A stretch of DNA of 64,000 nucleotides, from the NCBI GenBank assembly GCA_014377525.1, contig JACMPL010000028.1:4492-68491 (forward strand). Reading direction: 5' to 3'. Of the stretch, positions 1-64,000 are shown one piece after another (the first letter of the stretch is position 1; every line of letters begins with the position of its first letter). The DNA is from Candidatus Saccharimonadota bacterium (GTDB lineage: Bacteria > Patescibacteriota > Saccharimonadia > Saccharimonadales > UBA4665). Under the pieces are notes generated by a model, which saw nothing but the letters and a program-made list of their open reading frames with translations, was not told the origin of the DNA and made no database searches. Both the position numbers and the translations under genes were made by a program.

Positions 1-2
1 CA

Positions 3-884
3 ACTGTCGAAAAAGTCATTCACGACGTTCGATCGATTAATTCTGAGACAGCGATCATCATTAAGTCGACTGTGCCAGTGGGTTTTACGAAAAAGATGCG
101 AGAGGAGCACAACACCACTAAGATAATCTTTTCACCAGAGTTTCTACGCGAAGGAAAAGCGCTATATGACAATTTGCATCCATCACGAATAATTGTTGGC
201 GATACCACAGAGCAAGGTAAAAAGTTTGCTGAACTTATGGTTCGGGGGGCTATCAAAAAAGACATACCGGTCTTATTAATGGCGTCAACTGAGGCAGAAG
301 CAGTAAAACTGTTCGCTAACACTTATCTGGCTATGCGCGTTGCCTATTTTAACGAGCTCGATACGTATGCTGAGGTGCACCACTTGGATGCAGCTAATAT
401 CATTGATGGAGTCTGCCTTGACGCAAGAATTGGCGATTACTACAATAATCCTTCGTTTGGTTACGGTGGTTACTGTCTTCCGAAAGACACAAGACAACTT
501 CTTACTAATTTTCATGATGTCCCGAATAACCTCATTCGCGCTATAGTGGAGGCCAATAACACTCGAACAAAGCATGTCGCAGATATGATTTTGCGTAGAA
601 ACCCTCAAACAGTTGGGATATATCGGCTTACAATGAAGAAGGATTCAGATAACTTTCGTCAATCGGCAATTCAAGGCGTTATCCACTATTTGTCCAAGGC
701 TGGTATAAAAATCCTTATCCATGAGCCGACGACCACTGCTGACACTTTTTTAGGGCATAAAATCGAAAATGGTATTAAAGCTTTTAAGGAAATGTCGGAT
801 GTCATTGTCGCTAACCGGCTAACGCCTGAGCTTGAGGATATTGCGGCAAAAATTTATTCCCGCGATTTGTTTAGTAGAGATTGA
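3..884 (+). CDS. ugd: UDP-glucose 6-dehydrogenase (5' end lies outside the window)
   Basis: The frame is open from base 3 (..IIIKSTVPVGFT..). Family motifs are FSPEFLREGKALYDNLHPSRIIVG and the catalytic-Cys block FGYGGYCLPKDT. The listed ORF start at 72 is only the first in-frame GTG. Confidence 0.85.
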   Translation, partial: TVEKVIHDVRSINSETAIIIKSTVPVGFTKKMREEHNTTKIIFSPEFLREGKALYDNLHPSRIIVGDTTEQGKKFAELMVRGAIKKDIPVLLMASTEAEAVKLFANTYLAMRVAYFNELDTYAEVHHLDAANIIDGVCLDARIGDYYNNPSFGYGGYCLPKDTRQLLTNFHDVPNNLIRAIVEANNTRTKHVADMILRRNPQTVGIYRLTMKKDSDNFRQSAIQGVIHYLSKAGIKILIHEPTTTADTFLGHKIENGIKAFKEMSDVIVANRLTPELEDIAAKIYSRDLFSRD

Positions 885-1006
885 ATTTAGGTGTTACCTA
901 TTAGCCTCATTCAAACGAGCCATCATTTCGTTCACAACGGCTAATAAAGTGACGCCACAAATATTTTTGGTATAGTATATTAGAGAGATTTAAACAAACA
1001 TTCAAA

Positions 1007-2125
1007 ATGAAAACAATAAGCCAAAAGCTACTAGCCATATGGCTACGGTACGGACTTCACCTCACGGTACATAAAATAACGGAGCTAGTGCTTGGAGTCG
1101 TCATCTTCAGTACTACCGTCACTGCTGTATTGACCGTCTTACCTGCGCACCATAAAGTACATTCCCCTCAAATAGCGGCGCCCCTAATAACGCCTAAGCC
1201 AGCGACTAAACCAGTTGTAAGGCATCCTACCCCACAAGTTATTGCCCCTGTTTCACAACCTCCAGTTGCAATAATACCCAAACCTGTACCGCCAACTCCC
1301 ACCTTAGTCAAGGAACCCCAGGCGGTTCCTGTCAGTGAACCATCGCCTGGCGCAAGTATCAAGAAACTCGTACCCGCCACACCGACCGAGCCCATACCTA
1401 CTACAGGGACTAGCCCTGGAACTACTCCGCCTGCTCCGTCCAGTAGTTCTGCGACGACGCCAACAACTTCGACCGGACAGCCCGCATCCGCAAGCGGTGG
1501 TTATTATTCCACCAACTGGGCTGGCTATGCTGCGACAACCGGCAAATTTACTACTGTTTCAGGATCTTGGACGGTACCTAAGGTTACTGGTAATAATAGT
1601 ACAACATCGGGTGATGCAACCTGGGTAGGTATAGGAGGGTTATCCGGAACGGACCTTATACAAACAGGTACGTTCAATACAGTTGCGCCGGATGGTACCG
1701 TTTCAACGTTCGCATTTTATGAACTATTACCCGCTTCATCATTAGAGATACGATCGTTAGCTGTCCATAGCGGCGATTCAATGTTAGCCAATATTTCTGA
1801 GCAATCTAATAATCAATGGTCCATTAGCATTACTGATACCACTACAGGGCAAAACTATACAACAATAGTCGCCTATAATTCTGCTCATTCTTCAGCCGAA
1901 TGGATTGAAGAAGATCCGAGCTATCAAGATGGTTCGCTGGTACCACTTGATACATTTGACCACGTAACGTTCTCTACTGGTGACACGACTATGAATGGCA
2001 GCTTAAATAACATTTCCGCGAGCAAAGCCTCTCCGATTAGGCTGGTTGACGCAAATAATAAGCCCGTAATAACTCCATCTGTTTTAATAAACAGTGGAAA
2101 CAGCTACTGGGCAACCCACAATTAG
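1007..2125 (+). CDS. Membrane-anchored or secreted peptidase G1 (eqolisin, glutamic peptidase)-like protein with a Pro/Thr-rich linker
   Basis: An N-terminal hydrophobic helix is followed by about 120 aa of P/T/S-rich linker. The C-terminal domain has G1-family blocks: YYSTNWAGY, ATWVGIGG, LIQTG (catalytic Gln position) and AEWIEEDP (catalytic Glu position). Confidence 0.6.
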   Translation: MKTISQKLLAIWLRYGLHLTVHKITELVLGVVIFSTTVTAVLTVLPAHHKVHSPQIAAPLITPKPATKPVVRHPTPQVIAPVSQPPVAIIPKPVPPTPTLVKEPQAVPVSEPSPGASIKKLVPATPTEPIPTTGTSPGTTPPAPSSSSATTPTTSTGQPASASGGYYSTNWAGYAATTGKFTTVSGSWTVPKVTGNNSTTSGDATWVGIGGLSGTDLIQTGTFNTVAPDGTVSTFAFYELLPASSLEIRSLAVHSGDSMLANISEQSNNQWSISITDTTTGQNYTTIVAYNSAHSSAEWIEEDPSYQDGSLVPLDTFDHVTFSTGDTTMNGSLNNISASKASPIRLVDANNKPVITPSVLINSGNSYWATHN

Positions 2126-2191
2126 TATCTACTAAGTCATTCCTTTTATAATGAGGATTATAACAATGACTGATATTATTTTTCGTTACTG

Positions 2192-3373
2192 CTAGAGATT
2201 AGCTGCCGAAAATATTGTCGCAAAGTCCTCACCCCTCAACCAATGAGCGTGAGCTACTTCTTTGGATGCTATTAGCGATAACGCCCGCAAATCAAACTCT
2301 CTACGTAGCTGCCAACCTTCCTGTCCTCCTACTAGCTTGGTACCTTGCATAGCTACTGCCGTTTCGTGGCCGGTTGGAACAGCATATTCAGGCTGTGACG
2401 GCAAAAAGCCAGCACAGTTTTGACTTTGGAGTTTGGCTATAAGATGGCTGGCAATGTAAGCACCCATCTCAATAGCTGCATGAGCGGTACCGCTATACAT
2501 AACGGCTGCTGAATCGCCAACAACATACAGCCCATCGTGGTTCGTTTGTAAATATTTGTTAACTAATACTCTACCTTTATGGTCAACTTCGAATATATCC
2601 GAGCGCTGCCGGAAATAGCTGTTGGCACTACTGCCAGCAGTCCAGATTAATATATCAAACGCTTGGGCAGGGCCATCAGCAATGTGCAATAGCTCTTTTG
2701 TAGCGCGAATTACCTTTTTACCGCATTGTATTTCAATTTGGTTGGCCAATGATCGTTCGACCTGATAGGCAAAATCTTCAGACAGGCCACCTAGAATACG
2801 GTTTTGAGCCTCTATAAGGCTTACTTCGACACGGCTATCGCCGGTTATCATTTCGAAAAAACGGGTAATCGAGGCGGCTACTTCTACTCCTGTTGGACCA
2901 CCACCGGCGACAATTACTCTGGCAGGTGCTGATTTAAGGAAGCTTTGCTTAGCAAGCTGCACCAATGATTTACGAAGCTCTAAAGCATCAGCCAGCGAAT
3001 AGAGCGTCTTCGAAAATTCACGCATTCCAGGTATTCCGAAATATTCAGGCTCGTAACCAAGAGCGAGAGTCAGGCTGTCATATCCAAGTTCTTGTCCACT
3101 CAAAAGTTTGATGTGCTTTTTTACTGGATCAACGTCGACCATAAAATCTTGCTGATAGAGTACGTCTGTACCCTTGAATATTTCCCGGTACGGTATGACC
3201 GTCTCTAGCGGAGAATAACCGTTTGCACTTCGATAGAGTGAACCGTGGTATTCAAAGTTTAACTGTGGGTTGATTACTAGTACGTCTACATCGTTTCTGT
3301 TGGCAAGCAGACGAGCAGCTCGTAAGCCGGCAAATCCGCCCCCAACTATGATATGTTTGTGTTTATTACTCAT
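2192..3373 (-). CDS. ndh: Type II NADH dehydrogenase (NDH-2) / FAD-dependent pyridine nucleotide-disulfide oxidoreductase
   Basis: There are two Rossmann motifs, HIIVGGGFAGL directly after the internal Met and VIVAGGGPTGVE. I trimmed the start to the ATG at 3373 because the longer ORF would run into the divergent neighbour. Confidence 0.75.
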   Translation of the reverse strand: MSNKHKHIIVGGGFAGLRAARLLANRNDVDVLVINPQLNFEYHGSLYRSANGYSPLETVIPYREIFKGTDVLYQQDFMVDVDPVKKHIKLLSGQELGYDSLTLALGYEPEYFGIPGMREFSKTLYSLADALELRKSLVQLAKQSFLKSAPARVIVAGGGPTGVEVAASITRFFEMITGDSRVEVSLIEAQNRILGGLSEDFAYQVERSLANQIEIQCGKKVIRATKELLHIADGPAQAFDILIWTAGSSANSYFRQRSDIFEVDHKGRVLVNKYLQTNHDGLYVVGDSAAVMYSGTAHAAIEMGAYIASHLIAKLQSQNCAGFLPSQPEYAVPTGHETAVAMQGTKLVGGQEGWQLRREFDLRALSLIASKEVAHAHWLRGEDFATIFSAANL

Positions 3374-3418
3374 AATACCTAGTATAAAGCTTGCGCTTGA
3401 AATATAATAGAACTCACT

Positions 3419-4996
3419 ATGCTCAATAATCTTATAAAAGGCGAAATTCACAGCTCCGCTGCTGCCCGAGAGGCATATTCTAAAGATGCTAGCATATTTA
3501 AGGTGTATCCTCTCGCAGTAGCCATTCCTCATGACGTCGATGATCTCGAAAAAATTATCCAATACGTAACCACTACCAACAAGCACGGCGGAAACCTAAC
3601 CATTGCTCCGCGCAACGGTGGAACCTGTATGTCGGGCGGTCCGTTAACCGAAGGTATTGTCGTTGACATTTCACGATATCTAAATCTACTTGGTGAAATC
3701 GACAGTTTTCATAAAACAATCGTTGTCCAAGCTGGCGTTATGCACCGTGACATCGAGAAAGCGGCCAGCGCCCAAGGGCTGATTTTTGCACCCTACACTT
3801 CTTCAAAAGACTTCTGTGGTATCGGTGGAATGATTGGCAACAATGCTTCAGGTGAACTATCGCTAATCTATGGACCAACTAGCAATAACGTAGCCAATCT
3901 CAAAGTACTACTTTCAGATGGAAAGGAGTACTCATTTAAGCCATTAACACGTAAACAACTCAAGCAAAAGTTAGAGCTGATGACCTACGAAGGCGAGATT
4001 TACCGAAAAATGGTTACCTTGCTCAAAGAAAACCGTCAATTAATTAAAACTCACCATCCACGAGTTACTAAAAATGCAGCCGGCTACGCGCTGTGGGAGC
4101 TATGGGATCAACATGAACAGGTTTTTAATTTAGGACGTTTGTTTATAGGCGCCCAGGCGACTCTTGGTATAGTAACTGAAGCAACTTTAAAGCTTGTCGA
4201 CAAATCACCACACCAGCAAATGATCGTCTGCGCAATCGATAGTATTGACCAGCTGACCGACATAGTACGCACAATCGTTCATCATAACGCTAGCATATGT
4301 GAAACTTTCGATCACCACACCTATGAATTAGCTCAACTACAATATCCAGCTGACGCCGCCAATGCTCATTTCGCTAATGGTAAGCACATGGTCGTGTACG
4401 GAATCTTTGAAGGTGACACTATAGAGCAAGCCGAGATCCTAGCCGGCCAAGCAAAAAATATTATTGAACAGAGCTTACACGCTACCGTCCATTGGGTTGA
4501 TTCGCCTGACGTCAAGAGTAGTTTCCAGGCTATACGCCGTTACAGCTATAAAATGCTCAAAGATATGAATTCTGACTTAAAAAAAGCTATGCCATTTATT
4601 GAAGACACAATTGTTCCGCTCGAGCACTACGGCGAATTTGTTTCAGCACTGGAAGCAATTCTACAAGACTATGATATGACATATACCTACGCTGGGCATA
4701 TCGGTGAAGGCAGTATCCGTCTAATCCCGTTGGTAAATCGCACATCGAAAACTGCCGATACAATTATGGAGGTCGAGGGACGGGTTAACGATTTAGTCCT
4801 CGCGTTCCGCGGTTCGATTAGTGTCGATCACAACGACGGTATTATTCGCACACCCTATCTTGAGCAGCAATATGGAAGCGAAATGATAAGCTTATTTCAC
4901 CAAGTAAAAAATATTTTCGACCCTTACGATATTTTTAACAGGGGGAAAAAGGTAAATGGTACCATCGACTTTGCCCGCGCACACATTGACCTATAA
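3419..4996 (+). CDS. FAD-linked oxidase (GlcD / D-lactate dehydrogenase family)
   Basis: It has an FAD_binding_4-like N-terminus (PRNGGTCMSGGPL.., VVDISRYLN, IVVQAGV, GIGGMIGNNASGE) and a C-terminal FAD-oxidase domain. Confidence 0.75.
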   Translation: MLNNLIKGEIHSSAAAREAYSKDASIFKVYPLAVAIPHDVDDLEKIIQYVTTTNKHGGNLTIAPRNGGTCMSGGPLTEGIVVDISRYLNLLGEIDSFHKTIVVQAGVMHRDIEKAASAQGLIFAPYTSSKDFCGIGGMIGNNASGELSLIYGPTSNNVANLKVLLSDGKEYSFKPLTRKQLKQKLELMTYEGEIYRKMVTLLKENRQLIKTHHPRVTKNAAGYALWELWDQHEQVFNLGRLFIGAQATLGIVTEATLKLVDKSPHQQMIVCAIDSIDQLTDIVRTIVHHNASICETFDHHTYELAQLQYPADAANAHFANGKHMVVYGIFEGDTIEQAEILAGQAKNIIEQSLHATVHWVDSPDVKSSFQAIRRYSYKMLKDMNSDLKKAMPFIEDTIVPLEHYGEFVSALEAILQDYDMTYTYAGHIGEGSIRLIPLVNRTSKTADTIMEVEGRVNDLVLAFRGSISVDHNDGIIRTPYLEQQYGSEMISLFHQVKNIFDPYDIFNRGKKVNGTIDFARAHIDL

Positions 4997-5293
4997 TATT
5001 TTGCTTGTTCCCAAAGCAGTATCACGCTAGCTGTGTGACATTCAATTTTTTGCGATTCTACCAGATTGATTGGGCATCAAAAGATTAAGCCAAGCTACGG
5101 ACAGAAATAGCGCCTTATTTTACGTTGATCATCATGAATTATCACTTATCTACTTGCTAGTTTTGGTTGTAGTAATATTCATAAATATACCATATACTAA
5201 TCTGCAAAGTGCTAATGATAAAAGGAGCAAATTTAGCAATACAATACTCAGTAAAACTTGTTTACGAATTTTAACTAACATCTGGAGAATCCT

Positions 5294-6025
5294 ATGAATA
5301 TTTCTGACATTACTACGCTATGGTTCTGGTTCGGTTTTGGTGGCATGAGTCTTGGCTCACTAGTAATATGCTTATTGGCAGCAAAAATGAAGCCTGCTCA
5401 TCGTTACCACGCCTTGCTTGCCGTTGCGGTAACCTCAATTGCCACAATCGCTTACTTTGCATTAGCGCGAGGACTTGCTACTGCTACAGTAGGAAATGGA
5501 TCAATCTATTTTGGGCGCTATGTAGATTGGCTGTTCACAACTCCGCTATTATTACTTAGCTTGCTGGTCATTGCTTTACCCGCCAAATCATCTGGTGAGG
5601 ACAGCCGCGAAAAAGCTGGCTTAATCGGTGGCGTTATACTTGCTGACATTTTGATGATCGTAACCGGATTTTTTGCCGACCTTTCGAGCAACACCATCGA
5701 TAAAGTTGTTTGGTATGTTTCCAGTTGTCTATGGTTCGCAATACTGGTGTTCGTTATGTTTACAGTCGTACAGCGTCGAGCAAATGCCGTTAGCAAGCAA
5801 ACTGGTAAAGTTTACGGCCAACTACTTGGCTTCTTATCAATTGTCTGGATTTGGTACCCTATTGTCTGGGCTTTGGGGAGTACAGGTTACAAACTTATAA
5901 GTCTCAACACCGAAGCAGCCCTGTATGCCATCTTGGATGTAAGCGCAAAGGCTGTCTTTGGCATACTAACCTTAGTATTAGTAACTCGCCTTAAGCACGG
6001 ATTAGCAAATAATTCTAACGAATAG
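5294..6025 (+). CDS. Type-1 microbial rhodopsin with a DTS motif
   Basis: There are seven hydrophobic segments. Helix C reads RYVDWLFTTPLLLLS (Asp, Thr and Ser at BR positions 85, 89 and 96), helix F reads WIWYPIVWALG, and helix G reads DVSAKAVFG with the Schiff-base Lys. A GGAG lies 8 nt upstream of the ATG. Confidence 0.9.
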   Translation: MNISDITTLWFWFGFGGMSLGSLVICLLAAKMKPAHRYHALLAVAVTSIATIAYFALARGLATATVGNGSIYFGRYVDWLFTTPLLLLSLLVIALPAKSSGEDSREKAGLIGGVILADILMIVTGFFADLSSNTIDKVVWYVSSCLWFAILVFVMFTVVQRRANAVSKQTGKVYGQLLGFLSIVWIWYPIVWALGSTGYKLISLNTEAALYAILDVSAKAVFGILTLVLVTRLKHGLANNSNE

Positions 6026-6144
6026 AATAGACACCGTTCAGAAACAGTTTTTTGGGTGCCGATTTACATAGTATTGGGCCTTCTTCGTAAATAATAAATT
6101 TAAATTGTCTAACTGTGTTAAGTATCAGAGTTATCTGGTGAAAT

Positions 6145-6816
6145 CTAGCTAAGAGCAGCTCGTAATTTTGCTGAATCGAGGATTACAAATAAGTGGTTCG
6201 CTTGCGCTAAAAGCTCTTCCACAAACAGACTTTCTATCGCACGACTTGCAGTCTCACGAGTCATATTTATTGAATCGGCAATATCTTGATGCGTGATAGG
6301 TGCAGTAATAATAATATTGGAGCCAGCATGACGGCCAAATCTTTCTGCTAAAAATAATAGTTCAGCGATTACCCGACCCCGAGCCGACCTGAACTCAAGT
6401 GTTTGAATGCGCTGCGCATAAATGGCAATAACATTGACTGCTTGATTTAGTATTTCTTGCGTCAACATAATGTTACTGCTCATTGCAGTCCGGAGCTTGT
6501 CCTTGGAAGATTTTGCAACCATTGCGTCTCCAACTGCTACATACGATAAGCTAGTCGTACGGTTACCATCCAAAGCCCAAGGCAGTGGAATGAATTCACC
6601 GGCCTTATGAATTAATAGGAGGTTTACGTGTCCGTCCTGCGAGCTTGAACAAGCCTTTACGAATCCCTGTTTGATAAAATGTACGCCGTCAGATTCGTCA
6701 AAACTATTAATGATAGTTTCTCCATTTTTGAATGCAACAGCAGTTGCATCGTCAAAGTAAGTGGCAATAGCAGTGCCTTTAGTTGCTTTATGAGCAGTGG
6801 TTATTTTAGTGATCAT
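6145..6816 (-). CDS. Crp/Fnr family transcriptional regulator
   Basis: It has a cNMP-binding-like beta-roll (GETIINSFDESDGVHFIKQGFVK..) and a C-terminal HTH (ITHQDIADSINMTRETASRAIESL). I placed the start at the internal ATG 6816, which has AAGGAG upstream. Confidence 0.75.
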   Translation of the reverse strand: MITKITTAHKATKGTAIATYFDDATAVAFKNGETIINSFDESDGVHFIKQGFVKACSSSQDGHVNLLLIHKAGEFIPLPWALDGNRTTSLSYVAVGDAMVAKSSKDKLRTAMSSNIMLTQEILNQAVNVIAIYAQRIQTLEFRSARGRVIAELLFLAERFGRHAGSNIIITAPITHQDIADSINMTRETASRAIESLFVEELLAQANHLFVILDSAKLRAALS

Positions 6817-7034
6817 ATCTACTAGTCTACACTCCTTACCTAACACTATATCTGTATCGAAGCATCTACTACAAAAGAAACAGCTCTTACGCCATGGGTA
6901 CTATTGAAACTACTGCTGCCTAGTTACGTAAAAATACAGATTAGCGGTTGTTAAGTATCCGCTATCTAACACAGTGTATGGAGACTACTCTTAAAAAGGA
7001 CATTTTATATAATTTAATATTTCAGAGAGATTTT

Positions 7035-7286
7035 ATGACAAAACACGCTCGAGAAGAATTCAAAGTAGCAGGCGATGACCTCCTAAAGCAGGTGAAGCAT
7101 CTCATTAAAGAAGGTAACGTGCGCAGAATCACTATCAAGAATAAAGACAATAAAACAATTGTCGAAATACCACTTACTATCGGCGTCGTTGGAGCAGTTT
7201 TTGCCCCTGCATTAGCTGCCGTTGGCGCGATTGCGGCACTTATCACTGAATGCACAATTGTCGTAGAACGGGAGAACGTCGTATGA
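7035..7286 (+). CDS. DUF4342 domain protein
   Basis: EEFKVAGDDLLKQVKHLIKEGNVRRITIKNKDNKTIVEIPLTIGVVGAVFAPALAAVGAIAAL is the typical DUF4342 pattern. The start is placed at the ATG at 7035. Confidence 0.6.
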   Translation: MTKHAREEFKVAGDDLLKQVKHLIKEGNVRRITIKNKDNKTIVEIPLTIGVVGAVFAPALAAVGAIAALITECTIVVERENVV

Positions 7287-7762
7287 TTCACAAACCAGCC
7301 CATCCGTTTCAAAAAGTACACTCCTTTCTGCGTAAACATCCAATGGGAGTATTGTCGACGATCGCCGGAGATGGTACGCCATGGGGATCAGCCATATACT
7401 ACGTAGCCGATGAAGATTTTAAGTTTTACTTCGTGACACGAGCCGAAACATCTAAATACAAGAATTTAGACAAAACACCCCTGGCAGCTCTAACGATTAC
7501 CGATGTGGCTAGCCAGACCACAGTACAGCTTACGGGGACTATAACGCGGTTGCCGGCAAAGGAATACATGGACATTGTTTTTGGAAAACTAGCAAGTATC
7601 AGGCCAAAAGACGACTTTGCCTGGGCACCGCCTTTAGAAAAATTACATGATGGTAACTACATGCCATTAGTATTGACGCCAACTAAGCTGCAGTTTGCCG
7701 ATTATAAAGACGTTAAACCCGATATTCACGCCGACTATATCGAAAAGATCATTCCTGCCTAA
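7283..7762 (+). CDS. Pyridoxamine 5'-phosphate oxidase-like FMN-binding protein
   Basis: The split-barrel N-terminus is of the PNPOx/GSP26 type (MGVLSTIAGDGTPWGSAIYYVADEDFKFYFVTR). An ATGA start/stop overlap links it to the upstream gene. Confidence 0.6.
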   Translation: MIHKPAHPFQKVHSFLRKHPMGVLSTIAGDGTPWGSAIYYVADEDFKFYFVTRAETSKYKNLDKTPLAALTITDVASQTTVQLTGTITRLPAKEYMDIVFGKLASIRPKDDFAWAPPLEKLHDGNYMPLVLTPTKLQFADYKDVKPDIHADYIEKIIPA

Positions 7763-7775
7763 TTAAGTGAACTAC

Positions 7776-10163
7776 CTAGGAAGCCGCCAGATCAGCCGCT
7801 GTAAAGGCCAGGACACTACCAGGCTGAGATTCACCCGACAACACTCGTTTGGCAACGATGCTCTCGACTGTTCGCTGTACGACCCGTCGTAATGGCCGTG
7901 CACCCAGTCGTGGGTCATAGCCCTGGTCGACCAACCACCGCTTAGCATCCAAGCTAAGTTCAATGGTTAACTTCTGATTAGCCAGCGTTTTGTTCATCCC
8001 CTTTATTATTAGATCGACGACAAGCAATAATTCGTCCTTAGTGAGCGGTCGGAACAAAATAATCTCATCGAACCGGTTAAGGAACTCTGGTTTAAATTGC
8101 TGACTTTCTATAAGCTCGTTGATGAACGCCTCTTCGAACTGCTCGATCTGCTCGCCATTATCAATGTGAGCGCGAATGTTATCTGCTCCAGCATTACTGG
8201 TTGCGATGATGATCGTTTCACGGAAGTTAATCTCACGGTTATTGACGTCCCGCAGTATACCTTCGTCCAATAATTGCAATAAGGCATTCAGGACGTTTGG
8301 ATGGGCCTTTTCTATTTCGTCGAGCAGTATAATGCTAAACGGCTGCTTAGCCACCATCGCACACAGGCTTTGCGAATTTGTAACAGCCGATTCGAGTAAG
8401 CGACTAACGTCGTTAGCCGAGCTGTACTCGTTGAGATCGATTCGAATCAAATTTTCATCACCGCCGTAATAGACTTCGGCCAAACATTTGCTGAGCTCAG
8501 TCTTGCCAACTCCCGTCGGACCAAGGAATAGAAAAGTTCCAACCGGGCGCTGCACATTGCGCACACCAGCTCGAGCCCGACGGAGAGCATCGGCCACCCT
8601 GTTTACTGCCCGAGTTTGGTTGATCATACGCTCGTGAATGGAAGCTTCTAAATTAAGCAACGTATCGCGCTCACCAGTTTGATTGACCGATCTAACTTTT
8701 ACGCCATAACGTTGCTCAATTGCCTGCTGAATTGTTTGCTCTGTTACCTGTCCACCTTCAGCAAGGACGGCGGCGGCCTCTAGCAAATCGATCGCTTTTC
8801 CGGGTAATGCCTGATCGCTAATAAATCGTTCCGATAAATTGTAAGCTTCGATAAGAGCGCGGTAGGTGTACGTCACATTGTGACGATATTCAAATGTTAC
8901 TGTTTGGTCCTCCATGACGTCCATCGTATCTGCCCGGTTTAACGGTTCGATATTAGATCGGTTTAGTAGCTGCGTCAGGGCAGGATTTGTCTGATTGATT
9001 TGCTGCCACCAGCTTTCATTCATCGTTAGCACGAGCCGGAGTCTACCGCCTTGCAATATGGGTTGGAGAATGTTCGAAAGATTGACAGAGCCAGTCCCAT
9101 CGGCCAAAAACAAATGGGCATCGTCGAGGAATAAAATAATATTCTTTGCCCGAATCGCTTCATTAAATATTTGAATGAGCATGTGCTCAAGTTCACCTCG
9201 ACCGCCACTCCGAGCCAGCAAACTTGACGCGTCCAGCCCAACGATTTGGTGAAAGCGAATGTTCGACAATAGCTGTCGATTGGCTAGTAGCTGCTCGGCT
9301 AGGGCGTAGACAACGGTAGTGCGACCAGAACCAGTTTCACCAACCAGTGCGATATTTTGCCGGCCAGCCGAAGAAAGCAAATGTGCCGTGTGCTGAATCG
9401 TATCGCGGCGCACTTCAGGCTGGCGAAACAGTAACCCACTCTGCTCGATTTCGGCGGTGATGTTATGACCCATTTGGCTTAAAATTGGAGTATAGCCAAA
9501 AGAAAGATCGCGGCCAATACCACCGTAATGTGATTTTTGAAGCATTCTTTGGCGAGTTTTTTGCTCGTTGGCATACCACAAATAACCTTCTTGGATGTCT
9601 TTTCTATCTAGACCGACGCTGGCCAGCAATTGATCAATATCAGGCGTAGCCAAGATAGCCGCTGCCGTAATGGCCGCCGAATCAAGCTGACTGGCGCTTC
9701 CCGTACTGGCTATTTGCAGTGTAGCTTGGAAAATCGGCGTCGCACTACTAGCTACGTCGGAGGCATAGTTTATGAGCGACCCGATGGGTACCTGGAAACG
9801 AACGGCATAAAATCGACCACCGGGGGAATCAGAAAGTGCTTCGACTAACGATTTTGCCGAGAGATCTTGACTACTTAGCTTCGCTAATAGATCTGGTTCT
9901 AGCAGATTAAAAATATCCGTATCATTTTGCAGATTCGTAGTTGGAATTAGTTCGAACAATTCGCCTTTGTACCATTGCCTGAGCATTAGCGCTGGCGCTG
10001 CGATAACTAATACTAGGTACAGCAGCGGCATGCTAAACAGAGCGGCGGCGATACCAGCGAGCAGGCCAAGCAGCGTCAGCAATCGAAGCGAAACTTGCAC
10101 GTAGCTCGGCATCAAACGACGACGGAGCCGGGCTTTTGATTGACGAATACTTATAGCAGCCAT
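7776..10163 (-). CDS. Membrane-anchored Clp/Hsp100-family double AAA+ protein with a degenerate D1 and no pore-loop Tyr
   Basis: There are two N-terminal hydrophobic helices. D1 has GETGSGRTT (Walker A Lys to Arg) and IILFLDDAH (Walker B DE to DD). D2 is canonical (GPTGVGKTE, IILLDEIEKAH, ATSNAG, FLNRFDEII, GARPLRR). The family KYRGEFE and GYVGY pore-loop blocks read SGGRGELE and ESAVTNSQS here. Confidence 0.8.
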   Translation of the reverse strand: MAAISIRQSKARLRRRLMPSYVQVSLRLLTLLGLLAGIAAALFSMPLLYLVLVIAAPALMLRQWYKGELFELIPTTNLQNDTDIFNLLEPDLLAKLSSQDLSAKSLVEALSDSPGGRFYAVRFQVPIGSLINYASDVASSATPIFQATLQIASTGSASQLDSAAITAAAILATPDIDQLLASVGLDRKDIQEGYLWYANEQKTRQRMLQKSHYGGIGRDLSFGYTPILSQMGHNITAEIEQSGLLFRQPEVRRDTIQHTAHLLSSAGRQNIALVGETGSGRTTVVYALAEQLLANRQLLSNIRFHQIVGLDASSLLARSGGRGELEHMLIQIFNEAIRAKNIILFLDDAHLFLADGTGSVNLSNILQPILQGGRLRLVLTMNESWWQQINQTNPALTQLLNRSNIEPLNRADTMDVMEDQTVTFEYRHNVTYTYRALIEAYNLSERFISDQALPGKAIDLLEAAAVLAEGGQVTEQTIQQAIEQRYGVKVRSVNQTGERDTLLNLEASIHERMINQTRAVNRVADALRRARAGVRNVQRPVGTFLFLGPTGVGKTELSKCLAEVYYGGDENLIRIDLNEYSSANDVSRLLESAVTNSQSLCAMVAKQPFSIILLDEIEKAHPNVLNALLQLLDEGILRDVNNREINFRETIIIATSNAGADNIRAHIDNGEQIEQFEEAFINELIESQQFKPEFLNRFDEIILFRPLTKDELLLVVDLIIKGMNKTLANQKLTIELSLDAKRWLVDQGYDPRLGARPLRRVVQRTVESIVAKRVLSGESQPGSVLAFTAADLAAS

Positions 10164-10164
10164 G

Positions 10165-10542
10165 CTAGGACGTCACCTGACTAATATAAAGTGCAATCGC
10201 CAGTAACGGCACGAGCGGGACGACCGGCCAAAGGACTGCGCTCAGCACAAACAGTACTAACTCGCCGATGGCCAAAATGCCAGCAACGATAATTAACGTC
10301 GTTCGGTAAACGAAGCCAATGCCACTTGAAACGAGCGAATCAAGCAATCGATTCATGAGGTTTGACATATTTTTTTGCCCACCATCCGACACCAACGTCT
10401 GCCGGTACGGTGCGAATAAAGTACGCAGTAATGCATCAACCGAAAAATACTCAAAAAGTATCCGGAGTGACTGGCGGTGACTTTGGAGACGCCAGCTCCA
10501 GCCGCTGCCGTACCACCAACGAAGGCAGTTAAAGATAAGCAT
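10165..10542 (-). CDS. Small polytopic membrane protein, translationally coupled to the AAA+ gene
   Basis: The protein is 125 aa with an N-terminus of WWYGSGWSWRL and hydrophobic C-terminal helices. Its stop TAG is 1 nt from the ATG of the AAA+ gene. I did not recognise a family. Confidence 0.5.
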   Translation of the reverse strand: MLIFNCLRWWYGSGWSWRLQSHRQSLRILFEYFSVDALLRTLFAPYRQTLVSDGGQKNMSNLMNRLLDSLVSSGIGFVYRTTLIIVAGILAIGELVLFVLSAVLWPVVPLVPLLAIALYISQVTS

Positions 10543-10687
10543 AATGCTATCAGTGTACCAAATAGCGTGGCGTTGCGGTAACTTAGTGTTAAATCGGAGA
10601 AACCAGCCGCTAAATTTTGGTGATAATTTATATTAACCACATTATAATTAAGCTTAAATCATCAATGTATAAAGATAGAGTAGCACT

Positions 10688-11554
10688 ATGAGTAAACCAG
10701 ACGGCTTACAGACACGAATTTTCCTCGATAGTGGCGACCCGGCCGAAACCAAAGAAATTATTAGTTTGCTAGGGTTTTTAGATGGCCAAACCACCGATCC
10801 AACGCTTGTTGCCAAGAACCCGTATGCTCAGGCCAGATTTGCCAGTGGCGATAAGTTTTCGAAAACGGAGATTTTTGATTTCTACAAACAAGTCGTCACT
10901 GACATTTCAAGTCTTGTACCTGGTGGATCGGTGTCGATCGAGGTCTACGGCGACGCCGAAACCACTGCCGACGATATGTTTGCCCAAGGTCAGGATATAT
11001 TTACCTGGATTCCGAATGCTCATGTCAAATATCCGATTATTGCCGCTGGTCTGGCCGCCGCCGAACAAAGTATCGCCGCCAATATGCGGGTCAACATGAC
11101 GCTGTGCTTTAGCCAACAACAAGCTGTGGCCGTCTACGCCGCCACCCGCGGAGCAAAGCCAGGTCAAGTATTTGTATCACCGTTCATCGGTCGGCTAGAT
11201 GATATTGGTCTGGACGGCATGTCGTTCATCGCTAATGTCCTGGCTATGTACCGCGCCAGCGACCATCATTCTCAGGTGCTATCGGCTAGTGCCCTAACGA
11301 TGGAACATTTCATGCAATGCCTTGCTCTAACATTCGATTTGATTACGGCTCCCTAAGGTGTTTTAAAAGCCTGGGGCGAAGCCGGTATGCCTTTACCGGA
11401 CGATATATTTACCTATGAAACGAAAAATTTAAAAAACATTCCGTACGAGGCCGTTGGCCTGGAAGGAGCTTGGGATTCATATGACATCCAACACGAGTTA
11501 ACGGACAAAGGTCTAGTTAAATTTGCCGCCGATTGGAATTCTCTCATCGCCTAA
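10688..11554 (+). pseudogene. tal: Transaldolase (short Tal/FSA type) interrupted by one in-frame TAA at 11354-11356
   Basis: The N-terminal 222 aa carry family blocks (FLDSGD, GQTTDPTLV, HVKYPI, VSPFIGRLDD). After the TAA the same frame stays open for 65 more codons and ends in HELTDKGLVKFAADWNSLIA, the conserved family C-terminus. Confidence 0.75.
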
Positions 11555-11699
11555 GTGTGGAGCCTGATTTCGTACAGTGATCATCATATAATAAGCAGAT
11601 AATATAGTAATCAAGTGGACACAGAGGTTATTAGAAAAGGCTTGTAACCTCAAACTGCTGGACACGTGTAGTAATATATTGTGACCATTAGGAGGTCCT

Positions 11700-12011
11700 A
11701 TGCCAGAGCCTAAATCGAGATTAGCACATATATTTACCAGCGTTAAGTTAAAAGTAATAGCTAAGCTGATAGAACCTAAAAAATACGTCAAATATCTTGG
11801 CAACGGCGAAGAAAGAGTGCGATACGACCGATATATGCACAATTGGTTGCTCATTGATGCTGCGGCATTACTGCTGCTGTGGATAGTTGTCGCTATTAAC
11901 GGCGCAACCAGTACCAGTAACCTATTGTTAGTGCTGGCCGTTGGAACACTCCTCTGTGCTATGCCTTATACGTTAAGACAATTTAATTCTAGGCGTCGCC
12001 ATTTGCGTTAG
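11700..12011 (+). CDS. Small membrane protein (hypothetical)
   Basis: A strong AGGAGG lies 6 nt upstream of the ATG, and there are two hydrophobic helices in the C-terminal half. I did not recognise a family. Confidence 0.5.
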   Translation: MPEPKSRLAHIFTSVKLKVIAKLIEPKKYVKYLGNGEERVRYDRYMHNWLLIDAAALLLLWIVVAINGATSTSNLLLVLAVGTLLCAMPYTLRQFNSRRRHLR

Positions 12012-12072
12012 TGACGTAGGTACTTACACATGTACTCTTCTGTAAGTGTATAACCATAGGGAGGACGATAAA

Positions 12073-12555
12073 GTGATACCATTTGACGACGATAGCAAGC
12101 TTTCAGTTTACGTGCCTAGCCCTAAGCCCGCCAAGCTCGTGGCTAAAATAGACCGGGCTGAGGAGATAGATCGGGTACTAAAATCATTGGGGGCTGACAG
12201 GTACGATTTACTCTTGCCCGAAACGCATACGTTAGCATCTATTCTCCACCCTGACGAACAAATTATTGGCATTGTCTACGGTAAGTACCGGATACAGAAC
12301 AACCCACAGTCCGGACGCGGCGCGCTGGTTGCCACCAGCAACCGAGTACTATTAATCGACAAGAAGCCACTGTTCGAGAAAATCGATGAAATGACCTATC
12401 AAGTTATCAGCGGTGTAACTTACAGCAAAGTTAGCATCGCCGGAACCGTTACTCTACACTCTCGTGTTGGTGACATTGCCATTCGAACGCTAAACCATAA
12501 ATGTGCCAGATCCTTTTTAGAGGCAATTGAAGCGAGAGTGCTCAAAAATACGTAA
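12073..12555 (+). CDS. Bacterial PH-like (bPH/YokE-type) domain protein
   Basis: The pattern GIVYGKY..GRGALVATSNRVLLIDKKP...ISGVTYSKVSIAGTVTLHS is typical of bacterial PH domains. The start is placed at GTG 12073, which has GGGAGG upstream. Confidence 0.5.
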   Translation: MIPFDDDSKLSVYVPSPKPAKLVAKIDRAEEIDRVLKSLGADRYDLLLPETHTLASILHPDEQIIGIVYGKYRIQNNPQSGRGALVATSNRVLLIDKKPLFEKIDEMTYQVISGVTYSKVSIAGTVTLHSRVGDIAIRTLNHKCARSFLEAIEARVLKNT

Positions 12556-12762
12556 TAGCGTACAGAAGATTAAACTGAAGCAATGGAGTATTTCCATATG
12601 GTTCGAGTACTATCAGTGTTGATGATTTAGCAAGGGCCAAAAAAATATACCTAAACTTCAAGGTTGCTTCTCAAAAGCGAGACGGTGGGACTCAGCTATA
12701 GCTACCGGGTGGTAGGAAATTGTTCATATACCAGAAAACCGATCACTAGCCCTAATTTTACT

Positions 12763-12962
12763 ATGCTCAATTTTATCGTCAGTAATATAGACGTAGCAGA
12801 CGCTGAACTAGCGAGTCGGAGCGTAATTTTTGAGTGCCATGCTATACGTACCCGCAAGATGCATTAGGTATTCTAAATGGCCTTGCGACGAATCATAGTC
12901 CCAACATCGCTTGGTTTAGCGACCCGGCTGGTAATGTTCTCGCCGTGCTGCAAGAAAGTTAA
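12763..12962 (+). pseudogene. Possible remnant of a glyoxalase/VOC-family gene
   Basis: One frame gives MLNFIVSNIDVADAELASRSVIFE (a VOC beta1/alpha1-like start). Another frame ends in ..IAWFSDPAGNVLAVLQES-stop (the VOC C-terminal FxDPxGNxxxL pattern). Together they cover about 65 codons against about 120 expected, so the call is tentative. Confidence 0.3.
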
Positions 12963-12964
12963 GG

Positions 12965-14125
12965 CTACGTACCGAGAGCTGCCCGGACTGCATAGAACGC
13001 TGGCTTTGGATCGTAATTGTCGTGAAGCAGTAACGGATTAGCGTCATGAATCCCAAGCCCGTTATACCAACTCTGCCGATCAATCAAACCAAGATACCCA
13101 AAGTTTGGGCAAACATCGGGTCCAACTGCCAAACAGGCACCCAACATGTCACGGTAGATAGTAGCTTGGCGAGTCTCTTTATCCTTGGCGCTTGCCTGGA
13201 CATCATGCATATTGACGTCAAACTCAGTGACATACACTTTGATTCCGAGGGCTGCAAAACGCTGCATATTCGAGATCACCTTTGCTTTATCGGGAATGTT
13301 CGTACCGCTAATGTGCATCTGCATACCGACTGCATCGATCGGCACGCCGCGGCTCTTGGCATCTTTTATATAGTCGTACATTAGATTTGATATTTGTCCT
13401 TCGGTTTCATTGCCGAAGTCATTTAAAATCAACACGGCATTAGGGTCGGCTGCTCTAGCCCAAATAAATGATTTATCAATATACTCATAGTTGAGTTTTT
13501 CGCCCCACCAATCGTGATTACCGCCCGTCAATAATTTACGACTAAAGGCTTCGTTAACAACCGAATACTCGCGGACTTTCCCTTTATATCGAGCACCGAC
13601 GGTCGCGATATGGTTCTGTAATATAGCAAGCAATTCATCGTGGCTAAAATTTCCTTGCGTCAACCAATCCGGTAGCCATTTAGGATCGCCCCATACCAAA
13701 TGTTGCACCCGAACGGGCATATCATGCTGATTCGCAAAGGTAAACACTTTGTCAAAATTAGTAAAATCAAAAGTACTCTTGGTTGGGCGCAAAGTTGAAT
13801 CTTCGAAACGCCAATTCGGTTCGCCGTCGATAGTGGCGTAATTAAATTGCGACGCCAAAATATCACGATATGGACGCTCTCGTAAATATTTGAGTGAGGC
13901 GAACGAACCGATTTGAATGCCTCTCTGCTCAGCTAATTTTTTAAGCGGCGGATCGGGTAGGGCTGGTGGCGCCATAGTAGTATACGGATCAGGATTATGA
14001 ATAATCCGGTAAGTCACTATACATGTGACTAACCCAAGCGTGATCACAACAAATACTATTAATAGAACGAGCTGTTTTGATGCAGACTTGCTGTTATGTC
14101 TGTCACTTTTCAATAGTTTTACCAT
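12965..14125 (-). CDS. Glycoside hydrolase family 10 (endo-1,4-beta-xylanase-like), N-terminally membrane-anchored
   Basis: GH10 blocks are present: VRVQHLVWG, YSVVNEAF (acid/base Glu) and KVYVTEFDV (nucleophile Glu). There is one N-terminal hydrophobic helix. Confidence 0.8.
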   Translation of the reverse strand: MVKLLKSDRHNSKSASKQLVLLIVFVVITLGLVTCIVTYRIIHNPDPYTTMAPPALPDPPLKKLAEQRGIQIGSFASLKYLRERPYRDILASQFNYATIDGEPNWRFEDSTLRPTKSTFDFTNFDKVFTFANQHDMPVRVQHLVWGDPKWLPDWLTQGNFSHDELLAILQNHIATVGARYKGKVREYSVVNEAFSRKLLTGGNHDWWGEKLNYEYIDKSFIWARAADPNAVLILNDFGNETEGQISNLMYDYIKDAKSRGVPIDAVGMQMHISGTNIPDKAKVISNMQRFAALGIKVYVTEFDVNMHDVQASAKDKETRQATIYRDMLGACLAVGPDVCPNFGYLGLIDRQSWYNGLGIHDANPLLLHDNYDPKPAFYAVRAALGT

Positions 14126-14327
14126 GCGGTCAGTATATCATCAACTTCGGAGAACAATTTAGTGAACTTACACAGCTTGTGTCATAAATTACTGAGCTGT
14201 AAATAACTACGCTGTAACCACAAAAAATCGACTTTGGTAGCTATTATGGTAAGCTAAACGTGTAATCTTATAACCTCTAGCGTTACACATATACGCCTAC
14301 TATGAAAATTAATACACCCTCCAATAC

Positions 14328-15695
14328 ATGAAAAGAACTATTGTAGAAAAACTAATCGATGCGCCAGCCGAGGCTTTGCAACTCGGTGTTGATGGTAGTC
14401 AAAAATTCGTCAAAACACTGCCTTATAACGGTAAAAATCCCATCAGAAGTGCCAAGAATTTTTGGTATCTGCTAGGGCCCGGATTAACGACGGGCGCATC
14501 GGATGATGACCCTTCCGGTATCGCAACTTACTCCCAGGCCGGAGCTCAGTACGGTTTTGGCTTGATTTGGTTATCGGTTTTTACGTTTCCACTAATGGCA
14601 ATCGTTCAGGAGATGTGCGCTCGGATTGGACTAGTAACCGGCCGCGGTTTAGCCGGAAATATTCGCATTCACTTTCCTAAATCAATCCTATACTTCAGTA
14701 CCCTGCTACTTTTTGCCGCTAACTCTTTTAACATCGGTGCCGACATTGGTGCAATGGCAGCGGCGGCCCAGTTATTGGCTCCTCAAATTCACACCTCATT
14801 GCTCGTTATTGGTTTTACCATTGTCATTTTATTGCTGCAGATTTTTACCCCCTACGTCCGCTACGCTCGTTATTTGAAATATCTAGCTTTGGTACTTTTA
14901 GCCTACGTCGTATCGGCAATACTATCTCATCCGCATTGGGGAACCGTTCTTAAATATACCGTCATACCGCACATAACGTTTAGTAAGGACCAGTTACTCC
15001 TTATCTGCGCGATTCTTGGTACCACGATTTCACCATATCTTTTTTTCTGGCAAACATCGCAAGAAGTCGAAGAAGAAATTGCAATCGGCCAGACAACTAT
15101 TAAACAACGAATGGGCACCGACGCCGCTTCGGTTAAAAAGATGCGCATCGATGTCTGGTTCGGCATGTTTCTCTCAAACTTAGTCATGTTCTTTATAATT
15201 GCGGCTTGTGGTAGTGTTCTGTTTTCGCATGGCATCACTAATATCAGCACCGCCTCCCAAGCGGCGCAAGCCCTGCGTCCTTTTGCCGGAAATAGTACCT
15301 ACTTCTTGTTTGCGGCTGGCGTAATCGGTATGGGGTTATTAGCGATTCCGGTTCTAGCAGGTTCGAGTTCATACGCTATCAGTGAAGCTCTTGGCAGACG
15401 GCAAGGGCTCAACAGCAAACTTAAGAATGCCTCGACATTTTATGGCGTTATCATAATTTCTATGCTTGCCGGGCTCGGCTTAAATTTTATCGGGCTCAAC
15501 CCGATCAAAGCATTGATCTACTCGGCTGTCGCGAACGGAATCGTGGCACCAGTCGTCCTGACACTAATCTTACTGCTCGCCAACAACAAACGCATTATGG
15601 GAGAATGGGTTAATGGTAAGTACGTTAAAACGGTAGGGTGGGCTGTTGTCGTGATTATGACAATTGCTGGTATTGCAGCCATAAGCTCTATATAG
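14328..15695 (+). CDS. NRAMP/SLC11-family cation transporter with a non-canonical metal site
   Basis: TM1 reads GASDDDPSGIATY where the family has DPGN. TM6 reads GTTISPYLFF where the family has A..MPH. The protein has about 11 TM segments. Confidence 0.8.
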   Translation: MKRTIVEKLIDAPAEALQLGVDGSQKFVKTLPYNGKNPIRSAKNFWYLLGPGLTTGASDDDPSGIATYSQAGAQYGFGLIWLSVFTFPLMAIVQEMCARIGLVTGRGLAGNIRIHFPKSILYFSTLLLFAANSFNIGADIGAMAAAAQLLAPQIHTSLLVIGFTIVILLLQIFTPYVRYARYLKYLALVLLAYVVSAILSHPHWGTVLKYTVIPHITFSKDQLLLICAILGTTISPYLFFWQTSQEVEEEIAIGQTTIKQRMGTDAASVKKMRIDVWFGMFLSNLVMFFIIAACGSVLFSHGITNISTASQAAQALRPFAGNSTYFLFAAGVIGMGLLAIPVLAGSSSYAISEALGRRQGLNSKLKNASTFYGVIIISMLAGLGLNFIGLNPIKALIYSAVANGIVAPVVLTLILLLANNKRIMGEWVNGKYVKTVGWAVVVIMTIAGIAAISSI

Positions 15696-15726
15696 TTACT
15701 TCCCCTATGAAGAATTCCTTATTTCC

Positions 15727-17625
15727 ATGAAAAAACTATTTGCGCAACGAAAGACAAACGCGTTATTGTCACTCGGCGCGCTCGGTATAGTGTTTGGAGA
15801 TATTGGTACCAGCCCTTTGTACTGCTTTAGTGTTATATTCGGTAACGGTGGTGACAATATAGCTGCCAATAAAACTAACATTTACGGTGTCATATCATTA
15901 GTTATTTGGTCGATTCTACTTGTAGTTACTATTAAATTTATTGCATTTATAATGCGGGCTGGTAATGCGGGCGAAGGCGGTATCATGGCGTTACTTGCTC
16001 AGATAAGAAACGGTAAGGTACGCTCTCGCTATTCAAAAATCCTCTTATTGATAGGCCTAATCGGTGTGGGACTGTTCTACGGTGATAGCGTAATTACTCC
16101 GGCAGTCTCCGTACTATCAGCAGTCGAAGGCTTAAAAGTAGTTGCCCCGCATGCAGCACTTATCGTAGTGCCACTCACCCTACTCATAATTACAGCCCTC
16201 TTCACAATCCAACATTTTGGCACATCCGTAGTCGGCAGACTATTTGGTCCGATTATGCTAGTGTGGTTTACCGCGATTGGTACTTGTGGGCTCTGGCGAG
16301 TTTGGCAACAACCAAGTGTACTTACGACACTCTCGCCAACCACTGCAATTTCGTTTTTTATATATCATCCACTGCTAGCATTTATTGCTATGGGCGCGGT
16401 CGTCCTAGCAATTACAGGAGCCGAGGCATTGTATGCGGATATGGGGCATTTCGGGCGTACACCAATAGCTAAAGCATGGTATTTTATCGTATTCCCTTCG
16501 TTGATACTGTGCTACATGGGAGAGGGAGCACTATTGGTAGGTGACCCATCGGTTGCTGCAAATCCCTTAGTATTAATGTTTCCCGCTACTTTACGCATAC
16601 CGTTCGTCATACTTGCGACGTTTGCGACTGTTGTTGCATCGCAATCGGTAATTTCTGGTGCTTTCTCACTTACTAAACAAGCAGTTCAGCTCAACTATTT
16701 ACCCAAAATGCTCATTAAACATACTTCAGCAAAATTAGGTGGACAAGTATATCTACCCTTCGTTAACGCTGGACTATTTATCATTGTAAGCCTGCTAGTC
16801 ATACTGTTTGGTTCATCAGCTAAGCTTGCCAACGCCTATGGCTTATCAGTTAGCGGTACATTAGCTGCAGACAGTATCTTGTTCTTAGCTATCGTTGGCT
16901 ATATTTGGCACAAGCCAAAACGCTACATATTTGCCATTGCATTATTGTTTATGCCGATAGACATTTTATTTATTACATCAAGCTCGGCTAAAGTTTTACA
17001 CGGTGGATGGTTCCCAATAGTTATTGGATCATTAATACTTTGTATTATAACTACCTGGCGCAAAGGTGAGCAAATAACTACCGTGGAGCGCAAATCTATC
17101 GAAGGATTATTACGTAATTTCATAGGCAAAATACACTCTCAACAACCTCCGATTGGAAGAATTCCTGGCACAGCAATATATATCGGACATCATGCTAAAT
17201 TTACACCATTAGCGCTGCATGCAGCTGTTGCTGAATCACATGAATTACATGAAAAAGTAGTGATAGTGTCAGTGCAAGTTAGCGAAGCGGCTCATATTCC
17301 ACTAGAAAAGCGAGCCGTTTACGATGAGTTAGATTATCTTGATGGCATTGCCCATGTTAGCCTAACATTTGGGTTTCATGATGTACTAGATGTACCAGCG
17401 GCGCTACAATCTATTCGCTACATTAGTCCGGAATTAGACTTTGATGTTGATACGGCTGCATATTTCGTATCAATGGCTCGAGTAGTGCAAAGCAAGCGTC
17501 ATAACATGCCTAACTGGCGTAAAAGTTTGTATTGTACGATGGCCAGGAATGCATTCAACACCACTGACTACTATAAATTACCACGCCGACGGACGACAGA
17601 AATGGCATCGATTCTTGAACTATAG
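15727..17625 (+). CDS. kup: KUP/HAK/KT potassium uptake transporter
   Basis: It has the N-terminal signature GALGIVFGDIGTSPLY, GEGGIMAL, 12 TM segments and a cytoplasmic C-terminal domain. Confidence 0.9.
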   Translation: MKKLFAQRKTNALLSLGALGIVFGDIGTSPLYCFSVIFGNGGDNIAANKTNIYGVISLVIWSILLVVTIKFIAFIMRAGNAGEGGIMALLAQIRNGKVRSRYSKILLLIGLIGVGLFYGDSVITPAVSVLSAVEGLKVVAPHAALIVVPLTLLIITALFTIQHFGTSVVGRLFGPIMLVWFTAIGTCGLWRVWQQPSVLTTLSPTTAISFFIYHPLLAFIAMGAVVLAITGAEALYADMGHFGRTPIAKAWYFIVFPSLILCYMGEGALLVGDPSVAANPLVLMFPATLRIPFVILATFATVVASQSVISGAFSLTKQAVQLNYLPKMLIKHTSAKLGGQVYLPFVNAGLFIIVSLLVILFGSSAKLANAYGLSVSGTLAADSILFLAIVGYIWHKPKRYIFAIALLFMPIDILFITSSSAKVLHGGWFPIVIGSLILCIITTWRKGEQITTVERKSIEGLLRNFIGKIHSQQPPIGRIPGTAIYIGHHAKFTPLALHAAVAESHELHEKVVIVSVQVSEAAHIPLEKRAVYDELDYLDGIAHVSLTFGFHDVLDVPAALQSIRYISPELDFDVDTAAYFVSMARVVQSKRHNMPNWRKSLYCTMARNAFNTTDYYKLPRRRTTEMASILEL

Positions 17626-18075
17626 ATCCTATAACTGGTAACCAGTAAACTGATCAATCTTTACCTAGCAGTTTGTAAACATTGGTTGGTAGTAATAAGT
17701 AAAACATCGGTATTAAAAATACAATTTACGGTTTTTAAAATGTCGGGGCGATTTAAACAAAATAATAATTCAGACAATACCACGCTGGTAAATTTATTGT
17801 CGAATAATAAAACTCCCACACGATTCATGATGAGCGACCACAATAATTATAAAAAGAGCGTAGGGCCATGTGACGTTAACTACGGAATTATTATTCAATT
17901 ATGGCAGACAGATGGTTAACTGTTTTCATAATAGGAGTGCTCAGCCATCATGCATACTTGCTTCATTAATACTCGCGTATTACAAAAGTAGTTTCCCTAC
18001 TGACTAGTTTATACTAGCGCAGGAAAACCACTTTTGAATTAACTCAGTAAGCGTCTAATGAGGATCGATAGATTG

Positions 18076-18870
18076 CTAAACTTTTGCTGTACCAAAAGCT
18101 AATTGCAAGGTAGTCCGAGCGGTCTTGGCGGCAGCTTTGTAAGTGGCGCTACTAGTCTTGAAGGCTGAATCACGTACTTGGCCAAGTTGCTTCAATTGGA
18201 CCGAAAGTCCGGTGTCAATTTTTCTATCTGATGTGAATGCTTCCCGTGCACTTTTAAGCGCAGCTTGAAATACTATTCGAATACTGGAACCGTCATTTGG
18301 TGTTGCCTGGCAATTCGCCTGAGCAGTAGACTCCGCAGCGATGACGGCCGTTTGGAATGTCGCCAATTGCTTATCGACGGTTGAACGTTGGCTAGTCATA
18401 GCATTAGTTGCCGCTATACGGTAAGTTTCTCGAGCTTGACTGTTAGCTATCCTCATTGAATCGACTGCGCCAGTTATTGATGCCTCGTAAGCTTTGATTG
18501 CAGTCGTTTTAGTTGCATCAGTACCCTTGGCTTCTAACTTCGTAAAGTTTGTTTGACGTTTCTGATCCCACATTGCTCGGTTGGCAGCAATTTCGCTGTC
18601 CCATTTAGTCTTGTTGGCAGCATGTTTCTGATCAGCTGACACGCGAGCATTCGCTAATTTAGTAATCCGGCTAGAGAAGTTAGCGTCGATGGTAGTAATA
18701 GTTGTCGGTAATTTCGTACAGAACGAACTGATTTTAGCAGTCCCAGAGCCCACCTTAGTTGTAGTGTTATCCAAAGCACTTACGATAGTTGGTGCACCGA
18801 TTCCAAAAGCAAAAATAGTTACCGTTAGACTCAGAATACTGCGCTGCAATGGTTTACAGAGTTGATTCAT
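18076..18870 (-). CDS. Secreted Ala/Thr/Ser-rich, probably helical protein (hypothetical)
   Basis: It has a signal-peptide-like N-terminus (SILSLTVTIFAFGIGAPTIVSA) and low-complexity helical composition. It overlaps the upstream pilin-like gene by 17 nt. Confidence 0.4.
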   Translation of the reverse strand: MNQLCKPLQRSILSLTVTIFAFGIGAPTIVSALDNTTTKVGSGTAKISSFCTKLPTTITTIDANFSSRITKLANARVSADQKHAANKTKWDSEIAANRAMWDQKRQTNFTKLEAKGTDATKTTAIKAYEASITGAVDSMRIANSQARETYRIAATNAMTSQRSTVDKQLATFQTAVIAAESTAQANCQATPNDGSSIRIVFQAALKSAREAFTSDRKIDTGLSVQLKQLGQVRDSAFKTSSATYKAAAKTARTTLQLAFGTAKV

Positions 18871-19201
18871 TGTATGCTCCTCCTACGTCGGTTGCAGCAC
18901 CATCGCTGTTAGTAGAAGAACTTTGATCACTACTAGCGTGCTTAGCGTCTATGCCAGATTCGCTATTAGCATCTTGTACTGTCACATTATCTACACTGGC
19001 CGTAGTACCAATTGGCGCTATCGACTGAGCAGCCGATGCGTCAACCGTTGCAGCTGGAGAACTTGATGTTGATGCTTTTCCAGTAGATGCAACCGAATGA
19101 CTACGGTGGTAAATGCTATAGCCAACACCACTTATGACAACTAATACGACTACCGCTAATAGACCTTCAATAACTGAGAAGCCTTGTTCATTTTTTCTCA
19201 T
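18854..19201 (-). CDS. Protein with a prepilin-type N-terminal cleavage/methylation domain (type IV pilin-like)
   Basis: MRKNEQ-GFSVIEGLLAVVVLVVISGVGY matches the class III signal peptide (G/FS.IE plus a hydrophobic helix). The start is placed at the ATG at 19201. Confidence 0.55.
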   Translation of the reverse strand: MRKNEQGFSVIEGLLAVVVLVVISGVGYSIYHRSHSVASTGKASTSSSPAATVDASAAQSIAPIGTTASVDNVTVQDANSESGIDAKHASSDQSSSTNSDGAATDVGGAYNESTL

Positions 19202-19307
19202 ATAGAACACTTTCTAACTTTAATATTTATTTACCTACAAAAAATTATATTACCAACATAAGCAATATGCAAATATACTACTCTCAAGTAATTGTAACCA
19301 ATTTGAC

Positions 19308-19328
19308 TAATACCCCATAGGGGTATTA
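19308..19328. promoter_or_regulatory. Perfect 9-3-9 palindrome TAATACCCC-ATA-GGGGTATTA, a CsoR-type operator candidate
   Basis: I read this directly from the sequence. It ends 10 nt upstream of the csoR-like ATG. ATACCCC/GGGGTAT-type GC-core palindromes are the known operator style of the CsoR family. Confidence 0.55.
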
Positions 19329-19338
19329 AACTGATAGC

Positions 19339-19623
19339 ATGATATCTGACATTAAACGACGTGCCCTACACAGGTCAAAAATCCTTCAAGGACAGCTTAA
19401 AGGTATCGAAAAGATGATCGATAACGAGGAATACTGTATGGATATCATCACACAATCACTGGCTGTCCAGAAGTCATTGGGTTCACTCAATAAGCTGCTG
19501 GTCGAAAATCATATCCGAACGCATGTTCACAAGTCCCTAACTTCTGGTAGCAATGCTGAGCAACTAGAGTCGATTGACGAGCTACTTGGTTTATACGAAT
19601 TAACACACGTCAGGGCAAGATAG
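19339..19623 (+). CDS. csoR: CsoR/RcnR/FrmR-family metal-sensing repressor
   Basis: The protein is 94 aa. RSKILQGQLKGIEKMIDNEEYCMDIITQSLAVQKSL..ENHIRTHV gives the family helix pattern with the Cys/His ligand positions. Confidence 0.8.
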   Translation: MISDIKRRALHRSKILQGQLKGIEKMIDNEEYCMDIITQSLAVQKSLGSLNKLLVENHIRTHVHKSLTSGSNAEQLESIDELLGLYELTHVRAR

Positions 19624-19651
19624 CTTTAGTAACTAAACGAAGGGTCATACT

Positions 19652-19918
19652 ATGATGCACAACAATTGGGATTACGGAAGCAACAATAGTGGAGATGGTT
19701 TTAGCTATATTTTTATGTTCCTATTCGTGATACTAGTTCTCGTCGTAGCTGTGTTTGTTATGCGACACTTTGTAAGCGGAGCAGCGACTAATGGCGGTGA
19801 CAACAAAACGCCCCATGAGCCTGTCGAAACAGCTCTAGACATCCTTAAAACACGCTACGTAAAAGGCGAAATTGATAAAAAGGAATACGACGAAAAGCGC
19901 AAAGACATTAGCGCTTAA
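19652..19918 (+). CDS. SHOCT-domain small membrane protein
   Basis: It has one TM helix and a C-terminal SHOCT pattern (LDILKTRYVKGEIDKKEYDEKRKDI). Confidence 0.65.
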   Translation: MMHNNWDYGSNNSGDGFSYIFMFLFVILVLVVAVFVMRHFVSGAATNGGDNKTPHEPVETALDILKTRYVKGEIDKKEYDEKRKDISA

Positions 19919-19971
19919 CAATGTGTCAGGATTCTAACTCAAAGTAGCGAGTTATTGTCACTATTATAAGA

Positions 19972-21402
19972 CTAATATTCCAGTTTATATTGTCGCTTCA
20001 GGTAGGAGCCGTAAGTAGTTGATTTTGCGCAGTCAACAACCGATTGGCAAACACCGCTATCAAACTTTGCATACTGCAAAAATGTTTGGGTTTTTTCTTG
20101 ACTGTCGCTAAACGTTAAATTGTCATGGATGCCATGTATTGGATAGCCGATATACGCATATAATGGCACCAAATTTTTAGGATTACTTACCGTACCAGAA
20201 CTATTTGAATATACTCGTTGGTAGGCTTTCTTGGTATATAAGCCGGTTGTGACATGGTCGCTATGATCTAAATACTTATTATTTTTATAACTTCGTTCGG
20301 AGCTTTGCGACCGAATGACCGACGGTTGGTAATACTTGATCAAAGTACCAAGCGCTGCTATGAGTTGGTCTGACGAGTACGTCGACTGCTCATCGACCGA
20401 ATGTATCATGGCAATCCTTTGAGTCGCTAATTTTGCTAAACTTTCATTGTTGGAGTTTTTGAAGCCACTCCCGTCGAAATTACCATCGGGAAGATGCATA
20501 AAAATCAGCGATATCTTTGGATTAGTTTTGGGTGTTGCGACCGTAATAAATTCAGTATCAGTCAGTTTAACTATTCGCTTAATCCATAAGTCATCACTTT
20601 CAGTAGTCATATGTGAGTACGCGACCTCTGAACCCTGTTCACGCGACAGCCAGTAAAATTGATCGAGTCCGGCATCGCCAGCAGTTAGATATATAGTACG
20701 TGAACATTTTTCAGACTTAATATCGCGTGATAAGTCAGGGCTAAGAAATAGCAAGTCGTCATCCTGATGGGCAACAATATTTAGGTCCGTCTGACCGCCA
20801 CAATCAGTCTTCTCAAGTAGTTGACTAAGCTGGATTGGAACTACTGTCGAAGGCCCTTGAGGTCGTAGTGGGGCATCAGGGGAATTCTTGAGAACGCCTT
20901 TATCGTAGAGTAATATAACCTCTTTAGGGTTAGTTAAGCTACCGGCAATCAATATACTAGCATTAGGCCGACCATATGCCGCAACAACCTGCGATAATGA
21001 GCATTTGGAATCCGTATTGGTCGCCTGGTTGGCCGTGTCATAGGTAAGCACGTAAGCAAAACTACTTTTTCGATAATCCAATTTGGTCGGATCGATTACT
21101 GATGCGGTATCAACTCGCGGGCAGCTCGTTAATGGTATTAACCCCTGATTACCTTTTACGACCGGCGACAGAGCCGTAATCTTACGGATTTGGCCGACCA
21201 GGTTACTAATTGGGTGTTGGCGTAATGCACTAGCAATTGCTGCATTCTGAATGGTAGCTTCGCTACTTTTACTTTGGACAGCATGCCATTTGAAGGCGAT
21301 AAGGACACAGCTTAGAAATACGATCAGCGCTAAGACTGCCACATAAATGCGATGCTTTGATATTGGTCGATGTTCGGTTTTATTAAATGTTTCTTTGGCC
21401 AT
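19972..21402 (-). CDS. Membrane-anchored PIG-L/LmbE-family deacetylase, paralogue of the C-terminal half of 28626-31184
   Basis: It has one N-terminal TM helix and the motifs NIVAHQDDDLLFLSPD (AHPDDE-type) and DHSDH (HxDH Zn motif). About 380 aa are collinear with the larger paralogue, including six conserved Cys. Confidence 0.7.
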   Translation of the reverse strand: MAKETFNKTEHRPISKHRIYVAVLALIVFLSCVLIAFKWHAVQSKSSEATIQNAAIASALRQHPISNLVGQIRKITALSPVVKGNQGLIPLTSCPRVDTASVIDPTKLDYRKSSFAYVLTYDTANQATNTDSKCSLSQVVAAYGRPNASILIAGSLTNPKEVILLYDKGVLKNSPDAPLRPQGPSTVVPIQLSQLLEKTDCGGQTDLNIVAHQDDDLLFLSPDLSRDIKSEKCSRTIYLTAGDAGLDQFYWLSREQGSEVAYSHMTTESDDLWIKRIVKLTDTEFITVATPKTNPKISLIFMHLPDGNFDGSGFKNSNNESLAKLATQRIAMIHSVDEQSTYSSDQLIAALGTLIKYYQPSVIRSQSSERSYKNNKYLDHSDHVTTGLYTKKAYQRVYSNSSGTVSNPKNLVPLYAYIGYPIHGIHDNLTFSDSQEKTQTFLQYAKFDSGVCQSVVDCAKSTTYGSYLKRQYKLEY

Positions 21403-21422
21403 TCTAAGCTATAATACCACTT

Positions 21423-22199
21423 ATGTTTAAGTTATTAACAGTCGTTGCGCATAGAGGTTACTCTAGCGAGGCGCCCGAAAATACCATTGCCGCATTCGAT
21501 CTTGCCTTGCGTTATGGTTACAGCGACATCGAATTTGATGTCCAACTGAGTAAGGACGGCGTGCCAATGGTACTGCATGACGAGTTGCTTGGTCGAACGA
21601 CGAATGGCCTCGGTAGGCTTGATGGCTATACCTATGCTCAGCTCAAGCAGCTAGACGCCGGTTCATGGTTTAACCCGAAATTTGGTGAACAACGTATTCC
21701 TAGCTTACTCGAACTACTGGCTCGCTACAAATCAAAAGCCCGTTTACATATCGAACTCAAATCAACTGAATTTGAGCTGGCCGAACGCGTTGTGCAAGCA
21801 CTCGATGTTAGCGGCTGGTTACAGGCCGATACCCTAATTGAACGTGTTATGAGTCGTCAGCCAAAACTAGTTATATCATCGTTTAAGCGTACACAGCTAG
21901 AACGATCTATAAAATTATTGCCAAATGTAGCACACGAATTACTCGTTGAAACAATCACCGAAGAAAGCATGCTCTGGGCATCTCGTAATGGCATACGGAG
22001 TTATCACCCGGATGGAAAAGACATCACACCGGAGTTTGTAGCGCGCGCTCACGAGCTTAACTTGCACGTCGGGGCCTGGTGGTGGACTCGCCGAGACCAG
22101 GATACCCAGCAGATTGCCACTTACGGCGTCCGATACGCATTTGTCGATGAACCAAAGGCTCATCAACGTAGATTGATAAAACGTCCATACTCTTCCTAA
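21423..22199 (+). CDS. Glycerophosphodiester phosphodiesterase
   Basis: The GDPD signature is present: VVAHRGYSSEAPENTIAAF, IEFDVQLSKDGVPMVLHDELLGRTTNG. Confidence 0.85.
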   Translation: MFKLLTVVAHRGYSSEAPENTIAAFDLALRYGYSDIEFDVQLSKDGVPMVLHDELLGRTTNGLGRLDGYTYAQLKQLDAGSWFNPKFGEQRIPSLLELLARYKSKARLHIELKSTEFELAERVVQALDVSGWLQADTLIERVMSRQPKLVISSFKRTQLERSIKLLPNVAHELLVETITEESMLWASRNGIRSYHPDGKDITPEFVARAHELNLHVGAWWWTRRDQDTQQIATYGVRYAFVDEPKAHQRRLIKRPYSS

Positions 22200-22383
22200 T
22201 GTAGGCCTATCCTGTTGTCCAATTTTTACTATCTACGATGTGTGTGTAATATCACGATGCGGTTTATTACTGTTTTGAAGTCGACTCAATTATAATAATA
22301 ATTCAAATTTACCAACAGATAAAATCATAAGCAGCTTATACAGATCGTCACAAGATTGCGTAAAAGTAATTGACAGTGATGGC

Positions 22384-22737
22384 ATGCTCATGTCATTTAA
22401 ACCACACGGCTTATCGATGATGGAGATTGATGATGAAAGACAGGTAATCGGTAAAGCTTGGTTAGATTTTTGGAGAGGCGACGTTCAAGATAAAGCAGCC
22501 ACCGCACTCGTAAAAGCACAGAGCGGCGAACTGGCTCGGTTCGAAGATTACTGTCCAACATTCAAAGTGACCATGAGATATTGGGCAGTTTTGATAGCGC
22601 CGTTGTTCGATGATTATGGAGAACTAATGTGGCTACTCGTTATTTCCCACGACACGACTAGCCAAAAAGAACTTGAAAAGCTTGAACGAAAACAATCAAA
22701 GCGCATTGAACAACGGTTACTAGTCGTTCGTAACTAG
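22384..22737 (+). CDS. Hypothetical protein, possibly PAS-like
   Basis: The resemblance to a PAS core is only weak (..RFEDYCPTFKVTMRYWAVLIAPLFDDYGELMWLLVISHDTT). It is an isolated ORF at the edge of a gene-poor region. Confidence 0.3.
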   Translation: MLMSFKPHGLSMMEIDDERQVIGKAWLDFWRGDVQDKAATALVKAQSGELARFEDYCPTFKVTMRYWAVLIAPLFDDYGELMWLLVISHDTTSQKELEKLERKQSKRIEQRLLVVRN

Positions 22738-23819
22738 TTACTATTAAATATATTACGAACGTAAGCTATCGGTCAATTTTGTCGCAAGCTTGATTTTTGG
22801 CCAAATGTGCCGAGCTTTTCATGCTGTACTCGTTTCTGATTTTCTGCTTTACATAATTAAAATCAACACCAAGCTTTTTATGAGGATTCAGTATATAGTA
22901 AGGCTCGAAAATATGATTTACCTAATTAAGAAATCTCCAATACTGGTTTAATCATTAAGGTGCTCCCAGTAAAAAATCTTTATGGGCACAAGTTACTGTA
23001 CCTCCCAGCTTGTGTACCATTACATAAGATTCGTCACTCAGCGCAAATTTTTTACAATCAGCCGCTTTTAGTAAATCTATAAACTGCTTCGTATCTAGCA
23101 AGTCGACTATCTGTCGATAAATTGCGTCTTCCAGAGTTTACCTGTTCGGACGCTTGTCTAGCTCATGTCGATCTACCTGCTAGAACTACTTGAATAGCAT
23201 CAACCTACTTGCTAGTAGCGCCATATTTGACCGTCTTCTCACCGGCAGCATTTTGGTAACTAAGCAACTAATCGTGCAGACGCCAACCGATGATGGATGG
23301 GATGGAATATATTGACCGCTTTCTTACGTTTATACTGCAAGTAACGTATACAAAGCCTGGCTAGACATCTATTTGGCAATTGCTAATTTGAAGAGTTTGA
23401 TTCGTGTGCTTGGTAAATTCAGCGATTATACCCACTTTTATAGGGATAACACTTGTTTGGATTAATTGCTACGAGCAGTCAATATGCTGGTGTCGTTACT
23501 TAATTCATTCAGCATATTTTCTGCGCGCACCAGCATTTAAACATTGTTTGAGCAATATAGAAATACGATTCCAATAGTTATTAGTCAGATTATTCCACAG
23601 TTAGTTGGCTTGATACTTATTCGCTAAATGAAGTCTGCTTAATTGCATTATGAAATATGTCGCAGTGCTTGCTCATGAATAGTCTACCGAGTATGAATCC
23701 GAAAAGATTGAACCGGTTGTAAACGCAGAAGTGCGCCGCTCTCCGCTTCGGGGTCCTATTAAGTCTAAAACACACTATAGCTATCCTTGAAATAATAACA
23801 GCGACCAAGGAGATTTGGG

Positions 23820-25022
23820 CTATCGAGGTGCTTTTACCGTTGCGGGAACATGACTTAATAAACTATCTGGATACGCCAATGTTGTAACATTTGGATTCAT
23901 CTGCGGTATGCCGTTTACGATCAGACCGATAGACGCAGCAATCTTATTGTAGGTATCCCTGGCCTCTGTTGGATTCGCATGACCTCCCTCAACAGGGTCT
24001 GTGTAAAACACATAGAATTGTAAATTATTTTCGGTCGTCAATTTTTTTAAACCTTCTCTCGAACGGTCATCGTATACTATCGTATCGTTAGCGACATTGG
24101 TGGGTTGCTGGAAGAATATTATAGGTGGAACTTTACCATTGTCAGCCTTCCCGAGTGTCCGTAGATTATTTGCAATATTCGCATTACGTATCATGCCATA
24201 CTGAGAATCAACTAATACGCCGCTGGCTGCATCTGGTGAAAGAAACTTGTCATGTACGATTTCTCGAGTGTTCTGTAATGTAGCCGACAGATTCAAGCTC
24301 ATCTCATTAATGTTTATATACTTTTTATGGCGGGCGGCCATTTCAAGGACGAATCGCAATGGCCGACTTTCAAGAGAACCTTTAAATGCCGATGCCATAT
24401 CAGACAAAACGTCACCAATTGTTCGTTGACTTTCACGAACATCATTTGGACTTCCTGGTGTGCAGTCGGCAATGACAGCCTTCACTTTGAGCCCGCTATC
24501 GCCGCCATATATGGTTGCCGCGACGGCAGCGGCGACCAAACCACCCATACTGTGCCCATCAAGTATCACTGACTTCTTACCTTCTAAGGTAGCTTTTTGA
24601 ACTACTAAGGCAGCTATTGATTCAGGATCGACGCCTTTATTATCGTAGGTAACAGCTTCGACATCACCCATTCGATCATAAGTTGGCAATGCTGAAGCAG
24701 TCGGGTAGGCGCTACGATTACCTAGTCCAGCCATCACAACAACCATGGTATCTTGATGTTCAGGAGACGAGGCTTTGTAGACGGACGTAAGTGAGGCATG
24801 CGTCTCAGCTAATTGACGGTCAACAATGGAAACATCCAACTCATAACCAAAGTTGGTAACAACAACGGCTGTAGATATTGCACCAATTTTTTTGATTCTA
24901 TTAATAAGACGATCGTGGACATTGCTTTTCATATCAGACTCATCTCGAGCCAAGGCTAAATCTACATCATGATGGAAATCATGATATCGCGGCAAGGATT
25001 CTGGATTCGTAGTGTTTGACAT
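23820..25022 (-). CDS. Alpha/beta-hydrolase (lipase/esterase-like, GHSMGG nucleophile elbow)
   Basis: VILDGHSMGGLVAAAVAA supplies the GxSxG elbow, and the surrounding strand/helix pattern fits an alpha/beta hydrolase. I could not assign a subfamily. Confidence 0.55.
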   Translation of the reverse strand: MSNTTNPESLPRYHDFHHDVDLALARDESDMKSNVHDRLINRIKKIGAISTAVVVTNFGYELDVSIVDRQLAETHASLTSVYKASSPEHQDTMVVVMAGLGNRSAYPTASALPTYDRMGDVEAVTYDNKGVDPESIAALVVQKATLEGKKSVILDGHSMGGLVAAAVAATIYGGDSGLKVKAVIADCTPGSPNDVRESQRTIGDVLSDMASAFKGSLESRPLRFVLEMAARHKKYININEMSLNLSATLQNTREIVHDKFLSPDAASGVLVDSQYGMIRNANIANNLRTLGKADNGKVPPIIFFQQPTNVANDTIVYDDRSREGLKKLTTENNLQFYVFYTDPVEGGHANPTEARDTYNKIAASIGLIVNGIPQMNPNVTTLAYPDSLLSHVPATVKAPR

Positions 25023-25067
25023 AATACTTTTTTATATTATAGCAAATTTATTTGTTTCCCCACTCTA

Positions 25068-25370
25068 TTATAACTTTAATGACCGCCAGTTGTCTGTAGC
25101 AACATAGTCGGAATTTACTTGTTCCATAATGAGCTCAAGCACTTCACTACTGCTATTGAGATACTCGACCATTGTTGCTACATTACCAATTTCAATATAT
25201 GGCGGTAGCTGAACTTGTGTATCGGTGTCAGTTCTCGTGAGACTAACCTCCGGTTCACAAACCGCTTGTACGCTATTATTGGATAGTTCAACAACTTGTG
25301 TAACTAGCTCAGCATGGAGAGTGGTAAATCGTAATTGTGCTGAATTCGACATAAATCTATGGGAAACCAC
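25068..25370 (-). CDS. Hypothetical acidic 100-aa protein immediately upstream of the lipase-like gene
   Basis: This rests on the ORF alone. A second ORF (25304-25486, minus strand) overlaps its 5' end in another frame, so the gene may be frameshifted. Confidence 0.3.
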   Translation of the reverse strand: MVSHRFMSNSAQLRFTTLHAELVTQVVELSNNSVQAVCEPEVSLTRTDTDTQVQLPPYIEIGNVATMVEYLNSSSEVLELIMEQVNSDYVATDNWRSLKL

Positions 25371-26140
25371 GCAGCCATTCGCTGCCCATCTGGAAGGTCA
25401 CTATGATCATAAAATACGGCAGAAGGCTCAACACTATCATAACGACCAGTCGAATTCAGTAAGTTTGCTCTCACAATCTCACTCATATGAAGCCATAACT
25501 CAAAGCTCTTATGCTATATGAGGTTATTTTCGTATTATCGGGAAATATAAAATTCCGATGGTCCGAGTAGTTGCATATTGTCTCCTATTGATATTATACG
25601 CAAATTTCTAGCTATGTAGATGGCAATAACTTAACATCGTTCGTAGGTTGCAAACAGAACAGCTACAACGGATTTAATCTCTATGAACGTGCTAAATACC
25701 AATTGCCCATCTTTTTTGCTACCAGATCCGAGCACCAAATGACAGAATCTTTCAGGGTAACTTACTCAATAACATCAAACTGCTTGATAATTGTGCCGCC
25801 GTAACTTAGCGAAGTTTGTTGGAAGCACGCTTAAATCTTTGATAATTTGCTTCATATTGCTACCGAAATTCATAAATTATGACGAACTCTGAGTGAACGA
25901 AAATTACTCGTAACCGACAGTTCATAAATTCATATTAATTTACGTAAACGATTCGCAAAATTGAACTGTTGTACTGTTACTAAGTAACGTACTGCTGATG
26001 ATCACGTCATTAAAAATTGATGTACAGTTCGCTGTGTGTTGTTGATATGCCCAATCATGAAGATTCGTATTTGTTTACGTCTGATTTTTACTATCAATTT
26101 ATTACAATGATCTTGCATCAGCAGTACCAACGAATTTGGC

Positions 26141-26166
26141 AGAGGGAGCCTGATAAGGCTCCCTCT
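26141..26166. terminator. 10-bp GC-rich hairpin AGAGGGAGCC-TGATAA-GGCTCCCTCT just downstream of the minus-strand hydrolase
   Basis: I read this directly from the sequence. It lies 24 nt beyond the stop of 26190-27026. The T-tract is short on the plus strand and absent on the minus strand. Confidence 0.4.
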
Positions 26167-26189
26167 TTGACATCCAAGGCTGGGGTCAA

Positions 26190-27026
26190 CTACTTATTTA
26201 AGAATTCAAGCAATGCGAAATTTACCTTTTCGGGTTGCGTGTAGGTTATGCCATGTGCACCGCCAGCAATGACAACTAACTCGCTGCCCTCGATAGCTTC
26301 GTGCGTCCGCTGGCCACTAACCTCAAACGGCACAATTTGATCGGCGTCACCATGCATAACAAGTGTTGGTACATCGAACTTGGCAAGATCTGCGCGGAAG
26401 TCGGTTGACGAAAATGCTGTAACGCAATCGGTGGCTGCTTTGGGGCTGGCCCAAACAGCAATATCCCAGGCATGTTGAATTGATTCTTGACTAAGAATTT
26501 CTTTCCCATCGGTATCCCAATTGACGAAATTTTTTGTAAACTGATGCAGAAATGCTGGACGATCAGCCATTAACCCGCTCAACATATTGTCGAACACGCT
26601 TTTATCAACACCGTCCGGATTGTCGTCAGACTTAAGCAAGTACGGCGTGACTGCACTCATTAGCACAATTTTTGAAATTCGTTCGCTACCATATGTTCCA
26701 ATGTAGCGAGCAATTTCGCCTCCACCCATAGAAAATCCAATTAAAGCGACATCATGTAAATTCAATTCAGTGATTAAAATATTGATATCTTTTGCAAAGG
26801 TATCGTAGTCATAACCGTTCCACGGCTTGTAGGACTCGCCAAAACCGCGGCGATCTGGTGCTATTACTCTATACCCGGCTTGAGTTAGTGCCGTAATTTG
26901 TTTTTCCCACATCCGGTGACTTAACGGCCATCCGTGTAATAAAATAACTGGTTTTCCTTCACCGTAATCGGCATAACTGATCTTTACTTCATTACTTTTT
27001 TCGGTACTAACAGTTATATATGGCAT
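26190..27026 (-). CDS. Alpha/beta hydrolase of the non-haem haloperoxidase/arylesterase type
   Basis: Supporting blocks are VILLHGWPLS, GFSMGGGEIARY, a C-terminal HGDADQIVP, and a GGAHG-type His region. Confidence 0.8.
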   Translation of the reverse strand: MPYITVSTEKSNEVKISYADYGEGKPVILLHGWPLSHRMWEKQITALTQAGYRVIAPDRRGFGESYKPWNGYDYDTFAKDINILITELNLHDVALIGFSMGGGEIARYIGTYGSERISKIVLMSAVTPYLLKSDDNPDGVDKSVFDNMLSGLMADRPAFLHQFTKNFVNWDTDGKEILSQESIQHAWDIAVWASPKAATDCVTAFSSTDFRADLAKFDVPTLVMHGDADQIVPFEVSGQRTHEAIEGSELVVIAGGAHGITYTQPEKVNFALLEFLNK

Positions 27027-27263
27027 ACGTTCCTTTGGTTAACTAAATGAACCTTTATCATAACCAGCCCCCCATATCACTGCTATCGAATAATTTACAG
27101 CGCTTGCTGTTAAATCAGAAAGACAAATAAGAATCGACATTATGGATGATTTTATAGTAATTATCCGAAGGATGATTGGCGTTCCATTCACAATCACCAT
27201 CGACAATGTCGAGCATAAAATTGGCGGATATAACAGTAGTCGCACTTAACAGATTCTCAGCAT

Positions 27264-28277
27264 TTAAGCGAGCTGATCATCGCGCTTCGATGCGATAATC
27301 GATCCGATAATAAGCCCTAGTCCTAACATCCCGGTAACGATTTCTGGTAGCTCATAGATCACCGATAGTATCATAGCGACTGCTAAGACGGCGATGGCGT
27401 AGTGTGCGCCGTGCTCCAAAAATTTGTAAGCATCAAGCGTGCCTTTACGCACCATGTAAACGGTCAATGAGCGCACCCAGACAGCGCCAACGCCGAGTCC
27501 GGCCACTATCAACACGACATCGGAGGTGATTGCGAACGCGCCGAGTACACCGTCGAGCGAAAAACTGGCGTCGAGTAGTTCGAGATACATAAACATCGTA
27601 AACGCCGCCCAGCCGGTATAGTGAGCCAGCTTATTTGTTTTATTCGTAGTCTTTTCGATGACGTAATTAAGCCCATGAATTGCTAAATAAACGGCTAGAC
27701 CAATAAAGCCGGCTCGAACGGTTTGCCCAGAATGATGATTAGCCGGAACTACTGCGATAACAGCGATGGCGATAGACGTTAGCAGCGCTGGCATCCAGGT
27801 AGTTCCAATCCGTTGCAGGAAGCGCTCGAAACGACTGAACCAATGATGCACCTTGCCTTTTTCCATAAAAAAGTGGAGCGCTAACATCATTAAAAAAGTC
27901 CCACCAAAGGCAGTAATTGTCGGGTGAGCCATTTCTAATCTATCGGCATACTCGGTCGGATGATTAAGTGCCAGATCGATAACCGCTCGCCACGACAAAT
28001 CGGCGGTGAGCGCGACAATCAGAATTGGAAATACTAGACGCATACCAAAAATAGCGATGATGATTCCAACGCTTAAAAATATTCGTTGCCAGGTTGGTGA
28101 CATTTTCTTGAGAATTTTGGCGTTGACGACCGCGTTATCAAAACTAAACGTAATTTCGATAATCATTAAAATGACGAGCGGCACAAGCGCAGCGGGGCCC
28201 AGGTAGTAAGCCGAGAAAATAATAGCAAGAATAGTCGCAGTAATCGAAAACCAGAAAAACTTAATTTGGGCTAACAT
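27264..28277 (-). CDS. DUF475 (TerC-superfamily) integral membrane protein
   Basis: The motif ITFSFDNAVVNAKILKKM is followed by multiple TM helices. Confidence 0.7.
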   Translation of the reverse strand: MLAQIKFFWFSITATILAIIFSAYYLGPAALVPLVILMIIEITFSFDNAVVNAKILKKMSPTWQRIFLSVGIIIAIFGMRLVFPILIVALTADLSWRAVIDLALNHPTEYADRLEMAHPTITAFGGTFLMMLALHFFMEKGKVHHWFSRFERFLQRIGTTWMPALLTSIAIAVIAVVPANHHSGQTVRAGFIGLAVYLAIHGLNYVIEKTTNKTNKLAHYTGWAAFTMFMYLELLDASFSLDGVLGAFAITSDVVLIVAGLGVGAVWVRSLTVYMVRKGTLDAYKFLEHGAHYAIAVLAVAMILSVIYELPEIVTGMLGLGLIIGSIIASKRDDQLA

Positions 28278-28292
28278 GGTCGTACTATCCTA

Positions 28293-28589
28293 TCATGGTC
28301 GATGAACTTTATTGTTTTTCGTATCAGCCGAGTCGGCTTTTTTGTCAACTTTTTGTTCGAAGTTGTCGGCTCGTTGTTTGGCTTTATCGTAGATGGCTGT
28401 TAGTGCAGACCTGGCAGTATCGGCGTGTTTGCGGGCCCATTCGAATTCTTGAGCTAACAGTAAAAGCGCCAAGAAACATACCAGCAAACCAGGGCCAGGC
28501 AGCGGAATCAAAATAATACCTACAGTAAATAATGGTATCCCGATAATCAAGATACCAGCTCGGCGTGCAAATTTTACAGTACTCCCCAT
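28293..28589 (-). CDS. PGPGW-motif small membrane protein
   Basis: The sequence IPLPGPGLLVCFLALLLLAQEFEWARK matches the family, and there are two TM helices. Confidence 0.6.
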   Translation of the reverse strand: MGSTVKFARRAGILIIGIPLFTVGIILIPLPGPGLLVCFLALLLLAQEFEWARKHADTARSALTAIYDKAKQRADNFEQKVDKKADSADTKNNKVHRP

Positions 28590-28625
28590 CCTCTTATTAT
28601 ACAGTAGTCGTTGTGCTAGTAGGCG

Positions 28626-31184
28626 TTAGTTATGACTTTGATATTGCCGTTGCAAATATGAACCATAGGTCGGCGTGTTATTGCACGCTTCAACTGTTTG
28701 ACAGACGCCAGCATCATACTGTGCGTAGGCTAGGAACGCCGCAAGTTTTTCGGTATACAGTGGACCATCGACGTTGGTAGGCGACTCACGAATTGGATAA
28801 CCGACGTAGTACGTTATTGGAATGCTGACTAAATTATCGAATATCTGTTGTTGGTAGACGTCATGAGCTAGGGTTACGAACCGTCCAACGCTGCCATGGT
28901 CACTGTGATCGCGCAGAATGTTCCCCTGAGCACTACTTTGAGTGCGAATCTCGGCAGGATTGTACAATGCCATGATCTCTGCCAGGGCCGACTCGAGTCC
29001 AGATTTTGTATAGCCGGATTGTTGATCAACCGAACTAATATTGGCGATTCGCCCCGTCTCGAGTCTATTCAGACTTTGATGTTTAGTTTTAGCAAAGCCA
29101 CCCCCGTCTAGCCCGCCATCCGGTAGACGCATGAATATCAGCGACACCTCGGGATGATCTTTGAGAGTTGAGACACGGACGTATTCGCCCCGTGGGAGTC
29201 GTACGATTCGTTGCAGCCAATCATTTTGGGAGTGCAGTAGCGTTGCATAGGCCGCTTGCGAGCCCTGCTCTCTCGACGCTAAGTAAGCAGCGCCATAACC
29301 GCTGTCACCGGCTGTCACGTAGACTGTCCGAACGCAACGGCCAGATTGTAAATCAACAGTAATATCCGGATTCATAAACAAAATATCATCGTCTTCGTGT
29401 GCAACAAAGTTCATGGTAGTCGCATTACGACAGTCGGTGCCTGGTAGCGCCGATGCAGCTATTGGCAAAATCGTCGCCGTATCGATAGGCTCAGTAGCGT
29501 TCGGCTTCTTAGATTTATCAAAGAATAGCAATAATTCAGTCGGTTTAGAGAGCGTACCGGCAATGAGCACACTCTCGTTCGGTGTGCCATAAGCCGTCAC
29601 GACTTGCGTTATCGAACACTGCGGAAAATCCGTCAGGCTTTTGTCGAGTGACAGCAAGTAAGCAAACGGTTTTGTATCAATATTTTGGCGCCAAACTTGG
29701 CTCACGAGTACCGTTCTGAGCTGCGTACAGGTAGCCAGCGGCTGTATCGTAACTGGCCGCCGAGATTGCTGACGTATTGGTAAGACTCGCCAGTAATCAC
29801 CGACTAATACCGGCATTTTACGCGAAGTCAGTACCTGTATGATTCGATGATTACGGCTATTAATCTGCTGATACGCTGCCTGCTGAGATTGTGAAGTCTG
29901 GCTAGCAACGTACACACCGATACCGATGCTGCCCATCAAAATTACGCCGCAAACTAGCACTCTGTTGGCTAACAATCGCTTGCTACGAAGCATTACTGCT
30001 AGACAAATGAAGCCCGCAAACCAGATAATTGTCATGTACCGGCTGTCGACCGCGTAATAATGATTACTAACGACATACAGCGCTATCGAAGCTAGTGCGG
30101 TCCAAGCTAACATCGCTGCAAGGAAGACGGCTTTTGGTGGCTTGGCCTTCGGGCTTTTAGCCAAGAATGCTCGTAATAAAATCTGACCAACTGCATAATT
30201 ACAGGCTAGAAGTATGCTAATGTTGACAACGTAGGCTGGGCCACCAACCGATAAAAGCCGGTGCAAGACTGCCGATGGTACTTGGGTAATCTGAGTCGCG
30301 TCATATGCCGGATTTGCACCAAAGTTCGTAAACAGACCGGCTATGGCATAGATTATGCCTACTAAGACTGTTTTTAAGTTAGTGACAAGTCCAAACGGTG
30401 CAGCAACAGTGACAATTCCGACGACATGCGTCGACTTCAGACCAACAATAATTAACCCGCTTAGCAGTGCGGCTAAGATGCTACCACCAAACCACCGCGC
30501 GGTGGCGGCAATGTAAGCAGTGCGGTTACGAACGGCGTAGGCAATCAGCGCGACTAACGATGCACCGATGCTCAAGCTCAAAAATAGCTGGTCGCTGACT
30601 ATAAGTAGCCCGAGTAGCGTAGCACCGGCAGCATAGCGCCAAAACTGTTTGCGTTCGGGCCACGTTAGCAACACGATAGACAGGATAAACACAATATACT
30701 CGATGTTGCGCGTTGCCACCATCGCCATATTTGTCGGCAAAATACCACCGACATATGGCTGAGCTGGGATCAATAATAATGTAGAAGCGAGCGCTAAACA
30801 AAGTGTTCCAAACACCAATGGACGGCGCTCAATTCGACGAAGCAACAGCGCCATCGAACCGATAGTAACCAGCATGACAGCAACCGTCATTGCGCGGTAG
30901 CTGGCATTACTAGAGTGGAATAAATGGATTATAAAAAATAACGGCCACTTAAGTAGGAACGTATGTTGGCTCGGGTACTGCGCACCGTGCATGACGTGGC
31001 TATTTTCGAAAAGATACGGGTTCACGATTTGATCGGCGTTTGATTGCTGAACAAGCGCACCCTGGTAGCCGACGAAGGCGGCGACCATACTTAGCAGTAC
31101 AACGGAAAGGAGCGCGTAGCCATTTTTAAAACTGCGGTGCGCAGTAATACGGACCAGTACTGGTGGTAGAACGATCGGCGGCAT
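28626..31184 (-). CDS. Fusion protein: polytopic membrane domain of about 450 aa (GT-C-like by context only) plus a PIG-L/LmbE deacetylase domain
   Basis: The N-terminal half has about 12-14 hydrophobic helices. The C-terminal half has NFVAHEDDDILFMNPD and DHSDH. Its ATG shares 1 nt with the TAA stop of the upstream GtrA gene. Confidence 0.7.
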   Translation of the reverse strand: MPPIVLPPVLVRITAHRSFKNGYALLSVVLLSMVAAFVGYQGALVQQSNADQIVNPYLFENSHVMHGAQYPSQHTFLLKWPLFFIIHLFHSSNASYRAMTVAVMLVTIGSMALLLRRIERRPLVFGTLCLALASTLLLIPAQPYVGGILPTNMAMVATRNIEYIVFILSIVLLTWPERKQFWRYAAGATLLGLLIVSDQLFLSLSIGASLVALIAYAVRNRTAYIAATARWFGGSILAALLSGLIIVGLKSTHVVGIVTVAAPFGLVTNLKTVLVGIIYAIAGLFTNFGANPAYDATQITQVPSAVLHRLLSVGGPAYVVNISILLACNYAVGQILLRAFLAKSPKAKPPKAVFLAAMLAWTALASIALYVVSNHYYAVDSRYMTIIWFAGFICLAVMLRSKRLLANRVLVCGVILMGSIGIGVYVASQTSQSQQAAYQQINSRNHRIIQVLTSRKMPVLVGDYWRVLPIRQQSRRPVTIQPLATCTQLRTVLVSQVWRQNIDTKPFAYLLSLDKSLTDFPQCSITQVVTAYGTPNESVLIAGTLSKPTELLLFFDKSKKPNATEPIDTATILPIAASALPGTDCRNATTMNFVAHEDDDILFMNPDITVDLQSGRCVRTVYVTAGDSGYGAAYLASREQGSQAAYATLLHSQNDWLQRIVRLPRGEYVRVSTLKDHPEVSLIFMRLPDGGLDGGGFAKTKHQSLNRLETGRIANISSVDQQSGYTKSGLESALAEIMALYNPAEIRTQSSAQGNILRDHSDHGSVGRFVTLAHDVYQQQIFDNLVSIPITYYVGYPIRESPTNVDGPLYTEKLAAFLAYAQYDAGVCQTVEACNNTPTYGSYLQRQYQSHN

Positions 31185-31612
31185 TAGTGTGTTTTTACAG
31201 CCTGCTCAATCGGCCTGAATATCCGAGTCTTGTACAGATAGAAATTCCAGATCGTGGTTATCGCCAGAGCTGAGGTTCGAGATACTGTTGGCGATACGCT
31301 ACTGGACAAGAATTTTACAACCAAAATAGTAAACCCGAAATTGAACAGAACTAGCAGTGCAAATGCAGTTATTTGTGGCAATAATACCCGAGCGTGCACC
31401 CGCTTATCCCGAAAAGTAACTAATTTAGTGAGTACGAACGATACGCTTAGTCCAAGCCAAAAACTAATGCCCACTGCTACGACGTCACTTGCCCCGGCTC
31501 GCTGTGCGATCAGAATAATTAGTAACTCCAACAGATAGACGGAGCCGCCGATCAATAAATACCGAACGCCTGGCCGCTGCGACACTTCAACTAATTTTTT
31601 CACGAGCTCCAA
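31184..31612 (-). CDS. GtrA-family membrane protein (putative polyprenyl-phosphate-sugar flippase)
   Basis: The protein is 142 aa with four TM helices and a GtrA-like N-terminus (VRYLLIGGSVYLLEL). It sits between the GT2 gene and the large membrane protein. Confidence 0.7.
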   Translation of the reverse strand: MELVKKLVEVSQRPGVRYLLIGGSVYLLELLIILIAQRAGASDVVAVGISFWLGLSVSFVLTKLVTFRDKRVHARVLLPQITAFALLVLFNFGFTILVVKFLSSSVSPTVSRTSALAITTIWNFYLYKTRIFRPIEQAVKTH

Positions 31613-32579
31613 CTTCTGATCTTACCTGTTTTATCGATTCTACGGCATCGACGATATAAAGCGGACGATTCTGCGTTTCGGCGTGGATGTGCGACAAATA
31701 CAGTCCGAGTATGCCTTGCGACATGAGCAAGCAACCGACAAGAAACAGAATAAGAATTAAGACGAAGGCCCCGCCGGTAATTCGCAGACTTAGCGGATCA
31801 CCAATCAACATTTCAAACGTCATAAATATACCCAGAATCACTGATATTGGCAGCACGATCACGCCCAATATAGCCGTAACATATAACGGTGTGTTGCTGA
31901 GCGAAACGAAGCTATCGATGGCTAGTTTGACAAGTTTTGTGACCGAATAAGTTGACGTCCCGCTCATCCGCTCCCGAGCTGCAAATGAAATATAAAACTG
32001 CTGATATCCAAGCCAATCGATGAGCCCGCGGGTTATGCGTCGCCGTTCGCTTAGCCGCAAGAATTCGATCTGAACCGACTGGTCTATCAGCCGAAAATCA
32101 GTCGTACCAGCTACTACCTCGCTACTACTTAGCCGCTTGAGCAGCATGTAAAATAATTTTGAGCCGTATTTTTTGACGAAACCTTCGTGCTCGTTCGCCG
32201 TTCTTACACCGGTTACAATCATGGAGCCATTCTGCCAAGCAGCCAGAAAATCCGGGATACGTTCAACCGGGTGTTGACCATCGGCGTCGATCATCATAAT
32301 TGCAGCACCACTGGCGTGTTCGATACCGGCAGTCGTGGCAACTTCTTTGCCAAAATTACGGGTTAACGCAATGATGTTGACTGCCCTGTCGTGCTCGGCA
32401 ATTTTTTTTATTTTTAATTGGGTGTCGTCAGTGGAACCATCGTTACAATAAATTATCTCGTAGGTAACACCGCTTAACTTCAACACGGCAATTAATGAAG
32501 CGTGAAATTGATTGATGCCAGCCGCTTCATTATGAAGCGGCACGACTATCGATAAAACTGGCGAATATGATTTTGACAT
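31587..32579 (-). CDS. Family 2 glycosyltransferase of the polyprenyl-phosphate sugar synthase type (GtrB/ArnC/DPM1-like)
   Basis: Supporting blocks are LSIVVPLHNEA, YEIIYCNDGSTDDT and MMIDADGQHP. It also has the two C-terminal TM helices typical of GtrB-like enzymes. Confidence 0.85.
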   Translation of the reverse strand: MSKSYSPVLSIVVPLHNEAAGINQFHASLIAVLKLSGVTYEIIYCNDGSTDDTQLKIKKIAEHDRAVNIIALTRNFGKEVATTAGIEHASGAAIMMIDADGQHPVERIPDFLAAWQNGSMIVTGVRTANEHEGFVKKYGSKLFYMLLKRLSSSEVVAGTTDFRLIDQSVQIEFLRLSERRRITRGLIDWLGYQQFYISFAARERMSGTSTYSVTKLVKLAIDSFVSLSNTPLYVTAILGVIVLPISVILGIFMTFEMLIGDPLSLRITGGAFVLILILFLVGCLLMSQGILGLYLSHIHAETQNRPLYIVDAVESIKQVRSEVGAREKIS

Positions 32580-32637
32580 TACTTGAGGTAATTATACCAA
32601 ACAGCCATTGCAAACCTTGCATGTAAGTCGTATATTC

Positions 32638-32666
32638 TTGCGTATTGGTGTTTTATATGCTACAAT
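32638..32666 (+). promoter_or_regulatory. Sigma70-like promoter candidate (TTGCGT-17 nt-TACAAT) for the helicase gene
   Basis: The hexamers were read from the sequence about 100 nt upstream of the ATG. There is no other support. Confidence 0.3.
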
Positions 32667-32769
32667 TAAATCATTGTTAAAGATGAATCCGGGTGTTAGT
32701 GCCAAAGTTACTCGATTTTCATTGCAAACAATCGTTTAACTAAACTAATACACAAAGGATTCTTTTTTT

Positions 32770-33972
32770 ATGCCTTACAATTCACGTACCAACAACCGAC
32801 CAAGCCGGGGCCGTAGCTCTTCATTTAGTGGAGGCGGTGGTGGCCGTTCATCGCGCCGTCCTAGCAAAGAAAATATTCATGCTTCTCGCTTTATCAAAGC
32901 AGCCAGCATTCCAACCGAAGAAAACACGTACACACCAACCCATCAATTTTCTGACTTCGCAATCGATGAGCTATTACAGGTGAACCTGCGCACAAAAGGT
33001 ATCATCACGCCGTCACCGATCCAAGATCAGTCAATTCCAGCCGGACTAAACGGCCAAGACATTATTGGTATCGCCAACACTGGTACCGGCAAAACGATCG
33101 CTTTCGCAATTCCATTGCTCGACCGTTTGATCGCTGATCGCAACTCACGGGCTCTAATCATGGCGCCGACCCGCGAACTTGCTAAGCAGATCGAGGATGA
33201 ATGCCGCGAAATCGCCAAAGGTAGCGGCCTGACCGGCGCATTACTCATCGGCGGCGCTCCAATGGGTCCTCAACTGCGTGATCTTCGTGGCAAACCACGA
33301 ATCGTCATCGGTACTCCTGGACGCATCAAAGACCACATGGAACGCGGCAGCCTTGACCTTTCGACGCATAACATCGTCGTCCTTGATGAAGTCGATCGAA
33401 TGCTCGACATGGGATTCGTCGCTGATATGCGCGAGATTCTAGCCGAACTCAATACTGCTCGCCAGTCATTCTTCTTCTCAGCCACCATGGATCCAAAAGT
33501 TAGCTCGCTGATCAACGAATTTTCGCACGACCCGATCACCGTATCGGTAAAAACCGGCGACACGACCGATACAGTTGAGCAAAATGTTGTCCGCTACGGC
33601 TCACGAAACGAAAAAATGGAAAAATTACACGACATTTTGGCCGATCAAAGCCTCAAAGTATTAGTATTCGACGAAACACAGCGTAGCGTCGAACGACTGA
33701 GCGATGAGTTGAACCAGCGCGGCTTCAGAGTCGACGCTATCCACGGCGGTAAGTCACAAGGTGCTCGACAGCGTGCGCTTAACCGTTTCAAAGCCAACGA
33801 TATTTCGATTTTGGTCGCAACCGACGTTGCTGCTCGTGGAATCGACGTCAGTGACATCACGCATGTCATCAATTACACCACGCCACAATCGTACTCCGAT
33901 TACGTGCACCGTATCGGCCGAGCTGGCCGAGCTGGCCGCGTCGGCTACGCGCTGACCTTCATCGAAGGCTAA
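32770..33972 (+). CDS. DEAD-box ATP-dependent RNA helicase (DEVD variant) with an Arg/Gly/Ser-rich N-terminus
   Basis: The motifs are a Q-motif region, ANTGTGKT, PTRELA, VLDEVDRML, SAT, and HRIGRAGRAGR. Confidence 0.9.
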   Translation: MPYNSRTNNRPSRGRSSSFSGGGGGRSSRRPSKENIHASRFIKAASIPTEENTYTPTHQFSDFAIDELLQVNLRTKGIITPSPIQDQSIPAGLNGQDIIGIANTGTGKTIAFAIPLLDRLIADRNSRALIMAPTRELAKQIEDECREIAKGSGLTGALLIGGAPMGPQLRDLRGKPRIVIGTPGRIKDHMERGSLDLSTHNIVVLDEVDRMLDMGFVADMREILAELNTARQSFFFSATMDPKVSSLINEFSHDPITVSVKTGDTTDTVEQNVVRYGSRNEKMEKLHDILADQSLKVLVFDETQRSVERLSDELNQRGFRVDAIHGGKSQGARQRALNRFKANDISILVATDVAARGIDVSDITHVINYTTPQSYSDYVHRIGRAGRAGRVGYALTFIEG

Positions 33973-33992
33973 GCTACGTTCCCATCATAAAA

Positions 33993-34029
33993 TCCGCTCC
34001 TATACTATCTTATCTGAGCGGACTTTTTG
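33993..34029 (+). terminator. Hairpin TCCGCTC...GAGCGGA followed by CTTTTTG
   Basis: It is a 7-bp stem with a 16-nt loop and a T-run, located 20 nt after the helicase stop. Confidence 0.5.
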
Positions 34030-34058
34030 TTATACTATACTCAAATAAGGAGTACACC

Positions 34059-34283
34059 GTGGGCATTTCAGGATTTGGACTTATCTATATAATTATCGGA
34101 TTTATCGTAGCCATTAACAGAGGCTACTTGAGCAACATTACTACGATAGGGTCGCTCATATCGGCGTTGCTGGCAATACTCTTGTGGCCGCTGCTATTCT
34201 TCGGCATCAGCCTGCATATATCTTTCAGTGCTAGTCATTCGGGCTACTCGCTCTGGACAAGTTACTTGCTACGACGTCACTAG
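34059..34283 (+). CDS. Small membrane protein (hypothetical)
   Basis: It has a GTG start with AAGGAG 7 nt upstream, and two hydrophobic helices. Confidence 0.45.
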   Translation: MGISGFGLIYIIIGFIVAINRGYLSNITTIGSLISALLAILLWPLLFFGISLHISFSASHSGYSLWTSYLLRRH

Positions 34284-34405
34284 TTATGATTGCAGAGTAC
34301 GGCCGATACAAATAAACTTGACGGCTACTGTAAATAGTCTTTTTAGCGAAAGTTAATATTTATTTAACAATTGTAGTAGATACTGTTTGGTAGGACCTAC
34401 CCATC

Positions 34406-34806
34406 ATGAAAAATACTTCTAATCAAAGACGATCACAGCATTAGTACCGTCCTCACACAAGTACTGTCAAACGATTACGCGATTGATACTGCCTTCACTG
34501 GCAAAGCCGGTTTGAGTAAAGCTGGACTGTATAACTACAATCATCGTGCTAGATCTAAAGCTGCCTGACATTTTCGGATTAACTGTTTGTCGACGACATC
34601 GTTAAAGTAAGTATAAAGGCCCAATCCTCATACTATCGGCGAATCGATGGACAAACACGGTCGATGTACACGTAAAATATCTGCGCGATAAGATCGATCG
34701 ACCATATGGTAGCTCATTACTACAAAAGGTTCATGGTGTCGGCTATAAAATAGATGTATCAAGGCAAACAAGTAGTTTAATGGACACAGCGACAGGGTCA
34801 CAGTAG
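34406..34806 (+). pseudogene. Decayed OmpR-family response regulator
   Basis: Hand translation gives ATG plus an A5 run (+1 shift), then KILLIKDDHSISTVL..AIDTAFTGKAGL. A second shift leads into IIVLDLKLPDIFGLTVCRRHR, followed by an in-frame TAA (34603-34605). PILILSA is then joined directly to TVDVHVKYLRDKIDRPYGSSLLQKVHGVGYKI, so most of the effector domain is deleted. Confidence 0.7.
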
Positions 34807-34814
34807 ACGATTGG

Positions 34815-35277
34815 CTACGAATTATTTTGTACCTTATCAATCAAAGCGTAGATTAAAAGGGACCGTTGCCAAGCGTACCTAACGCACCTTCCAAAACTAC
34901 TATTTAAAATGAATATACCCACTCCCCGACAGCTACTTACCAAGTATCTTTTATTTATCAAGCCCTATGATGGTCCAGCCGATAAACAGCTTGATCGCAG
35001 CGGTAGCTGCTTCGGGGCTACCGTAGATCGCCAGTTAGCGTCTTGGCATAATCGGGAATGGTCACTAATACTATTTGATTTTAGCGGCCAGTTGATTAGG
35101 CCAGCGACCGGATTAGTCCATCGATTCGCCGATAGTATAGGAATCGCCAAGCGGCAAGTAGCGGAGGCTACCACTGCTAAGTTTGGGCTGCGAACGAGTC
35201 TGAATATGCACAAAATATACCAGGCCGATCCCCAAAACGGCGACAATTACAACATCAGAGAGGCCACTGAGCGTCAC
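34815..35277 (-). pseudogene. Decayed SGNH/GDSL hydrolase
   Basis: Hand translation of the minus strand from GTG 35277 gives a TM helix, then YLPLGDSYTIGES (block I), an in-frame TAA (35113-35115) and RWPNQLAAKI. Further stops and frameshifts follow, with fragments IVLVTIPDYAKT and GYIHF (block V-like). Confidence 0.6.
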
Positions 35278-35751
35278 CTAACGGCCAGTTCCTGGTGTCG
35301 GAGTTACGTTGACCGGCGCGACATTTATAATCAAGTTTGCCGATGGCCGATACAGTATCGCTTTTTGCTGCTGACTGTACACGAATGTTATATCGCCGTC
35401 CTTAGCTTGGACATAAAATTTCTGACCTTGTAACTTGGCGACATCTTTGACGGTTACGATCGTTGGCACCTCGTTTGTCGGTAGTAAGATCAATTTACCC
35501 AATCTAACTGTTTGAGCTGCATAGTACTGCTGCCCATTATTTTGCAGCTTGCTCTTAGCCTGCTCGTACTGCACGAACAGAAAAATACTAACTAGCGCCA
35601 AGATGGCCAGTAACACCCAGGGTAATTGTTTTTTTGATACCACGGTTTTAGGTTGCGGTAGTTTTAGTTTACGCTTTGGAGTTTTTGGAGGCTCGACCGG
35701 ATCGGTCGGCGGCATATACGTTCTAGTCGAAGATGTACTTGTCGATCGCAT
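35278..35751 (-). CDS. N-terminally TM-anchored hypothetical protein
   Basis: It has a Pro/Lys-rich N-terminus, one TM helix (WVLLAILALVSIFLFV) and an extracytoplasmic beta-rich domain of about 90 aa. Confidence 0.5.
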   Translation of the reverse strand: MRSTSTSSTRTYMPPTDPVEPPKTPKRKLKLPQPKTVVSKKQLPWVLLAILALVSIFLFVQYEQAKSKLQNNGQQYYAAQTVRLGKLILLPTNEVPTIVTVKDVAKLQGQKFYVQAKDGDITFVYSQQQKAILYRPSANLIINVAPVNVTPTPGTGR

Positions 35752-35798
35752 ACTGTCCCTTGTTTGTGACTGTATTGTAGCAAACTTGCGTGCGAATG

Positions 35799-38426
35799 CT
35801 AATGCTTACCGTCCGTGACGCTAGTTTTAGGTACCGTAACGATCGGATTTGTGGTAGTCAGCGGTTCATTTGCTCCAAGCGCTAACCAACTGAGCATCAT
35901 TGCAGCAGTGGCTGGTTGCTGTAACACGATGTCGAAACCTTTTGTTGTTACCTGGTCGATTGTCGACGCCGTAAAACTGCCATCATTCGCCGTCAGCGAA
36001 ATAATTGGGGCGCTATCATACTCCTTCTTAAAAGTAACATGCAGCTTAGTTTCACCAGCTTTAAACTGGGCATAACCGGCACTGTCACTGGAAACTGCCA
36101 GATGGCCTTGGAAGCTAACGTCTTGCCCAAAAATAGTTTTACCGACAAACGTTGCCAGCTTCTGAAAGGTCGTGAGTCCACCGAAATTTGCGTCACCGGC
36201 AACGCTGAGCCCGCCACTTAAATTAGCCGTTTCTATGTTAAGATTGCCGCTTAAGGTCGCATTGCCTGAATTATTGATAGAAGCTACCGTTTTCCCCGTT
36301 GCGTCGGTGATTGTCAATCCTTGATCAGTCACGGCTACACTCGACGAGTTACTCGTCTTAGGCTGAGTAACCGGCATTTTTGATGCCGTAGCGGACATGG
36401 GACTACTAATGCTTTCAGCGGATGCGTCAGGGCTGGCCACGGCTGCGGTACTTGTTGGAACAGCCAAGCTATCGGTTGCGCTGCCAGCAGTCGTATCGGT
36501 ACTGAGGTCAGCTTGTGTCTGCTGAGTAGCTACTACACTCGACGTGTCGGTTGCAGGCGTGATATTGTCATCCTGCCAGTAGCGGTAGTAGTCCATGTCA
36601 AAGTTTGATGTCGTATTTATCGTATGAATAACATGCATTTCTGGCGCGATATCAACCGTTGGCAAGGCACCCGTAACAGTTCCACAGTCTACCAGATTTA
36701 CACCATCCGTAGCATCACTATCGATAAAAAACCGAACGGTCGTAGCATCAACGACTACAATGCGGCCAGTTGCAAAGTTTGTACTAATTGTTCCGGGGCA
36801 TGTCACGGGCGTGCCAATAGTTGCTCCTGCCGAACGAACTATTCCTGTCCAGCCGGTTGCACCCGTACTATTATTACTTGCAAAGAAAATTCCGTTAGTC
36901 GGTAAGGTGTCATTGGCAGTTGGCGCTACAGCCGTGTCGGTTGCACCCCAGAAAAAATCGTCGGTAACACGCACGATACTTGGTCGAACTTTCATTTGGA
37001 TGATCGGCAGATTCGTTAAGTTGATCGGTTTATCGAGCGTTCCTGCTGTCGCGCCTAATCCTAATAAGGCACCTCGGTTAGCGGTTGTGCCAGTTGTCAT
37101 TCTAAAATAACCACCGAGTGTACTAATATCGGAGCTACTGACTGTGTTACCTCCACCGTTAGCAAAATACCAGTGATTATCATCGCCGACGTTTCGGTTA
37201 TTGGTCGTAGCAGCAGCAAGTGAAGCGACAAACTCTTGGCTGTACTGGTCGGTTGTACCAATGAATGCGCCACTCGAAAATACGCCACCGAAATTACCAC
37301 CAGCACTGCCACCAGAGCCAACTGTGGTCGTAGCGCCTGTTAATAAACTTGGATTAAAGTAATCGTAACCTTTGCCGATAATTTCACCACTGGCATTAAT
37401 CGTGGTGGTAGTGCCAATGGTAGTAGTGCCGTTGCCCGGTAGTAATGCCAGATTCGCAAAATTACCATTTGAGCCGCCACCGACTTTTAATGTCGTGCCG
37501 CTGTTTTGTAACGCCGTTAATGGCGCGGCGGCCGTCGTGCCAGTACCAGCCCCTCCCAGATCAAGACATATCGAGGTAAAAGAACCACAGGCACTGCTCG
37601 TCAAGTACGACGAGTACGAACCGGTTCCGTCATTATAGCCAAAAAACAGTGGACGCGATCCAGTAGCCTGACTCGTAACTACCACCAGGCTTGGCGCGTA
37701 GCCGCTAGGGTAAGCGGGCGGGGCTGTGATCTGACCGTTATTCAGCAGTAGCTGATTAGAAATATAGCTGGCTGACTGAATGTTGACCTGACCGCTTGTG
37801 GCAATACCGGTAGCAGCAGTGATCGCCCCAGTACTACTGACGGCTAAGGCTCCACTGTTGATGCTGAGCGAGTTGCCTTGCAGTGCTCCGGCCGAGGTGA
37901 TGCCACCACTAACATTTATCGCACCAGTTTGTTGTGCGCTTGGCGATAATTGAACGAATTGGCTGGCGCTCAGTCCACCGACTTTATCGGCATTGAAAGC
38001 ATAAGGAATGGACTGTAGTTGAACGCGCGGCGTCATTTCGCCAGCCGCGTCACCATTGAAGGTAATGCCGAGGTACAAGCTATTACTGACGCTGAAATCG
38101 ATTGGCGTGTTGTTGTTACAAGCTGCCGCTACGAAGAACGAACAGCTACTTCCCAGGTTGACCTGAAACGTTCCGGCCACAACTGTCACGCTTGACTGCG
38201 TTTCAGTCCACAGAGCAGTACCCGCGCTGCTAACCGAATATAATTTAAATACAAAGCCGTACGTGCCATCGGCCATATTGGTGCCATCGGCCTTCACGAC
38301 CTTGCCCTGAAAGCTCATGGTCTGCGGATTAACAGCGTGCGCAGCTGGAAATGTGACTACAGAAAACGCTAGCAAAAATAGGCTGGTGATTACTGCTAAG
38401 GCGCCGAATACTCGAACACGACCCAC
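35799..38426 (-). CDS. Large secreted surface protein (875 aa), fibre/adhesin-like
   Basis: After the signal peptide (..FPAAHA) comes an N-terminal module MSFQGKVVKADGTNMADGTYGFVFKLYS..ALWTE..VTVVAGTFQVNLG...PRVQLQSIPYAFNADKVGG, then Gly/Ser/Thr/Ala-rich repeats and a jelly-roll-like middle. The C-terminal module YDSAPIISLTANDG..VTTKGFDIVLQQ...LSWLALG is tentatively H-type-lectin-like. Confidence 0.65.
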   Translation of the reverse strand: MGRVRVFGALAVITSLFLLAFSVVTFPAAHAVNPQTMSFQGKVVKADGTNMADGTYGFVFKLYSVSSAGTALWTETQSSVTVVAGTFQVNLGSSCSFFVAAACNNNTPIDFSVSNSLYLGITFNGDAAGEMTPRVQLQSIPYAFNADKVGGLSASQFVQLSPSAQQTGAINVSGGITSAGALQGNSLSINSGALAVSSTGAITAATGIATSGQVNIQSASYISNQLLLNNGQITAPPAYPSGYAPSLVVVTSQATGSRPLFFGYNDGTGSYSSYLTSSACGSFTSICLDLGGAGTGTTAAAPLTALQNSGTTLKVGGGSNGNFANLALLPGNGTTTIGTTTTINASGEIIGKGYDYFNPSLLTGATTTVGSGGSAGGNFGGVFSSGAFIGTTDQYSQEFVASLAAATTNNRNVGDDNHWYFANGGGNTVSSSDISTLGGYFRMTTGTTANRGALLGLGATAGTLDKPINLTNLPIIQMKVRPSIVRVTDDFFWGATDTAVAPTANDTLPTNGIFFASNNSTGATGWTGIVRSAGATIGTPVTCPGTISTNFATGRIVVVDATTVRFFIDSDATDGVNLVDCGTVTGALPTVDIAPEMHVIHTINTTSNFDMDYYRYWQDDNITPATDTSSVVATQQTQADLSTDTTAGSATDSLAVPTSTAAVASPDASAESISSPMSATASKMPVTQPKTSNSSSVAVTDQGLTITDATGKTVASINNSGNATLSGNLNIETANLSGGLSVAGDANFGGLTTFQKLATFVGKTIFGQDVSFQGHLAVSSDSAGYAQFKAGETKLHVTFKKEYDSAPIISLTANDGSFTASTIDQVTTKGFDIVLQQPATAAMMLSWLALGANEPLTTTNPIVTVPKTSVTDGKH

Positions 38427-38530
38427 TGATACTTCCTCTAAATTTTTATTTTAAGATTTTGTATCAAAATTGTATCAAATTCTACAACCAAACACAAGCA
38501 TTTTACAGGTTGCGGGGCGGCGTTAGTTGT

Positions 38531-39472
38531 TCAGTTTGCGTTCACAGGATTGCGTCGTTTATAGCGGCGAAAACCAACTACTATCAGCAGGCCGACAATC
38601 AATATAAAGACGAGATAAATTTTTAAACCGGCGAAACGTAACCCAATAGTTTTATTACGAGTCACAGCCAAACCATCGTAGCGATAATCGACCGATACAG
38701 TATACGGACCGGGCAATTGGATTCCGGTTTTAACTGGGGTGAGTTTTACGTAGATTTGCCGATACGTTTCGGGTAGCACATAGTTCGAATCATCATTGAT
38801 GACACCGCGCGCGACTACCTGCCCGGCTGAATTTTTGAGGCTGACAACGCCCCTTGGTATAACGTGAACATTACCTGGATTTTGAAATCGTAAGCGAACG
38901 GTATTTGGCAAATGGAGCCAATTACCGTTTGGAGCAATGTCTTTCAGCGATAAGTCAAAATGCTCACCACCATGCTTGGTAACGAGAATCAGGCTCGTCA
39001 GTTGCTGACTTATTTGAACGTTATTACTACCCTTTATGGACTCGCTATCGATAGACGCAATCACTGCACCATAATGACCGCCCGGCTGCAACGAGCTACG
39101 GTTATCTATCGTTACATCAACGGCTTTCGACTCACCCGGTTCGAGCAGTACACTATTGGTTGCCAGCGTTAACCACGACGTCAGACCATACTTCTGCGAA
39201 TATTCGGCATTACCGGCAAACAAAATGCCACCGCTGTCGTTTAGCGAACCAAAATCTTGGGGCGATAAGTGTAATTGCTGAGCGCTCAGCATGTTGTTTG
39301 TTATGGTCAGCGTAAAAGTTTTCGAGGTGTCACCGGGATTTATTTCGACCGGTTGTAAAAAGGGGCTGAGTGTTATGCCCTGGAGCGGCGCGGCCGAAAC
39401 TGCTGTGGTCGGCCAGCCCAGTGTTATCAGACCACCGATTATTACCCCGAGTAGCAGCAGCTTATTTCGCAT
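38531..39472 (-). CDS. DUF916/DUF3324-like cell-surface protein with a C-terminal TM anchor (paralogue B)
   Basis: It has a signal peptide, two beta-rich domains (..LTITNN.., GGHYGAVIAS, RLRFQNPGNVHVIPRGVVSLKN, PGPYTVSVDYRYDG), a single C-terminal helix and the basic tail RRYKRRN. The start at ATG 39472 overlaps the upstream gene by 11 nt. Confidence 0.5.
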   Translation of the reverse strand: MRNKLLLLGVIIGGLITLGWPTTAVSAAPLQGITLSPFLQPVEINPGDTSKTFTLTITNNMLSAQQLHLSPQDFGSLNDSGGILFAGNAEYSQKYGLTSWLTLATNSVLLEPGESKAVDVTIDNRSSLQPGGHYGAVIASIDSESIKGSNNVQISQQLTSLILVTKHGGEHFDLSLKDIAPNGNWLHLPNTVRLRFQNPGNVHVIPRGVVSLKNSAGQVVARGVINDDSNYVLPETYRQIYVKLTPVKTGIQLPGPYTVSVDYRYDGLAVTRNKTIGLRFAGLKIYLVFILIVGLLIVVGFRRYKRRNPVNAN

Positions 39473-40517
39473 TACGCGTTGGCTTACGAATTCCTTTGGC
39501 TTTACGCAACACAGTCCGAAAGATAACAAAAGTCCCAAATCCAAGCACCAGAATTATAACTCCAGCGCCCAACAAAATCTTCCATGGCAGTACCCAGAAC
39601 GTGACAGACGACTCCATTGGTACGTCCTGTTTACCATCATCGTATACGACGAGTAACTTAGCAGTGTACTTACCGAATCGTAGCTTGGAAACCTGAGAAA
39701 AATCGTATGTAAGTTCTTGGACTGGTTTGGCCCTCTTGTCATATACTGGTTTGCCGTTGACGACCTTATCCTTGAATTTTGGGAACCCACTGGTCCAGGG
39801 TACGCTGTAAACGCGATTAGAAGCTGGCAAGACGCTGCTACCGACGTCATTAAAGTTAATCGTCGTCACCGGTTTACCACCCTTGGTAATAAAAATATTC
39901 CCTGTCGGCGCCAGGTAGATATTGCCGGTATTGCGGAGCTTAACCGTAAAATCAACTGGCACATATTCGTATAGTTTCTTCTCAACGGTAAAATCGAGTA
40001 GGTTCAACGAGCGCTTATCGTCTACGCCCCGCACATCAAGCAGTACCAGCGTCGCGGCTGATCCCTTGACGCTGCTTTGGCCCGCAGTGTCACCAGGTTG
40101 ATTGGCTCGACTGAATGTGACTGCCAGGTAGTAGCCGAGAGAAGCTTCTGGTGGAACTTTGATTGTCATCTTAACCGTCTTCCAGACGTTCGGCTCGGCC
40201 ACGAACTGGCTTGGTGTGAACGTCACCCAGTTGGCATAAATATCTTTCGGCGTAAGATCGAACAGGTTCGGCTGACCGGATTCGCCGGTTGCGCCAAACT
40301 TCATTAGGCCCATTTTGATGGTCTCATTCTGCGGGTTGAGATTCTTCATACGTAGTTCAGTAGTAACCGTTTTACCGGGAGTCGTGTTGAGTTTAATCGG
40401 CAACGGCGAAGTAATAATGTTAAAGCCATCGGCCGCTTGAACCGATGGATACTTAACTAGCCCTAGCAGACCTAACATGAGCGCTAGTGCGCAGAACCCG
40501 AGTAGCATCCGCTTCAT
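39462..40517 (-). CDS. DUF916/DUF3324-like cell-surface protein with a C-terminal TM anchor (paralogue A)
   Basis: The architecture matches paralogue B: signal peptide (..PSVQA), TELRMKNLN, LGYYLAVTF, VKLRNTGNIYLAPTGNIFITKG, FGKYTAKLLVVYDDG, a C-terminal helix and a basic tail. Confidence 0.5.
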   Translation of the reverse strand: MKRMLLGFCALALMLGLLGLVKYPSVQAADGFNIITSPLPIKLNTTPGKTVTTELRMKNLNPQNETIKMGLMKFGATGESGQPNLFDLTPKDIYANWVTFTPSQFVAEPNVWKTVKMTIKVPPEASLGYYLAVTFSRANQPGDTAGQSSVKGSAATLVLLDVRGVDDKRSLNLLDFTVEKKLYEYVPVDFTVKLRNTGNIYLAPTGNIFITKGGKPVTTINFNDVGSSVLPASNRVYSVPWTSGFPKFKDKVVNGKPVYDKRAKPVQELTYDFSQVSKLRFGKYTAKLLVVYDDGKQDVPMESSVTFWVLPWKILLGAGVIILVLGFGTFVIFRTVLRKAKGIRKPTRNAK

Positions 40518-40577
40518 TGCGCTTAAGTATAGACTAGTAATCAGGGGTCAGCAAGTTAATCTTGCTGACCAGGTCGC

Positions 40578-41633
40578 TTAGTAGTTACCAGCCGCGACAA
40601 CCGTCAGAACATCAGTGTAATCGTTGGCGTAGCCGATGGTATTAGCAACCGTAACACGTTCTTTGAGGTTGACGGTATCGGCGTTGGTGTAGCCGTTACG
40701 AGAAACAAATGAGGCGAAGTTAGTGGTATTGAATGAGCCACCGATAGTGCCACTGGCACCAACGTTGTATTCGCTGTTGTACGTCAGCGCACCGGTTGCG
40801 GATGTAGCAGCCGCACCAGTTGTTGGCACAAACAAATAGTTGGTAGTTCCTGGAGTTGCCGTGTCGGGAGTTCCATCAAACGTACCGGTCGTAATCGGCG
40901 TCGCTGGGCTTGTCGCTGATGTCAGGGAGGCGTTAGCTGATTTAACGTAGGCAGTGTAGCCGAGTGGAGAGTTAGTTCCGACAACCATATTGACTCCAGG
41001 TGATGTCTTGATGGACGTCGAGTCAGCTTGAGGAACTGTATCGGCGTTGGCACTGAGTGAGAAGTTGAAATTCGGCGCGACTGAGGCCGAGACCGTGACT
41101 TGGTCGGCATTAGCCGTTGCACCGGTGATGTACACTGGCGTCGTCGTCAGATCGATAGTCGTACCACCACTGTTTTGGCTTTCAACTGTAGAGTTGTATT
41201 GCCCGGCAGTTGCTGGGTTTTGAATCGTTCCCGAAGGAATCGTAAAGCCATATAGAGTTGTGTTGTTAAGGCTGGCTGAGGTTAAACCGGAGACGACAAT
41301 ATCACGAGTGCCGGAAGTAGCGGCTGCGGTCAATGTTCCTGGAGGAGCTGTTATGCCTGTTGGCGACTGTGGGAAACCAGTTGTACCGACGGCTGGCGTA
41401 CCTGTCGTAATGACAAAACCAGTTGGAAACGCTACGCGGATCTTGGAAACGGCAGTTGGTGTCGTGTTTAGCTTAAATGTTACTAATAAATCATTTCCGG
41501 TTGTCGCACTAATGCCGAGGCGACCTAAACGAATACTGGCTTGGCTCAGTTGAGCGGCTCCGGCGGCTGCAGGTAGTAGTAGGGATGCGATCAGTCCGAC
41601 CGCGACGAGGTAATATTTTTTATTTTGTAGCAT
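40578..41633 (-). CDS. Secreted Gly/Ser/Thr-rich beta protein ending in ..DYTDVLTVVAAGNY (WxL/SCPU-like module, tentative)
   Basis: After the signal peptide (..AAGAA) the C-terminal half shares conserved blocks with 41747-42793. The protein has no Cys and no LPXTG motif. Confidence 0.5.
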   Translation of the reverse strand: MLQNKKYYLVAVGLIASLLLPAAAGAAQLSQASIRLGRLGISATTGNDLLVTFKLNTTPTAVSKIRVAFPTGFVITTGTPAVGTTGFPQSPTGITAPPGTLTAAATSGTRDIVVSGLTSASLNNTTLYGFTIPSGTIQNPATAGQYNSTVESQNSGGTTIDLTTTPVYITGATANADQVTVSASVAPNFNFSLSANADTVPQADSTSIKTSPGVNMVVGTNSPLGYTAYVKSANASLTSATSPATPITTGTFDGTPDTATPGTTNYLFVPTTGAAATSATGALTYNSEYNVGASGTIGGSFNTTNFASFVSRNGYTNADTVNLKERVTVANTIGYANDYTDVLTVVAAGNY

Positions 41634-41746
41634 AGTCTTTTTTTATATTAATGATTAATACATTAATGGTACATTGCTGAGATTCAAAGTCAATACAACT
41701 TACGTTTAAATAACTGCATTAATAACAACGTTTTACCACTACGAGG

Positions 41747-42793
41747 CTAAAAATTGCCGGCGGCAATAAATGTCAGAACGTCCTGATAATCGTTGGCGGC
41801 GACATCGATAGACGAGGCTTTGGCTTTGAGGGCCAGCGTTCCAGCACCGTTGGTAACTGGGGCCGACGACGAATAGAGGCTCCGAATAGTACTATCGATA
41901 ATGCCGACATTGTTGCCACTACCGTTATAGGGGCTGAGGGCGTTAAACGGCCCACCGCTACCAACGCTAGCACTAGTACTCTGGGCACCGAAGCCTTTAC
42001 TAGCGCCACTTAAATCGGTGCTGATTGCGTTAATTATGTTACCGGTTGAGCCGCTTAGCAGTCCACCATTTTGGCTTTTAATATAGACATTGGCGCCGCT
42101 AACACCATTTGTCGACACCGCCGTGTTGATTGTTTGGCCACTGCTAGCGATCGTTCCGGCGCTCAATGTACCAAGTCCAATACTGAATGGCGGCGTAGAC
42201 TGAGCACTCGTTACTAGGCTGAATGTGATCGATGGCGCCGCGGTTTGTAGTGCATTGGTCGGGCCGAAGGCAGATTCACTAAACTTCCCTTGCGTAGCTT
42301 TTGCCTTGAACGTGTAGGTCGTACTTGGTTGCAAACCGATGACCAGGCTGCCAGCACCAGCGCCTAGTGCGACGTACGTTTGATAACTGCTCAGCGTCAG
42401 CGTAGAGGTTATCGTACCATCAGGTAATAAATATTTGATATCGCTGGCAAAACCGTCACTACTGACGGCAACTAGATAGGTGGCATCGGTTGGATTACCC
42501 TGTGTATCGAGTACAAAATGGAGTTTGTTATAATATTGCCCGCCGCTCGTGTCGATGCTAGCGATTTTGGGGACGTTTGCCTGCTGTGTTTCGACGTAGC
42601 CGGGTTTGGTAGTTACGTTCGCAGTACTACCGGTTATGCCCGACAGTTCACCGGCAGTACCTTCTAGCGCGTAAGTCGCTGTCGAAGAGTTTGTTACGCC
42701 ACCACTTCCAAAGCCATAACTATTTAATTTATAGTTAGAGGTTGCTGGCAAAGCCGCAAACAGCAGTACCCCCATCAGTGCGCTTAGTTTCAT
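41747..42793 (-). CDS. Secreted Gly/Ser/Thr-rich beta protein ending in ..DYQDVLTFIAAGNF, with an FN3-like middle
   Basis: The start is placed at ATG 42793 (MKLSALMGVLLFAALPATS). It has an SNYKLNSYGFGSGG..TATYALEGTAGE N-terminal repeat, an FN3-like GLQPSTTYTFKAKAT block, and a C-terminal module paralogous to 40578-41633. Confidence 0.5.
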   Translation of the reverse strand: MKLSALMGVLLFAALPATSNYKLNSYGFGSGGVTNSSTATYALEGTAGELSGITGSTANVTTKPGYVETQQANVPKIASIDTSGGQYYNKLHFVLDTQGNPTDATYLVAVSSDGFASDIKYLLPDGTITSTLTLSSYQTYVALGAGAGSLVIGLQPSTTYTFKAKATQGKFSESAFGPTNALQTAAPSITFSLVTSAQSTPPFSIGLGTLSAGTIASSGQTINTAVSTNGVSGANVYIKSQNGGLLSGSTGNIINAISTDLSGASKGFGAQSTSASVGSGGPFNALSPYNGSGNNVGIIDSTIRSLYSSSAPVTNGAGTLALKAKASSIDVAANDYQDVLTFIAAGNF

Positions 42794-42816
42794 ATATATA
42801 CAGTAGCATTTTGCTG

Positions 42817-43461
42817 TTACTGCACCCAATGCCAGTTAGCGAGCAGTGTCTTGATTGTCTTGACCTCCTCGGTATTAGCCCCGCCACCAGCCGATTCGTA
42901 GCCTGAGCGGACGCCGATCGTCGCAATATACCCACCGTGCAGCCAAAAACTAACGGCCCCGGAGGCCTGCGTATCGCTGGCAATAGCAATCTGTTCGCCC
43001 GCAACCGTCGTTTGTTCAAATGTGTATCGAGCTGTATCGGCCATCCGAATAGCGTAGCTGGTATTCGATTGCAGTCCGCCGTCGACGGCGCTCGACACAG
43101 CTACCGAAATTATCTGGGTGCCGCTAGCGCTGGCATGTGTCAACATCGAACTAGCTAACACACCGGGAACGGTGGGGATATTCGTCTGCACGGCAAATCC
43201 GGCTGGCGTGTCGAGCGTGTAGTATTTCTCATCAATTTGCCCGGCTGGCACAACGGGCGCACTATTTTTCTTGCTGGTCGCCGGTAGTATCGTCGCACTC
43301 GATCCGTGAGCCGGCACTCCCAAAATATGCACTAAGTAGCTCCCAATAACGATTATTAGAAATCCACCAATCAGCATCAGCTTGGCTTTCCGGCTGATCA
43401 CTCGATATTTTTTTGGCTTTTTTTTGGTAGGTTCGAGCGTGGGTTTCGGCGTTGATTCCAT
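42817..43461 (-). CDS. N-terminally TM-anchored hypothetical protein, first gene of the surface cluster
   Basis: It has a Lys-rich N-terminus, one TM helix (LMLIGGFLIIVIGSYLV) and an extracytoplasmic domain of about 160 aa. Confidence 0.45.
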   Translation of the reverse strand: MESTPKPTLEPTKKKPKKYRVISRKAKLMLIGGFLIIVIGSYLVHILGVPAHGSSATILPATSKKNSAPVVPAGQIDEKYYTLDTPAGFAVQTNIPTVPGVLASSMLTHASASGTQIISVAVSSAVDGGLQSNTSYAIRMADTARYTFEQTTVAGEQIAIASDTQASGAVSFWLHGGYIATIGVRSGYESAGGGANTEEVKTIKTLLANWHWVQ

Positions 43462-43564
43462 ATGTCAGCAGTATACCTCACCAGCAAACCGCTCGACATC
43501 CCGCAGCGTACTAAACAGGTCATTGTAAAACCTATAGTAAAATTCGTGGTAAAATTTATATACG

Positions 43565-44104
43565 ATGGTTGAAGGAAGCGCAAAAAATAAGAAAAAAACT
43601 AGTAAGCCTAATAAGAGCCTGCAAGGTGCCGAATTTTCATCCGTGTCTAGCGCACCACCCAAAGCTCATATGTCGCCGTCATGGTTGCAACAATCAAAAG
43701 CTATAATTGTCATTCCATTGCTGATCTCCGTGGCATTTAGCCTAACGTATTTTCATTACAAAATTACTGGCTACAAAACTGCCCAGTGCACCGCACCTAT
43801 TACTAAGTCCATCGAGGCCTCTCGTAAATCTATCAGTTCAGAGCAGTCACTTCCCGTAACATTTTCTGATCAAGCGACTGCACCTGCTCTGAACGTAACT
43901 CCATCGTCAAACCAAGCTACGACGGTGAACCCCGAGACTAATGCAAGTAATGATGCGCTCAGCAAGCCATCGACCGCTAACTCAGCAGAAGCACCAATCG
44001 AAGCATCGAAAAACGGTATCGACTTGTTTAAACAATTTGACTCATCCAGTGACACTCCTCGTGTCCAAACACGCCCCCTGAATATGGATCTTTACAAACT
44101 GTAA
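43565..44104 (+). CDS. TM-anchored Ser/Thr/Ala-rich hypothetical protein
   Basis: It has a Lys-rich N-terminus, one TM helix and a low-complexity exterior. Confidence 0.4.
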   Translation: MVEGSAKNKKKTSKPNKSLQGAEFSSVSSAPPKAHMSPSWLQQSKAIIVIPLLISVAFSLTYFHYKITGYKTAQCTAPITKSIEASRKSISSEQSLPVTFSDQATAPALNVTPSSNQATTVNPETNASNDALSKPSTANSAEAPIEASKNGIDLFKQFDSSSDTPRVQTRPLNMDLYKL

Positions 44105-44124
44105 ACTTGTTTTATTTTCAATAA

Positions 44125-44153
44125 AACTGTTTACTTGTGGTAAGTAAACAGTT
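44125..44153. promoter_or_regulatory. 12-bp perfect inverted repeat AACTGTTTACTT-GTGGT-AAGTAAACAGTT, 12 nt upstream of the marR ATG
   Basis: I read this directly from the sequence. No T-tract follows it, so it is a candidate MarR operator, or alternatively a terminator for 43565-44104. Confidence 0.35.
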
Positions 44154-44164
44154 ACCATATAGCT

Positions 44165-44608
44165 ATGGACAAAAATTTAAACCGACTCGAAGACGCTATG
44201 CTGCTCTTTTTTCAAACAATGAAACGCCCGCAGCGTTGGACCGATGTAACCGAGCAAATCGGCGTCGTTATTGACCGCCCCTCGGGTCAAATCCTGCACA
44301 TCCTCGCCTCCGCCGGTACGTCTTACGGCGTTCAGGAACTCGCAAATCACTTGGGGATCGAGGCGCCATCGGTAACTCGAAAAACGCAAGAGCTCGAACA
44401 GTCAGGCTATATATCCAGAGTACGCAGCGACAAGGACAAGCGTGCGGTTAAGTTGGAGATCACTCCAGCCGGTCGCAACCTGGCCACGAAAATTATGAAA
44501 GTTCGCCGCGAAAGTATGCGCAGCGTCTTATATAGCTGGAGCGATAGCGACCGAGTAGCATTTATTAATTACTTTGAACGCTTTGCCAGCGAAGTCGCTA
44601 GCAGCTAA
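44165..44608 (+). CDS. MarR-family transcriptional regulator
   Basis: A winged-HTH core is present: VQELANHLGIEAPSVTRKTQELEQSGYISRVRSDKDKRAVKLEITPAG. Confidence 0.85.
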   Translation: MDKNLNRLEDAMLLFFQTMKRPQRWTDVTEQIGVVIDRPSGQILHILASAGTSYGVQELANHLGIEAPSVTRKTQELEQSGYISRVRSDKDKRAVKLEITPAGRNLATKIMKVRRESMRSVLYSWSDSDRVAFINYFERFASEVASS

Positions 44609-44612
44609 TTAG

Positions 44613-46208
44613 TTGACAAACCAAGAAAGAAATGCTATGGCAGAATTGCAATCACCGGTACGGCAAGTCGATCACGCCGAAGATGCGCAGCGCAGTCACA
44701 GCGAGATCATGGTCATCATCGGCGCTTTAATGCTGGCTATGCTGCTGGCGGCCCTCGACCAAACCATCGTGTCGACGGCGCTACCAACAATAGCCAACGA
44801 GCTGCACGGACTTAACGAGTACTCATGGGTCGCTACCTCATATCTGTTAACCAGTGCCATCGTTACGCCGCTGTACGGAAAAATCAGTGACCTATTTGGT
44901 CGTAAGAAAATATTTATCACCGCTATACTGCTCTTCCTTTTCGGATCAGTCCTATGTGGCTTGAGCCAAAACATGACGCAGCTTATTATTTTTCGGGGCA
45001 TCCAGGGGCTTGGCGGCGGTGGTATTTTTACCCTGGCGCTATCCATCGTCGGCGATATCGTACCACCTCGACAACGAGGTCGCTACCAAGGCTATTTCGG
45101 TGCGGTTTTTGGACTGTCCAGCGTGATAGGGCCATTACTTGGCGGCCTGTTTACCGATCATCTGTCATGGCGATGGATTTTTTATATAAACATTCCACTG
45201 GGTGCCGTCGCTATGTTTGCGATCTCTACTCGGCTGCATCTACAGGTTAAACGTTCCGAGCACCGCATCGACTTCTTGGGCGCTAGCCTGCTGGCTTCCG
45301 CTGGCGTGACCCTACTTCTAGGACTCGTCTGGGGCGGTACAAACTACCCATGGTCTTCACCAACAATTATCGGACTATTTATCGCTGCGATGGCATCGAC
45401 AGTACTATTTGTTCTGCGCGAAAGCCGAGCAGCCGAGCCGATCATTCCGCTAAGACTGTTTAAGAATAAAGTATTTACCGTCTCCGTGATGCTGAGTCTT
45501 CTATCTGGATTAGTCATGTTTGGCGCCATCCTGTTCTTACCGGAATTTCAGCAAATTGTCTTGGGCGAATCAGCTACCAAGTCCGGATTGCTGTTAACGC
45601 CATTGGTATTTGGATTGCTGGTAGGCTCACTTACTTCTGGCCGATTAATTACCAAGTACGGCCACTACCGCATTTTTCCGATCGTCGGTACTGCGCTCGT
45701 CACGCTTGGTTACTTCTTGTTTAGCCACTTGCAACAGGATACGAGCCGCGTACTTCTGACCATTTGGATGCTGACGCTCGGTCTGGGCATCGGATTGTTC
45801 ATGCAAGTCATGACCCTGGCTGTCCAGAACTCAGTTGATCGCAAAGACCTCGGCACCGCTACGTCGGTCGTCGTGTTCTTTCGAAGTATCGGTAGCTCAC
45901 TTGGTGCGGCAATTTTCGGAGCCATTCTGACATCGCGCTTAGCCTACCATTTAACCCAAACTGTACCCGGTGCAGCTGGTGCCGGTCTGGATACGAAGAA
46001 CCTGGCGGCTAGTCAAAGCCAATTAGTCGCTTTACCACCAATGGTGCATAGCGGGATATTAGAGGCTTTTACCCGGTCGTTCCACGATGTATTTACCTTC
46101 GGAATACCGTTTGCTATCTTGGCTTTCGTGGTGGCACTGTTTCTTAAGGAAGTTCCGCTTCGCGGCGCAAAGACAAATAATTCAACCGATCCTGAACCGC
46201 TTCATTAG
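44613..46208 (+). CDS. MFS transporter, DHA2 (EmrB/QacA-like, 14-TMS) family
   Basis: Supporting blocks are [24 protein letters not shown], and about 14 TM helices. The start is uncertain between TTG 44613 and ATG 44637. Confidence 0.85.
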
Positions 46209-46235
46209 CGCATAATCAGCAGGCAGGGAGCAGTT

Positions 46236-46595
46236 TTACTTGGTGAGCTTTGGCCAGTAAACGCGGGCCACGACATCGGCCTGGCGGAGCCAGCCAAAGT
46301 GCCGGCTATCAGTACTGGCTAGCAGGTTGTCACCGACCACGAATATGTGACCTTTCTCGATACGCTCGATGCGTTTCACTTTTTCTTTGCCATGGTGGTT
46401 AACAATCACCACTTGTCCTGGCCGTAGGCGCTTAAAAAGTGGTGAGGCTAACAGTATTTGGCCAGGTGACAGCTTCGGATACATACTCCGTCCGACTACT
46501 CGGCGGACAATAAAGATATGAGCTTCCTTAGCCTTTTTTGGTAGCCCAGAAAATCTCTGCGATTTCATCGATTTGCTCCAATAATTTTTGGCCAT
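46236..46595 (-). CDS. sodX: S26-family signal-peptidase-like protease, NiSOD maturation protease candidate
   Basis: It has VVGRSMYPKL (catalytic Ser) and VVGDNLLASTDSRHFG, and lies immediately downstream of sodN. The start is uncertain between ATG 46595 and ATG 46568, and both overlap the sodN 3' end. Confidence 0.7.
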   Translation of the reverse strand: MAKNYWSKSMKSQRFSGLPKKAKEAHIFIVRRVVGRSMYPKLSPGQILLASPLFKRLRPGQVVIVNHHGKEKVKRIERIEKGHIFVVGDNLLASTDSRHFGWLRQADVVARVYWPKLTK

Positions 46596-46923
46596 CGGCC
46601 GGGTCTAGATGATGCTTACATTCGCTAGCTTGCTTGATGGCTTTCCAAAACTTGTCATGCAGATCTGGATATAGCTCGATGTGCTCCGGCTTGAAATAAT
46701 CCGCCCAAAGCACCATCAAATGATGTTTGACCAGCTCGGCTCGTTCTTCCTTGATAATGATCGCTCTGATTTTATTGTGCTCGTCAAGACCAGGGTACTT
46801 TTCCATAATTCCTTTGACGCTTTGAGCCTCTATCCGAGCTTGAGCTGGATCGTAGACGCCGCAAGGAAGATCGCAGTGCGCGTAAACCGGTTTGATTGTG
46901 AACGGTAATTTCAGTAATTTCAT
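46528..46923 (-). CDS. sodN: Nickel superoxide dismutase precursor
   Basis: A 14-aa leader MKLLKLPFTIKPVYA precedes the Ni-hook HCDLPCGVYDPA. AGGAGG lies upstream of the ATG at 46923. Confidence 0.9.
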   Translation of the reverse strand: MKLLKLPFTIKPVYAHCDLPCGVYDPAQARIEAQSVKGIMEKYPGLDEHNKIRAIIIKEERAELVKHHLMVLWADYFKPEHIELYPDLHDKFWKAIKQASECKHHLDPADGQKLLEQIDEIAEIFWATKKG

Positions 46924-47027
46924 ATTTGTACCTCCTGTGGTAATTTTAATTATACGCCAAATACGCCGCTTAGATGTTAGTAAGCTTACAGAGTATCCAG
47001 ACAATATTCTTGCTATAATGTCATAAC

Positions 47028-47870
47028 ATGTCTAGTCCTGAACTATTTGAGCCTCGAACATTACGTGATAATTCCATCGCAATTGTCATAAACAACCATC
47101 TCGGTGGTACCGTTCGTATGTGCGATGGATCAATTGGTGACACCGGGCGCGATGCACAGGCAATCGCTAATCACACCGGGCGACTCGTCATCGCGCATAA
47201 TCGAATTGGCAGCGGTGACGATGCTTATTTCTCAGAGCAGCACGTCTACGATCCCCGCCGAACCATCGATACGTCAGCCAGACAGTGGGCCGAAGAAGTG
47301 TTGCCGTTTATTGAACGCAGTGGTGTCGACAGCGTTCACTTACTAGGCAAATCGGTCGGAGCGACGCCATTACTCGCCGTGGCTAAGCAAGATATACTGC
47401 CCATCAGCGGCATTTGCGCGGTTGAACCGATCGGATTTACCAGAATGAGTAGCTGGCAGGCCAAAGCCCGAGTCGCCGCCTATAAATTAATTGAATCGTG
47501 TTTTAGCGGTGACGATTCATCTACCGTCGAAACACTATCTACGGGTAAGTTGCGACGAGTCGCCATTGATATTGCGCATAATCAAGCAGGATGGCGATCA
47601 ACTGATGCACTCAACGCTATCGGTATACTCGGCTATGCGCCGCAGCTTCGACACATCGCCGTGCATCTGGCATTTGCGGGCATGTCGCTGGCCGGACTCC
47701 GTTCAGAATTAAAAGCACGGATTATCCTACTTCATGCCAGCCGCCAAAACCTTGATACTACGCCTCTATCGGTTTCTTTTGTTCCCGGTACCACCCACCG
47801 GTCGTTTAATTCGGCTGAACGCTACATCGCCCAGTACGTACAGCTCGATCAAATGACTAAGCAAACTTAG
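47028..47870 (+). CDS. Hypothetical protein, possibly with an alpha/beta-hydrolase fold
   Basis: The only support is a GxSxG-like elbow (HLLGKSVGATPLL). I did not recognise a family. Confidence 0.35.
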   Translation: MSSPELFEPRTLRDNSIAIVINNHLGGTVRMCDGSIGDTGRDAQAIANHTGRLVIAHNRIGSGDDAYFSEQHVYDPRRTIDTSARQWAEEVLPFIERSGVDSVHLLGKSVGATPLLAVAKQDILPISGICAVEPIGFTRMSSWQAKARVAAYKLIESCFSGDDSSTVETLSTGKLRRVAIDIAHNQAGWRSTDALNAIGILGYAPQLRHIAVHLAFAGMSLAGLRSELKARIILLHASRQNLDTTPLSVSFVPGTTHRSFNSAERYIAQYVQLDQMTKQT

Positions 47871-47876
47871 AATTAG

Positions 47877-48527
47877 TTAATGTCTGCCGTTTTGCTTGCG
47901 CCAAGCTTCTATCTGAGCGTGGTTACCACTGAGCAACACTGCGGGAACGGCTTTGTCCTGAAACACTTCTGGTCGAGTATATTGGGGAAACTCAATAGTT
48001 TCGTCATCTTGCTGGAAAGATTCGATTTCGGTGCTGTTCTCGCCGCCCAGTACGCCAGGGAGCAGCCTCACTACCGAATCAATCAATATCATTGCCGGTA
48101 ATTCTCCGCCTGTTAAAACGTAGTTACCAATACAGAACGACTCGTCGATCCACTGAGTTATGCGCTCATCGTAACCTTCGTAGCGGGGACAAATTATAAT
48201 AATGCCGTTGTCACTGGCCGCTAGACGCTTAGCATCGGACTGTTTATATACTTTACCACGAGGCGTGGGTAAAAATACTGTCGCCGTCGGATCGTTGGCT
48301 TTGGCAACGGCGATTGCTTTAACGAGTGGTTCAACCATCAGTAACATGCCGTCACCACCGCCATACGGCGTATCATCAACTTGTTTGCGGGGACCGTTAC
48401 CATATTCACGCAAATGTATGAACGAGTATTCGGCAATGCTGCGGTTGACGGCCTTCCAGAGCATGCTGTTACCAAGCACTCCTTCGAACATTTCGGGGAA
48501 TAGGGTAATGATCTGGATCTTTTTAAT
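47877..48527 (-). CDS. trmD: tRNA (guanine37-N1)-methyltransferase, probably with a non-canonical ATT start
   Basis: TrmD blocks are present (VDDTPYGGGDGML, IIICPRYEGYDERI, IGNYVLTGGELPA). The conserved N-terminal strand IKKIQIITLFPEM is in frame upstream of the first ATG (48491), and no ATG, GTG or TTG occurs before the upstream stop. Confidence 0.85.
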   Translation of the reverse strand: MKKIQIITLFPEMFEGVLGNSMLWKAVNRSIAEYSFIHLREYGNGPRKQVDDTPYGGGDGMLLMVEPLVKAIAVAKANDPTATVFLPTPRGKVYKQSDAKRLAASDNGIIIICPRYEGYDERITQWIDESFCIGNYVLTGGELPAMILIDSVVRLLPGVLGGENSTEIESFQQDDETIEFPQYTRPEVFQDKAVPAVLLSGNHAQIEAWRKQNGRH

Positions 48528-48594
48528 AATTTGTCTTTCTTGACGACAGTAAAGTTAACTAGATACAAACCTATAATAAAATAGTTCTACCATC

Positions 48595-48624
48595 AAAACA
48601 ACCCTAGTTACCTAGGGTTGTTTT
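48595..48624. terminator. Bidirectional intrinsic terminator hairpin AAAACAACCCTAG-TTAC-CTAGGGTTGTTTT
   Basis: It is a 13-bp stem with A- and T-runs on either side, located between the KH-protein gene and trmD. Confidence 0.6.
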
Positions 48625-48800
48625 GTCACATAAGGCTCCCATTTCATAATCTTGTAGGATTGTGGAATGGCTCGCAGAACCTTTGTTTTTGTTTTTGTAA
48701 CGTAACGTCGTTAACCGACTGTTATAAATATAGCTCATCGTGGTAACGGTTTCAAGTTAGTTCACGCTTATTACAACGATGCGAGCGGTTTACATACTAT

Positions 48801-49319
48801 TTAGTCGTCGAGATCTTCGAGGTCGCGACGCAGATGTTTCACCCGGTCACTCGATTCGATTGCTACAGCATCATTTGCAGTGTCGGTCGCTGCGGTTGCC
48901 GTGTGATCAACGGATGATCGCACCGGTTTTGCCCCAGGTCTCGAATGCGCTACTTCGGTCCCCGAAGAGAACGTATCGCTATCTTCCCCACTGGCGACAG
49001 CATCGGATTTGGCGGGACGGTCTGTGTCATGATCATCGTGGTGGCCATGGTTATCATGGTGGTAGTCACCGACGCCATTATCAATAATCTTTAAGTTGTA
49101 GCGAGCATCGTTCTTGGTGCCCAAGGCACGCAAAAGTGTACGCAAACTCTGGGCAGTTGCGCCGCGTTTGCCAATTACGCGACCAAGATCTTCGGGATCT
49201 ACAGTTAATTCTAATAAAACGCCCTTTTCATCGATGCGTCGTTCAACAACTACTCCATCAGGATTACTTACGAGGGACTTTACGACAAATTCAACAAATT
49301 GCTGGTCAATACTACTCAT
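48801..49319 (-). CDS. KH-domain RNA-binding protein (YlqC/UPF0109-like) with a His/Asp-rich C-terminal extension
   Basis: The KH core is LLELTVDPEDLGRVIGKRGATAQSLRTLL. It is followed by about 95 extra residues including DYHHDNHGHHDDHDTD. Confidence 0.75.
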   Translation of the reverse strand: MSSIDQQFVEFVVKSLVSNPDGVVVERRIDEKGVLLELTVDPEDLGRVIGKRGATAQSLRTLLRALGTKNDARYNLKIIDNGVGDYHHDNHGHHDDHDTDRPAKSDAVASGEDSDTFSSGTEVAHSRPGAKPVRSSVDHTATAATDTANDAVAIESSDRVKHLRRDLEDLDD

Positions 49320-49436
49320 TTAAAATGTGCCTCACTTACTGGTAACGATTATTATAGCAATATGCTGCTCGACAAGCTTGTGAAATTTCTCGCAAGTTAG
49401 CAATACAATTTAGTGTACACAGACGTCTGCCAGATT

Positions 49437-49814
49437 CTAGGCTTCGACTTCAACTGGAGCAGCAGGAGTTTCAGCTGGAGTCTCTACCACCGCTTCCGGA
49501 GCTGGTGTCGTACTACGGCGCTTATCGGCATGGCGGGTTGTACGAGTTTTATTTACGGTCAGTTTAACCCACTTAGGCAGCGTAACACCATCGCTGGCAA
49601 TTAACCGAGCGGCCCGGTCAGATGGCTGAGCGCCATGTTCCAGGTAGAAAGCAGCTTTTTCTTTGTCAAGAATCAAGTTCTTAGCGTGCGGGTCGTAGCT
49701 ACCGAGCTGTGCAACGACTTTACCGCTCGTAGGGGTGACATGGGATTCTTGGACGACGACGCGAAACATTGCGTGTCCTTTACGGCCGGTTCGTTGCATG
49801 CGGATGGCTAACAT
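49437..49814 (-). CDS. rpsP: 30S ribosomal protein S16 with a C-terminal extension
   Basis: The N-terminus MLAIRMQRTGRKGHAMFRVVVQES...GSYDP matches S16. Confidence 0.9.
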   Translation of the reverse strand: MLAIRMQRTGRKGHAMFRVVVQESHVTPTSGKVVAQLGSYDPHAKNLILDKEKAAFYLEHGAQPSDRAARLIASDGVTLPKWVKLTVNKTRTTRHADKRRSTTPAPEAVVETPAETPAAPVEVEA

Positions 49815-49969
49815 AGATCTATTGGACTCGCTTCCTAAGTGAAATTTTACTAATCACTAAAATTATTAGTTATGTAGTTAGTTTATAAGACAATCTTGTT
49901 TATTTTACAGATAACCGCCCCTGTTGTCAACCGACAAATGGGATACACGCTCGCTGAGTGGTGGATAGA

Positions 49970-50677
49970 TCAGGCGTTTTTATGCGCTTGATAATAAATA
50001 AGGGCCACTACAGCCGCTTTTTGTTGACCGGCCTGCTTACTCGGCCCCTCGCCCTGGCCCCGAATAACACCGTTCACATAGACGCCGACCGTAAAGATTT
50101 TATCGTGGTCAGGTCCAACCTCGTTCATAACTTTGTACACCGGCGTAGCACCGTCCTGGCTTTGGGCTAACTCTTGTAAATGCGATTTTGGGTCCATCCA
50201 CGAACCACTGGCGAGAATATGTTCGAACGTCGAGATAACACTCTGCGTTACGAACTGCTTGGCGGCGTCGTAGCCCTGGTCGAGGTAAATTGCACCGGTG
50301 ACAGCTTCGAAACTATTCGCTAAAATTTGAGCGCGCGCCCGCTCGGTACCACGTTTCTCGCCACGGCTCAGCCGTAATAGCGGCTCAAAATCAAATGCGA
50401 CCGCCGCGGCACCGATACTCTCAGTCCGCACCAGAGCGCTGCGCCAGTTCGTCAAAATACCTTCGGGGTCTTTGTAATTACGATATAAATATTCGGTCAC
50501 AACCAGCTCCAAAACGGCGTCACCTAAGAATTCTAAACGTTCGTTGTGTTCGCTGACGGTTTTTTTATGCTCGTTAAGGTACGACCGATGTGTAAAGGCT
50601 GTGATAAGTAAGTTGATGTCGTCGAAGGTTACGTTGAGTTTCTCTTTGGCAAACGTAACATAAATACTAGAATCCAT
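49970..50677 (-). CDS. rnc: Ribonuclease III
   Basis: It has the signature NERLEFLGDAVLELVV and a C-terminal dsRBD. Confidence 0.9.
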   Translation of the reverse strand: MDSSIYVTFAKEKLNVTFDDINLLITAFTHRSYLNEHKKTVSEHNERLEFLGDAVLELVVTEYLYRNYKDPEGILTNWRSALVRTESIGAAAVAFDFEPLLRLSRGEKRGTERARAQILANSFEAVTGAIYLDQGYDAAKQFVTQSVISTFEHILASGSWMDPKSHLQELAQSQDGATPVYKVMNEVGPDHDKIFTVGVYVNGVIRGQGEGPSKQAGQQKAAVVALIYYQAHKNA

Positions 50678-50679
50678 GG

Positions 50680-51177
50680 CTATAATTTACCATCCCGAAT
50701 GCGTTTCATGCCAATAAGTATCAGTTTGCCGATATCTTCGTAGGCGATTTTATCAACTGCTTCGGTGGCTGGCATCCATTTTATATCGGTCAGCCAGTCT
50801 TCGCCTTTCAGCGAATTAGTGTCGCCTTTACCTTCAACCAGATAAATATGCATCGTCATCAGAACAAGCGTATGGGCTCGCCGATAGCGGAAGTTCACCT
50901 TACCGAGCCAATTGTACATTTTCATTTCTTGGAGGCCGGTTTCTTCGTTGATTTCACGCTCGGCGGTTTGCTTTGGTTCTTCGCCAGGCTCGACATGACC
51001 TTTGGGAATAGTCCAACGATTCTTAGCATCACGAATCAACAGAATCTGTAATGCGCCCTGTTCGTCACGGCGGAATATTATGCCTCCCGAAGTAGTCTCA
51101 CGGACAACCTCGTCAATAACGGGTCGGCGCTTGGAAACCAAGTTCTTAATACCTTGCAATGGGTTTGGTCGTTTCAT
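50680..51177 (-). CDS. NUDIX hydrolase
   Basis: The Nudix box GHVEPGEEPKQTAEREINEETG is present. Confidence 0.85.
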   Translation of the reverse strand: MKRPNPLQGIKNLVSKRRPVIDEVVRETTSGGIIFRRDEQGALQILLIRDAKNRWTIPKGHVEPGEEPKQTAEREINEETGLQEMKMYNWLGKVNFRYRRAHTLVLMTMHIYLVEGKGDTNSLKGEDWLTDIKWMPATEAVDKIAYEDIGKLILIGMKRIRDGKL

Positions 51178-51794
51178 GCGGCTTTCTTAATCTTTGTATC
51201 ATTGATTGCTTTCTTGGCTACTTTGGACTTACCGGCAACTCTTTTAACCGGTGCTTTGGTTGCTGGAGTTTTCACTACTATAGTTTTCGTTGCCGTAGCT
51301 TTTTTTGGAACCGGTAATTTTGTAGACGTCTTTGGAATTGCTGATTCTGTGGCTAATTCCGGATTGGCCGCTTCGCGTTCGCGCAAGAGCGTACCGAGTA
51401 CTCCGTTGATAAATTTCGAAGAATTATTTCCACCGAAGGCTTTGGCAAGTTCGACGGCTTCGTTGATCACGACTTTAGCTGGAATATCTTCGCTGTTTTC
51501 GAGCTCATATAGTCCGATTCTGAGTACCAGGCGGTCCATGCGGGCGATATCTTTGATCGGCCACTCTGGTGCTACCGGCTGGAGCTTGGCATCGAGTAGC
51601 TCGGCATTCTTGGCGACACCAGCGACCAGCTGAGCAATGAAATCGAGGTCATCGACCATTTCTTTATAACGCTGAATATTGCGTTGCAATATTTCGGCGT
51701 CAGCAAAATCTGGGTCACCCGCTTCCATGCGGAAATCCTGCTCATAAAGCGTTTGGAGGGCTATGATGCGGCCGAGATGACGATTGGATGCCAT
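51174..51794 (-). CDS. nusB: Transcription antitermination factor NusB with a Lys/Ala/Thr-rich basic tail
   Basis: The NusB core is RIIALQTLYEQDF...VINEAVELAK. It is followed by about 60 aa of KKATATKTIVVKTPATKAPVKR-type tail. Confidence 0.8.
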   Translation of the reverse strand: MASNRHLGRIIALQTLYEQDFRMEAGDPDFADAEILQRNIQRYKEMVDDLDFIAQLVAGVAKNAELLDAKLQPVAPEWPIKDIARMDRLVLRIGLYELENSEDIPAKVVINEAVELAKAFGGNNSSKFINGVLGTLLREREAANPELATESAIPKTSTKLPVPKKATATKTIVVKTPATKAPVKRVAGKSKVAKKAINDTKIKKAA

Positions 51795-51856
51795 ATTGTT
51801 AAATCCTTAATGAATAGCTCTGTATTTGCAGAACTATTTCTTCTAACGAGGTTTCG

Positions 51857-52012
51857 TTAGGCAGTAACTTCGGCTTTGCGGCCAGTTTCATGCTTAGTGG
51901 TGTGTACTTTGACGGGTGATTTGCCATTAACTTTGCGGGCTAGTTCGAGCACGATGTGGCTTCGACGAGTACCGGTTTTGCGGGGGCTGGTTCGCTTCTT
52001 TGGTTTTCCCAT
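51857..52012 (-). CDS. rpmF: 50S ribosomal protein L32
   Basis: This 51-codon ORF is below the ORF-track cutoff and was found by hand. It reads MGKPKKRTSPRKTGTRRSHIVLEL.., which matches the L32 N-terminal signature. Confidence 0.8.
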   Translation of the reverse strand: MGKPKKRTSPRKTGTRRSHIVLELARKVNGKSPVKVHTTKHETGRKAEVTA

Positions 52013-52142
52013 GAGTTATAGTCCTTCCTCGATTGGTGTAAGACAAGCAGGCTTACATTAATAAATCTTGTTTCTATCGTACTGCAAATACCCTGTAAAG
52101 ACAAGCTGGAAATTGCAATAAACGAGTATTTATGTCTTGAAA

Positions 52143-54623
52143 CTAGACAACAAAATTTATTAGCTTGCCCGGAACATAAATAGTTTTACGAACGATGCTA
52201 CCGGCTAACGAGTCGATTATTCTAGGATCTGATTGAGCGGCTGAAACTATCGTCTGCTCATCAGCGCCAGTCGCAACCGTTATTTCGCTGCGAATTTTTC
52301 CATTGATTTGCACGCCTATGGTCTGCTCGGCCATGACCAAGTACTGCTCGTCGTAGGCTGGCCAACCTGCCAAATGAATCGATTGTTCATGGCCAATTTG
52401 CTGCCAAAGTTCCTCGGCAAAGTGTGGTGCAAACGGCGCAATCAGTTTTACCATATTTTCGAGGCCGCTGCGCCAAGCATTGACGGAGGCGAATCCGTCC
52501 TGATCTTTTAATTTGTACAGCTGGTTTAGGGCCTCCATTTGAGCCGCGATTGCCGTGTTAAAACTCATGGTATCTAGATCAGCCGAAACTTTTTTGATGG
52601 CCGCATGTACCGCGCGCATAATATCGGCCTGGGCCTCGGTATCATCAAGATTACCGACTAGGGTTTCACTATCCAAAAATTCTTGTGTCAACGTCCAAAG
52701 GCGCTGCAAGAAACGATGAGTGCCAGCAACACTCTCCGGATTCCACGGGGTTGTTTGGTCATACGGCGCTAAGAATGCAATGCTGAGACGCAGCGCATCT
52801 GCCCCGTAGCCACTGGCGATAACATCGGTCGGACTAATAACATTGCCCTTACTCTTACTCATCTTGGTGCCATCGACTGCCTGAATAATACCCTGACCCC
52901 GGCGGGCAGCGTATGGCTCCTTGGTCGGCACCATACCTTGATCGTACAAGAACTCATGCCAAAACCGAGAATAGAGCAAGTGCAGCGTGGTGTGCTCCAT
53001 GCCTCCAAGATACATGTCTACTTGACCCCAGTAATCTAGCTTCTTAGGATCAGCGAACTGTTCGTTATTGCGCGCATCAAAGTAACGCAAATAATACCAG
53101 CTACTACCAGCCCAATTCGGCATGGTATCAGTCTCTCCCTCGGCCGGCTTACCGCAAGCTGGACAGGTCGTTTCAACCCAATCACGGATTGACACTAGCG
53201 GACTCTCACCGGTGTCAGTTGGCTCATAATGGTCAACTGGCGGCAGAACTACCGGTAATTGGGCTTCCGGTACAGCAACTGCACCGTGCTCCAGGCAGTG
53301 AATAATCGGAATCGGCTCCCCCCAATAATGTTGGCGGCTAAATACCCAATCTCGTAACTTGTAGTTAATCTTCTCGACCGCTGGGCCGGCTGAAACCAGC
53401 TTTTCAAAAATCTGATCACCAGCCGCTCGGTTTGCTAGTCCATCGTATGGTTCGCCACTATTGATCTGAGTGCCGCTACCGGTATAGACGTGGGTAGAAG
53501 CGGTATCTTGATAGTCGGCCGAGGCACTGGTCGTAAATACGACCGGGATGTCATGCTTTATTGCGAATTCACGGTCGCGCAGATCATGCCCTGGCATTCC
53601 CATAACGGCGCCAGTTCCATAGCCAGCCAGCACGTAACTCGCTGCGTAAACAGGGATGACTTGATCGTTGAATGGATTTTTGGCATAGCCGCCCACAAAA
53701 ACACCGCTCTTACTTTTGTCTTCCTGCCGCTCGATGTCTGTCATACTCGAAACCGTTTGACGATAGCTGCCGACTCGTCCGGCATGGTCGGGCGCCATAA
53801 TCGTATCTAGCAAAGCCGACTCAGGTGCGATAACGATAAATGTAACGCCAGGAATGGTATCTTTGCGGGTGGTAAACGTCTCAAAACTATCACCAGTTTC
53901 GTCGCCATTTCGGTCGCAGACTTTCCAAGTAATCTCCGCACCCTTGCTGCGTCCAATCCAGTTTATTTGCTGATCGGCGATGCGGCTTGGGTAGTCAACA
54001 TCCTTTAAACCCGCTATCAAACGGTCGGCATACTTAGTAATACGCAGGATCCACTGTTTTAGTAGCTTCTTCTCGACCAGCGTATCGCACCGTTCATGAC
54101 GACCGTTAATAACTTCTTCGTTCGATAATCCAGTTTTGCAGTGGGGGCACCAGTTTATGGCTATCTCGTCCTGATACGCCATGCCCGCTGCATAAAATTT
54201 TAGAAATAACCACTGCGTCCATTTGTAATATTCTGGATCAGACGTGTGAACACTACGCGACCAATCGACGCTGAGCCCTAAACTTTCCATCTGTTTTTGG
54301 AAGTTGGCGACGTTGACCTGCGTTGCCGCTTGGGGTGAAACTTTATTTTTAATAGCATAATTTTCCGTTGGCAAACCAAATTCGTCATAGCCCATCGGAA
54401 AGAGGACGTTGTAGCCTTGAGCTCGTTTGTGCCGTGCCATGATGTCGCCATAGGTATATTCACGGGTATGCCCCATGTGAATGCCGGTACCGGACGGATA
54501 CGGAAATTCCGTCAACATCACGTATTTAGGGCGATCATCGTAGTCAATCGCCGCAAAGGCATGGTTTTCAGTCCATATCTGTTGCCATTTTGGTTCTATA
54601 TTTTTAGGATTGTATCGGTTCAT
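52143..54623 (-). CDS. leuS: Leucyl-tRNA synthetase
   Basis: It has NPKNIEPKWQQIW, a HIGH-type motif (GIHMGH) and KMSKS, and its length is 826 aa. Confidence 0.95.
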   Translation of the reverse strand: MNRYNPKNIEPKWQQIWTENHAFAAIDYDDRPKYVMLTEFPYPSGTGIHMGHTREYTYGDIMARHKRAQGYNVLFPMGYDEFGLPTENYAIKNKVSPQAATQVNVANFQKQMESLGLSVDWSRSVHTSDPEYYKWTQWLFLKFYAAGMAYQDEIAINWCPHCKTGLSNEEVINGRHERCDTLVEKKLLKQWILRITKYADRLIAGLKDVDYPSRIADQQINWIGRSKGAEITWKVCDRNGDETGDSFETFTTRKDTIPGVTFIVIAPESALLDTIMAPDHAGRVGSYRQTVSSMTDIERQEDKSKSGVFVGGYAKNPFNDQVIPVYAASYVLAGYGTGAVMGMPGHDLRDREFAIKHDIPVVFTTSASADYQDTASTHVYTGSGTQINSGEPYDGLANRAAGDQIFEKLVSAGPAVEKINYKLRDWVFSRQHYWGEPIPIIHCLEHGAVAVPEAQLPVVLPPVDHYEPTDTGESPLVSIRDWVETTCPACGKPAEGETDTMPNWAGSSWYYLRYFDARNNEQFADPKKLDYWGQVDMYLGGMEHTTLHLLYSRFWHEFLYDQGMVPTKEPYAARRGQGIIQAVDGTKMSKSKGNVISPTDVIASGYGADALRLSIAFLAPYDQTTPWNPESVAGTHRFLQRLWTLTQEFLDSETLVGNLDDTEAQADIMRAVHAAIKKVSADLDTMSFNTAIAAQMEALNQLYKLKDQDGFASVNAWRSGLENMVKLIAPFAPHFAEELWQQIGHEQSIHLAGWPAYDEQYLVMAEQTIGVQINGKIRSEITVATGADEQTIVSAAQSDPRIIDSLAGSIVRKTIYVPGKLINFVV

Positions 54624-54659
54624 AGAATCTTATTATATCAGACGCACAGGGGTGAAAAT

Positions 54660-55940
54660 CTACAATCGATAGTCGCTGAACTGCGCACGTTTGATTTGTT
54701 GCCAGTACGGCGATTGCCGAACAAGATTTTGGGCATCGGCAGGGTCATTAAGTAACGGGCGAATCGCTTCCTCGGCAAAAACAGCGTTCTGTGAGCCTTT
54801 TGCCAAAATAACAGCTCCCGGTTTTATAATTGTTTTTAGGAATTCAGCAGCTTGGTACGGTGAGTCAGTCATGTGAACTAAACAGCCACTAGCTTGAGCA
54901 GCAGTTGCCAACCAATCATTTGCCATTTTACCAATAGTGACGATGCAGTCTACATACTTAGGATCACAATATGCGCCAACTGATTCATGCATCGTTTGGC
55001 TTGCTTTCCCCATCTCGTTCATCGAACCAAGCACAGCGATGCGCTGCGGCGCTTTAGCCGCATACAGCACGTCCAGCGCAGCCATAACAGCGACCGGACT
55101 CGAATTATAAGTATCATCGATAATAGTTGCGTTCTGTAATCCTTGTAAAATTCTCATTCGACCAGCGGCAGGCTGTAGGTTCTCGACAGATTTAGTCACC
55201 GCGCTAGTTGGTACACCAAGCATAGTAGCTATCGATACCGCGGCTGCGGCCGCTTTGGCTCCGGGTTTACCAGCTAAATTAATCTGGGCACGCACAACAC
55301 CCTGTGGTGTCTGGACGATAATGGCCTGCTTCCATTTAGCTGCGCTATCAATCAGTTCAATCCGGTAATCTGCGTTGCTGGTAAATCCATAGCCAGAGTG
55401 CGTTACGCCTACTAAGTATTCGGGTGCCATGTCATCGATGTTACAAAGCAAAGTCTTCGAGTAGCTAGTGACTGCTAATTCTTCGCGAGCAACCGCGTCG
55501 AGATCGCCAAAATATTCCATGTGTTCCGGCGTTATTGCCGTCAGCACGGTGATATCCGGCTGCACGTATGCAAACTGCTCCATTTGACCAGGACCATCGG
55601 TGCCAAGTTCAACAACTACGACATCGTAGTTGTACGGTCGGCGGAGAATCTGCTCATTGGTAACAATGATTTTAAGCCAAGCGAAAACATTAAAAATACT
55701 CGGCTCATTGCAACCGAAAAATACCAGCGGTACCGTCACCCGGTCGTTGTAATTACCGCGTTGCCAGCGAACTGTCTGGTGGGCGGCAAGCACCTCAGCT
55801 ATTGCTAATTTCGTTGATGTCTTGCCGACGCTACCGGCAACCGCCACAACCGTAAAATTATTACGTTTCCGAAGTCGTTTTACCTGAGCTTCCAATAAGC
55901 TCGTAAGCGCCGCTTTGCCAACGGATTTAATGGTCATCAT
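54660..55940 (-). CDS. murF: Mur ligase, MurF-like (UDP-MurNAc-tripeptide--D-Ala-D-Ala ligase)
   Basis: It has the P-loop VAVAGSVGKTSTK, GNYNDRVTVPL, VVELGTDGPG and ITPEHMEYFG. Confidence 0.7.
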   Translation of the reverse strand: MMTIKSVGKAALTSLLEAQVKRLRKRNNFTVVAVAGSVGKTSTKLAIAEVLAAHQTVRWQRGNYNDRVTVPLVFFGCNEPSIFNVFAWLKIIVTNEQILRRPYNYDVVVVELGTDGPGQMEQFAYVQPDITVLTAITPEHMEYFGDLDAVAREELAVTSYSKTLLCNIDDMAPEYLVGVTHSGYGFTSNADYRIELIDSAAKWKQAIIVQTPQGVVRAQINLAGKPGAKAAAAAVSIATMLGVPTSAVTKSVENLQPAAGRMRILQGLQNATIIDDTYNSSPVAVMAALDVLYAAKAPQRIAVLGSMNEMGKASQTMHESVGAYCDPKYVDCIVTIGKMANDWLATAAQASGCLVHMTDSPYQAAEFLKTIIKPGAVILAKGSQNAVFAEEAIRPLLNDPADAQNLVRQSPYWQQIKRAQFSDYRL

Positions 55941-55957
55941 AGCCCTATTGTACGGTA

Positions 55958-57877
55958 TTACTGAATGCGCGCATTGCTGCCCGTGCTTGGAGTTGGAGTT
56001 TTGGGCATGACACCGCGGTTGTTGGCAGCCGATTCGGCGGCATTTGCTTCGGCATTTGCGGCGGCCTCGGATTGGGCTACAATCGCCTGGTACAGGGCCA
56101 TAACTTGGGCGGCAGTATAACTGGCAACTGGTTTCTCAATAACAATTTTATTGTTGCCGGTCTTGATCGTGAAATCAGCTGCAATTTTGGTAGCGCTCGT
56201 GCCTGATCCAGCCAACCCAATAACATTAATCGTAGCGACATTCGTAACGCTGTCGAGGTCGACTTTTAATGCAAAGTTACCCTCCGCAAAAACACCGTTC
56301 AAAAAATACTTGAAGTTTTTATCACCGCGTTTGTAGTCGAATCCTGCCTCAATATATTTAGCAGCAGCACTACCATCCGAACTAGCCCGAGTTTTGTAAA
56401 TTGTCCGTGAGTTCAAATCCGCCCACACATCGACGTAATCAGTCGGCTTTATCTTATCAGATGAATCGGCTAGCTGCGTGAACGATTCGTCAACTTGCGT
56501 TTGGTAGTTATTCGCCATAATCCACGACTCTAACTTGCTTGCTTTGAGAGCATCTTTTTGAGCGGCGACGAATTTTTTGACGTTTTCTTTTACAAAGCCA
56601 ACTTTGTAGTGGTAGAGTTTATGGCCATCAATCGTTTCCATGCCGTACTTATGAAGAACAGTTGTTACAGCTTTGGTTTTATCGGTCGAAAATAGGTACT
56701 CTTTGTTAACGTTGCCGATGGCAGCGGCCTCGTCGTAAATTTGATCTTTGGTTGGCATAGCCGTCATTGGCGACATAGCTAACGGACTACTTTTCTGTAA
56801 GGAATCTATAAAACTATGGTCGACCGAAACCCACTTACCATTCAAAACGTCAATTTTTGCTCCAGCAGCACCCGAGCCAGTTAAGAGTGCGCCAAATCCG
56901 GTAATTCCGTCAGCCTTAACGTACAAATCAGGCGTGTCGCCAGTTGGCGCTTTGAGGACCCGAGTATCGAGGTTGACGCGGTTGCCCATGAAGCCAACAT
57001 CGAAAATAATTTCAGAATTATTCGCGTCACCCTTGAAATTAATTTTCCCATCCACGCTTACGTTGGTACTTTTGAACGAGTACGTACCGTCGACAGTCGC
57101 TGCTGTGGAAGCTGTCCCACTCGATTGCGACTTGGCATAATCAACTAGCGAACTATAGGCAACTCCAGAATTGGACAGTGCCTCCTTATAGAGCAAGCTG
57201 CTGTTAGTGTAAAAACCAAAATAGAATCCAAGTCCACCAATAATAAGAAGCAACACGATACCGATTGCAATTATTGCCAGCTTCGGTAACCGTTTAAATG
57301 GATTTTTCGATTTTTTAACCGGTGGCGCTACCGCTTCTGATTCGCCAGAACTTACAACCGCTGGAGCTACGGCTTCGACTTCTGTTGGCGTCGATAATTG
57401 ATTAGCTGTTGGCTGAATTATTTGTGGCTGTGCAGGCTGTGACAGCACGACATCTTGGGGTAGTAACACTGGGGTCGGCGTCGCAATCGGGTTTTGTTCC
57501 CATGATTCAGGCGCGTCAGGCACCGGCTTTTCCTCAGCGGGCACTGTCACGGGCGCTGGTTCGTCAGTCGACGCAGATTCGATGTTTGGGGCTGGTTCTG
57601 CGGCCGACACTAATTCGGTGGCTAGTTTTGGTTCTTCCGCAAAGGCTGGAAATGCCGGTGGAGCCGGTTCCGAATGTTCCTGCTCTGGCTCAGTTACCGA
57701 CGTTTCCTCTGGCTTTGGCTGCTCTGCTGGAACTGGTTGCTGATCGACTGGTTCAGATACTTCTACAAGTCGTTCTTGTGGTCGATCCTCCAAAGGCTGA
57801 ATCCGAATGCGCGGTGGCACGGCGGTACCACGTGACGGGTTTGGCTCATTTTCGTTTGGTTGTTGGTTCGGATCCAT
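55958..57877 (-). CDS. TM-anchored hypothetical protein with a Pro/Glu-rich N-terminal region
   Basis: About 190 aa of P/E/Q-rich cytoplasmic segment are followed by one TM helix (LAIIAIGIVLLLIIGGLGFYFGF) and an exterior domain of about 420 aa. Confidence 0.45.
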   Translation of the reverse strand: MDPNQQPNENEPNPSRGTAVPPRIRIQPLEDRPQERLVEVSEPVDQQPVPAEQPKPEETSVTEPEQEHSEPAPPAFPAFAEEPKLATELVSAAEPAPNIESASTDEPAPVTVPAEEKPVPDAPESWEQNPIATPTPVLLPQDVVLSQPAQPQIIQPTANQLSTPTEVEAVAPAVVSSGESEAVAPPVKKSKNPFKRLPKLAIIAIGIVLLLIIGGLGFYFGFYTNSSLLYKEALSNSGVAYSSLVDYAKSQSSGTASTAATVDGTYSFKSTNVSVDGKINFKGDANNSEIIFDVGFMGNRVNLDTRVLKAPTGDTPDLYVKADGITGFGALLTGSGAAGAKIDVLNGKWVSVDHSFIDSLQKSSPLAMSPMTAMPTKDQIYDEAAAIGNVNKEYLFSTDKTKAVTTVLHKYGMETIDGHKLYHYKVGFVKENVKKFVAAQKDALKASKLESWIMANNYQTQVDESFTQLADSSDKIKPTDYVDVWADLNSRTIYKTRASSDGSAAAKYIEAGFDYKRGDKNFKYFLNGVFAEGNFALKVDLDSVTNVATINVIGLAGSGTSATKIAADFTIKTGNNKIVIEKPVASYTAAQVMALYQAIVAQSEAAANAEANAAESAANNRGVMPKTPTPSTGSNARIQ

Positions 57878-58039
57878 TTAAACTCCTGCTACTGAATGCT
57901 TGCGCTTTGTTTACTGTACATGAGTTAGATTATACCGCTTATGTCAAGATCGTCCGCAATCGAAATTATTAACGCCCGTTATACCTTCGTCAGCGTGCTG
58001 AGATTATTCGTAGACTAAGGACAAATAAACCTTATTTTT

Positions 58040-58180
58040 ACCAAGGGATACAGGAATCGCTCCACTTCGTTGCGCTCTGCCGCTAGGGCGTGCTCGGAAC
58101 TAGTTCCTGCACGCGTCCTCGCTCTGCCAAACCCTTGGATTGCTGCGCGATTGGAGTTTGGTGACCACTGCGCTTAACCA
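58040..58180. ncRNA. Candidate structured RNA (unclassified)
   Basis: This non-coding stretch is locally GC-rich and has nested complementarity: CCAAGGG/CCCTTGG, AATCGC/GCGATT, and GCGTGC-TC-GGAAC-TA-GTTCC-T-GCACGC. It abuts a bidirectional terminator. Neither strand nor family could be assigned. Confidence 0.2.
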
Positions 58181-58182
58181 AG

Positions 58183-58216
58183 AAAAAAGGACCTAGCTTT
58201 GCTAGGTCCTTTTTTT
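58183..58216. terminator. Bidirectional intrinsic terminator A6-GGACCTAGC-TTT-GCTAGGTCC-T7
   Basis: It is a 9-bp GC-rich stem flanked by A- and T-runs, directly 3' of the tRNA on the minus strand. Confidence 0.65.
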
Positions 58217-58293
58217 TGGTGGAGATACAGGGACTCAAACCCTGGACCTCTGCCCTGCCAGGGCAGCGCTCTAATCAACTGAGCTATATCCCC
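58217..58293 (-). tRNA. tRNA-Ala (anticodon GGC), CCA encoded
   Basis: The hand-folded cloverleaf has acceptor GGGGATA/TATCTCC with G3:U70 and A73, anticodon loop CT-GGC-AG, and T-arm CAGGG/CCCTG. The D-loop reads AGTTGATTA (G18 A19) and the T-loop reads TTTGAGT (U56), which is an apparent G19:C56 to A19:U56 covariation. Confidence 0.9.
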
Positions 58294-58361
58294 ATGATTG
58301 ATTTTTGCATCTGGGTAAGTTTAACAAAATGCGCCGGCCTTGGGAAGGCTTGACTGTACAA

Positions 58362-61428
<3,067 letters not shown>

Positions 61429-61455
61429 GGTTCAAGTATACCTCGGAAGAATTAT

Positions 61456-62337
61456 TTAGGCGTGATTGGTCATTCCACGAAGTCGGGCTATTCGCTCTTC
61501 GATTGGCGGGTGGGTACTAAACAATTTCGTAATACCACTACCCTTGAGTGGATTCGCGAAAAATAGATGTGCGGTGGCAGTATTTTGTTTCTGCATCGGG
61601 CGACCGTAGGTAGCAATTTTTTCGAGTGCGCTTGCTAAACCTTCTGGGTATCTAGTCGTCAGCGCACCGGTTGCATCGGCCAAATATTCTCGCTGCCTGG
61701 AAACGGCCGACTGAATGATCGCCGCAATTATCGGGGCCACGATAGCCGCAATCAAACCAGCTACAAGCAAGAGTGGTCCACCGTTATTATTGTTGTTGTC
61801 ATTGCGGAAAAACGCCATGTGTAAAATAATATCGGCGATCAAAGATATAGCCGCCGTCAATGCAAAGGCGATCATACTGACGCGAATATCATAGTTTTTA
61901 ACATGGCCCAGTTCGTGCGCAAATACGCCCTCTAGCTCGGTATCGTTCATAATTTCCAAGATCCCACTGGTGGCGCAGACGGCGGCGTGCTTCGGGTCAC
62001 GGCCGGTAGCAAACGCGTTCGGTGACGGGTCGTCCATAATGAATACACGAGGCATCGGTATCCCATCGGTAATCGATAAGTTTTCGACGATGCGCCACAG
62101 CCGAGGGTTGTCTGACTTCTGAATTTCTCGGGCGCCGTTGACGGCTAAGCTCATGCGTGCGCCAGCGAAATAAGTAATAACGGTGTATATAGCCGCACCG
62201 ATTAAGCCACCATAAAATATGGTCAAGCTTCGCCCAAAATAAATGCCAACCAAGGCGACAAGTGCAGCAATGACTATAATAAATAGCAACATCACTATAA
62301 TTGACTTACGTTTGTTGGCAGCAATTTCGCTGTACAT
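61456..62337 (-). CDS. htpX: Zinc metalloprotease HtpX (M48)
   Basis: It has HELGHVKNYD and the HtpX TM topology. Confidence 0.9.
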   Translation of the reverse strand: MYSEIAANKRKSIIVMLLFIIVIAALVALVGIYFGRSLTIFYGGLIGAAIYTVITYFAGARMSLAVNGAREIQKSDNPRLWRIVENLSITDGIPMPRVFIMDDPSPNAFATGRDPKHAAVCATSGILEIMNDTELEGVFAHELGHVKNYDIRVSMIAFALTAAISLIADIILHMAFFRNDNNNNNGGPLLLVAGLIAAIVAPIIAAIIQSAVSRQREYLADATGALTTRYPEGLASALEKIATYGRPMQKQNTATAHLFFANPLKGSGITKLFSTHPPIEERIARLRGMTNHA

Positions 62338-62397
62338 GGAATTGGTTAACCTTTCAGAAAAAAATAATTTGTATAGAGGTTACGTCTGAGAACAGAC

Positions 62398-62964
62398 TTA
62401 GAATTGTACTGCGACTGGCTCTTGAACAGCGGCAGTTTGCGCATCGTCGAGTTCGAAGAAATCTTTATCTTTGCCAAATCCGACAAGGCCGGCAATAACA
62501 TTTGATGGAAAAACCGTACGCTTCGTGTTGAAGTCGCGGACAACCCCGTTGTAGAAGCGGCGCGACGCTTGAATTTTGTCTTCAGTATCGGTTAGCTCAG
62601 CTTGTAGTTCCAAAAAGTTTTGATTGGCCTTCAGGTCTGGGTATGCCTCAGCTACAGCGAACAAGCTCTTGAGCGTGTCTTGGAACTGGTTTTCTGCTTT
62701 GGCAGTAGCGGCAACGCCAGTAGCGTTGACGGTTTGAGCTCGGGCGGCAGTCACCTTCTCGAACACACCACTTTCGTGAGCGGCATAGCCTTTAACGGAA
62801 TTGACGAGGTTTGGAATCAAATCATACCGACGCTTCAGCTGAACCGTGATGTCGCTCCAAGCTTCTTGTGACTGTTGATTGAGCGTTACAAGCTTGTTGT
62901 ACACACTAACAACAACGATAACTAAAACTACTACTACGATGATTGCAATGAATACGATTGACAT
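62398..62964 (-). CDS. lemA: LemA family protein
   Basis: It has an N-terminal TM helix and YNKLVTLNQQSQEAWSDITVQLKRRYDLIPNLV. The start is placed at ATG 62964, which has AAGGAG upstream. Confidence 0.85.
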   Translation of the reverse strand: MSIVFIAIIVVVVLVIVVVSVYNKLVTLNQQSQEAWSDITVQLKRRYDLIPNLVNSVKGYAAHESGVFEKVTAARAQTVNATGVAATAKAENQFQDTLKSLFAVAEAYPDLKANQNFLELQAELTDTEDKIQASRRFYNGVVRDFNTKRTVFPSNVIAGLVGFGKDKDFFELDDAQTAAVQEPVAVQF

Positions 62965-63034
62965 GAATATCTCCTTTAATGAACTGTTGCAAGTATACAG
63001 CATCACCGAGTATTCGTGTATTATTAAAGTGCTT

Positions 63035-64000
63035 ATGGGACGTATACAAACATTAAAAAAACGCACAGCCAGGCCTGGTCGAAAATTCGGTTGGAAACTG
63101 ATTGCAACATTCTTGCTGATAGTTGCGGGCTACGCAGCGTGGACATTATTACGACCGATTCCGATGCTCCATCCAAGCCAAGCATACGCGCACTTAAGCT
63201 TAGCGACTCCAGCCGGATCGATTGCTTGGCCGGCAACTGGCCAAGCGGCTATCGCCCTCAGTACCGGCGCGGTTCTGGCAGTTAACGGCCAGCAAACCGC
63301 CGTACCGATTGCCAGTACCGCCAAAATTATTACCGCACTCAGCGTGCTGCAGCAGAAGCCCTTAAAACTCGGTGAGCAAGGCCCAACCTACACCGTAACT
63401 GCCGACGATGTCGCAAATTACAATAATTATATCGCCCAAAATGGGTCAGTCATCCCAGTTACGATCGGCGAGCAAATCACCGAATATCAAATGCTCCAAG
63501 CCCTACTGCTGCCCTCGGCTAATAATATCGGCGATACCCTGGCCAAGTGGGCGTTTGGGTCACTCAAAAACTATAGCGCGTTTGCCAACAATTATGCGCG
63601 GCACTTGGGCGCCACCAACACCACCATCGGTTCGGACGCTAGCGGCCTAGCCCCGGACACCGTCAGCAACGCCCATGATCTTGCGTTATTCGGCCAAGCC
63701 GCCATGCAGAATCCAGTATTAGAACAAATTGTTGGCCAAAAGTCCGCCAGCAATATACCCGGTGTCGGCACCATCCAAAACGTTAATTTCTTACTCGGAC
63801 GATCCGGTATCGTCGGTATCAAAACCGGCAACAGCGACGAAGCAGGCGGCGTCTTTCTTGGCGCATCAAGAGCGTCCGCCAATAATTCCACCGTCACCGT
63901 CATTACCGCTTACGTCGGCGCCAGAAACCTATACGATTCGCTGGCAAGCAGCGTAAAACTGATCGACTCCGCTAACGCGAATTTTGGAACCAGCGTACTC
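63035..64000 (+). CDS. D-alanyl-D-alanine carboxypeptidase (S11, PBP5/DacB-like), 3' end outside the window
   Basis: This ORF is absent from the ORF track because it has no stop within the window. Hand translation from ATG 63035 gives a TM anchor, then SxxK (IASTAKII), SxN (LPSANN) and KTG (GIKTGNS). Confidence 0.85.
   Translation, partial: MGRIQTLKKRTARPGRKFGWKLIATFLLIVAGYAAWTLLRPIPMLHPSQAYAHLSLATPAGSIAWPATGQAAIALSTGAVLAVNGQQTAVPIASTAKIITALSVLQQKPLKLGEQGPTYTVTADDVANYNNYIAQNGSVIPVTIGEQITEYQMLQALLLPSANNIGDTLAKWAFGSLKNYSAFANNYARHLGATNTTIGSDASGLAPDTVSNAHDLALFGQAAMQNPVLEQIVGQKSASNIPGVGTIQNVNFLLGRSGIVGIKTGNSDEAGGVFLGASRASANNSTVTVITAYVGARNLYDSLASSVKLIDSANANFGTSVL

Follow-up and report, generated by a model that had tools for sequence, protein, structure and literature searches.

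What role a deacetylase plays when it is joined covalently to a polytopic membrane protein encoded behind a glycosyltransferase gene and a GtrA gene is the question raised by an 852-aa protein in the stretch of DNA analysed here, which is 64,000 nucleotides long and is referred to as the window. The window comes from a Candidatus Saccharibacteria genome. Saccharibacteria are minute cells that spend their lives attached to other bacteria, and surface chemistry is therefore central to their biology, though it is almost unexplored. The reading we favor, with a probability of roughly 0.6 that does not depend on the order of the individual steps, is that the operon encodes a three-component glycosylation system of the Gtr/Arn type which acts outside the cytoplasmic membrane and has a fused deacetylase on that side.

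The gene cluster and its variants

The minus-strand order proposed in the first-pass annotation, namely GT2, GtrA, the 852-aa protein, PGPGW and DUF475, holds, and all five ORFs lie where it had placed them. The GT2 gene (31587-32579, 330 aa; Pfam PF00535, 1.6e-26) encodes a predicted polyprenyl-phosphate sugar synthase of the GtrB/ArnC type, and the GtrA gene (31184-31612, 142 aa; Pfam PF04138, 4.6e-13) encodes a small membrane protein of the GtrA family. These are followed by the fusion ORF (28626-31184) for the 852-aa protein, which consists of a GT-C-fold module, a middle domain and a PIG-L domain. The GtrA stop codon and the ATG of the fusion ORF have one base in common (TAATG), as had been described. 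An overlap of 26 nt between GT2 and GtrA had also been described, and this is correct with the TTG at 31612 as the GtrA start, which is uncertain as in-frame GTG codons at 31603 and 31585 are also possible starts. Downstream of the fusion ORF are the PGPGW gene (28293-28589; Pfam PGPGW, 7.5e-17) and the DUF475/TerC gene (27264-28277; Pfam DUF475, 3.7e-103). Both had been listed with the other three genes, but neither was found in any of the 83 related loci and they are therefore incidental neighbors. A scan for promoters and terminators gave counts near the shuffled expectation and no usable signal.

The GT2 protein aligns with Synechocystis GtrB (5EKP) along its entire length, TM hairpin included (E 1.2e-60, aa 8-313), and it matches ArnC structures, likewise over the full length, at about 1e-32. 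Its best NCBIfam matches are PgfS (1.6e-61) and ArnC (3.4e-38), both well under the equivalog cut-offs, and it falls far below every other NCBIfam equivalog cut-off as well. Two C-terminal TM helices had been noted in GT2, and hydrophobic helices were indeed found at aa 234-252 and 267-285. GT2 is predicted to combine a GT-A catalytic domain in the cytoplasm with a TM hairpin of two helices at the C-terminus. GtrA is proposed to be a flippase or a helper for the lipid-linked sugar, and in three proteins (P0065, P0105 and P0106) it is fused in frame onto the N-terminus of the large protein.

An assembly artefact or a frameshift at the junction, which had been considered as an explanation for the fusion, is excluded, as one uninterrupted reading frame spans the fusion in all 83 related loci. 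A survey of how widespread the fusion is found relatives in at least 540 species-level genomes, across which the operon predicts a specific surface modification, a free-amine hexosamine, and the system is conserved across environmental Saccharibacteria. Enough upstream DNA is available for 72 of the 83 loci, and GT2 and/or GtrA are directly upstream of the fusion in 65 of these (both genes in 41, GtrA only in 13, GT2 only in 11, and neither in 7, with GtrA in 54 of the 72). The arrangement of GT2, GtrA and the fusion is far beyond chance, and the gene order and overlaps of the three are conserved across loci. Genes for RmlD, GT4, an epimerase or ABC-2 flank the triad in just 16 of the 59 long loci; because the flanking genes are this inconsistent, a call of the acceptor from neighboring genes was dropped. 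In the Tn-seq tables for S. epibionticum an essential GT2-GtrA pair is present and no PF02585 protein is among the entries; the fusion gene seems to be absent from the only Saccharibacterium amenable to genetics. Literature searches on the fusion, on extracellular LmbE/CE14 enzymes and on envelope glycosylation in Saccharibacteria found no description.

The modules of the system also occur in other combinations. The architectures found include GT2-GtrA-GT-C without PIG-L, GT2-GtrA::PIG-L, and GtrA::GT-C::PIG-L, and the deacetylase module is anchored alternatively by a single TM helix, by GtrA or by three TM helices. This recombination of modules across genomes links all of the parts to one pathway, and GtrA::GT-C::PIG-L and GtrA::PIG-L are natural 'Rosetta-stone' fusions that tie the deacetylase to the flipping and transfer of a lipid-linked sugar. 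Two operons, L084 (GT2-[GtrA::PIG-L]) and L088 (GT2-[TM::PIG-L]), do not include a GT-C, which associates the deacetylase with the lipid-sugar step and not with the GT-C.

The membrane module

The GT-C-fold module occupies aa 1-455 of the 852-aa protein (29820-31184) and was delimited with AlphaFold2 and Foldseek. AlphaFold2 models of the membrane module are confident (pLDDT 88-91, pTM 0.86-0.89), including the one in which the membrane half was modelled alone (aa 1-575; pLDDT 88, pTM 0.89). The earlier proposal required the membrane half to have a GT-C-like fold, and its confident neighbors in Foldseek are exclusively GT-C glycosyltransferases. All matches of the aa 1-575 model with a probability of at least 0.9 were GT-C enzymes, which belong to five different families (probability 0.98-1.0, TM 0.38-0.45), with E-values of 1.5e-4 for DPY19, 1.2e-3 for STT3, 3e-3 for ArnT, 1.3e-2 for PglB and 3.8e-2 for Pmt4, whereas non-GT-C polytopic membrane proteins reached a probability of at most 0.25 and a TM of about 0.1. 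The likeness is remote, with a TM of about 0.4, an rmsd of 10-15 Å and 8-14% identity.

Sequence searches gave no bridge to known families. Pfam, which covers described GT-C families such as PMT, PMT_2, YfhO, GT87 and STT3, gave no match with E up to 1 to the first 590 aa in any of the 55 members, and neither phmmer nor the family profile matched the membrane module to PDB sequences, the best PDB profile matches (S1P receptors, E about 0.5) being due to chance. NCBIfam provided no sequence bridge from the module to a known GT-C family, and HMMER searches over 1.84 billion representative proteins recovered only 226 relatives, all from the same family as the module, and no bridge to described GT-C families. 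On the evidence of the models, the module is of the GT-C fold and is a putative glycosyltransferase from a sequence family outside Pfam, in which case it would define a new sequence family of GT-C transferases. Its donor would be a polyprenyl-phosphate-linked sugar.

Several positions of the module are invariant among the 55 homologs. The first outside loop after TM1 (aa 17-45 in the model) has an invariant N49-x-D51-Q52 motif (N49-A-D51-Q52 here). An acidic residue in the first extracytoplasmic loop is a conserved feature of GT-C enzymes, and D51 is at this position; N49, D51 and Q52 are all retained in the unfused GT-C P0370. Other invariant residues of the module are R159/N160/E162/Y163, D198, N287/G289/A290/N291/P292 and H375/D380/R382/Y383. 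The unfused GT-C shares 31% identity with the fused module and keeps most of the invariant polar residues. It is very improbable that the module is instead a non-transferase anchor or lipid-binding platform, derived from a GT-C, which presents a polyprenyl-linked substrate while another enzyme carries out the transfer. Such a role would fit with the lack of sequence similarity to characterised GT-C enzymes, the remoteness of the structural likeness, and the fact that the deacetylase module works with other membrane anchors as well. The polar residues of the loops predicted to lie outside (D51, R159/N160/E162, D198 and H375/D380/R382), however, are invariant across homologs that are ~45% identical, and most of them persist in the unfused form. 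The unfused form, moreover, holds the position of the transferase in Gtr-type systems, as it comes third in L090 and L091, behind GT2-GtrA, and in L092 is preceded by GT2 and a small ORF of 76 aa.

The tail and its side of the membrane

The middle domain (aa 456-560; 29505-29819) was recognized from the secondary structure of the model, from conservation, and from alignments with P0370 and with a paralog in the window (see below). It is a small alpha/beta domain after the last TM helix, possesses an invariant GDYWR motif and invariant cysteines C486 and C523, and occurs in unfused GT-C proteins and membrane-anchored PIG-L paralogs alike. The remainder of the protein (aa 561-852 and the stop codon; 28626-29504) comprises a linker (aa 561-588) and the LmbE/PIG-L domain (aa 589-852). 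PF02585 matches aa 591-773 (8e-11, 43.0 bits versus a cut-off of 28.2, profile positions 1-128 of 129) and was matched in 55 of 55 homologs. The VAHEDDD and DHSDH motifs that had been pointed out earlier are located at aa 594-600 and aa 759-763, and the metal/catalytic motif H596-E-D598-D599 ... H760-S-D762-H763 is intact and is invariant in all 55 homologs. In LmbE/PIG-L proteins HXD1D2 and H constitute the metal-binding and general-base motif (PMC4101496). The spacer between D599 and H763 is 164 residues here, compared with 97-148 in characterised members (PMC4101496).

The modelled PIG-L domain has the Rossmann-like alpha/beta fold of MshB and BshB. Foldseek matched it to BshB (2IXD, 3.6e-5) as well as to LnmX, MshB and diacetylchitobiose deacetylase (target-normalised TM 0.5-0.59 for these), and the targets 2IXD, 5BMO, 6P2T, 1Q74 and 4XM1 were found with a probability of 1.0 and a target-normalised TM of 0.45-0.59. 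The domain is probably a sugar de-N-acetylase that strips an acetyl group. The most improbable of the readings considered here is that it hydrolyses some other substrate, either another surface amide or host-derived chitin or peptidoglycan fragments which are scavenged, and that the fusion serves only for co-localisation. Saccharibacteria rely on amino sugars from their host, and the secreted-looking relatives of the domain with carbohydrate-binding modules resemble polysaccharide-processing enzymes. In addition, the LmbE superfamily houses amidases and even a hydratase (PMC4101496), and the hydratase GalB is among the Foldseek matches of the domain. PIG-L has nevertheless been linked repeatedly and independently to GT2, GtrA and GT-C, through fusions or operons, in at least four architectures, which is hard to explain without a common substrate.

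Four independent lines of evidence predict that the PIG-L tail is extracytoplasmic, the side on which the first-pass annotation needed it to be. First, the distribution of K+R residues favors a tail-out topology under the positive-inside rule (22.0 inside versus 7.5 outside) over a tail-in topology (17.9 inside versus 11.6 outside). Second, the tail has exactly six cysteines, C486/C523 of the middle domain and C585/C617 and C828/C834 of the linker and PIG-L domain, which occupy six invariant positions in 55 of 55 homologs, whereas the cysteines of the membrane region vary. Third, a paralog of the tail module encoded elsewhere in the window (19972-21402, minus strand, 476 aa; Pfam PIG-L, 1.5e-10) has a basic N-terminus and one TM helix (aa 19-37) followed by the middle and PIG-L domains with all six cysteines, and its module is predicted to sit behind a single N-in signal anchor. 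This paralog, which does not adjoin the operon, is 40% identical to aa 455-849 of the fusion over 417 aa (E 2e-89); it probably fixes the topology of the tail module and is likely to be another such enzyme. In P0190, the GtrA domain contributes its four hydrophobic segments and one extra segment lies ahead of the tail module. Fourth, among proteins from other phyla, those most closely related to the catalytic domain carry PKD, F5/8-type-C or DUF7402 domains or have N-termini resembling signal peptides, and this secreted-looking branch, which includes Aspergillus and actinomycete proteins, is uncharacterised. A cytoplasmic PIG-L domain, which corresponds to a topology with 12 crossings, was rejected on the strength of the K+R bias, the cysteines, the signal anchor of the paralog and the secreted-type relatives.

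The number of crossings is ambiguous. Where 12-14 TM helices had been counted originally, the hydropathy profile of the membrane part shows 11 peaks and the AlphaFold model has 12 hydrophobic helices, among them a helix at aa 270-287 with a family mean hydropathy of 1.06. Given the tail-out topology this helix must stay non-crossing, and 11 is the preferred number of true membrane crossings.

To our knowledge, the characterised LmbE/PIG-L members are soluble cytoplasmic proteins or, in the case of PIG-L, face the cytoplasm. MshB, BshB, PIG-L and the diacetylchitobiose and teicoplanin deacetylases (CE14) share the Pfam family, fold and HXD1D2+H motif of the tail, which differs from them in its predicted extracytoplasmic location, its membrane tether, its three invariant cysteine pairs and its longer ligand spacer. 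LmbE/PIG-L enzymes, regarded as cytoplasmic, are thus predicted to have an exported branch that bears disulfides.

Related pathways and the order of steps

Based on homology, GT2 would use a nucleotide sugar to load polyprenyl phosphate at the cytoplasmic face of the membrane, the sugar being most likely an N-acetylhexosamine, and GtrA would help the lipid-linked product cross to the outer face. The GT-C-fold module would take the sugar off its lipid carrier and attach it to an acceptor at the surface, and the LmbE/PIG-L domain, presumably zinc-dependent and stabilised by disulfides, would cut the N-acetyl group outside to give a free, positively charged amino sugar. We infer HexNAc as the sugar, the surface acceptor, and the order in which deacetylation occurs, which is the weakest link of the scheme.

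We know of no deacetylase in GtrA/GtrB/GtrC, CsbB/GtcA/YfhO, streptococcal GacI/J/L or PgfS/PgfM. These systems have the same order of GT2, GtrA and a polytopic GT-C, encoded by overlapping genes, though the GT-C module described here falls outside all of their Pfam families. The fold of ArnD is of the NodB/CE4 type and not of the LmbE type. The earlier claim that systems of the Arn type lack a de-N-acylase overlooked ArnD as well as the mycobacterial GalN route; the LmbE-type enzyme, its predicted extracellular location and the covalent fusion are new, while the logic of the pathway is already known. In the Arn pathway, as proposed here, a GT2 (ArnC) makes a lipid-linked N-acylated amino sugar, the de-N-acylase ArnD frees the amine on the carrier, and a flippase of small membrane proteins (ArnE/F) and a GT-C (ArnT) finish the transfer (PMC12690121). 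ArnD, which deformylates the product of ArnC before ArnT uses it, is a separate protein that removes a formyl group before flipping (PMC12690121), whereas the enzyme here is of the LmbE type, is predicted to act outside after flipping, and is fused to the GT-C.

The pathway for GalN on mycobacterial arabinogalactan has the same logic and the same predicted type of product as the one proposed for the fusion operon. In mycobacteria and corynebacteria the GT2 PpgS (Rv3631) makes polyprenyl-P-GalNAc with the aid of the small GtrA-like membrane protein Rv3632 (PMC9671496, PMC3485146). The sugar is flipped and de-N-acetylated, and a GT-C adds the amino sugar to the wall polysaccharide to give a cationic decoration (PMC9671496, PMC3485146). 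A deacetylase is needed between PpgS/Rv3632 and the GT-C Rv3779 and is still missing, and in 2022 both the deacetylase and the flippase were described as "as yet unidentified" (PMC9671496). Nothing is fused in that pathway, while here an identifiable LmbE-type domain is joined covalently to the GT-C. The GT2 proteins also differ, as the one described here is of the GtrB/ArnC type with a TM hairpin and its NCBIfam match to PpgS reaches just 1.6e-08 and involves the N-terminal part only.

The order we prefer, tentatively and at somewhat less than even odds, is one in which the deacetylase converts flipped polyprenyl-P-HexNAc to polyprenyl-P-HexN, the donor for the GT-C; the GalN of mycobacterial arabinogalactan has been proposed to arise in this order too. 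A more specific form of this order, possible though a little more doubtful, is that the exported LmbE domain edits polyprenyl-P-HexNAc to polyprenyl-P-HexN in the outer leaflet right after GtrA-assisted flipping, which would make translocation effectively irreversible and produce the true donor of the GT-C. If so, it would be the first identified enzyme to de-N-acetylate a lipid-linked monosaccharide extracytoplasmically, and exported LmbE/CE14 proteins would be a candidate class for the missing mycobacterial arabinogalactan-GalN deacetylase. The product would be a major cationic decoration of the saccharibacterial surface and could matter for attachment to the host.

Alternatively, transfer could come first: the GT-C would place HexNAc on a protein or polymer of the surface, and the tethered PIG-L domain would then de-N-acetylate that residue or neighboring ones. 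This order is unlikely, yet a covalent tether beside the transferase would put the deacetylase where the product is released, and the F5/8 type C and PKD modules borne by the nearest relatives of the catalytic domain are typical of enzymes that act on polymers. There are also anchored paralogs, the one in the window and P0189, with no adjacent GtrB-type GT2, and the deacetylase module can therefore work outside the operon too. Deacetylation before transfer is favored by L084 and L088, operons without a GT-C in which the deacetylase is associated with the enzymes for synthesis and flipping of the lipid-linked sugar. The loop motif TNFGANPAYDAT, which is invariant in the fused GT-C modules and missing from the unfused P0370, fits with a different donor for the fused form and equally with a docking surface.

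Gene content and distribution of the locus

The first-pass annotation described five minus-strand genes, and both their coordinates, which are exact, and their domain assignments, which were checked against Pfam, are borne out. The genes encode a GT2 glycosyltransferase (31587-32579), GtrA (31184-31612), an 852-aa protein with a PIG-L domain at residues 591-773 (28626-31184), a PGPGW protein (28293-28589) and a DUF475/TerC protein (27264-28277). As had been noted, GT2 has two C-terminal transmembrane helices, the ATG of the large ORF overlaps the GtrA stop codon by one base (TAATG), and the 852-aa protein contains the motifs VAHEDDD (residues 594-600) and DHSDH (residues 759-763). The reported 26-nt overlap between GT2 and GtrA holds only if GtrA starts at the TTG at 31612, and alternative GTG starts are present at 31603 and 31585. 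The window comes from a Candidatus Saccharibacteria genome, and an NCBI entry from this group, named only "PIG-L family deacetylase", has a sequence 100% identical to that of the 852-aa protein; public annotation of its relatives goes no further than "PIG-L/LmbE family deacetylase". The observation on which the annotation rested is confirmed, and its interpretation is supported with the corrections described below.

Among 5.8 billion proteins searched, the fusion has at least 492 relatives, the best 120 of which share about 45% identity with it at near-full query coverage and are almost all 850-900 aa in length. When each GTDB species was represented by one genome, at least 540 genomes encoded a relative, and the best 80 of these carriers are essentially all Saccharibacteria/Saccharimonadales. 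In 83 of 83 related loci a single uninterrupted reading frame spans both the membrane and the PIG-L part of the protein, which removes the objection that the fusion might be an assembly artefact. In the 72 loci that extend far enough upstream, the genes directly 5' of the fusion are GT2 and GtrA in 41 loci, GtrA alone in 13, GT2 alone in 11, and neither in 7. Other flanking genes vary between loci. PGPGW and DUF475 were considered as members of the system and rejected, since neither occurs in any of the 83 related loci, and they are incidental neighbours in the window genome. Of 59 long loci, only 16 have rhamnose-pathway, GT4 or ABC-2 genes next to the triad, so the acceptor is not readable from gene context.

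Domains of the fusion and its GT2 partner

The PIG-L domain scores 43 bits in Pfam against a threshold of 28.2, and its structural model matches BshB, LnmX, MshB, diacetylchitobiose deacetylase and teicoplanin deacetylase in Foldseek (E from 3.6e-5; target-normalised TM about 0.5-0.6). The motif that defines the LmbE/PIG-L family, HXD1D2+H (PMC4101496), is present as H596-E-D598-D599 together with H760-S-D762-H763, and is invariant in 55 of 55 homologs. By sequence and model, the C-terminal half thus belongs to the LmbE/PIG-L deacetylases and keeps an intact active site, with the activity itself predicted. Relatives of the catalytic domain include P0214, P0232 and P0234, Aspergillus proteins among them, which are 275 aa long with about 40% identity and signal-peptide-like N-termini; further fungal and bacterial relatives bear PKD, F5/8-type-C and DUF7402 domains. 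Together these make up an uncharacterised, secreted-looking, cross-kingdom LmbE/CE14 branch with a C-terminal cysteine pair in common.

Pfam recognizes no family in the first ~590 residues of any of 55 homologs at E values up to 1, and neither the 852-aa protein nor its family profile matches a PDB sequence. When 1.84 billion representative proteins were searched in full with HMMER, only 226 relatives were recovered, all from the same family as the fusion. AlphaFold2 models of the full-length protein (pLDDT 90.7, pTM 0.86) and of residues 1-575 (pLDDT 88.2, pTM 0.89) were compared with known structures using Foldseek. All matches to the shorter model at a probability of at least 0.9 are GT-C enzymes (TM 0.38-0.45), namely the C-mannosyltransferase DPY19, STT3 of the OST complex, ArnT, PglB and Pmt4, while transporters and channels do not exceed a probability of 0.25 (TM about 0.1); the full-length model additionally matches AftA. 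The proposal that the membrane half is GT-C-like therefore stands. Since the similarity is remote (rmsd 10-15 Å), the modelled membrane half is labelled a GT-C fold and is not placed in any named GT-C family; it is a new GT-C sequence family outside Pfam coverage. An invariant N-A-D51-Q motif after TM1 is consistent with a GT-C active site, and other invariant polar residues fall in predicted outside loops (R159/N160/E162/Y163, D198, N287-P292 and H375/D380/R382/Y383).

GT2 aligns over its whole length, including the transmembrane hairpin, with Synechocystis GtrB (5EKP; 1.2e-60) and with ArnC structures (about 1e-32). Among NCBIfam models it scores best with PgfS and ArnC, though far below both equivalog cut-offs. 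By homology GT2 is therefore clearly a polyprenyl-phosphate glycosyltransferase, an assignment that covers the class and not the sugar.

Topology of the C-terminal tail

The AlphaFold2 model contains 12 hydrophobic helices, and such a count alone would place the tail (the middle domain and PIG-L domain following the last transmembrane helix) inside the cytoplasmic membrane. Four independent computational lines agree instead on an extracytoplasmic location, and the tail-out prediction is strongly supported. The first is charge bias, as the tail-out topology gives K+R values of 22.0 inside and 7.5 outside across 55 homologs, compared with 17.9 and 11.6 for the tail-in topology. Both of the final short loops (338-352 and 400-408) are strongly basic, and the helix at 270-287, with a family-mean hydropathy of just 1.06, would suit a juxtamembrane or re-entrant position within a long outside loop. 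The fusion thus likely crosses the membrane 11 times, with its N-terminus inside and its C-terminus outside. The GT-C enzymes that it resembles usually have this N-in/C-out orientation and an odd number of helices.

The second line involves cysteines. The tail has exactly six, at identical positions in every homolog (486, 523, 585, 617, 828 and 834), a pattern expected of three structural disulfides; cysteines in the membrane region vary among homologs. The third is a 476-aa paralog in the window (19972-21402, minus strand) with a basic N-terminus and one transmembrane helix followed by the same middle and PIG-L module. Its alignment to the fusion tail covers 417 aa at 40% identity (E 2e-89) and pairs all six cysteines. 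For a protein with one membrane pass and a positively charged N-terminus, the orientation is unambiguously N-in/C-out. The fourth comes from the nearest relatives of the catalytic domain outside the phylum, which comprise small Aspergillus proteins whose N-termini resemble signal peptides, and actinomycete or fungal proteins with PKD, F5/8-type-C and DUF7402 domains. Such architectures are those of secreted proteins active on carbohydrates.

The paralog gene is not adjoined by a GtrB-type GT2 or GtrA gene, and its orthologs (450-500 aa) are common in Saccharibacteria. Divergent from it is a gene for a glycerophosphodiester phosphodiesterase (21423-22199, plus strand; PF03009, 5.9e-38), which might participate in turnover of surface glycerol-phosphate polymers or lipids.

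Module combinations and a proposed pathway

The window and most related loci have the order GT2, GtrA and the GT-C/middle/PIG-L fusion. In locus L003 GT2 is followed by a protein in which GtrA is joined to the fusion, and such in-frame attachment of GtrA to the N-terminus occurs in proteins P0065, P0105 and P0106. Two operons lack GT-C and have a PIG-L gene immediately after GT2 and overlapping it. One encodes a 626-aa protein with GtrA, further transmembrane sequence, the middle domain and PIG-L, with five predicted transmembrane segments (P0190; L084, 7001-8881), and the other a 516-aa protein in which three hydrophobic segments that Pfam does not recognize precede the middle domain and PIG-L (P0192; L088, 6001-7551). 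An anchored PIG-L protein stands alone in the in-window paralog and in L086. Conversely, GT2 and GtrA precede a GT-C/middle protein without PIG-L in L090 and L091, and in L092 GT2 is followed by a small 76-aa ORF and an unfused GT-C. The unfused GT-C protein P0370 is a complete 558-aa ORF that aligns with fusion residues 13-560 (31% identity) and retains the NADQ, KWP, RIE(K/R)RP, NMAM..RNIEY and D.RY motifs. It has unrelated sequence in place of a loop motif, TNFGANPAYDAT (fusion residues 286-297; window 30294-30329, minus strand), that is conserved in PIG-L-fused GT-C modules, with N287, G289, A290, N291 and P292 invariant. This loop may mark donor specificity (HexN versus HexNAc or Hex) or be a docking surface for the deacetylase. 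From these combinations we infer that the membrane module, with or without PIG-L, acts like the transferase that forms the third component of a Gtr-type operon, and that the deacetylase module is repeatedly tied to enzymes that make and flip the lipid-linked sugar, even in operons without GT-C. In L091, the region 5' of the GT2-GtrA-(unfused GT-C) operon (24-3575) encodes a UbiA prenyltransferase, a 575-aa protein without a Pfam match and a HAD::GtrA fusion. This set, which we take to resemble the mycobacterial decaprenyl-phospho-arabinose route (UbiA, phosphatase and GtrA-like protein), suggests an adjoining second lipid-linked sugar pathway.

In the scheme that we consider most plausible (probability about 0.6 as a whole), GT2 would place a HexNAc on polyprenyl phosphate at the inner side of the membrane and GtrA would assist translocation of the lipid-linked sugar. 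Outside, the LmbE domain would deacetylate the sugar and the GT-C module would pass it to a surface acceptor, giving a cationic amino-sugar decoration. Gene order and its conservation, the folds, the intact motifs and the module associations are what the analysis shows, and the sugar, the enzyme activities, the topology and the acceptor are inferred. The order of the last two reactions is the weakest part of the scheme. An acetyl group removed from the lipid-linked donor, ahead of transfer, is tentatively favoured because of the operons that join GT2 to GtrA::PIG-L or TM::PIG-L proteins and because the loop motif is specific to fused GT-C modules; its removal from the transferred product is rated less likely.

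The nearest analogue in logic is GalN modification of mycobacterial and corynebacterial arabinogalactan. The Arn pathway likewise has a de-N-acylase between a GT2 (ArnC) and a GT-C (ArnT). The first-pass annotation, which lists ArnC/ArnT without mention of such a step, needs correcting here: ArnD removes the formyl group from the product of ArnC before ArnE/F flip it for use by ArnT (PMC12690121). The searchable literature yielded no LmbE-type enzyme in a de-N-acylating role between a GT2 and a GT-C, no extracytoplasmic LmbE-type enzyme and no LmbE-type/GT-C fusion. The pathway logic is already known, and what is new is a Gtr/Arn-type system with a fused LmbE deacetylase, predicted to be exported, and a GT-C family beyond Pfam. 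Conservation of the operon extends through an entire "dark-matter" bacterial lineage. The operon yields concrete, testable predictions, and the fusion suggests a possible enzyme type for the missing mycobacterial deacetylase. Tn-seq tables for S. epibionticum, a genetically tractable Saccharibacterium, list no PF02585 protein and class a GT2-GtrA pair as essential or growth-defective.

Elsewhere in the window, seven consecutive minus-strand ORFs (35278-43461; 157, 875, 337, 351, 351, 360 and 214 aa) are essentially without Pfam matches apart from a weak Fn3-like match in one. The 875-aa product begins with a signal-peptide-like sequence and has a high content of Thr, Ser, Gly and Ala, features that suggest a surface-protein cluster. 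A glycoside hydrolase of the GH10 xylanase family (12965-14125, minus strand; PF00331, 1.4e-72) is adjoined by genes for Nramp and Kup transporters (14328-17625).

Follow-up and report, generated by a model that had tools for sequence, protein, structure and literature searches.

A conserved seven-gene surface-protein operon of Saccharibacteria that appears to be a variant resembling the WxL/Csc complexes of Firmicutes

The DNA analysed here (64,000 nt, hereafter the window; Candidatus Saccharimonadota bacterium, assembly GCA_014377525.1, contig JACMPL010000028.1, positions 4,492 to 68,491) carries a seven-gene operon, G1 to G7, of a type that appears to be a previously undescribed variant resembling the WxL/Csc complexes of Firmicutes. 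The most likely function is the display of adhesins in a non-covalent, membrane-anchored manner. As to the arrangement, we see about an even chance that the operon encodes a non-covalent, membrane-anchored surface-display apparatus, in which the secreted proteins G2 and G3 dock on the anchored proteins G4 and G5 and the fibre-like protein G6 is projected.

The seven minus-strand ORFs placed by the original prediction between 35278 and 43461 were all found at these positions. Topology prediction indicated a signal peptide without TM helix for G2, G3 and G6, and a signal peptide, a single C-terminal TM helix and a basic tail for both G4 and G5. The two genes at the ends of the operon encode small TM-anchored proteins, as had been proposed; both are bitopic, with one N-terminal TM helix each. 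G1 (42817-43461, minus strand; 214 aa) is composed of a basic cytoplasmic N-tail, a TM helix at residues 28-46 and an outside domain of about 165 aa, and G7 (35278-35751, minus strand; 157 aa) of a Pro/Lys-rich cytoplasmic N-tail, a TM helix at residues 42-60 and an outside domain of about 95 aa. No Pfam match was obtained for 30 G1 orthologues, G1 belonging to no known family, and a weak match to LytR_C was detected in only one of 30 G7 orthologues. As was also noted originally for the cluster, the seven proteins contain no LPXTG motif or sortase signature, and neither does any other ORF of the window.

The order G1-G2-G3-G4-G5-G6-G7, on one strand, recurred in all 63 of 63 related Saccharibacteria loci, and the operon is kept across soil and freshwater Saccharibacteria. 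With G4 as the reference, and counting only loci whose flank allowed it, G2 was present in 53 of 54 loci, G3 in 56 of 57 and G5 in 58 of 59, in support of the expected co-occurrence in related genomes. G6 follows G5 in nearly all loci that extend far enough, G7 was found after G6 in 29 of the 40 loci where the flank allows, and in 25 of 50 loci BLAST located a G1 orthologue, either upstream of G2 or in the interval separating G2 from G3. Chance juxtaposition of unrelated surface proteins is excluded because the gene order is fixed in 63 of 63 loci. Near-universal and syntenic across Saccharimonadia, as a core envelope component would be, the operon might instead specify a structural envelope layer, an S-layer-like or wall scaffold for envelope integrity and not for adhesion, with the G6 gene merely co-located. 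The neighbouring genes are ordinary chromosomal, housekeeping ones, and the cell-wall glycosylation genes nearby (GT2, GtrA, PIG-L) would fit such a layer, as would the composition of G2 and G3, which is that of abundant structural proteins. We consider this improbable: G6 lies after G5 in nearly every sufficiently long locus and varies in the mosaic manner of adhesins, lectin-like Laminin_G_3, DUF2341 and CBM domains occur in large members of the family, and the closest characterised systems, WxL clusters and the mosaic adhesive trimer (MAT) fibres, are adhesive.

In Firmicutes, WxL/Csc clusters combine a WxLIP protein (DUF916-DUF3324-TM) with WxL proteins, both small and large ones (Siezen 2006; Hassan & Williamson 2022/2023), and the published definition of WxLIP comprises a signal peptide, two Ig-like domains and a TM helix (PMC10599100). 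G4 (39462-40517, minus strand; 351 aa) and G5 (38531-39472, minus strand; 313 aa from MRNK) fit this definition in architecture and size (about 313-351 aa). In G4, the signal peptide is followed by two Ig-like/PapD-like beta-sandwich domains (residues 34-162 and 171-309), a TM helix (residues 312-344, nt 39486-39584) and the basic tail; in G5, the TM helix (residues 283-301, nt 38570-38626) likewise precedes a basic tail. The two genes overlap by 11 nt, exactly as first described, and the products are paralogues (25% identity, E 1e-8), aligned by profile-profile comparison over both domains and the TM helix (probability 100%, E 2e-40). When the AlphaFold model of G4 (pLDDT 89.4, pTM 0.75) was compared with PDB by Foldseek, the best matches were the WxLIP structures of E. 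faecium, 9i1y and 9i25_C (E 2e-10 to 6e-10). In Pfam, the DUF916 scores of the window G4 and G5 stay below the gathering threshold, that of G5 with PF06030 (DUF916) being weak (E 0.002); PF06030 was the commonest Pfam match of G5 orthologues (24 of 57, best E 2.2e-6), and no DUF3324 match was obtained in Pfam for the window proteins or the G5 orthologues. The relationship of the anchored paralogues to DUF916/DUF3324 was thus borne out by the G4 model and the G5 orthologues, and G4 and G5 are divergent WxLIP (DUF916/DUF3324-type) proteins, present here as two paralogues as against the single anchor of WxL/Csc clusters. Since each has a signal peptide and two PapD-like Ig domains, followed by the C-terminal TM helix and a basic cytoplasmic tail, their ectodomains are predicted to be tethered on the external side of the cytoplasmic membrane.

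Next to WxLIP, the G4 model matched CsuC, CfaA, CupB2, SafB and FimC, and also EcpB and DraB. Chaperones of chaperone-usher systems (archaic Csu, class 5 CFA/I) share the two-domain PapD-like fold and fit the model almost as well as WxLIP (Foldseek E 1e-9, target-normalised TM at most 0.57). In their gene clusters, as here, beta-sandwich subunits and a distal adhesin accompany the chaperone-like proteins. The operon could accordingly be read as an usher-less chaperone-subunit pilus, with G4 and G5 as tethered PapD-like chaperones or platforms, G2 and G3 as pilins polymerising head-to-tail by donor-strand exchange through the conserved terminal strand or the mature N-terminus, and G6 as the tip adhesin. 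This reading is unlikely, but it has several points in its favour. As to the anchors, G4 and G5 stay permanently in the membrane, as WxLIP does and soluble chaperones do not, and usher, outer membrane and periplasm are all absent here.

G3 (40578-41633, minus strand; 351 aa; NCBI, hypothetical protein H7171_03610) and G2 (41747-42793, minus strand) had been described as two secreted paralogues. Secretion and paralogy were both upheld, the latter being real but distant (28% identity, E 8e-6), while the length of 360 aa given for G2 was corrected to 348 aa. The start of G2 is most likely Met13 (42793), because 348 aa equals the length of its homologues; from Met13, G2 is separated from G1 by a gap of 23 nt, instead of an overlap. 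After the signal peptide, G2 has an N-domain, marked by NYxLNSYGFGSGG...YxLEG..GE, and then the C-terminal module shared with G3. Several properties of the pair agree with a pilus: both proteins are Gly/Ser/Thr-rich, Cys-free and of low charge, as is typical of structural subunits, the mature N-termini are highly conserved within the G2 family and within the G3 family, G3 is the most conserved operon protein among close relatives, and the SafDAA pilin was among the Foldseek matches of the G3 model. Chaperone-usher pilins have a conserved C-terminal strand, which the invariant aromatic C-terminus and Tyr -13 of G2 and G3 may recall. On the other hand, the G3 model shows, with high confidence, two complete-looking beta-sandwich domains (about 30-170 and 189-351), the last strand included, and these two-domain subunits match no pilin, SCPU or TasA family.

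A relationship of G2 and G3 to WxL, SCPU/Csu or TasA proteins, for which a check had been suggested, was not detected. G2 gave no Pfam, NCBIfam or PHROG match, none of 136 members of the G2/G3 family matched the WxL, SCPU/Csu or TasA families of Pfam, and no PDB match was obtained for G2 or G3 by sequence. By Foldseek, the G3 model found generic tandem Ig-like adhesins only (TM about 0.2), and the WxL chain of 9i25 was outside the top 50 matches. Both proteins contain no Trp, and their identification as WxL proteins was rejected. They also differ from the small partners of WxL/Csc clusters in having an extra N-terminal beta-sandwich domain.

The shared C-terminal module is about 165 aa long. 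In G3 it covers residues from about 186 to 351 (40581-41078, minus strand), starting with AP.F.FSL and ending with ANDYTDVLTVVAAGNY-COOH, and in G2 it lies at 41750-42247 (minus strand), ending with ANDYQDVLTFIAAGNF-COOH. The C-terminal blocks noted originally are real, and far more widespread than could be seen in the two proteins. The last strand is nearly invariant (D-Y-x-[DE]-x-[LIW]-T-x-[VI]-[AG]-[AS]-[GA]-x-[FY]-COOH): among 148 G2/G3-type proteins from 71 related loci, the terminal residue was F in 127 and Y in 21, being aromatic in every one, Asp-14 was conserved in 98%, Tyr-13 in 98% and Thr-8 in 96%, and W-x-L occurred within the last 40 residues of none. The module family comprises 838 clusters at 50% identity, and the module always occupies the extreme C-terminus, including that of long carriers of 545-2564 aa, some of which have Laminin_G_3/DUF2341 ectodomains. 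Long carriers were found within operons holding G3-, G4- and G5-type genes (loci L073-L075), and three independent clusters were fusions of G5-like with G2-type modules. No WxLIP-like gene lies within 8 kb of at least one family member, P0464 (locus L072). The presence of the module at the end of very large multidomain proteins is more in keeping with a docking domain than with a repeating pilin.

The module therefore behaves, by analogy, like a WxL domain. As in WxL/Csc clusters, the partners are secreted without an anchor of their own, the common module is always C-terminal, and it is carried by small and large multidomain proteins encoded on one strand beside the anchor gene. Here it is sometimes also fused to a WxLIP-like module. 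The proposed Csc/WxL-like gene logic holds in this sense, and more strongly than could be seen in the window. Unlike WxL, the module has no W-x-L, no PF13731 match and an invariant aromatic C-terminus, and its two conserved blocks are about 150 residues apart.

Directly 3' of the G3 stop codon, a G+C-rich RNA hairpin of 10 bp without U tract was detected (40518-40577, minus strand; dG -18.7 kcal/mol, z -4.5), and none of 200 shuffled sequences folded as well. In 25% of loci, the last G3 was followed by a hairpin of at least -12 kcal/mol strength, as against 3-8% for G2, G5 and G6. The hairpin is possibly an attenuator or mRNA stabiliser that sets the genes for the secreted subunits apart from those for the anchors. 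For a pilus, such a terminator-like hairpin in one fourth of genomes would give an excess of subunits over anchors.

G6 (35799-38426, minus strand) is an 875-aa secreted mosaic fibre or adhesin. Its N-terminal base domain (residues 23-161; 37944-38360, minus strand) is a homologue of the Bdellovibrio MAT N-domain, as judged from the match to NF053851 (E 1.7e-13, model positions 3-161 of 162; 50.7 bits, below the NCBIfam cut-off of 60), which was also obtained for 5 of 7 sampled orthologues. The N-terminal 180 aa or so are kept in about 41 of 43 orthologues and the C-terminal region of about 700-865 in about half, and the body is hypervariable in a mosaic, domain-swapping pattern; orthologues contain CBM_4_9 and Gly-rich inserts. 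A possible H-type lectin tip is located at residues 796-838 (35913-36041, minus strand; PF09458, E 0.0017, 18.9 bits, below the cut-off of 24). By the gene logic of the original prediction, G6 would be the large-WxL counterpart; this was rejected, since G6 lacks the shared C-terminal module and has the MAT-type N-domain instead. The large adhesin is putatively attached through its N-terminus, and not through a C-terminal WxL domain as in Firmicutes.

The MAT fibres of Bdellovibrio bacteriovorus are adhesive and serve in prey recognition (Caulton et al. 2024). G6 resembles them in the base domain, in the hypervariable, domain-swapped middle and tip with lectin/CBM-type modules, and in secretion without an anchor motif. 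It differs in that its host is a monoderm CPR bacterium, that no S74 protease/chaperone domain was seen, and that its gene lies in a conserved operon which also encodes candidates for docking partners, such as has not been reported for Bdellovibrio. MAT-type fibres were first annotated as phage-tail-fibre-like, and G6 is hypervariable as receptor-binding proteins are. Derivation from a prophage or phage tail-fibre module, or the chance assembly mentioned above, is nevertheless highly improbable, and was effectively refuted: PHROG matched none of the seven proteins, a tblastn search of 50,697 phage genomes with the G6 N-domain gave nothing, the G3 model found only generic Ig-like matches in a viral structure library, and the flanking genes are housekeeping ones.

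The claim that the system is undescribed stands for the seven-gene type, and is limited by a canonical cluster of DUF916 and WxL-like proteins in a cultivated Saccharibacterium, SEML1_0623-0628 of Candidatus Southlakia epibionticum ML1, in the supplementary tables of Wang et al. (2023, Cell). This cluster also encodes a DUF916-like two-domain PapD-like protein, a small secreted beta-sandwich neighbour and a large repeat protein. It is of the canonical type: a single anchor is accompanied by a protein of 188 aa that comes closest in fold to a WxL-domain protein, by a small LPXTG-like protein and by large RCC1/fn3 proteins, and a MAT-type fibre is absent. In Tn-seq, its genes proved non-essential (Wang et al. 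2023), and the text of that paper does not discuss them. Experimental data in a relative are confined to this cluster, distinct from the seven-gene type. Compared with WxL/Csc clusters of Firmicutes, the operon described here belongs to Patescibacteria, includes no LPXTG protein and has two extra N-terminally anchored small membrane proteins.

We propose that the operon provides a monoderm Saccharibacterium with an apparatus whose principle is that of the WxL/Csc complexes of Firmicutes. The C-terminal module of G2 and G3 would dock on the WxLIP-like anchors by beta-strand complementation, in the way of WxLIP-WxL and chaperone-subunit complexes, and the interface would include the conserved terminal strand with its carboxylate. 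The G2/G3 pair would then constitute a wall-spanning platform, to which, or alternatively to G1 and G7, the conserved N-domain of G6 might bind. The variable, lectin-like tip of G6 would thereby be projected outward, where glycans of host cells or of other surfaces may be its ligands.

The operon, found in a Candidatus Saccharibacteria MAG, comprises seven minus-strand genes between 35278 and 43461, designated G1 to G7 from the highest coordinates to the lowest. By hydropathy scan, G1 (42817-43461, minus, 214 aa) and G7 (35278-35751, minus, 157 aa) are small bitopic proteins with an N-proximal TM helix after a basic tail, while a signal peptide only was found in the secreted paralogues G2 (41747-42793, minus, 348 aa) and G3 (40578-41633, minus, 351 aa) and in the fibre protein G6 (35799-38426, minus, 875 aa). 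G4 (39462-40517, minus, 351 aa) and G5 (38531-39472, minus, 313 aa, overlapping G4 by 11 nt) each carry a signal peptide, a C-terminal TM helix and a basic tail. The start of G2 was moved to Met13 because the lengths of its homologues point there; G3 is identical to the NCBI hypothetical protein H7171_03610. G2 and G3 are distant paralogues (28% identity, E 8e-6), and so are G4 and G5 (25% identity), which hhalign aligned over both domains and the TM helix with a probability of 100% (E 2e-40). Paralogy between G1 and G7 was also considered and rejected, as the two are unrelated on sequence comparison. In Pfam, NCBIfam and PHROGs, none of the seven proteins reached a curated threshold, and Pfam searches with the families of G1 and G7 yielded nothing of use. 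A regular-expression scan covering the seven proteins and every ORF of the window detected neither an LPXTG motif nor a sortase, in agreement with the original prediction. Promoter and terminator consensus scans over the cluster gave site numbers not above those of shuffled sequences.

Related loci were collected by a scan with the G4 family, taking one genome per species, and ORFs of the resulting 71 loci, almost all labelled Saccharibacteria, Saccharimonadales or Saccharimonadia, were sorted by similarity to the seven window proteins. Co-occurrence of the genes in related genomes, on which the original prediction depended, was borne out: the order G1-G2-G3-G4-G5-G6-G7 recurs, and the cluster genes lie on a single strand in 63 of 63 loci. 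Where the flank allows, G2 was present in 53 of 54 loci, G3 in 56 of 57, G5 in 58 of 59, G6 in 42 of 56, G7 in 29 of 40 and G1 in 25 of 50, all of these being conditional frequencies because the loci were selected by the presence of G4. The figure for G6 is too low, since many ORFs run off the locus and two loci (L047, L059) hold divergent G6-like genes; the low G1 count follows from the low sequence conservation of G1. G3 or G4 often occurs as a tandem duplicate, with no strict correlation between the two. The full operon was also observed on contigs labelled Parcubacteria, Limnocylindria, Terrimonas, Burkholderiaceae, Shapirobacteria or Bdellovibrionales (L023, L026, L036, L037, L042, L052, L057), labels that probably reflect mis-binning or loose naming of Saccharibacterial contigs.

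The flanking genes are ordinary chromosomal ones (DEAD helicase, MarR, MFS, NiSOD and GT2/GtrA/PIG-L). That the cluster came from a phage or arose by chance is very improbable, and phage origin was rejected: no PHROG match was obtained for the seven proteins, and the N-domain of G6 found no tblastn match in 50,697 phage genomes. Upstream of the operon region, a minus-strand block for cell-envelope glycosylation (27264-32579) encodes a membrane protein of the TerC/DUF475 type, an 852-aa protein containing a PIG-L deacetylase domain, a GtrA-like flippase protein and a glycosyltransferase of family 2. The region of about 1.3 kb between the DEAD-box helicase gene and G7 (33973-35277) gave no convincing gene and no Rfam match; short plus-strand ORFs are found at 34059-34283 (74 aa, hydrophobic) and at 34909-35433 (174 aa, overlapping the 3' end of the oppositely oriented G7). 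Divergent from G1, a 179-aa ORF (43565-44104, plus) combines a basic N-terminus with a single hydrophobic helix and a tail rich in Ser, Thr, Pro and Ala; it gave no Pfam match and was not found by BLAST of the related loci. The nickel superoxide dismutase gene of this Saccharibacterium lies at 46528-47004 on the minus strand (Sod_Ni, E 8e-44).

The anchored paralogues G4 and G5 resemble WxLIP, the anchored partner of WxL proteins in Firmicutes, which is defined by a signal peptide, DUF916, DUF3324 and a TM helix within 337-365 aa and is always clustered with WxL proteins (PMC10599100). The corresponding architecture of a signal peptide, two tandem Ig-like sandwiches and a C-terminal TM helix, in proteins of ~320-380 aa, is seen in G4, and G5 shares its topology and is homologous to it along the entire length. 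The AlphaFold2 model of G4, built on a 73-sequence alignment (pLDDT 89.4, pTM 0.75), consists of a signal-peptide helix (2-19), two sandwiches (34-162 and 171-309) and a long TM helix (312-344). When this model was compared with the PDB by Foldseek, ranks 1-3 were taken by Enterococcus faecium WxLIP chains (9i1y_A/B and 9i25_C; E 2.2e-10 to 6.3e-10, TM 0.40-0.44 normalised to the target), and the entry 9i25 is titled 'WxLIP bound to long WxL'. At the sequence level, window G5 matched PF06030 (DUF916/WxLIP_PGBD) at 18.5 bits and E 0.002, against a cut-off of 27.3, and window G4 had no match. PF06030 was the commonest family among the G5 orthologues, 24 of 57 of which matched it at E<=0.01 (best E 2.2e-6); it was detected in only 2 of the 73 members of the G4-family alignment, which include window G5, and the G4 family gave mostly generic fn3_5 matches. 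DUF3324 (WxLIP_HBD) was not matched by the window proteins or by any of the 73 G4-family and 57 G5-family members, and on inspection the WxLIP N-terminal motif NQIDKxxxYFDLK is absent from the mature N-termini of G4 (ADGFNIITSPLPIKLNTTPGK) and G5 (APLQGITLSPFLQPVEINPGD). The proposed DUF916/DUF3324 kinship of the anchored paralogues is supported by the PDB matches of G4 and the PF06030 matches of G5 orthologues, with no match to DUF3324. Because G4 and G5 fit the WxLIP architecture, we treat them as a probable divergent branch of WxLIP/PapD-like anchored proteins, on the basis of structure and architecture and not of a Pfam threshold.

Next in the G4 Foldseek list came CsuC, CfaA, CupB2, SafB, EcpB, DraB, YadV and FimC, with E from 8e-10 to 9e-7. 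That these chaperone-usher chaperones come close to WxLIP in their match to G4 favours the main rival explanation, in which the operon would encode a true polymerising usher-less chaperone-subunit pilus. The two-domain layout of a PapD-like chaperone was found in G4 at the fold level only, and G4 and G5 differ from the chaperones of chaperone-usher systems by their membrane anchoring. No usher-like gene was detected in the operon or the window; Usher_TcfC gave two weak matches in the G4-family alignment (best E 0.0046).

The G3 model, built on a 136-sequence alignment (pLDDT 87, pTM 0.51), contains two beta-sandwich domains with a low-confidence linker between them, and this monomer gives no pointer for or against an Ig fold that is left incomplete and filled by a donor strand. 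With the whole two-domain model as query, Foldseek returned generic tandem Ig-like adhesins from the PDB at TM ~0.2 (integrin alpha legs, MSCRAMMs, antigen I/II, a Saf pilin construct and YcnI), and the WxL chain of 9i25 was outside the top 50 matches; a viral structure library likewise gave nothing specific, only generic tandem Ig-like structures at TM ~0.2. Searches of PDB sequences with G3, G5 and G6 and with family profiles A2, A3 and A4 returned nothing relevant, nor did the G2/G3 family profile. The original prediction had tied the proteins ending in AAGN(Y/F), namely G2 and G3, to WxL/SCPU-like folds. None of the 136 G2/G3 family members matched WxL, SCPU or TasA-type families in Pfam, and WxL (PF13731) gave no match among them at E<=0.1. 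The identities TasA, SCPU, type V pilin and S-layer were dropped for G2/G3, as they found no sequence or fold support here. Trp is absent from G2 and G3, and W-x-L was found within the last 40 residues of 0 of 148 family proteins, the nearest equivalents being F-S-L and [LIW]-T-x. A Cys-x-x-Cys pair (GxACSxCTGSL; G3 positions 276 and 279 of the A1 alignment) is kept in most G3-family orthologues; window G3 has GAAATSATGAL at this site, and window G2 and G3 contain no Cys.

The N-domains of the G2 and G3 families differ, whereas the C-terminal ~165 residues are common to both. This module runs to the C-terminus in all 148 G2/G3-type proteins of the 71 loci, with the tail consensus P-A-A-x-D-Y-x-[DE]-x-[LIW]-T-x-[VI]-[AG]-[AS]-[GA]-x-[FY], and the last residue is aromatic in 148 of 148. 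Among 1.84 billion representative proteins, a profile search recognised 838 clusters at 50% identity, 462 of them at E<=1e-10. Many long proteins (545-2564 aa) are included, some with Laminin_G_3 and DUF2341 ectodomains, and they carry the module with the same tail at the extreme C-terminus; three stand in operons with G3-, G4- and G5-type genes (L073-L075), and one stands alone (L072). In three independent clusters, a complete G5-like module with TM helix and basic tail is followed in a single ORF by a signal-peptide-like segment and a G2-type protein (P0376/P0517, 707 aa; P0385/P0511, 1131/1193 aa; P0477, 680 aa). These ORFs may be true fusions or read-through gene calls, and either origin indicates adjacency and co-expression. 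The motif S-x-N-Y-x-L-x-S-[YF]-G-F-G-x-G-G ... S-x-x-Y-x-[LI]-x-G-x-x-G-E, which recurs at the start of the G2-type module, was noted in the G2 N-terminus (window ~42640-42740), P0407, P0399 and P0376, and in the large proteins big Laminin_G/DUF2341 inserts come after it. A defining behaviour of WxL domains is to be C-terminal only, to occur on small and large proteins and to lie beside WxLIP (PMC9772566). The G2/G3 module behaves as a WxL domain without its defining motifs, because it too is C-terminal only, is found on small and large proteins and adjoins or is fused to WxLIP-like anchors.

Residues 23-161 of the fibre protein G6 match positions 3-161 of the 162 in NF053851 (E 1.7e-13; 50.7 bits, below the curated cut-off of 60), the NCBIfam model of the N-terminal domain of Bdellovibrio mosaic adhesive trimer (MAT) fibres, and the same model was matched by five of seven sampled orthologues. 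Of 43 G6 orthologues, with lengths of 554-2413 aa, ~41 conserve the first ~180 residues and ~23, about half, the C-terminal ~700-865; conservation of the middle (225-650) was almost never seen. CBM_4_9 or Gly-rich inserts differ by species, and window G6 shows, close to its C-terminus, an H-type lectin match below threshold. The family thus carries variable, swapped C-terminal or tip domains on a conserved base, exactly the base/tip logic described by Caulton et al. for MAT fibres, whose invariant N-domain is presumed by these authors to attach to a surface element not yet identified (PMC10769870). By analogy with Firmicutes clusters, G6 had been expected to be the counterpart of the 'large WxL' protein; it lacks the G2/G3 module and is therefore not that counterpart.

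Beyond the observed topology, folds, homologies, synteny, module distribution and fusions, a display mechanism can be proposed. G4/G5 would retain G2/G3 at the membrane and wall through beta-strand complementation in which the invariant terminal strand takes part; G2/G3 would form a platform; and the base domain of G6 would bind this platform, or G1/G7, so as to project a variable lectin-like tip. For this mechanism as a whole we see an even chance. The polymerising pilus is also favoured by the conserved mature N-termini of G2 and G3, by the high conservation of G3 among close relatives and by the composition of G2/G3, which is of the structural-subunit type. It is further favoured by a strong 10-bp G+C-rich hairpin (GGUCAGCAAG/CUUGCUGACC) without a U tract directly 3' of the G3 stop (40518-40577, minus; dG -18.7, z -4.5). 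After the last G3, 25% of loci have hairpins that are comparable or terminator-like, as against 3-8% at other junctions, which would give an excess of subunit. We consider such a pilus rather unlikely. Quite unlikely is a new class of monoderm surface-fibre machine, in which membrane-tethered PapD-like G4/G5 would assemble the two-domain G2/G3 by exchange of their invariant C-terminal strand, giving an usher-less, wall-spanning stalk. If true, chaperone-usher pili, WxL complexes and MAT adhesins would form one evolutionary and mechanistic series, the conserved MAT-type N-domain would have in this stalk its long-sought receptor at the surface, and Saccharibacteria would possess a host-recognition organelle independent of type IV pili. 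That the operon builds a purely structural layer of the envelope was graded less likely than the pilus and appears improbable.

In the literature searched, no paper text ties DUF916/WxL to Patescibacteria. A canonical-type cluster of Southlakia epibionticum appears in the supplementary structure annotations tabulated by Wang et al. 2023. It includes SEML1_0626 (DUF916-like with Caf1M-like domains), SEML1_0627 (188 aa; a WxL-domain protein with a CsuE-like domain as best fold match), RCC1/fn3 giants and an LPXTG-like protein, none of them essential in Tn-seq. Saccharibacterial WxLIP-type systems are therefore visible at the database level. Undescribed so far is the seven-gene type seen here, with two anchors, a new putative docking module of non-WxL type, two additional bitopic proteins and a fibre of MAT type.

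Attachment to host cells is the way of life of Saccharibacteria and other Patescibacteria and, to our knowledge, little is known of how they recognise and hold their hosts beyond type IV pili. The operon is kept in at least 60 species-level genomes with every protein annotated as hypothetical, and such conservation together with a hypervariable adhesin makes it a testable, lineage-wide candidate for surface display or for host or substrate recognition. It suggests candidate partners for the base domain of MAT fibres, the Bdellovibrio partner being explicitly unidentified (PMC10769870). The analysis also defines a new large family of putative C-terminal docking modules (838 clusters at 50% identity), and extends the WxLIP/PapD-like principle of 'anchor plus docking domain' beyond Firmicutes.
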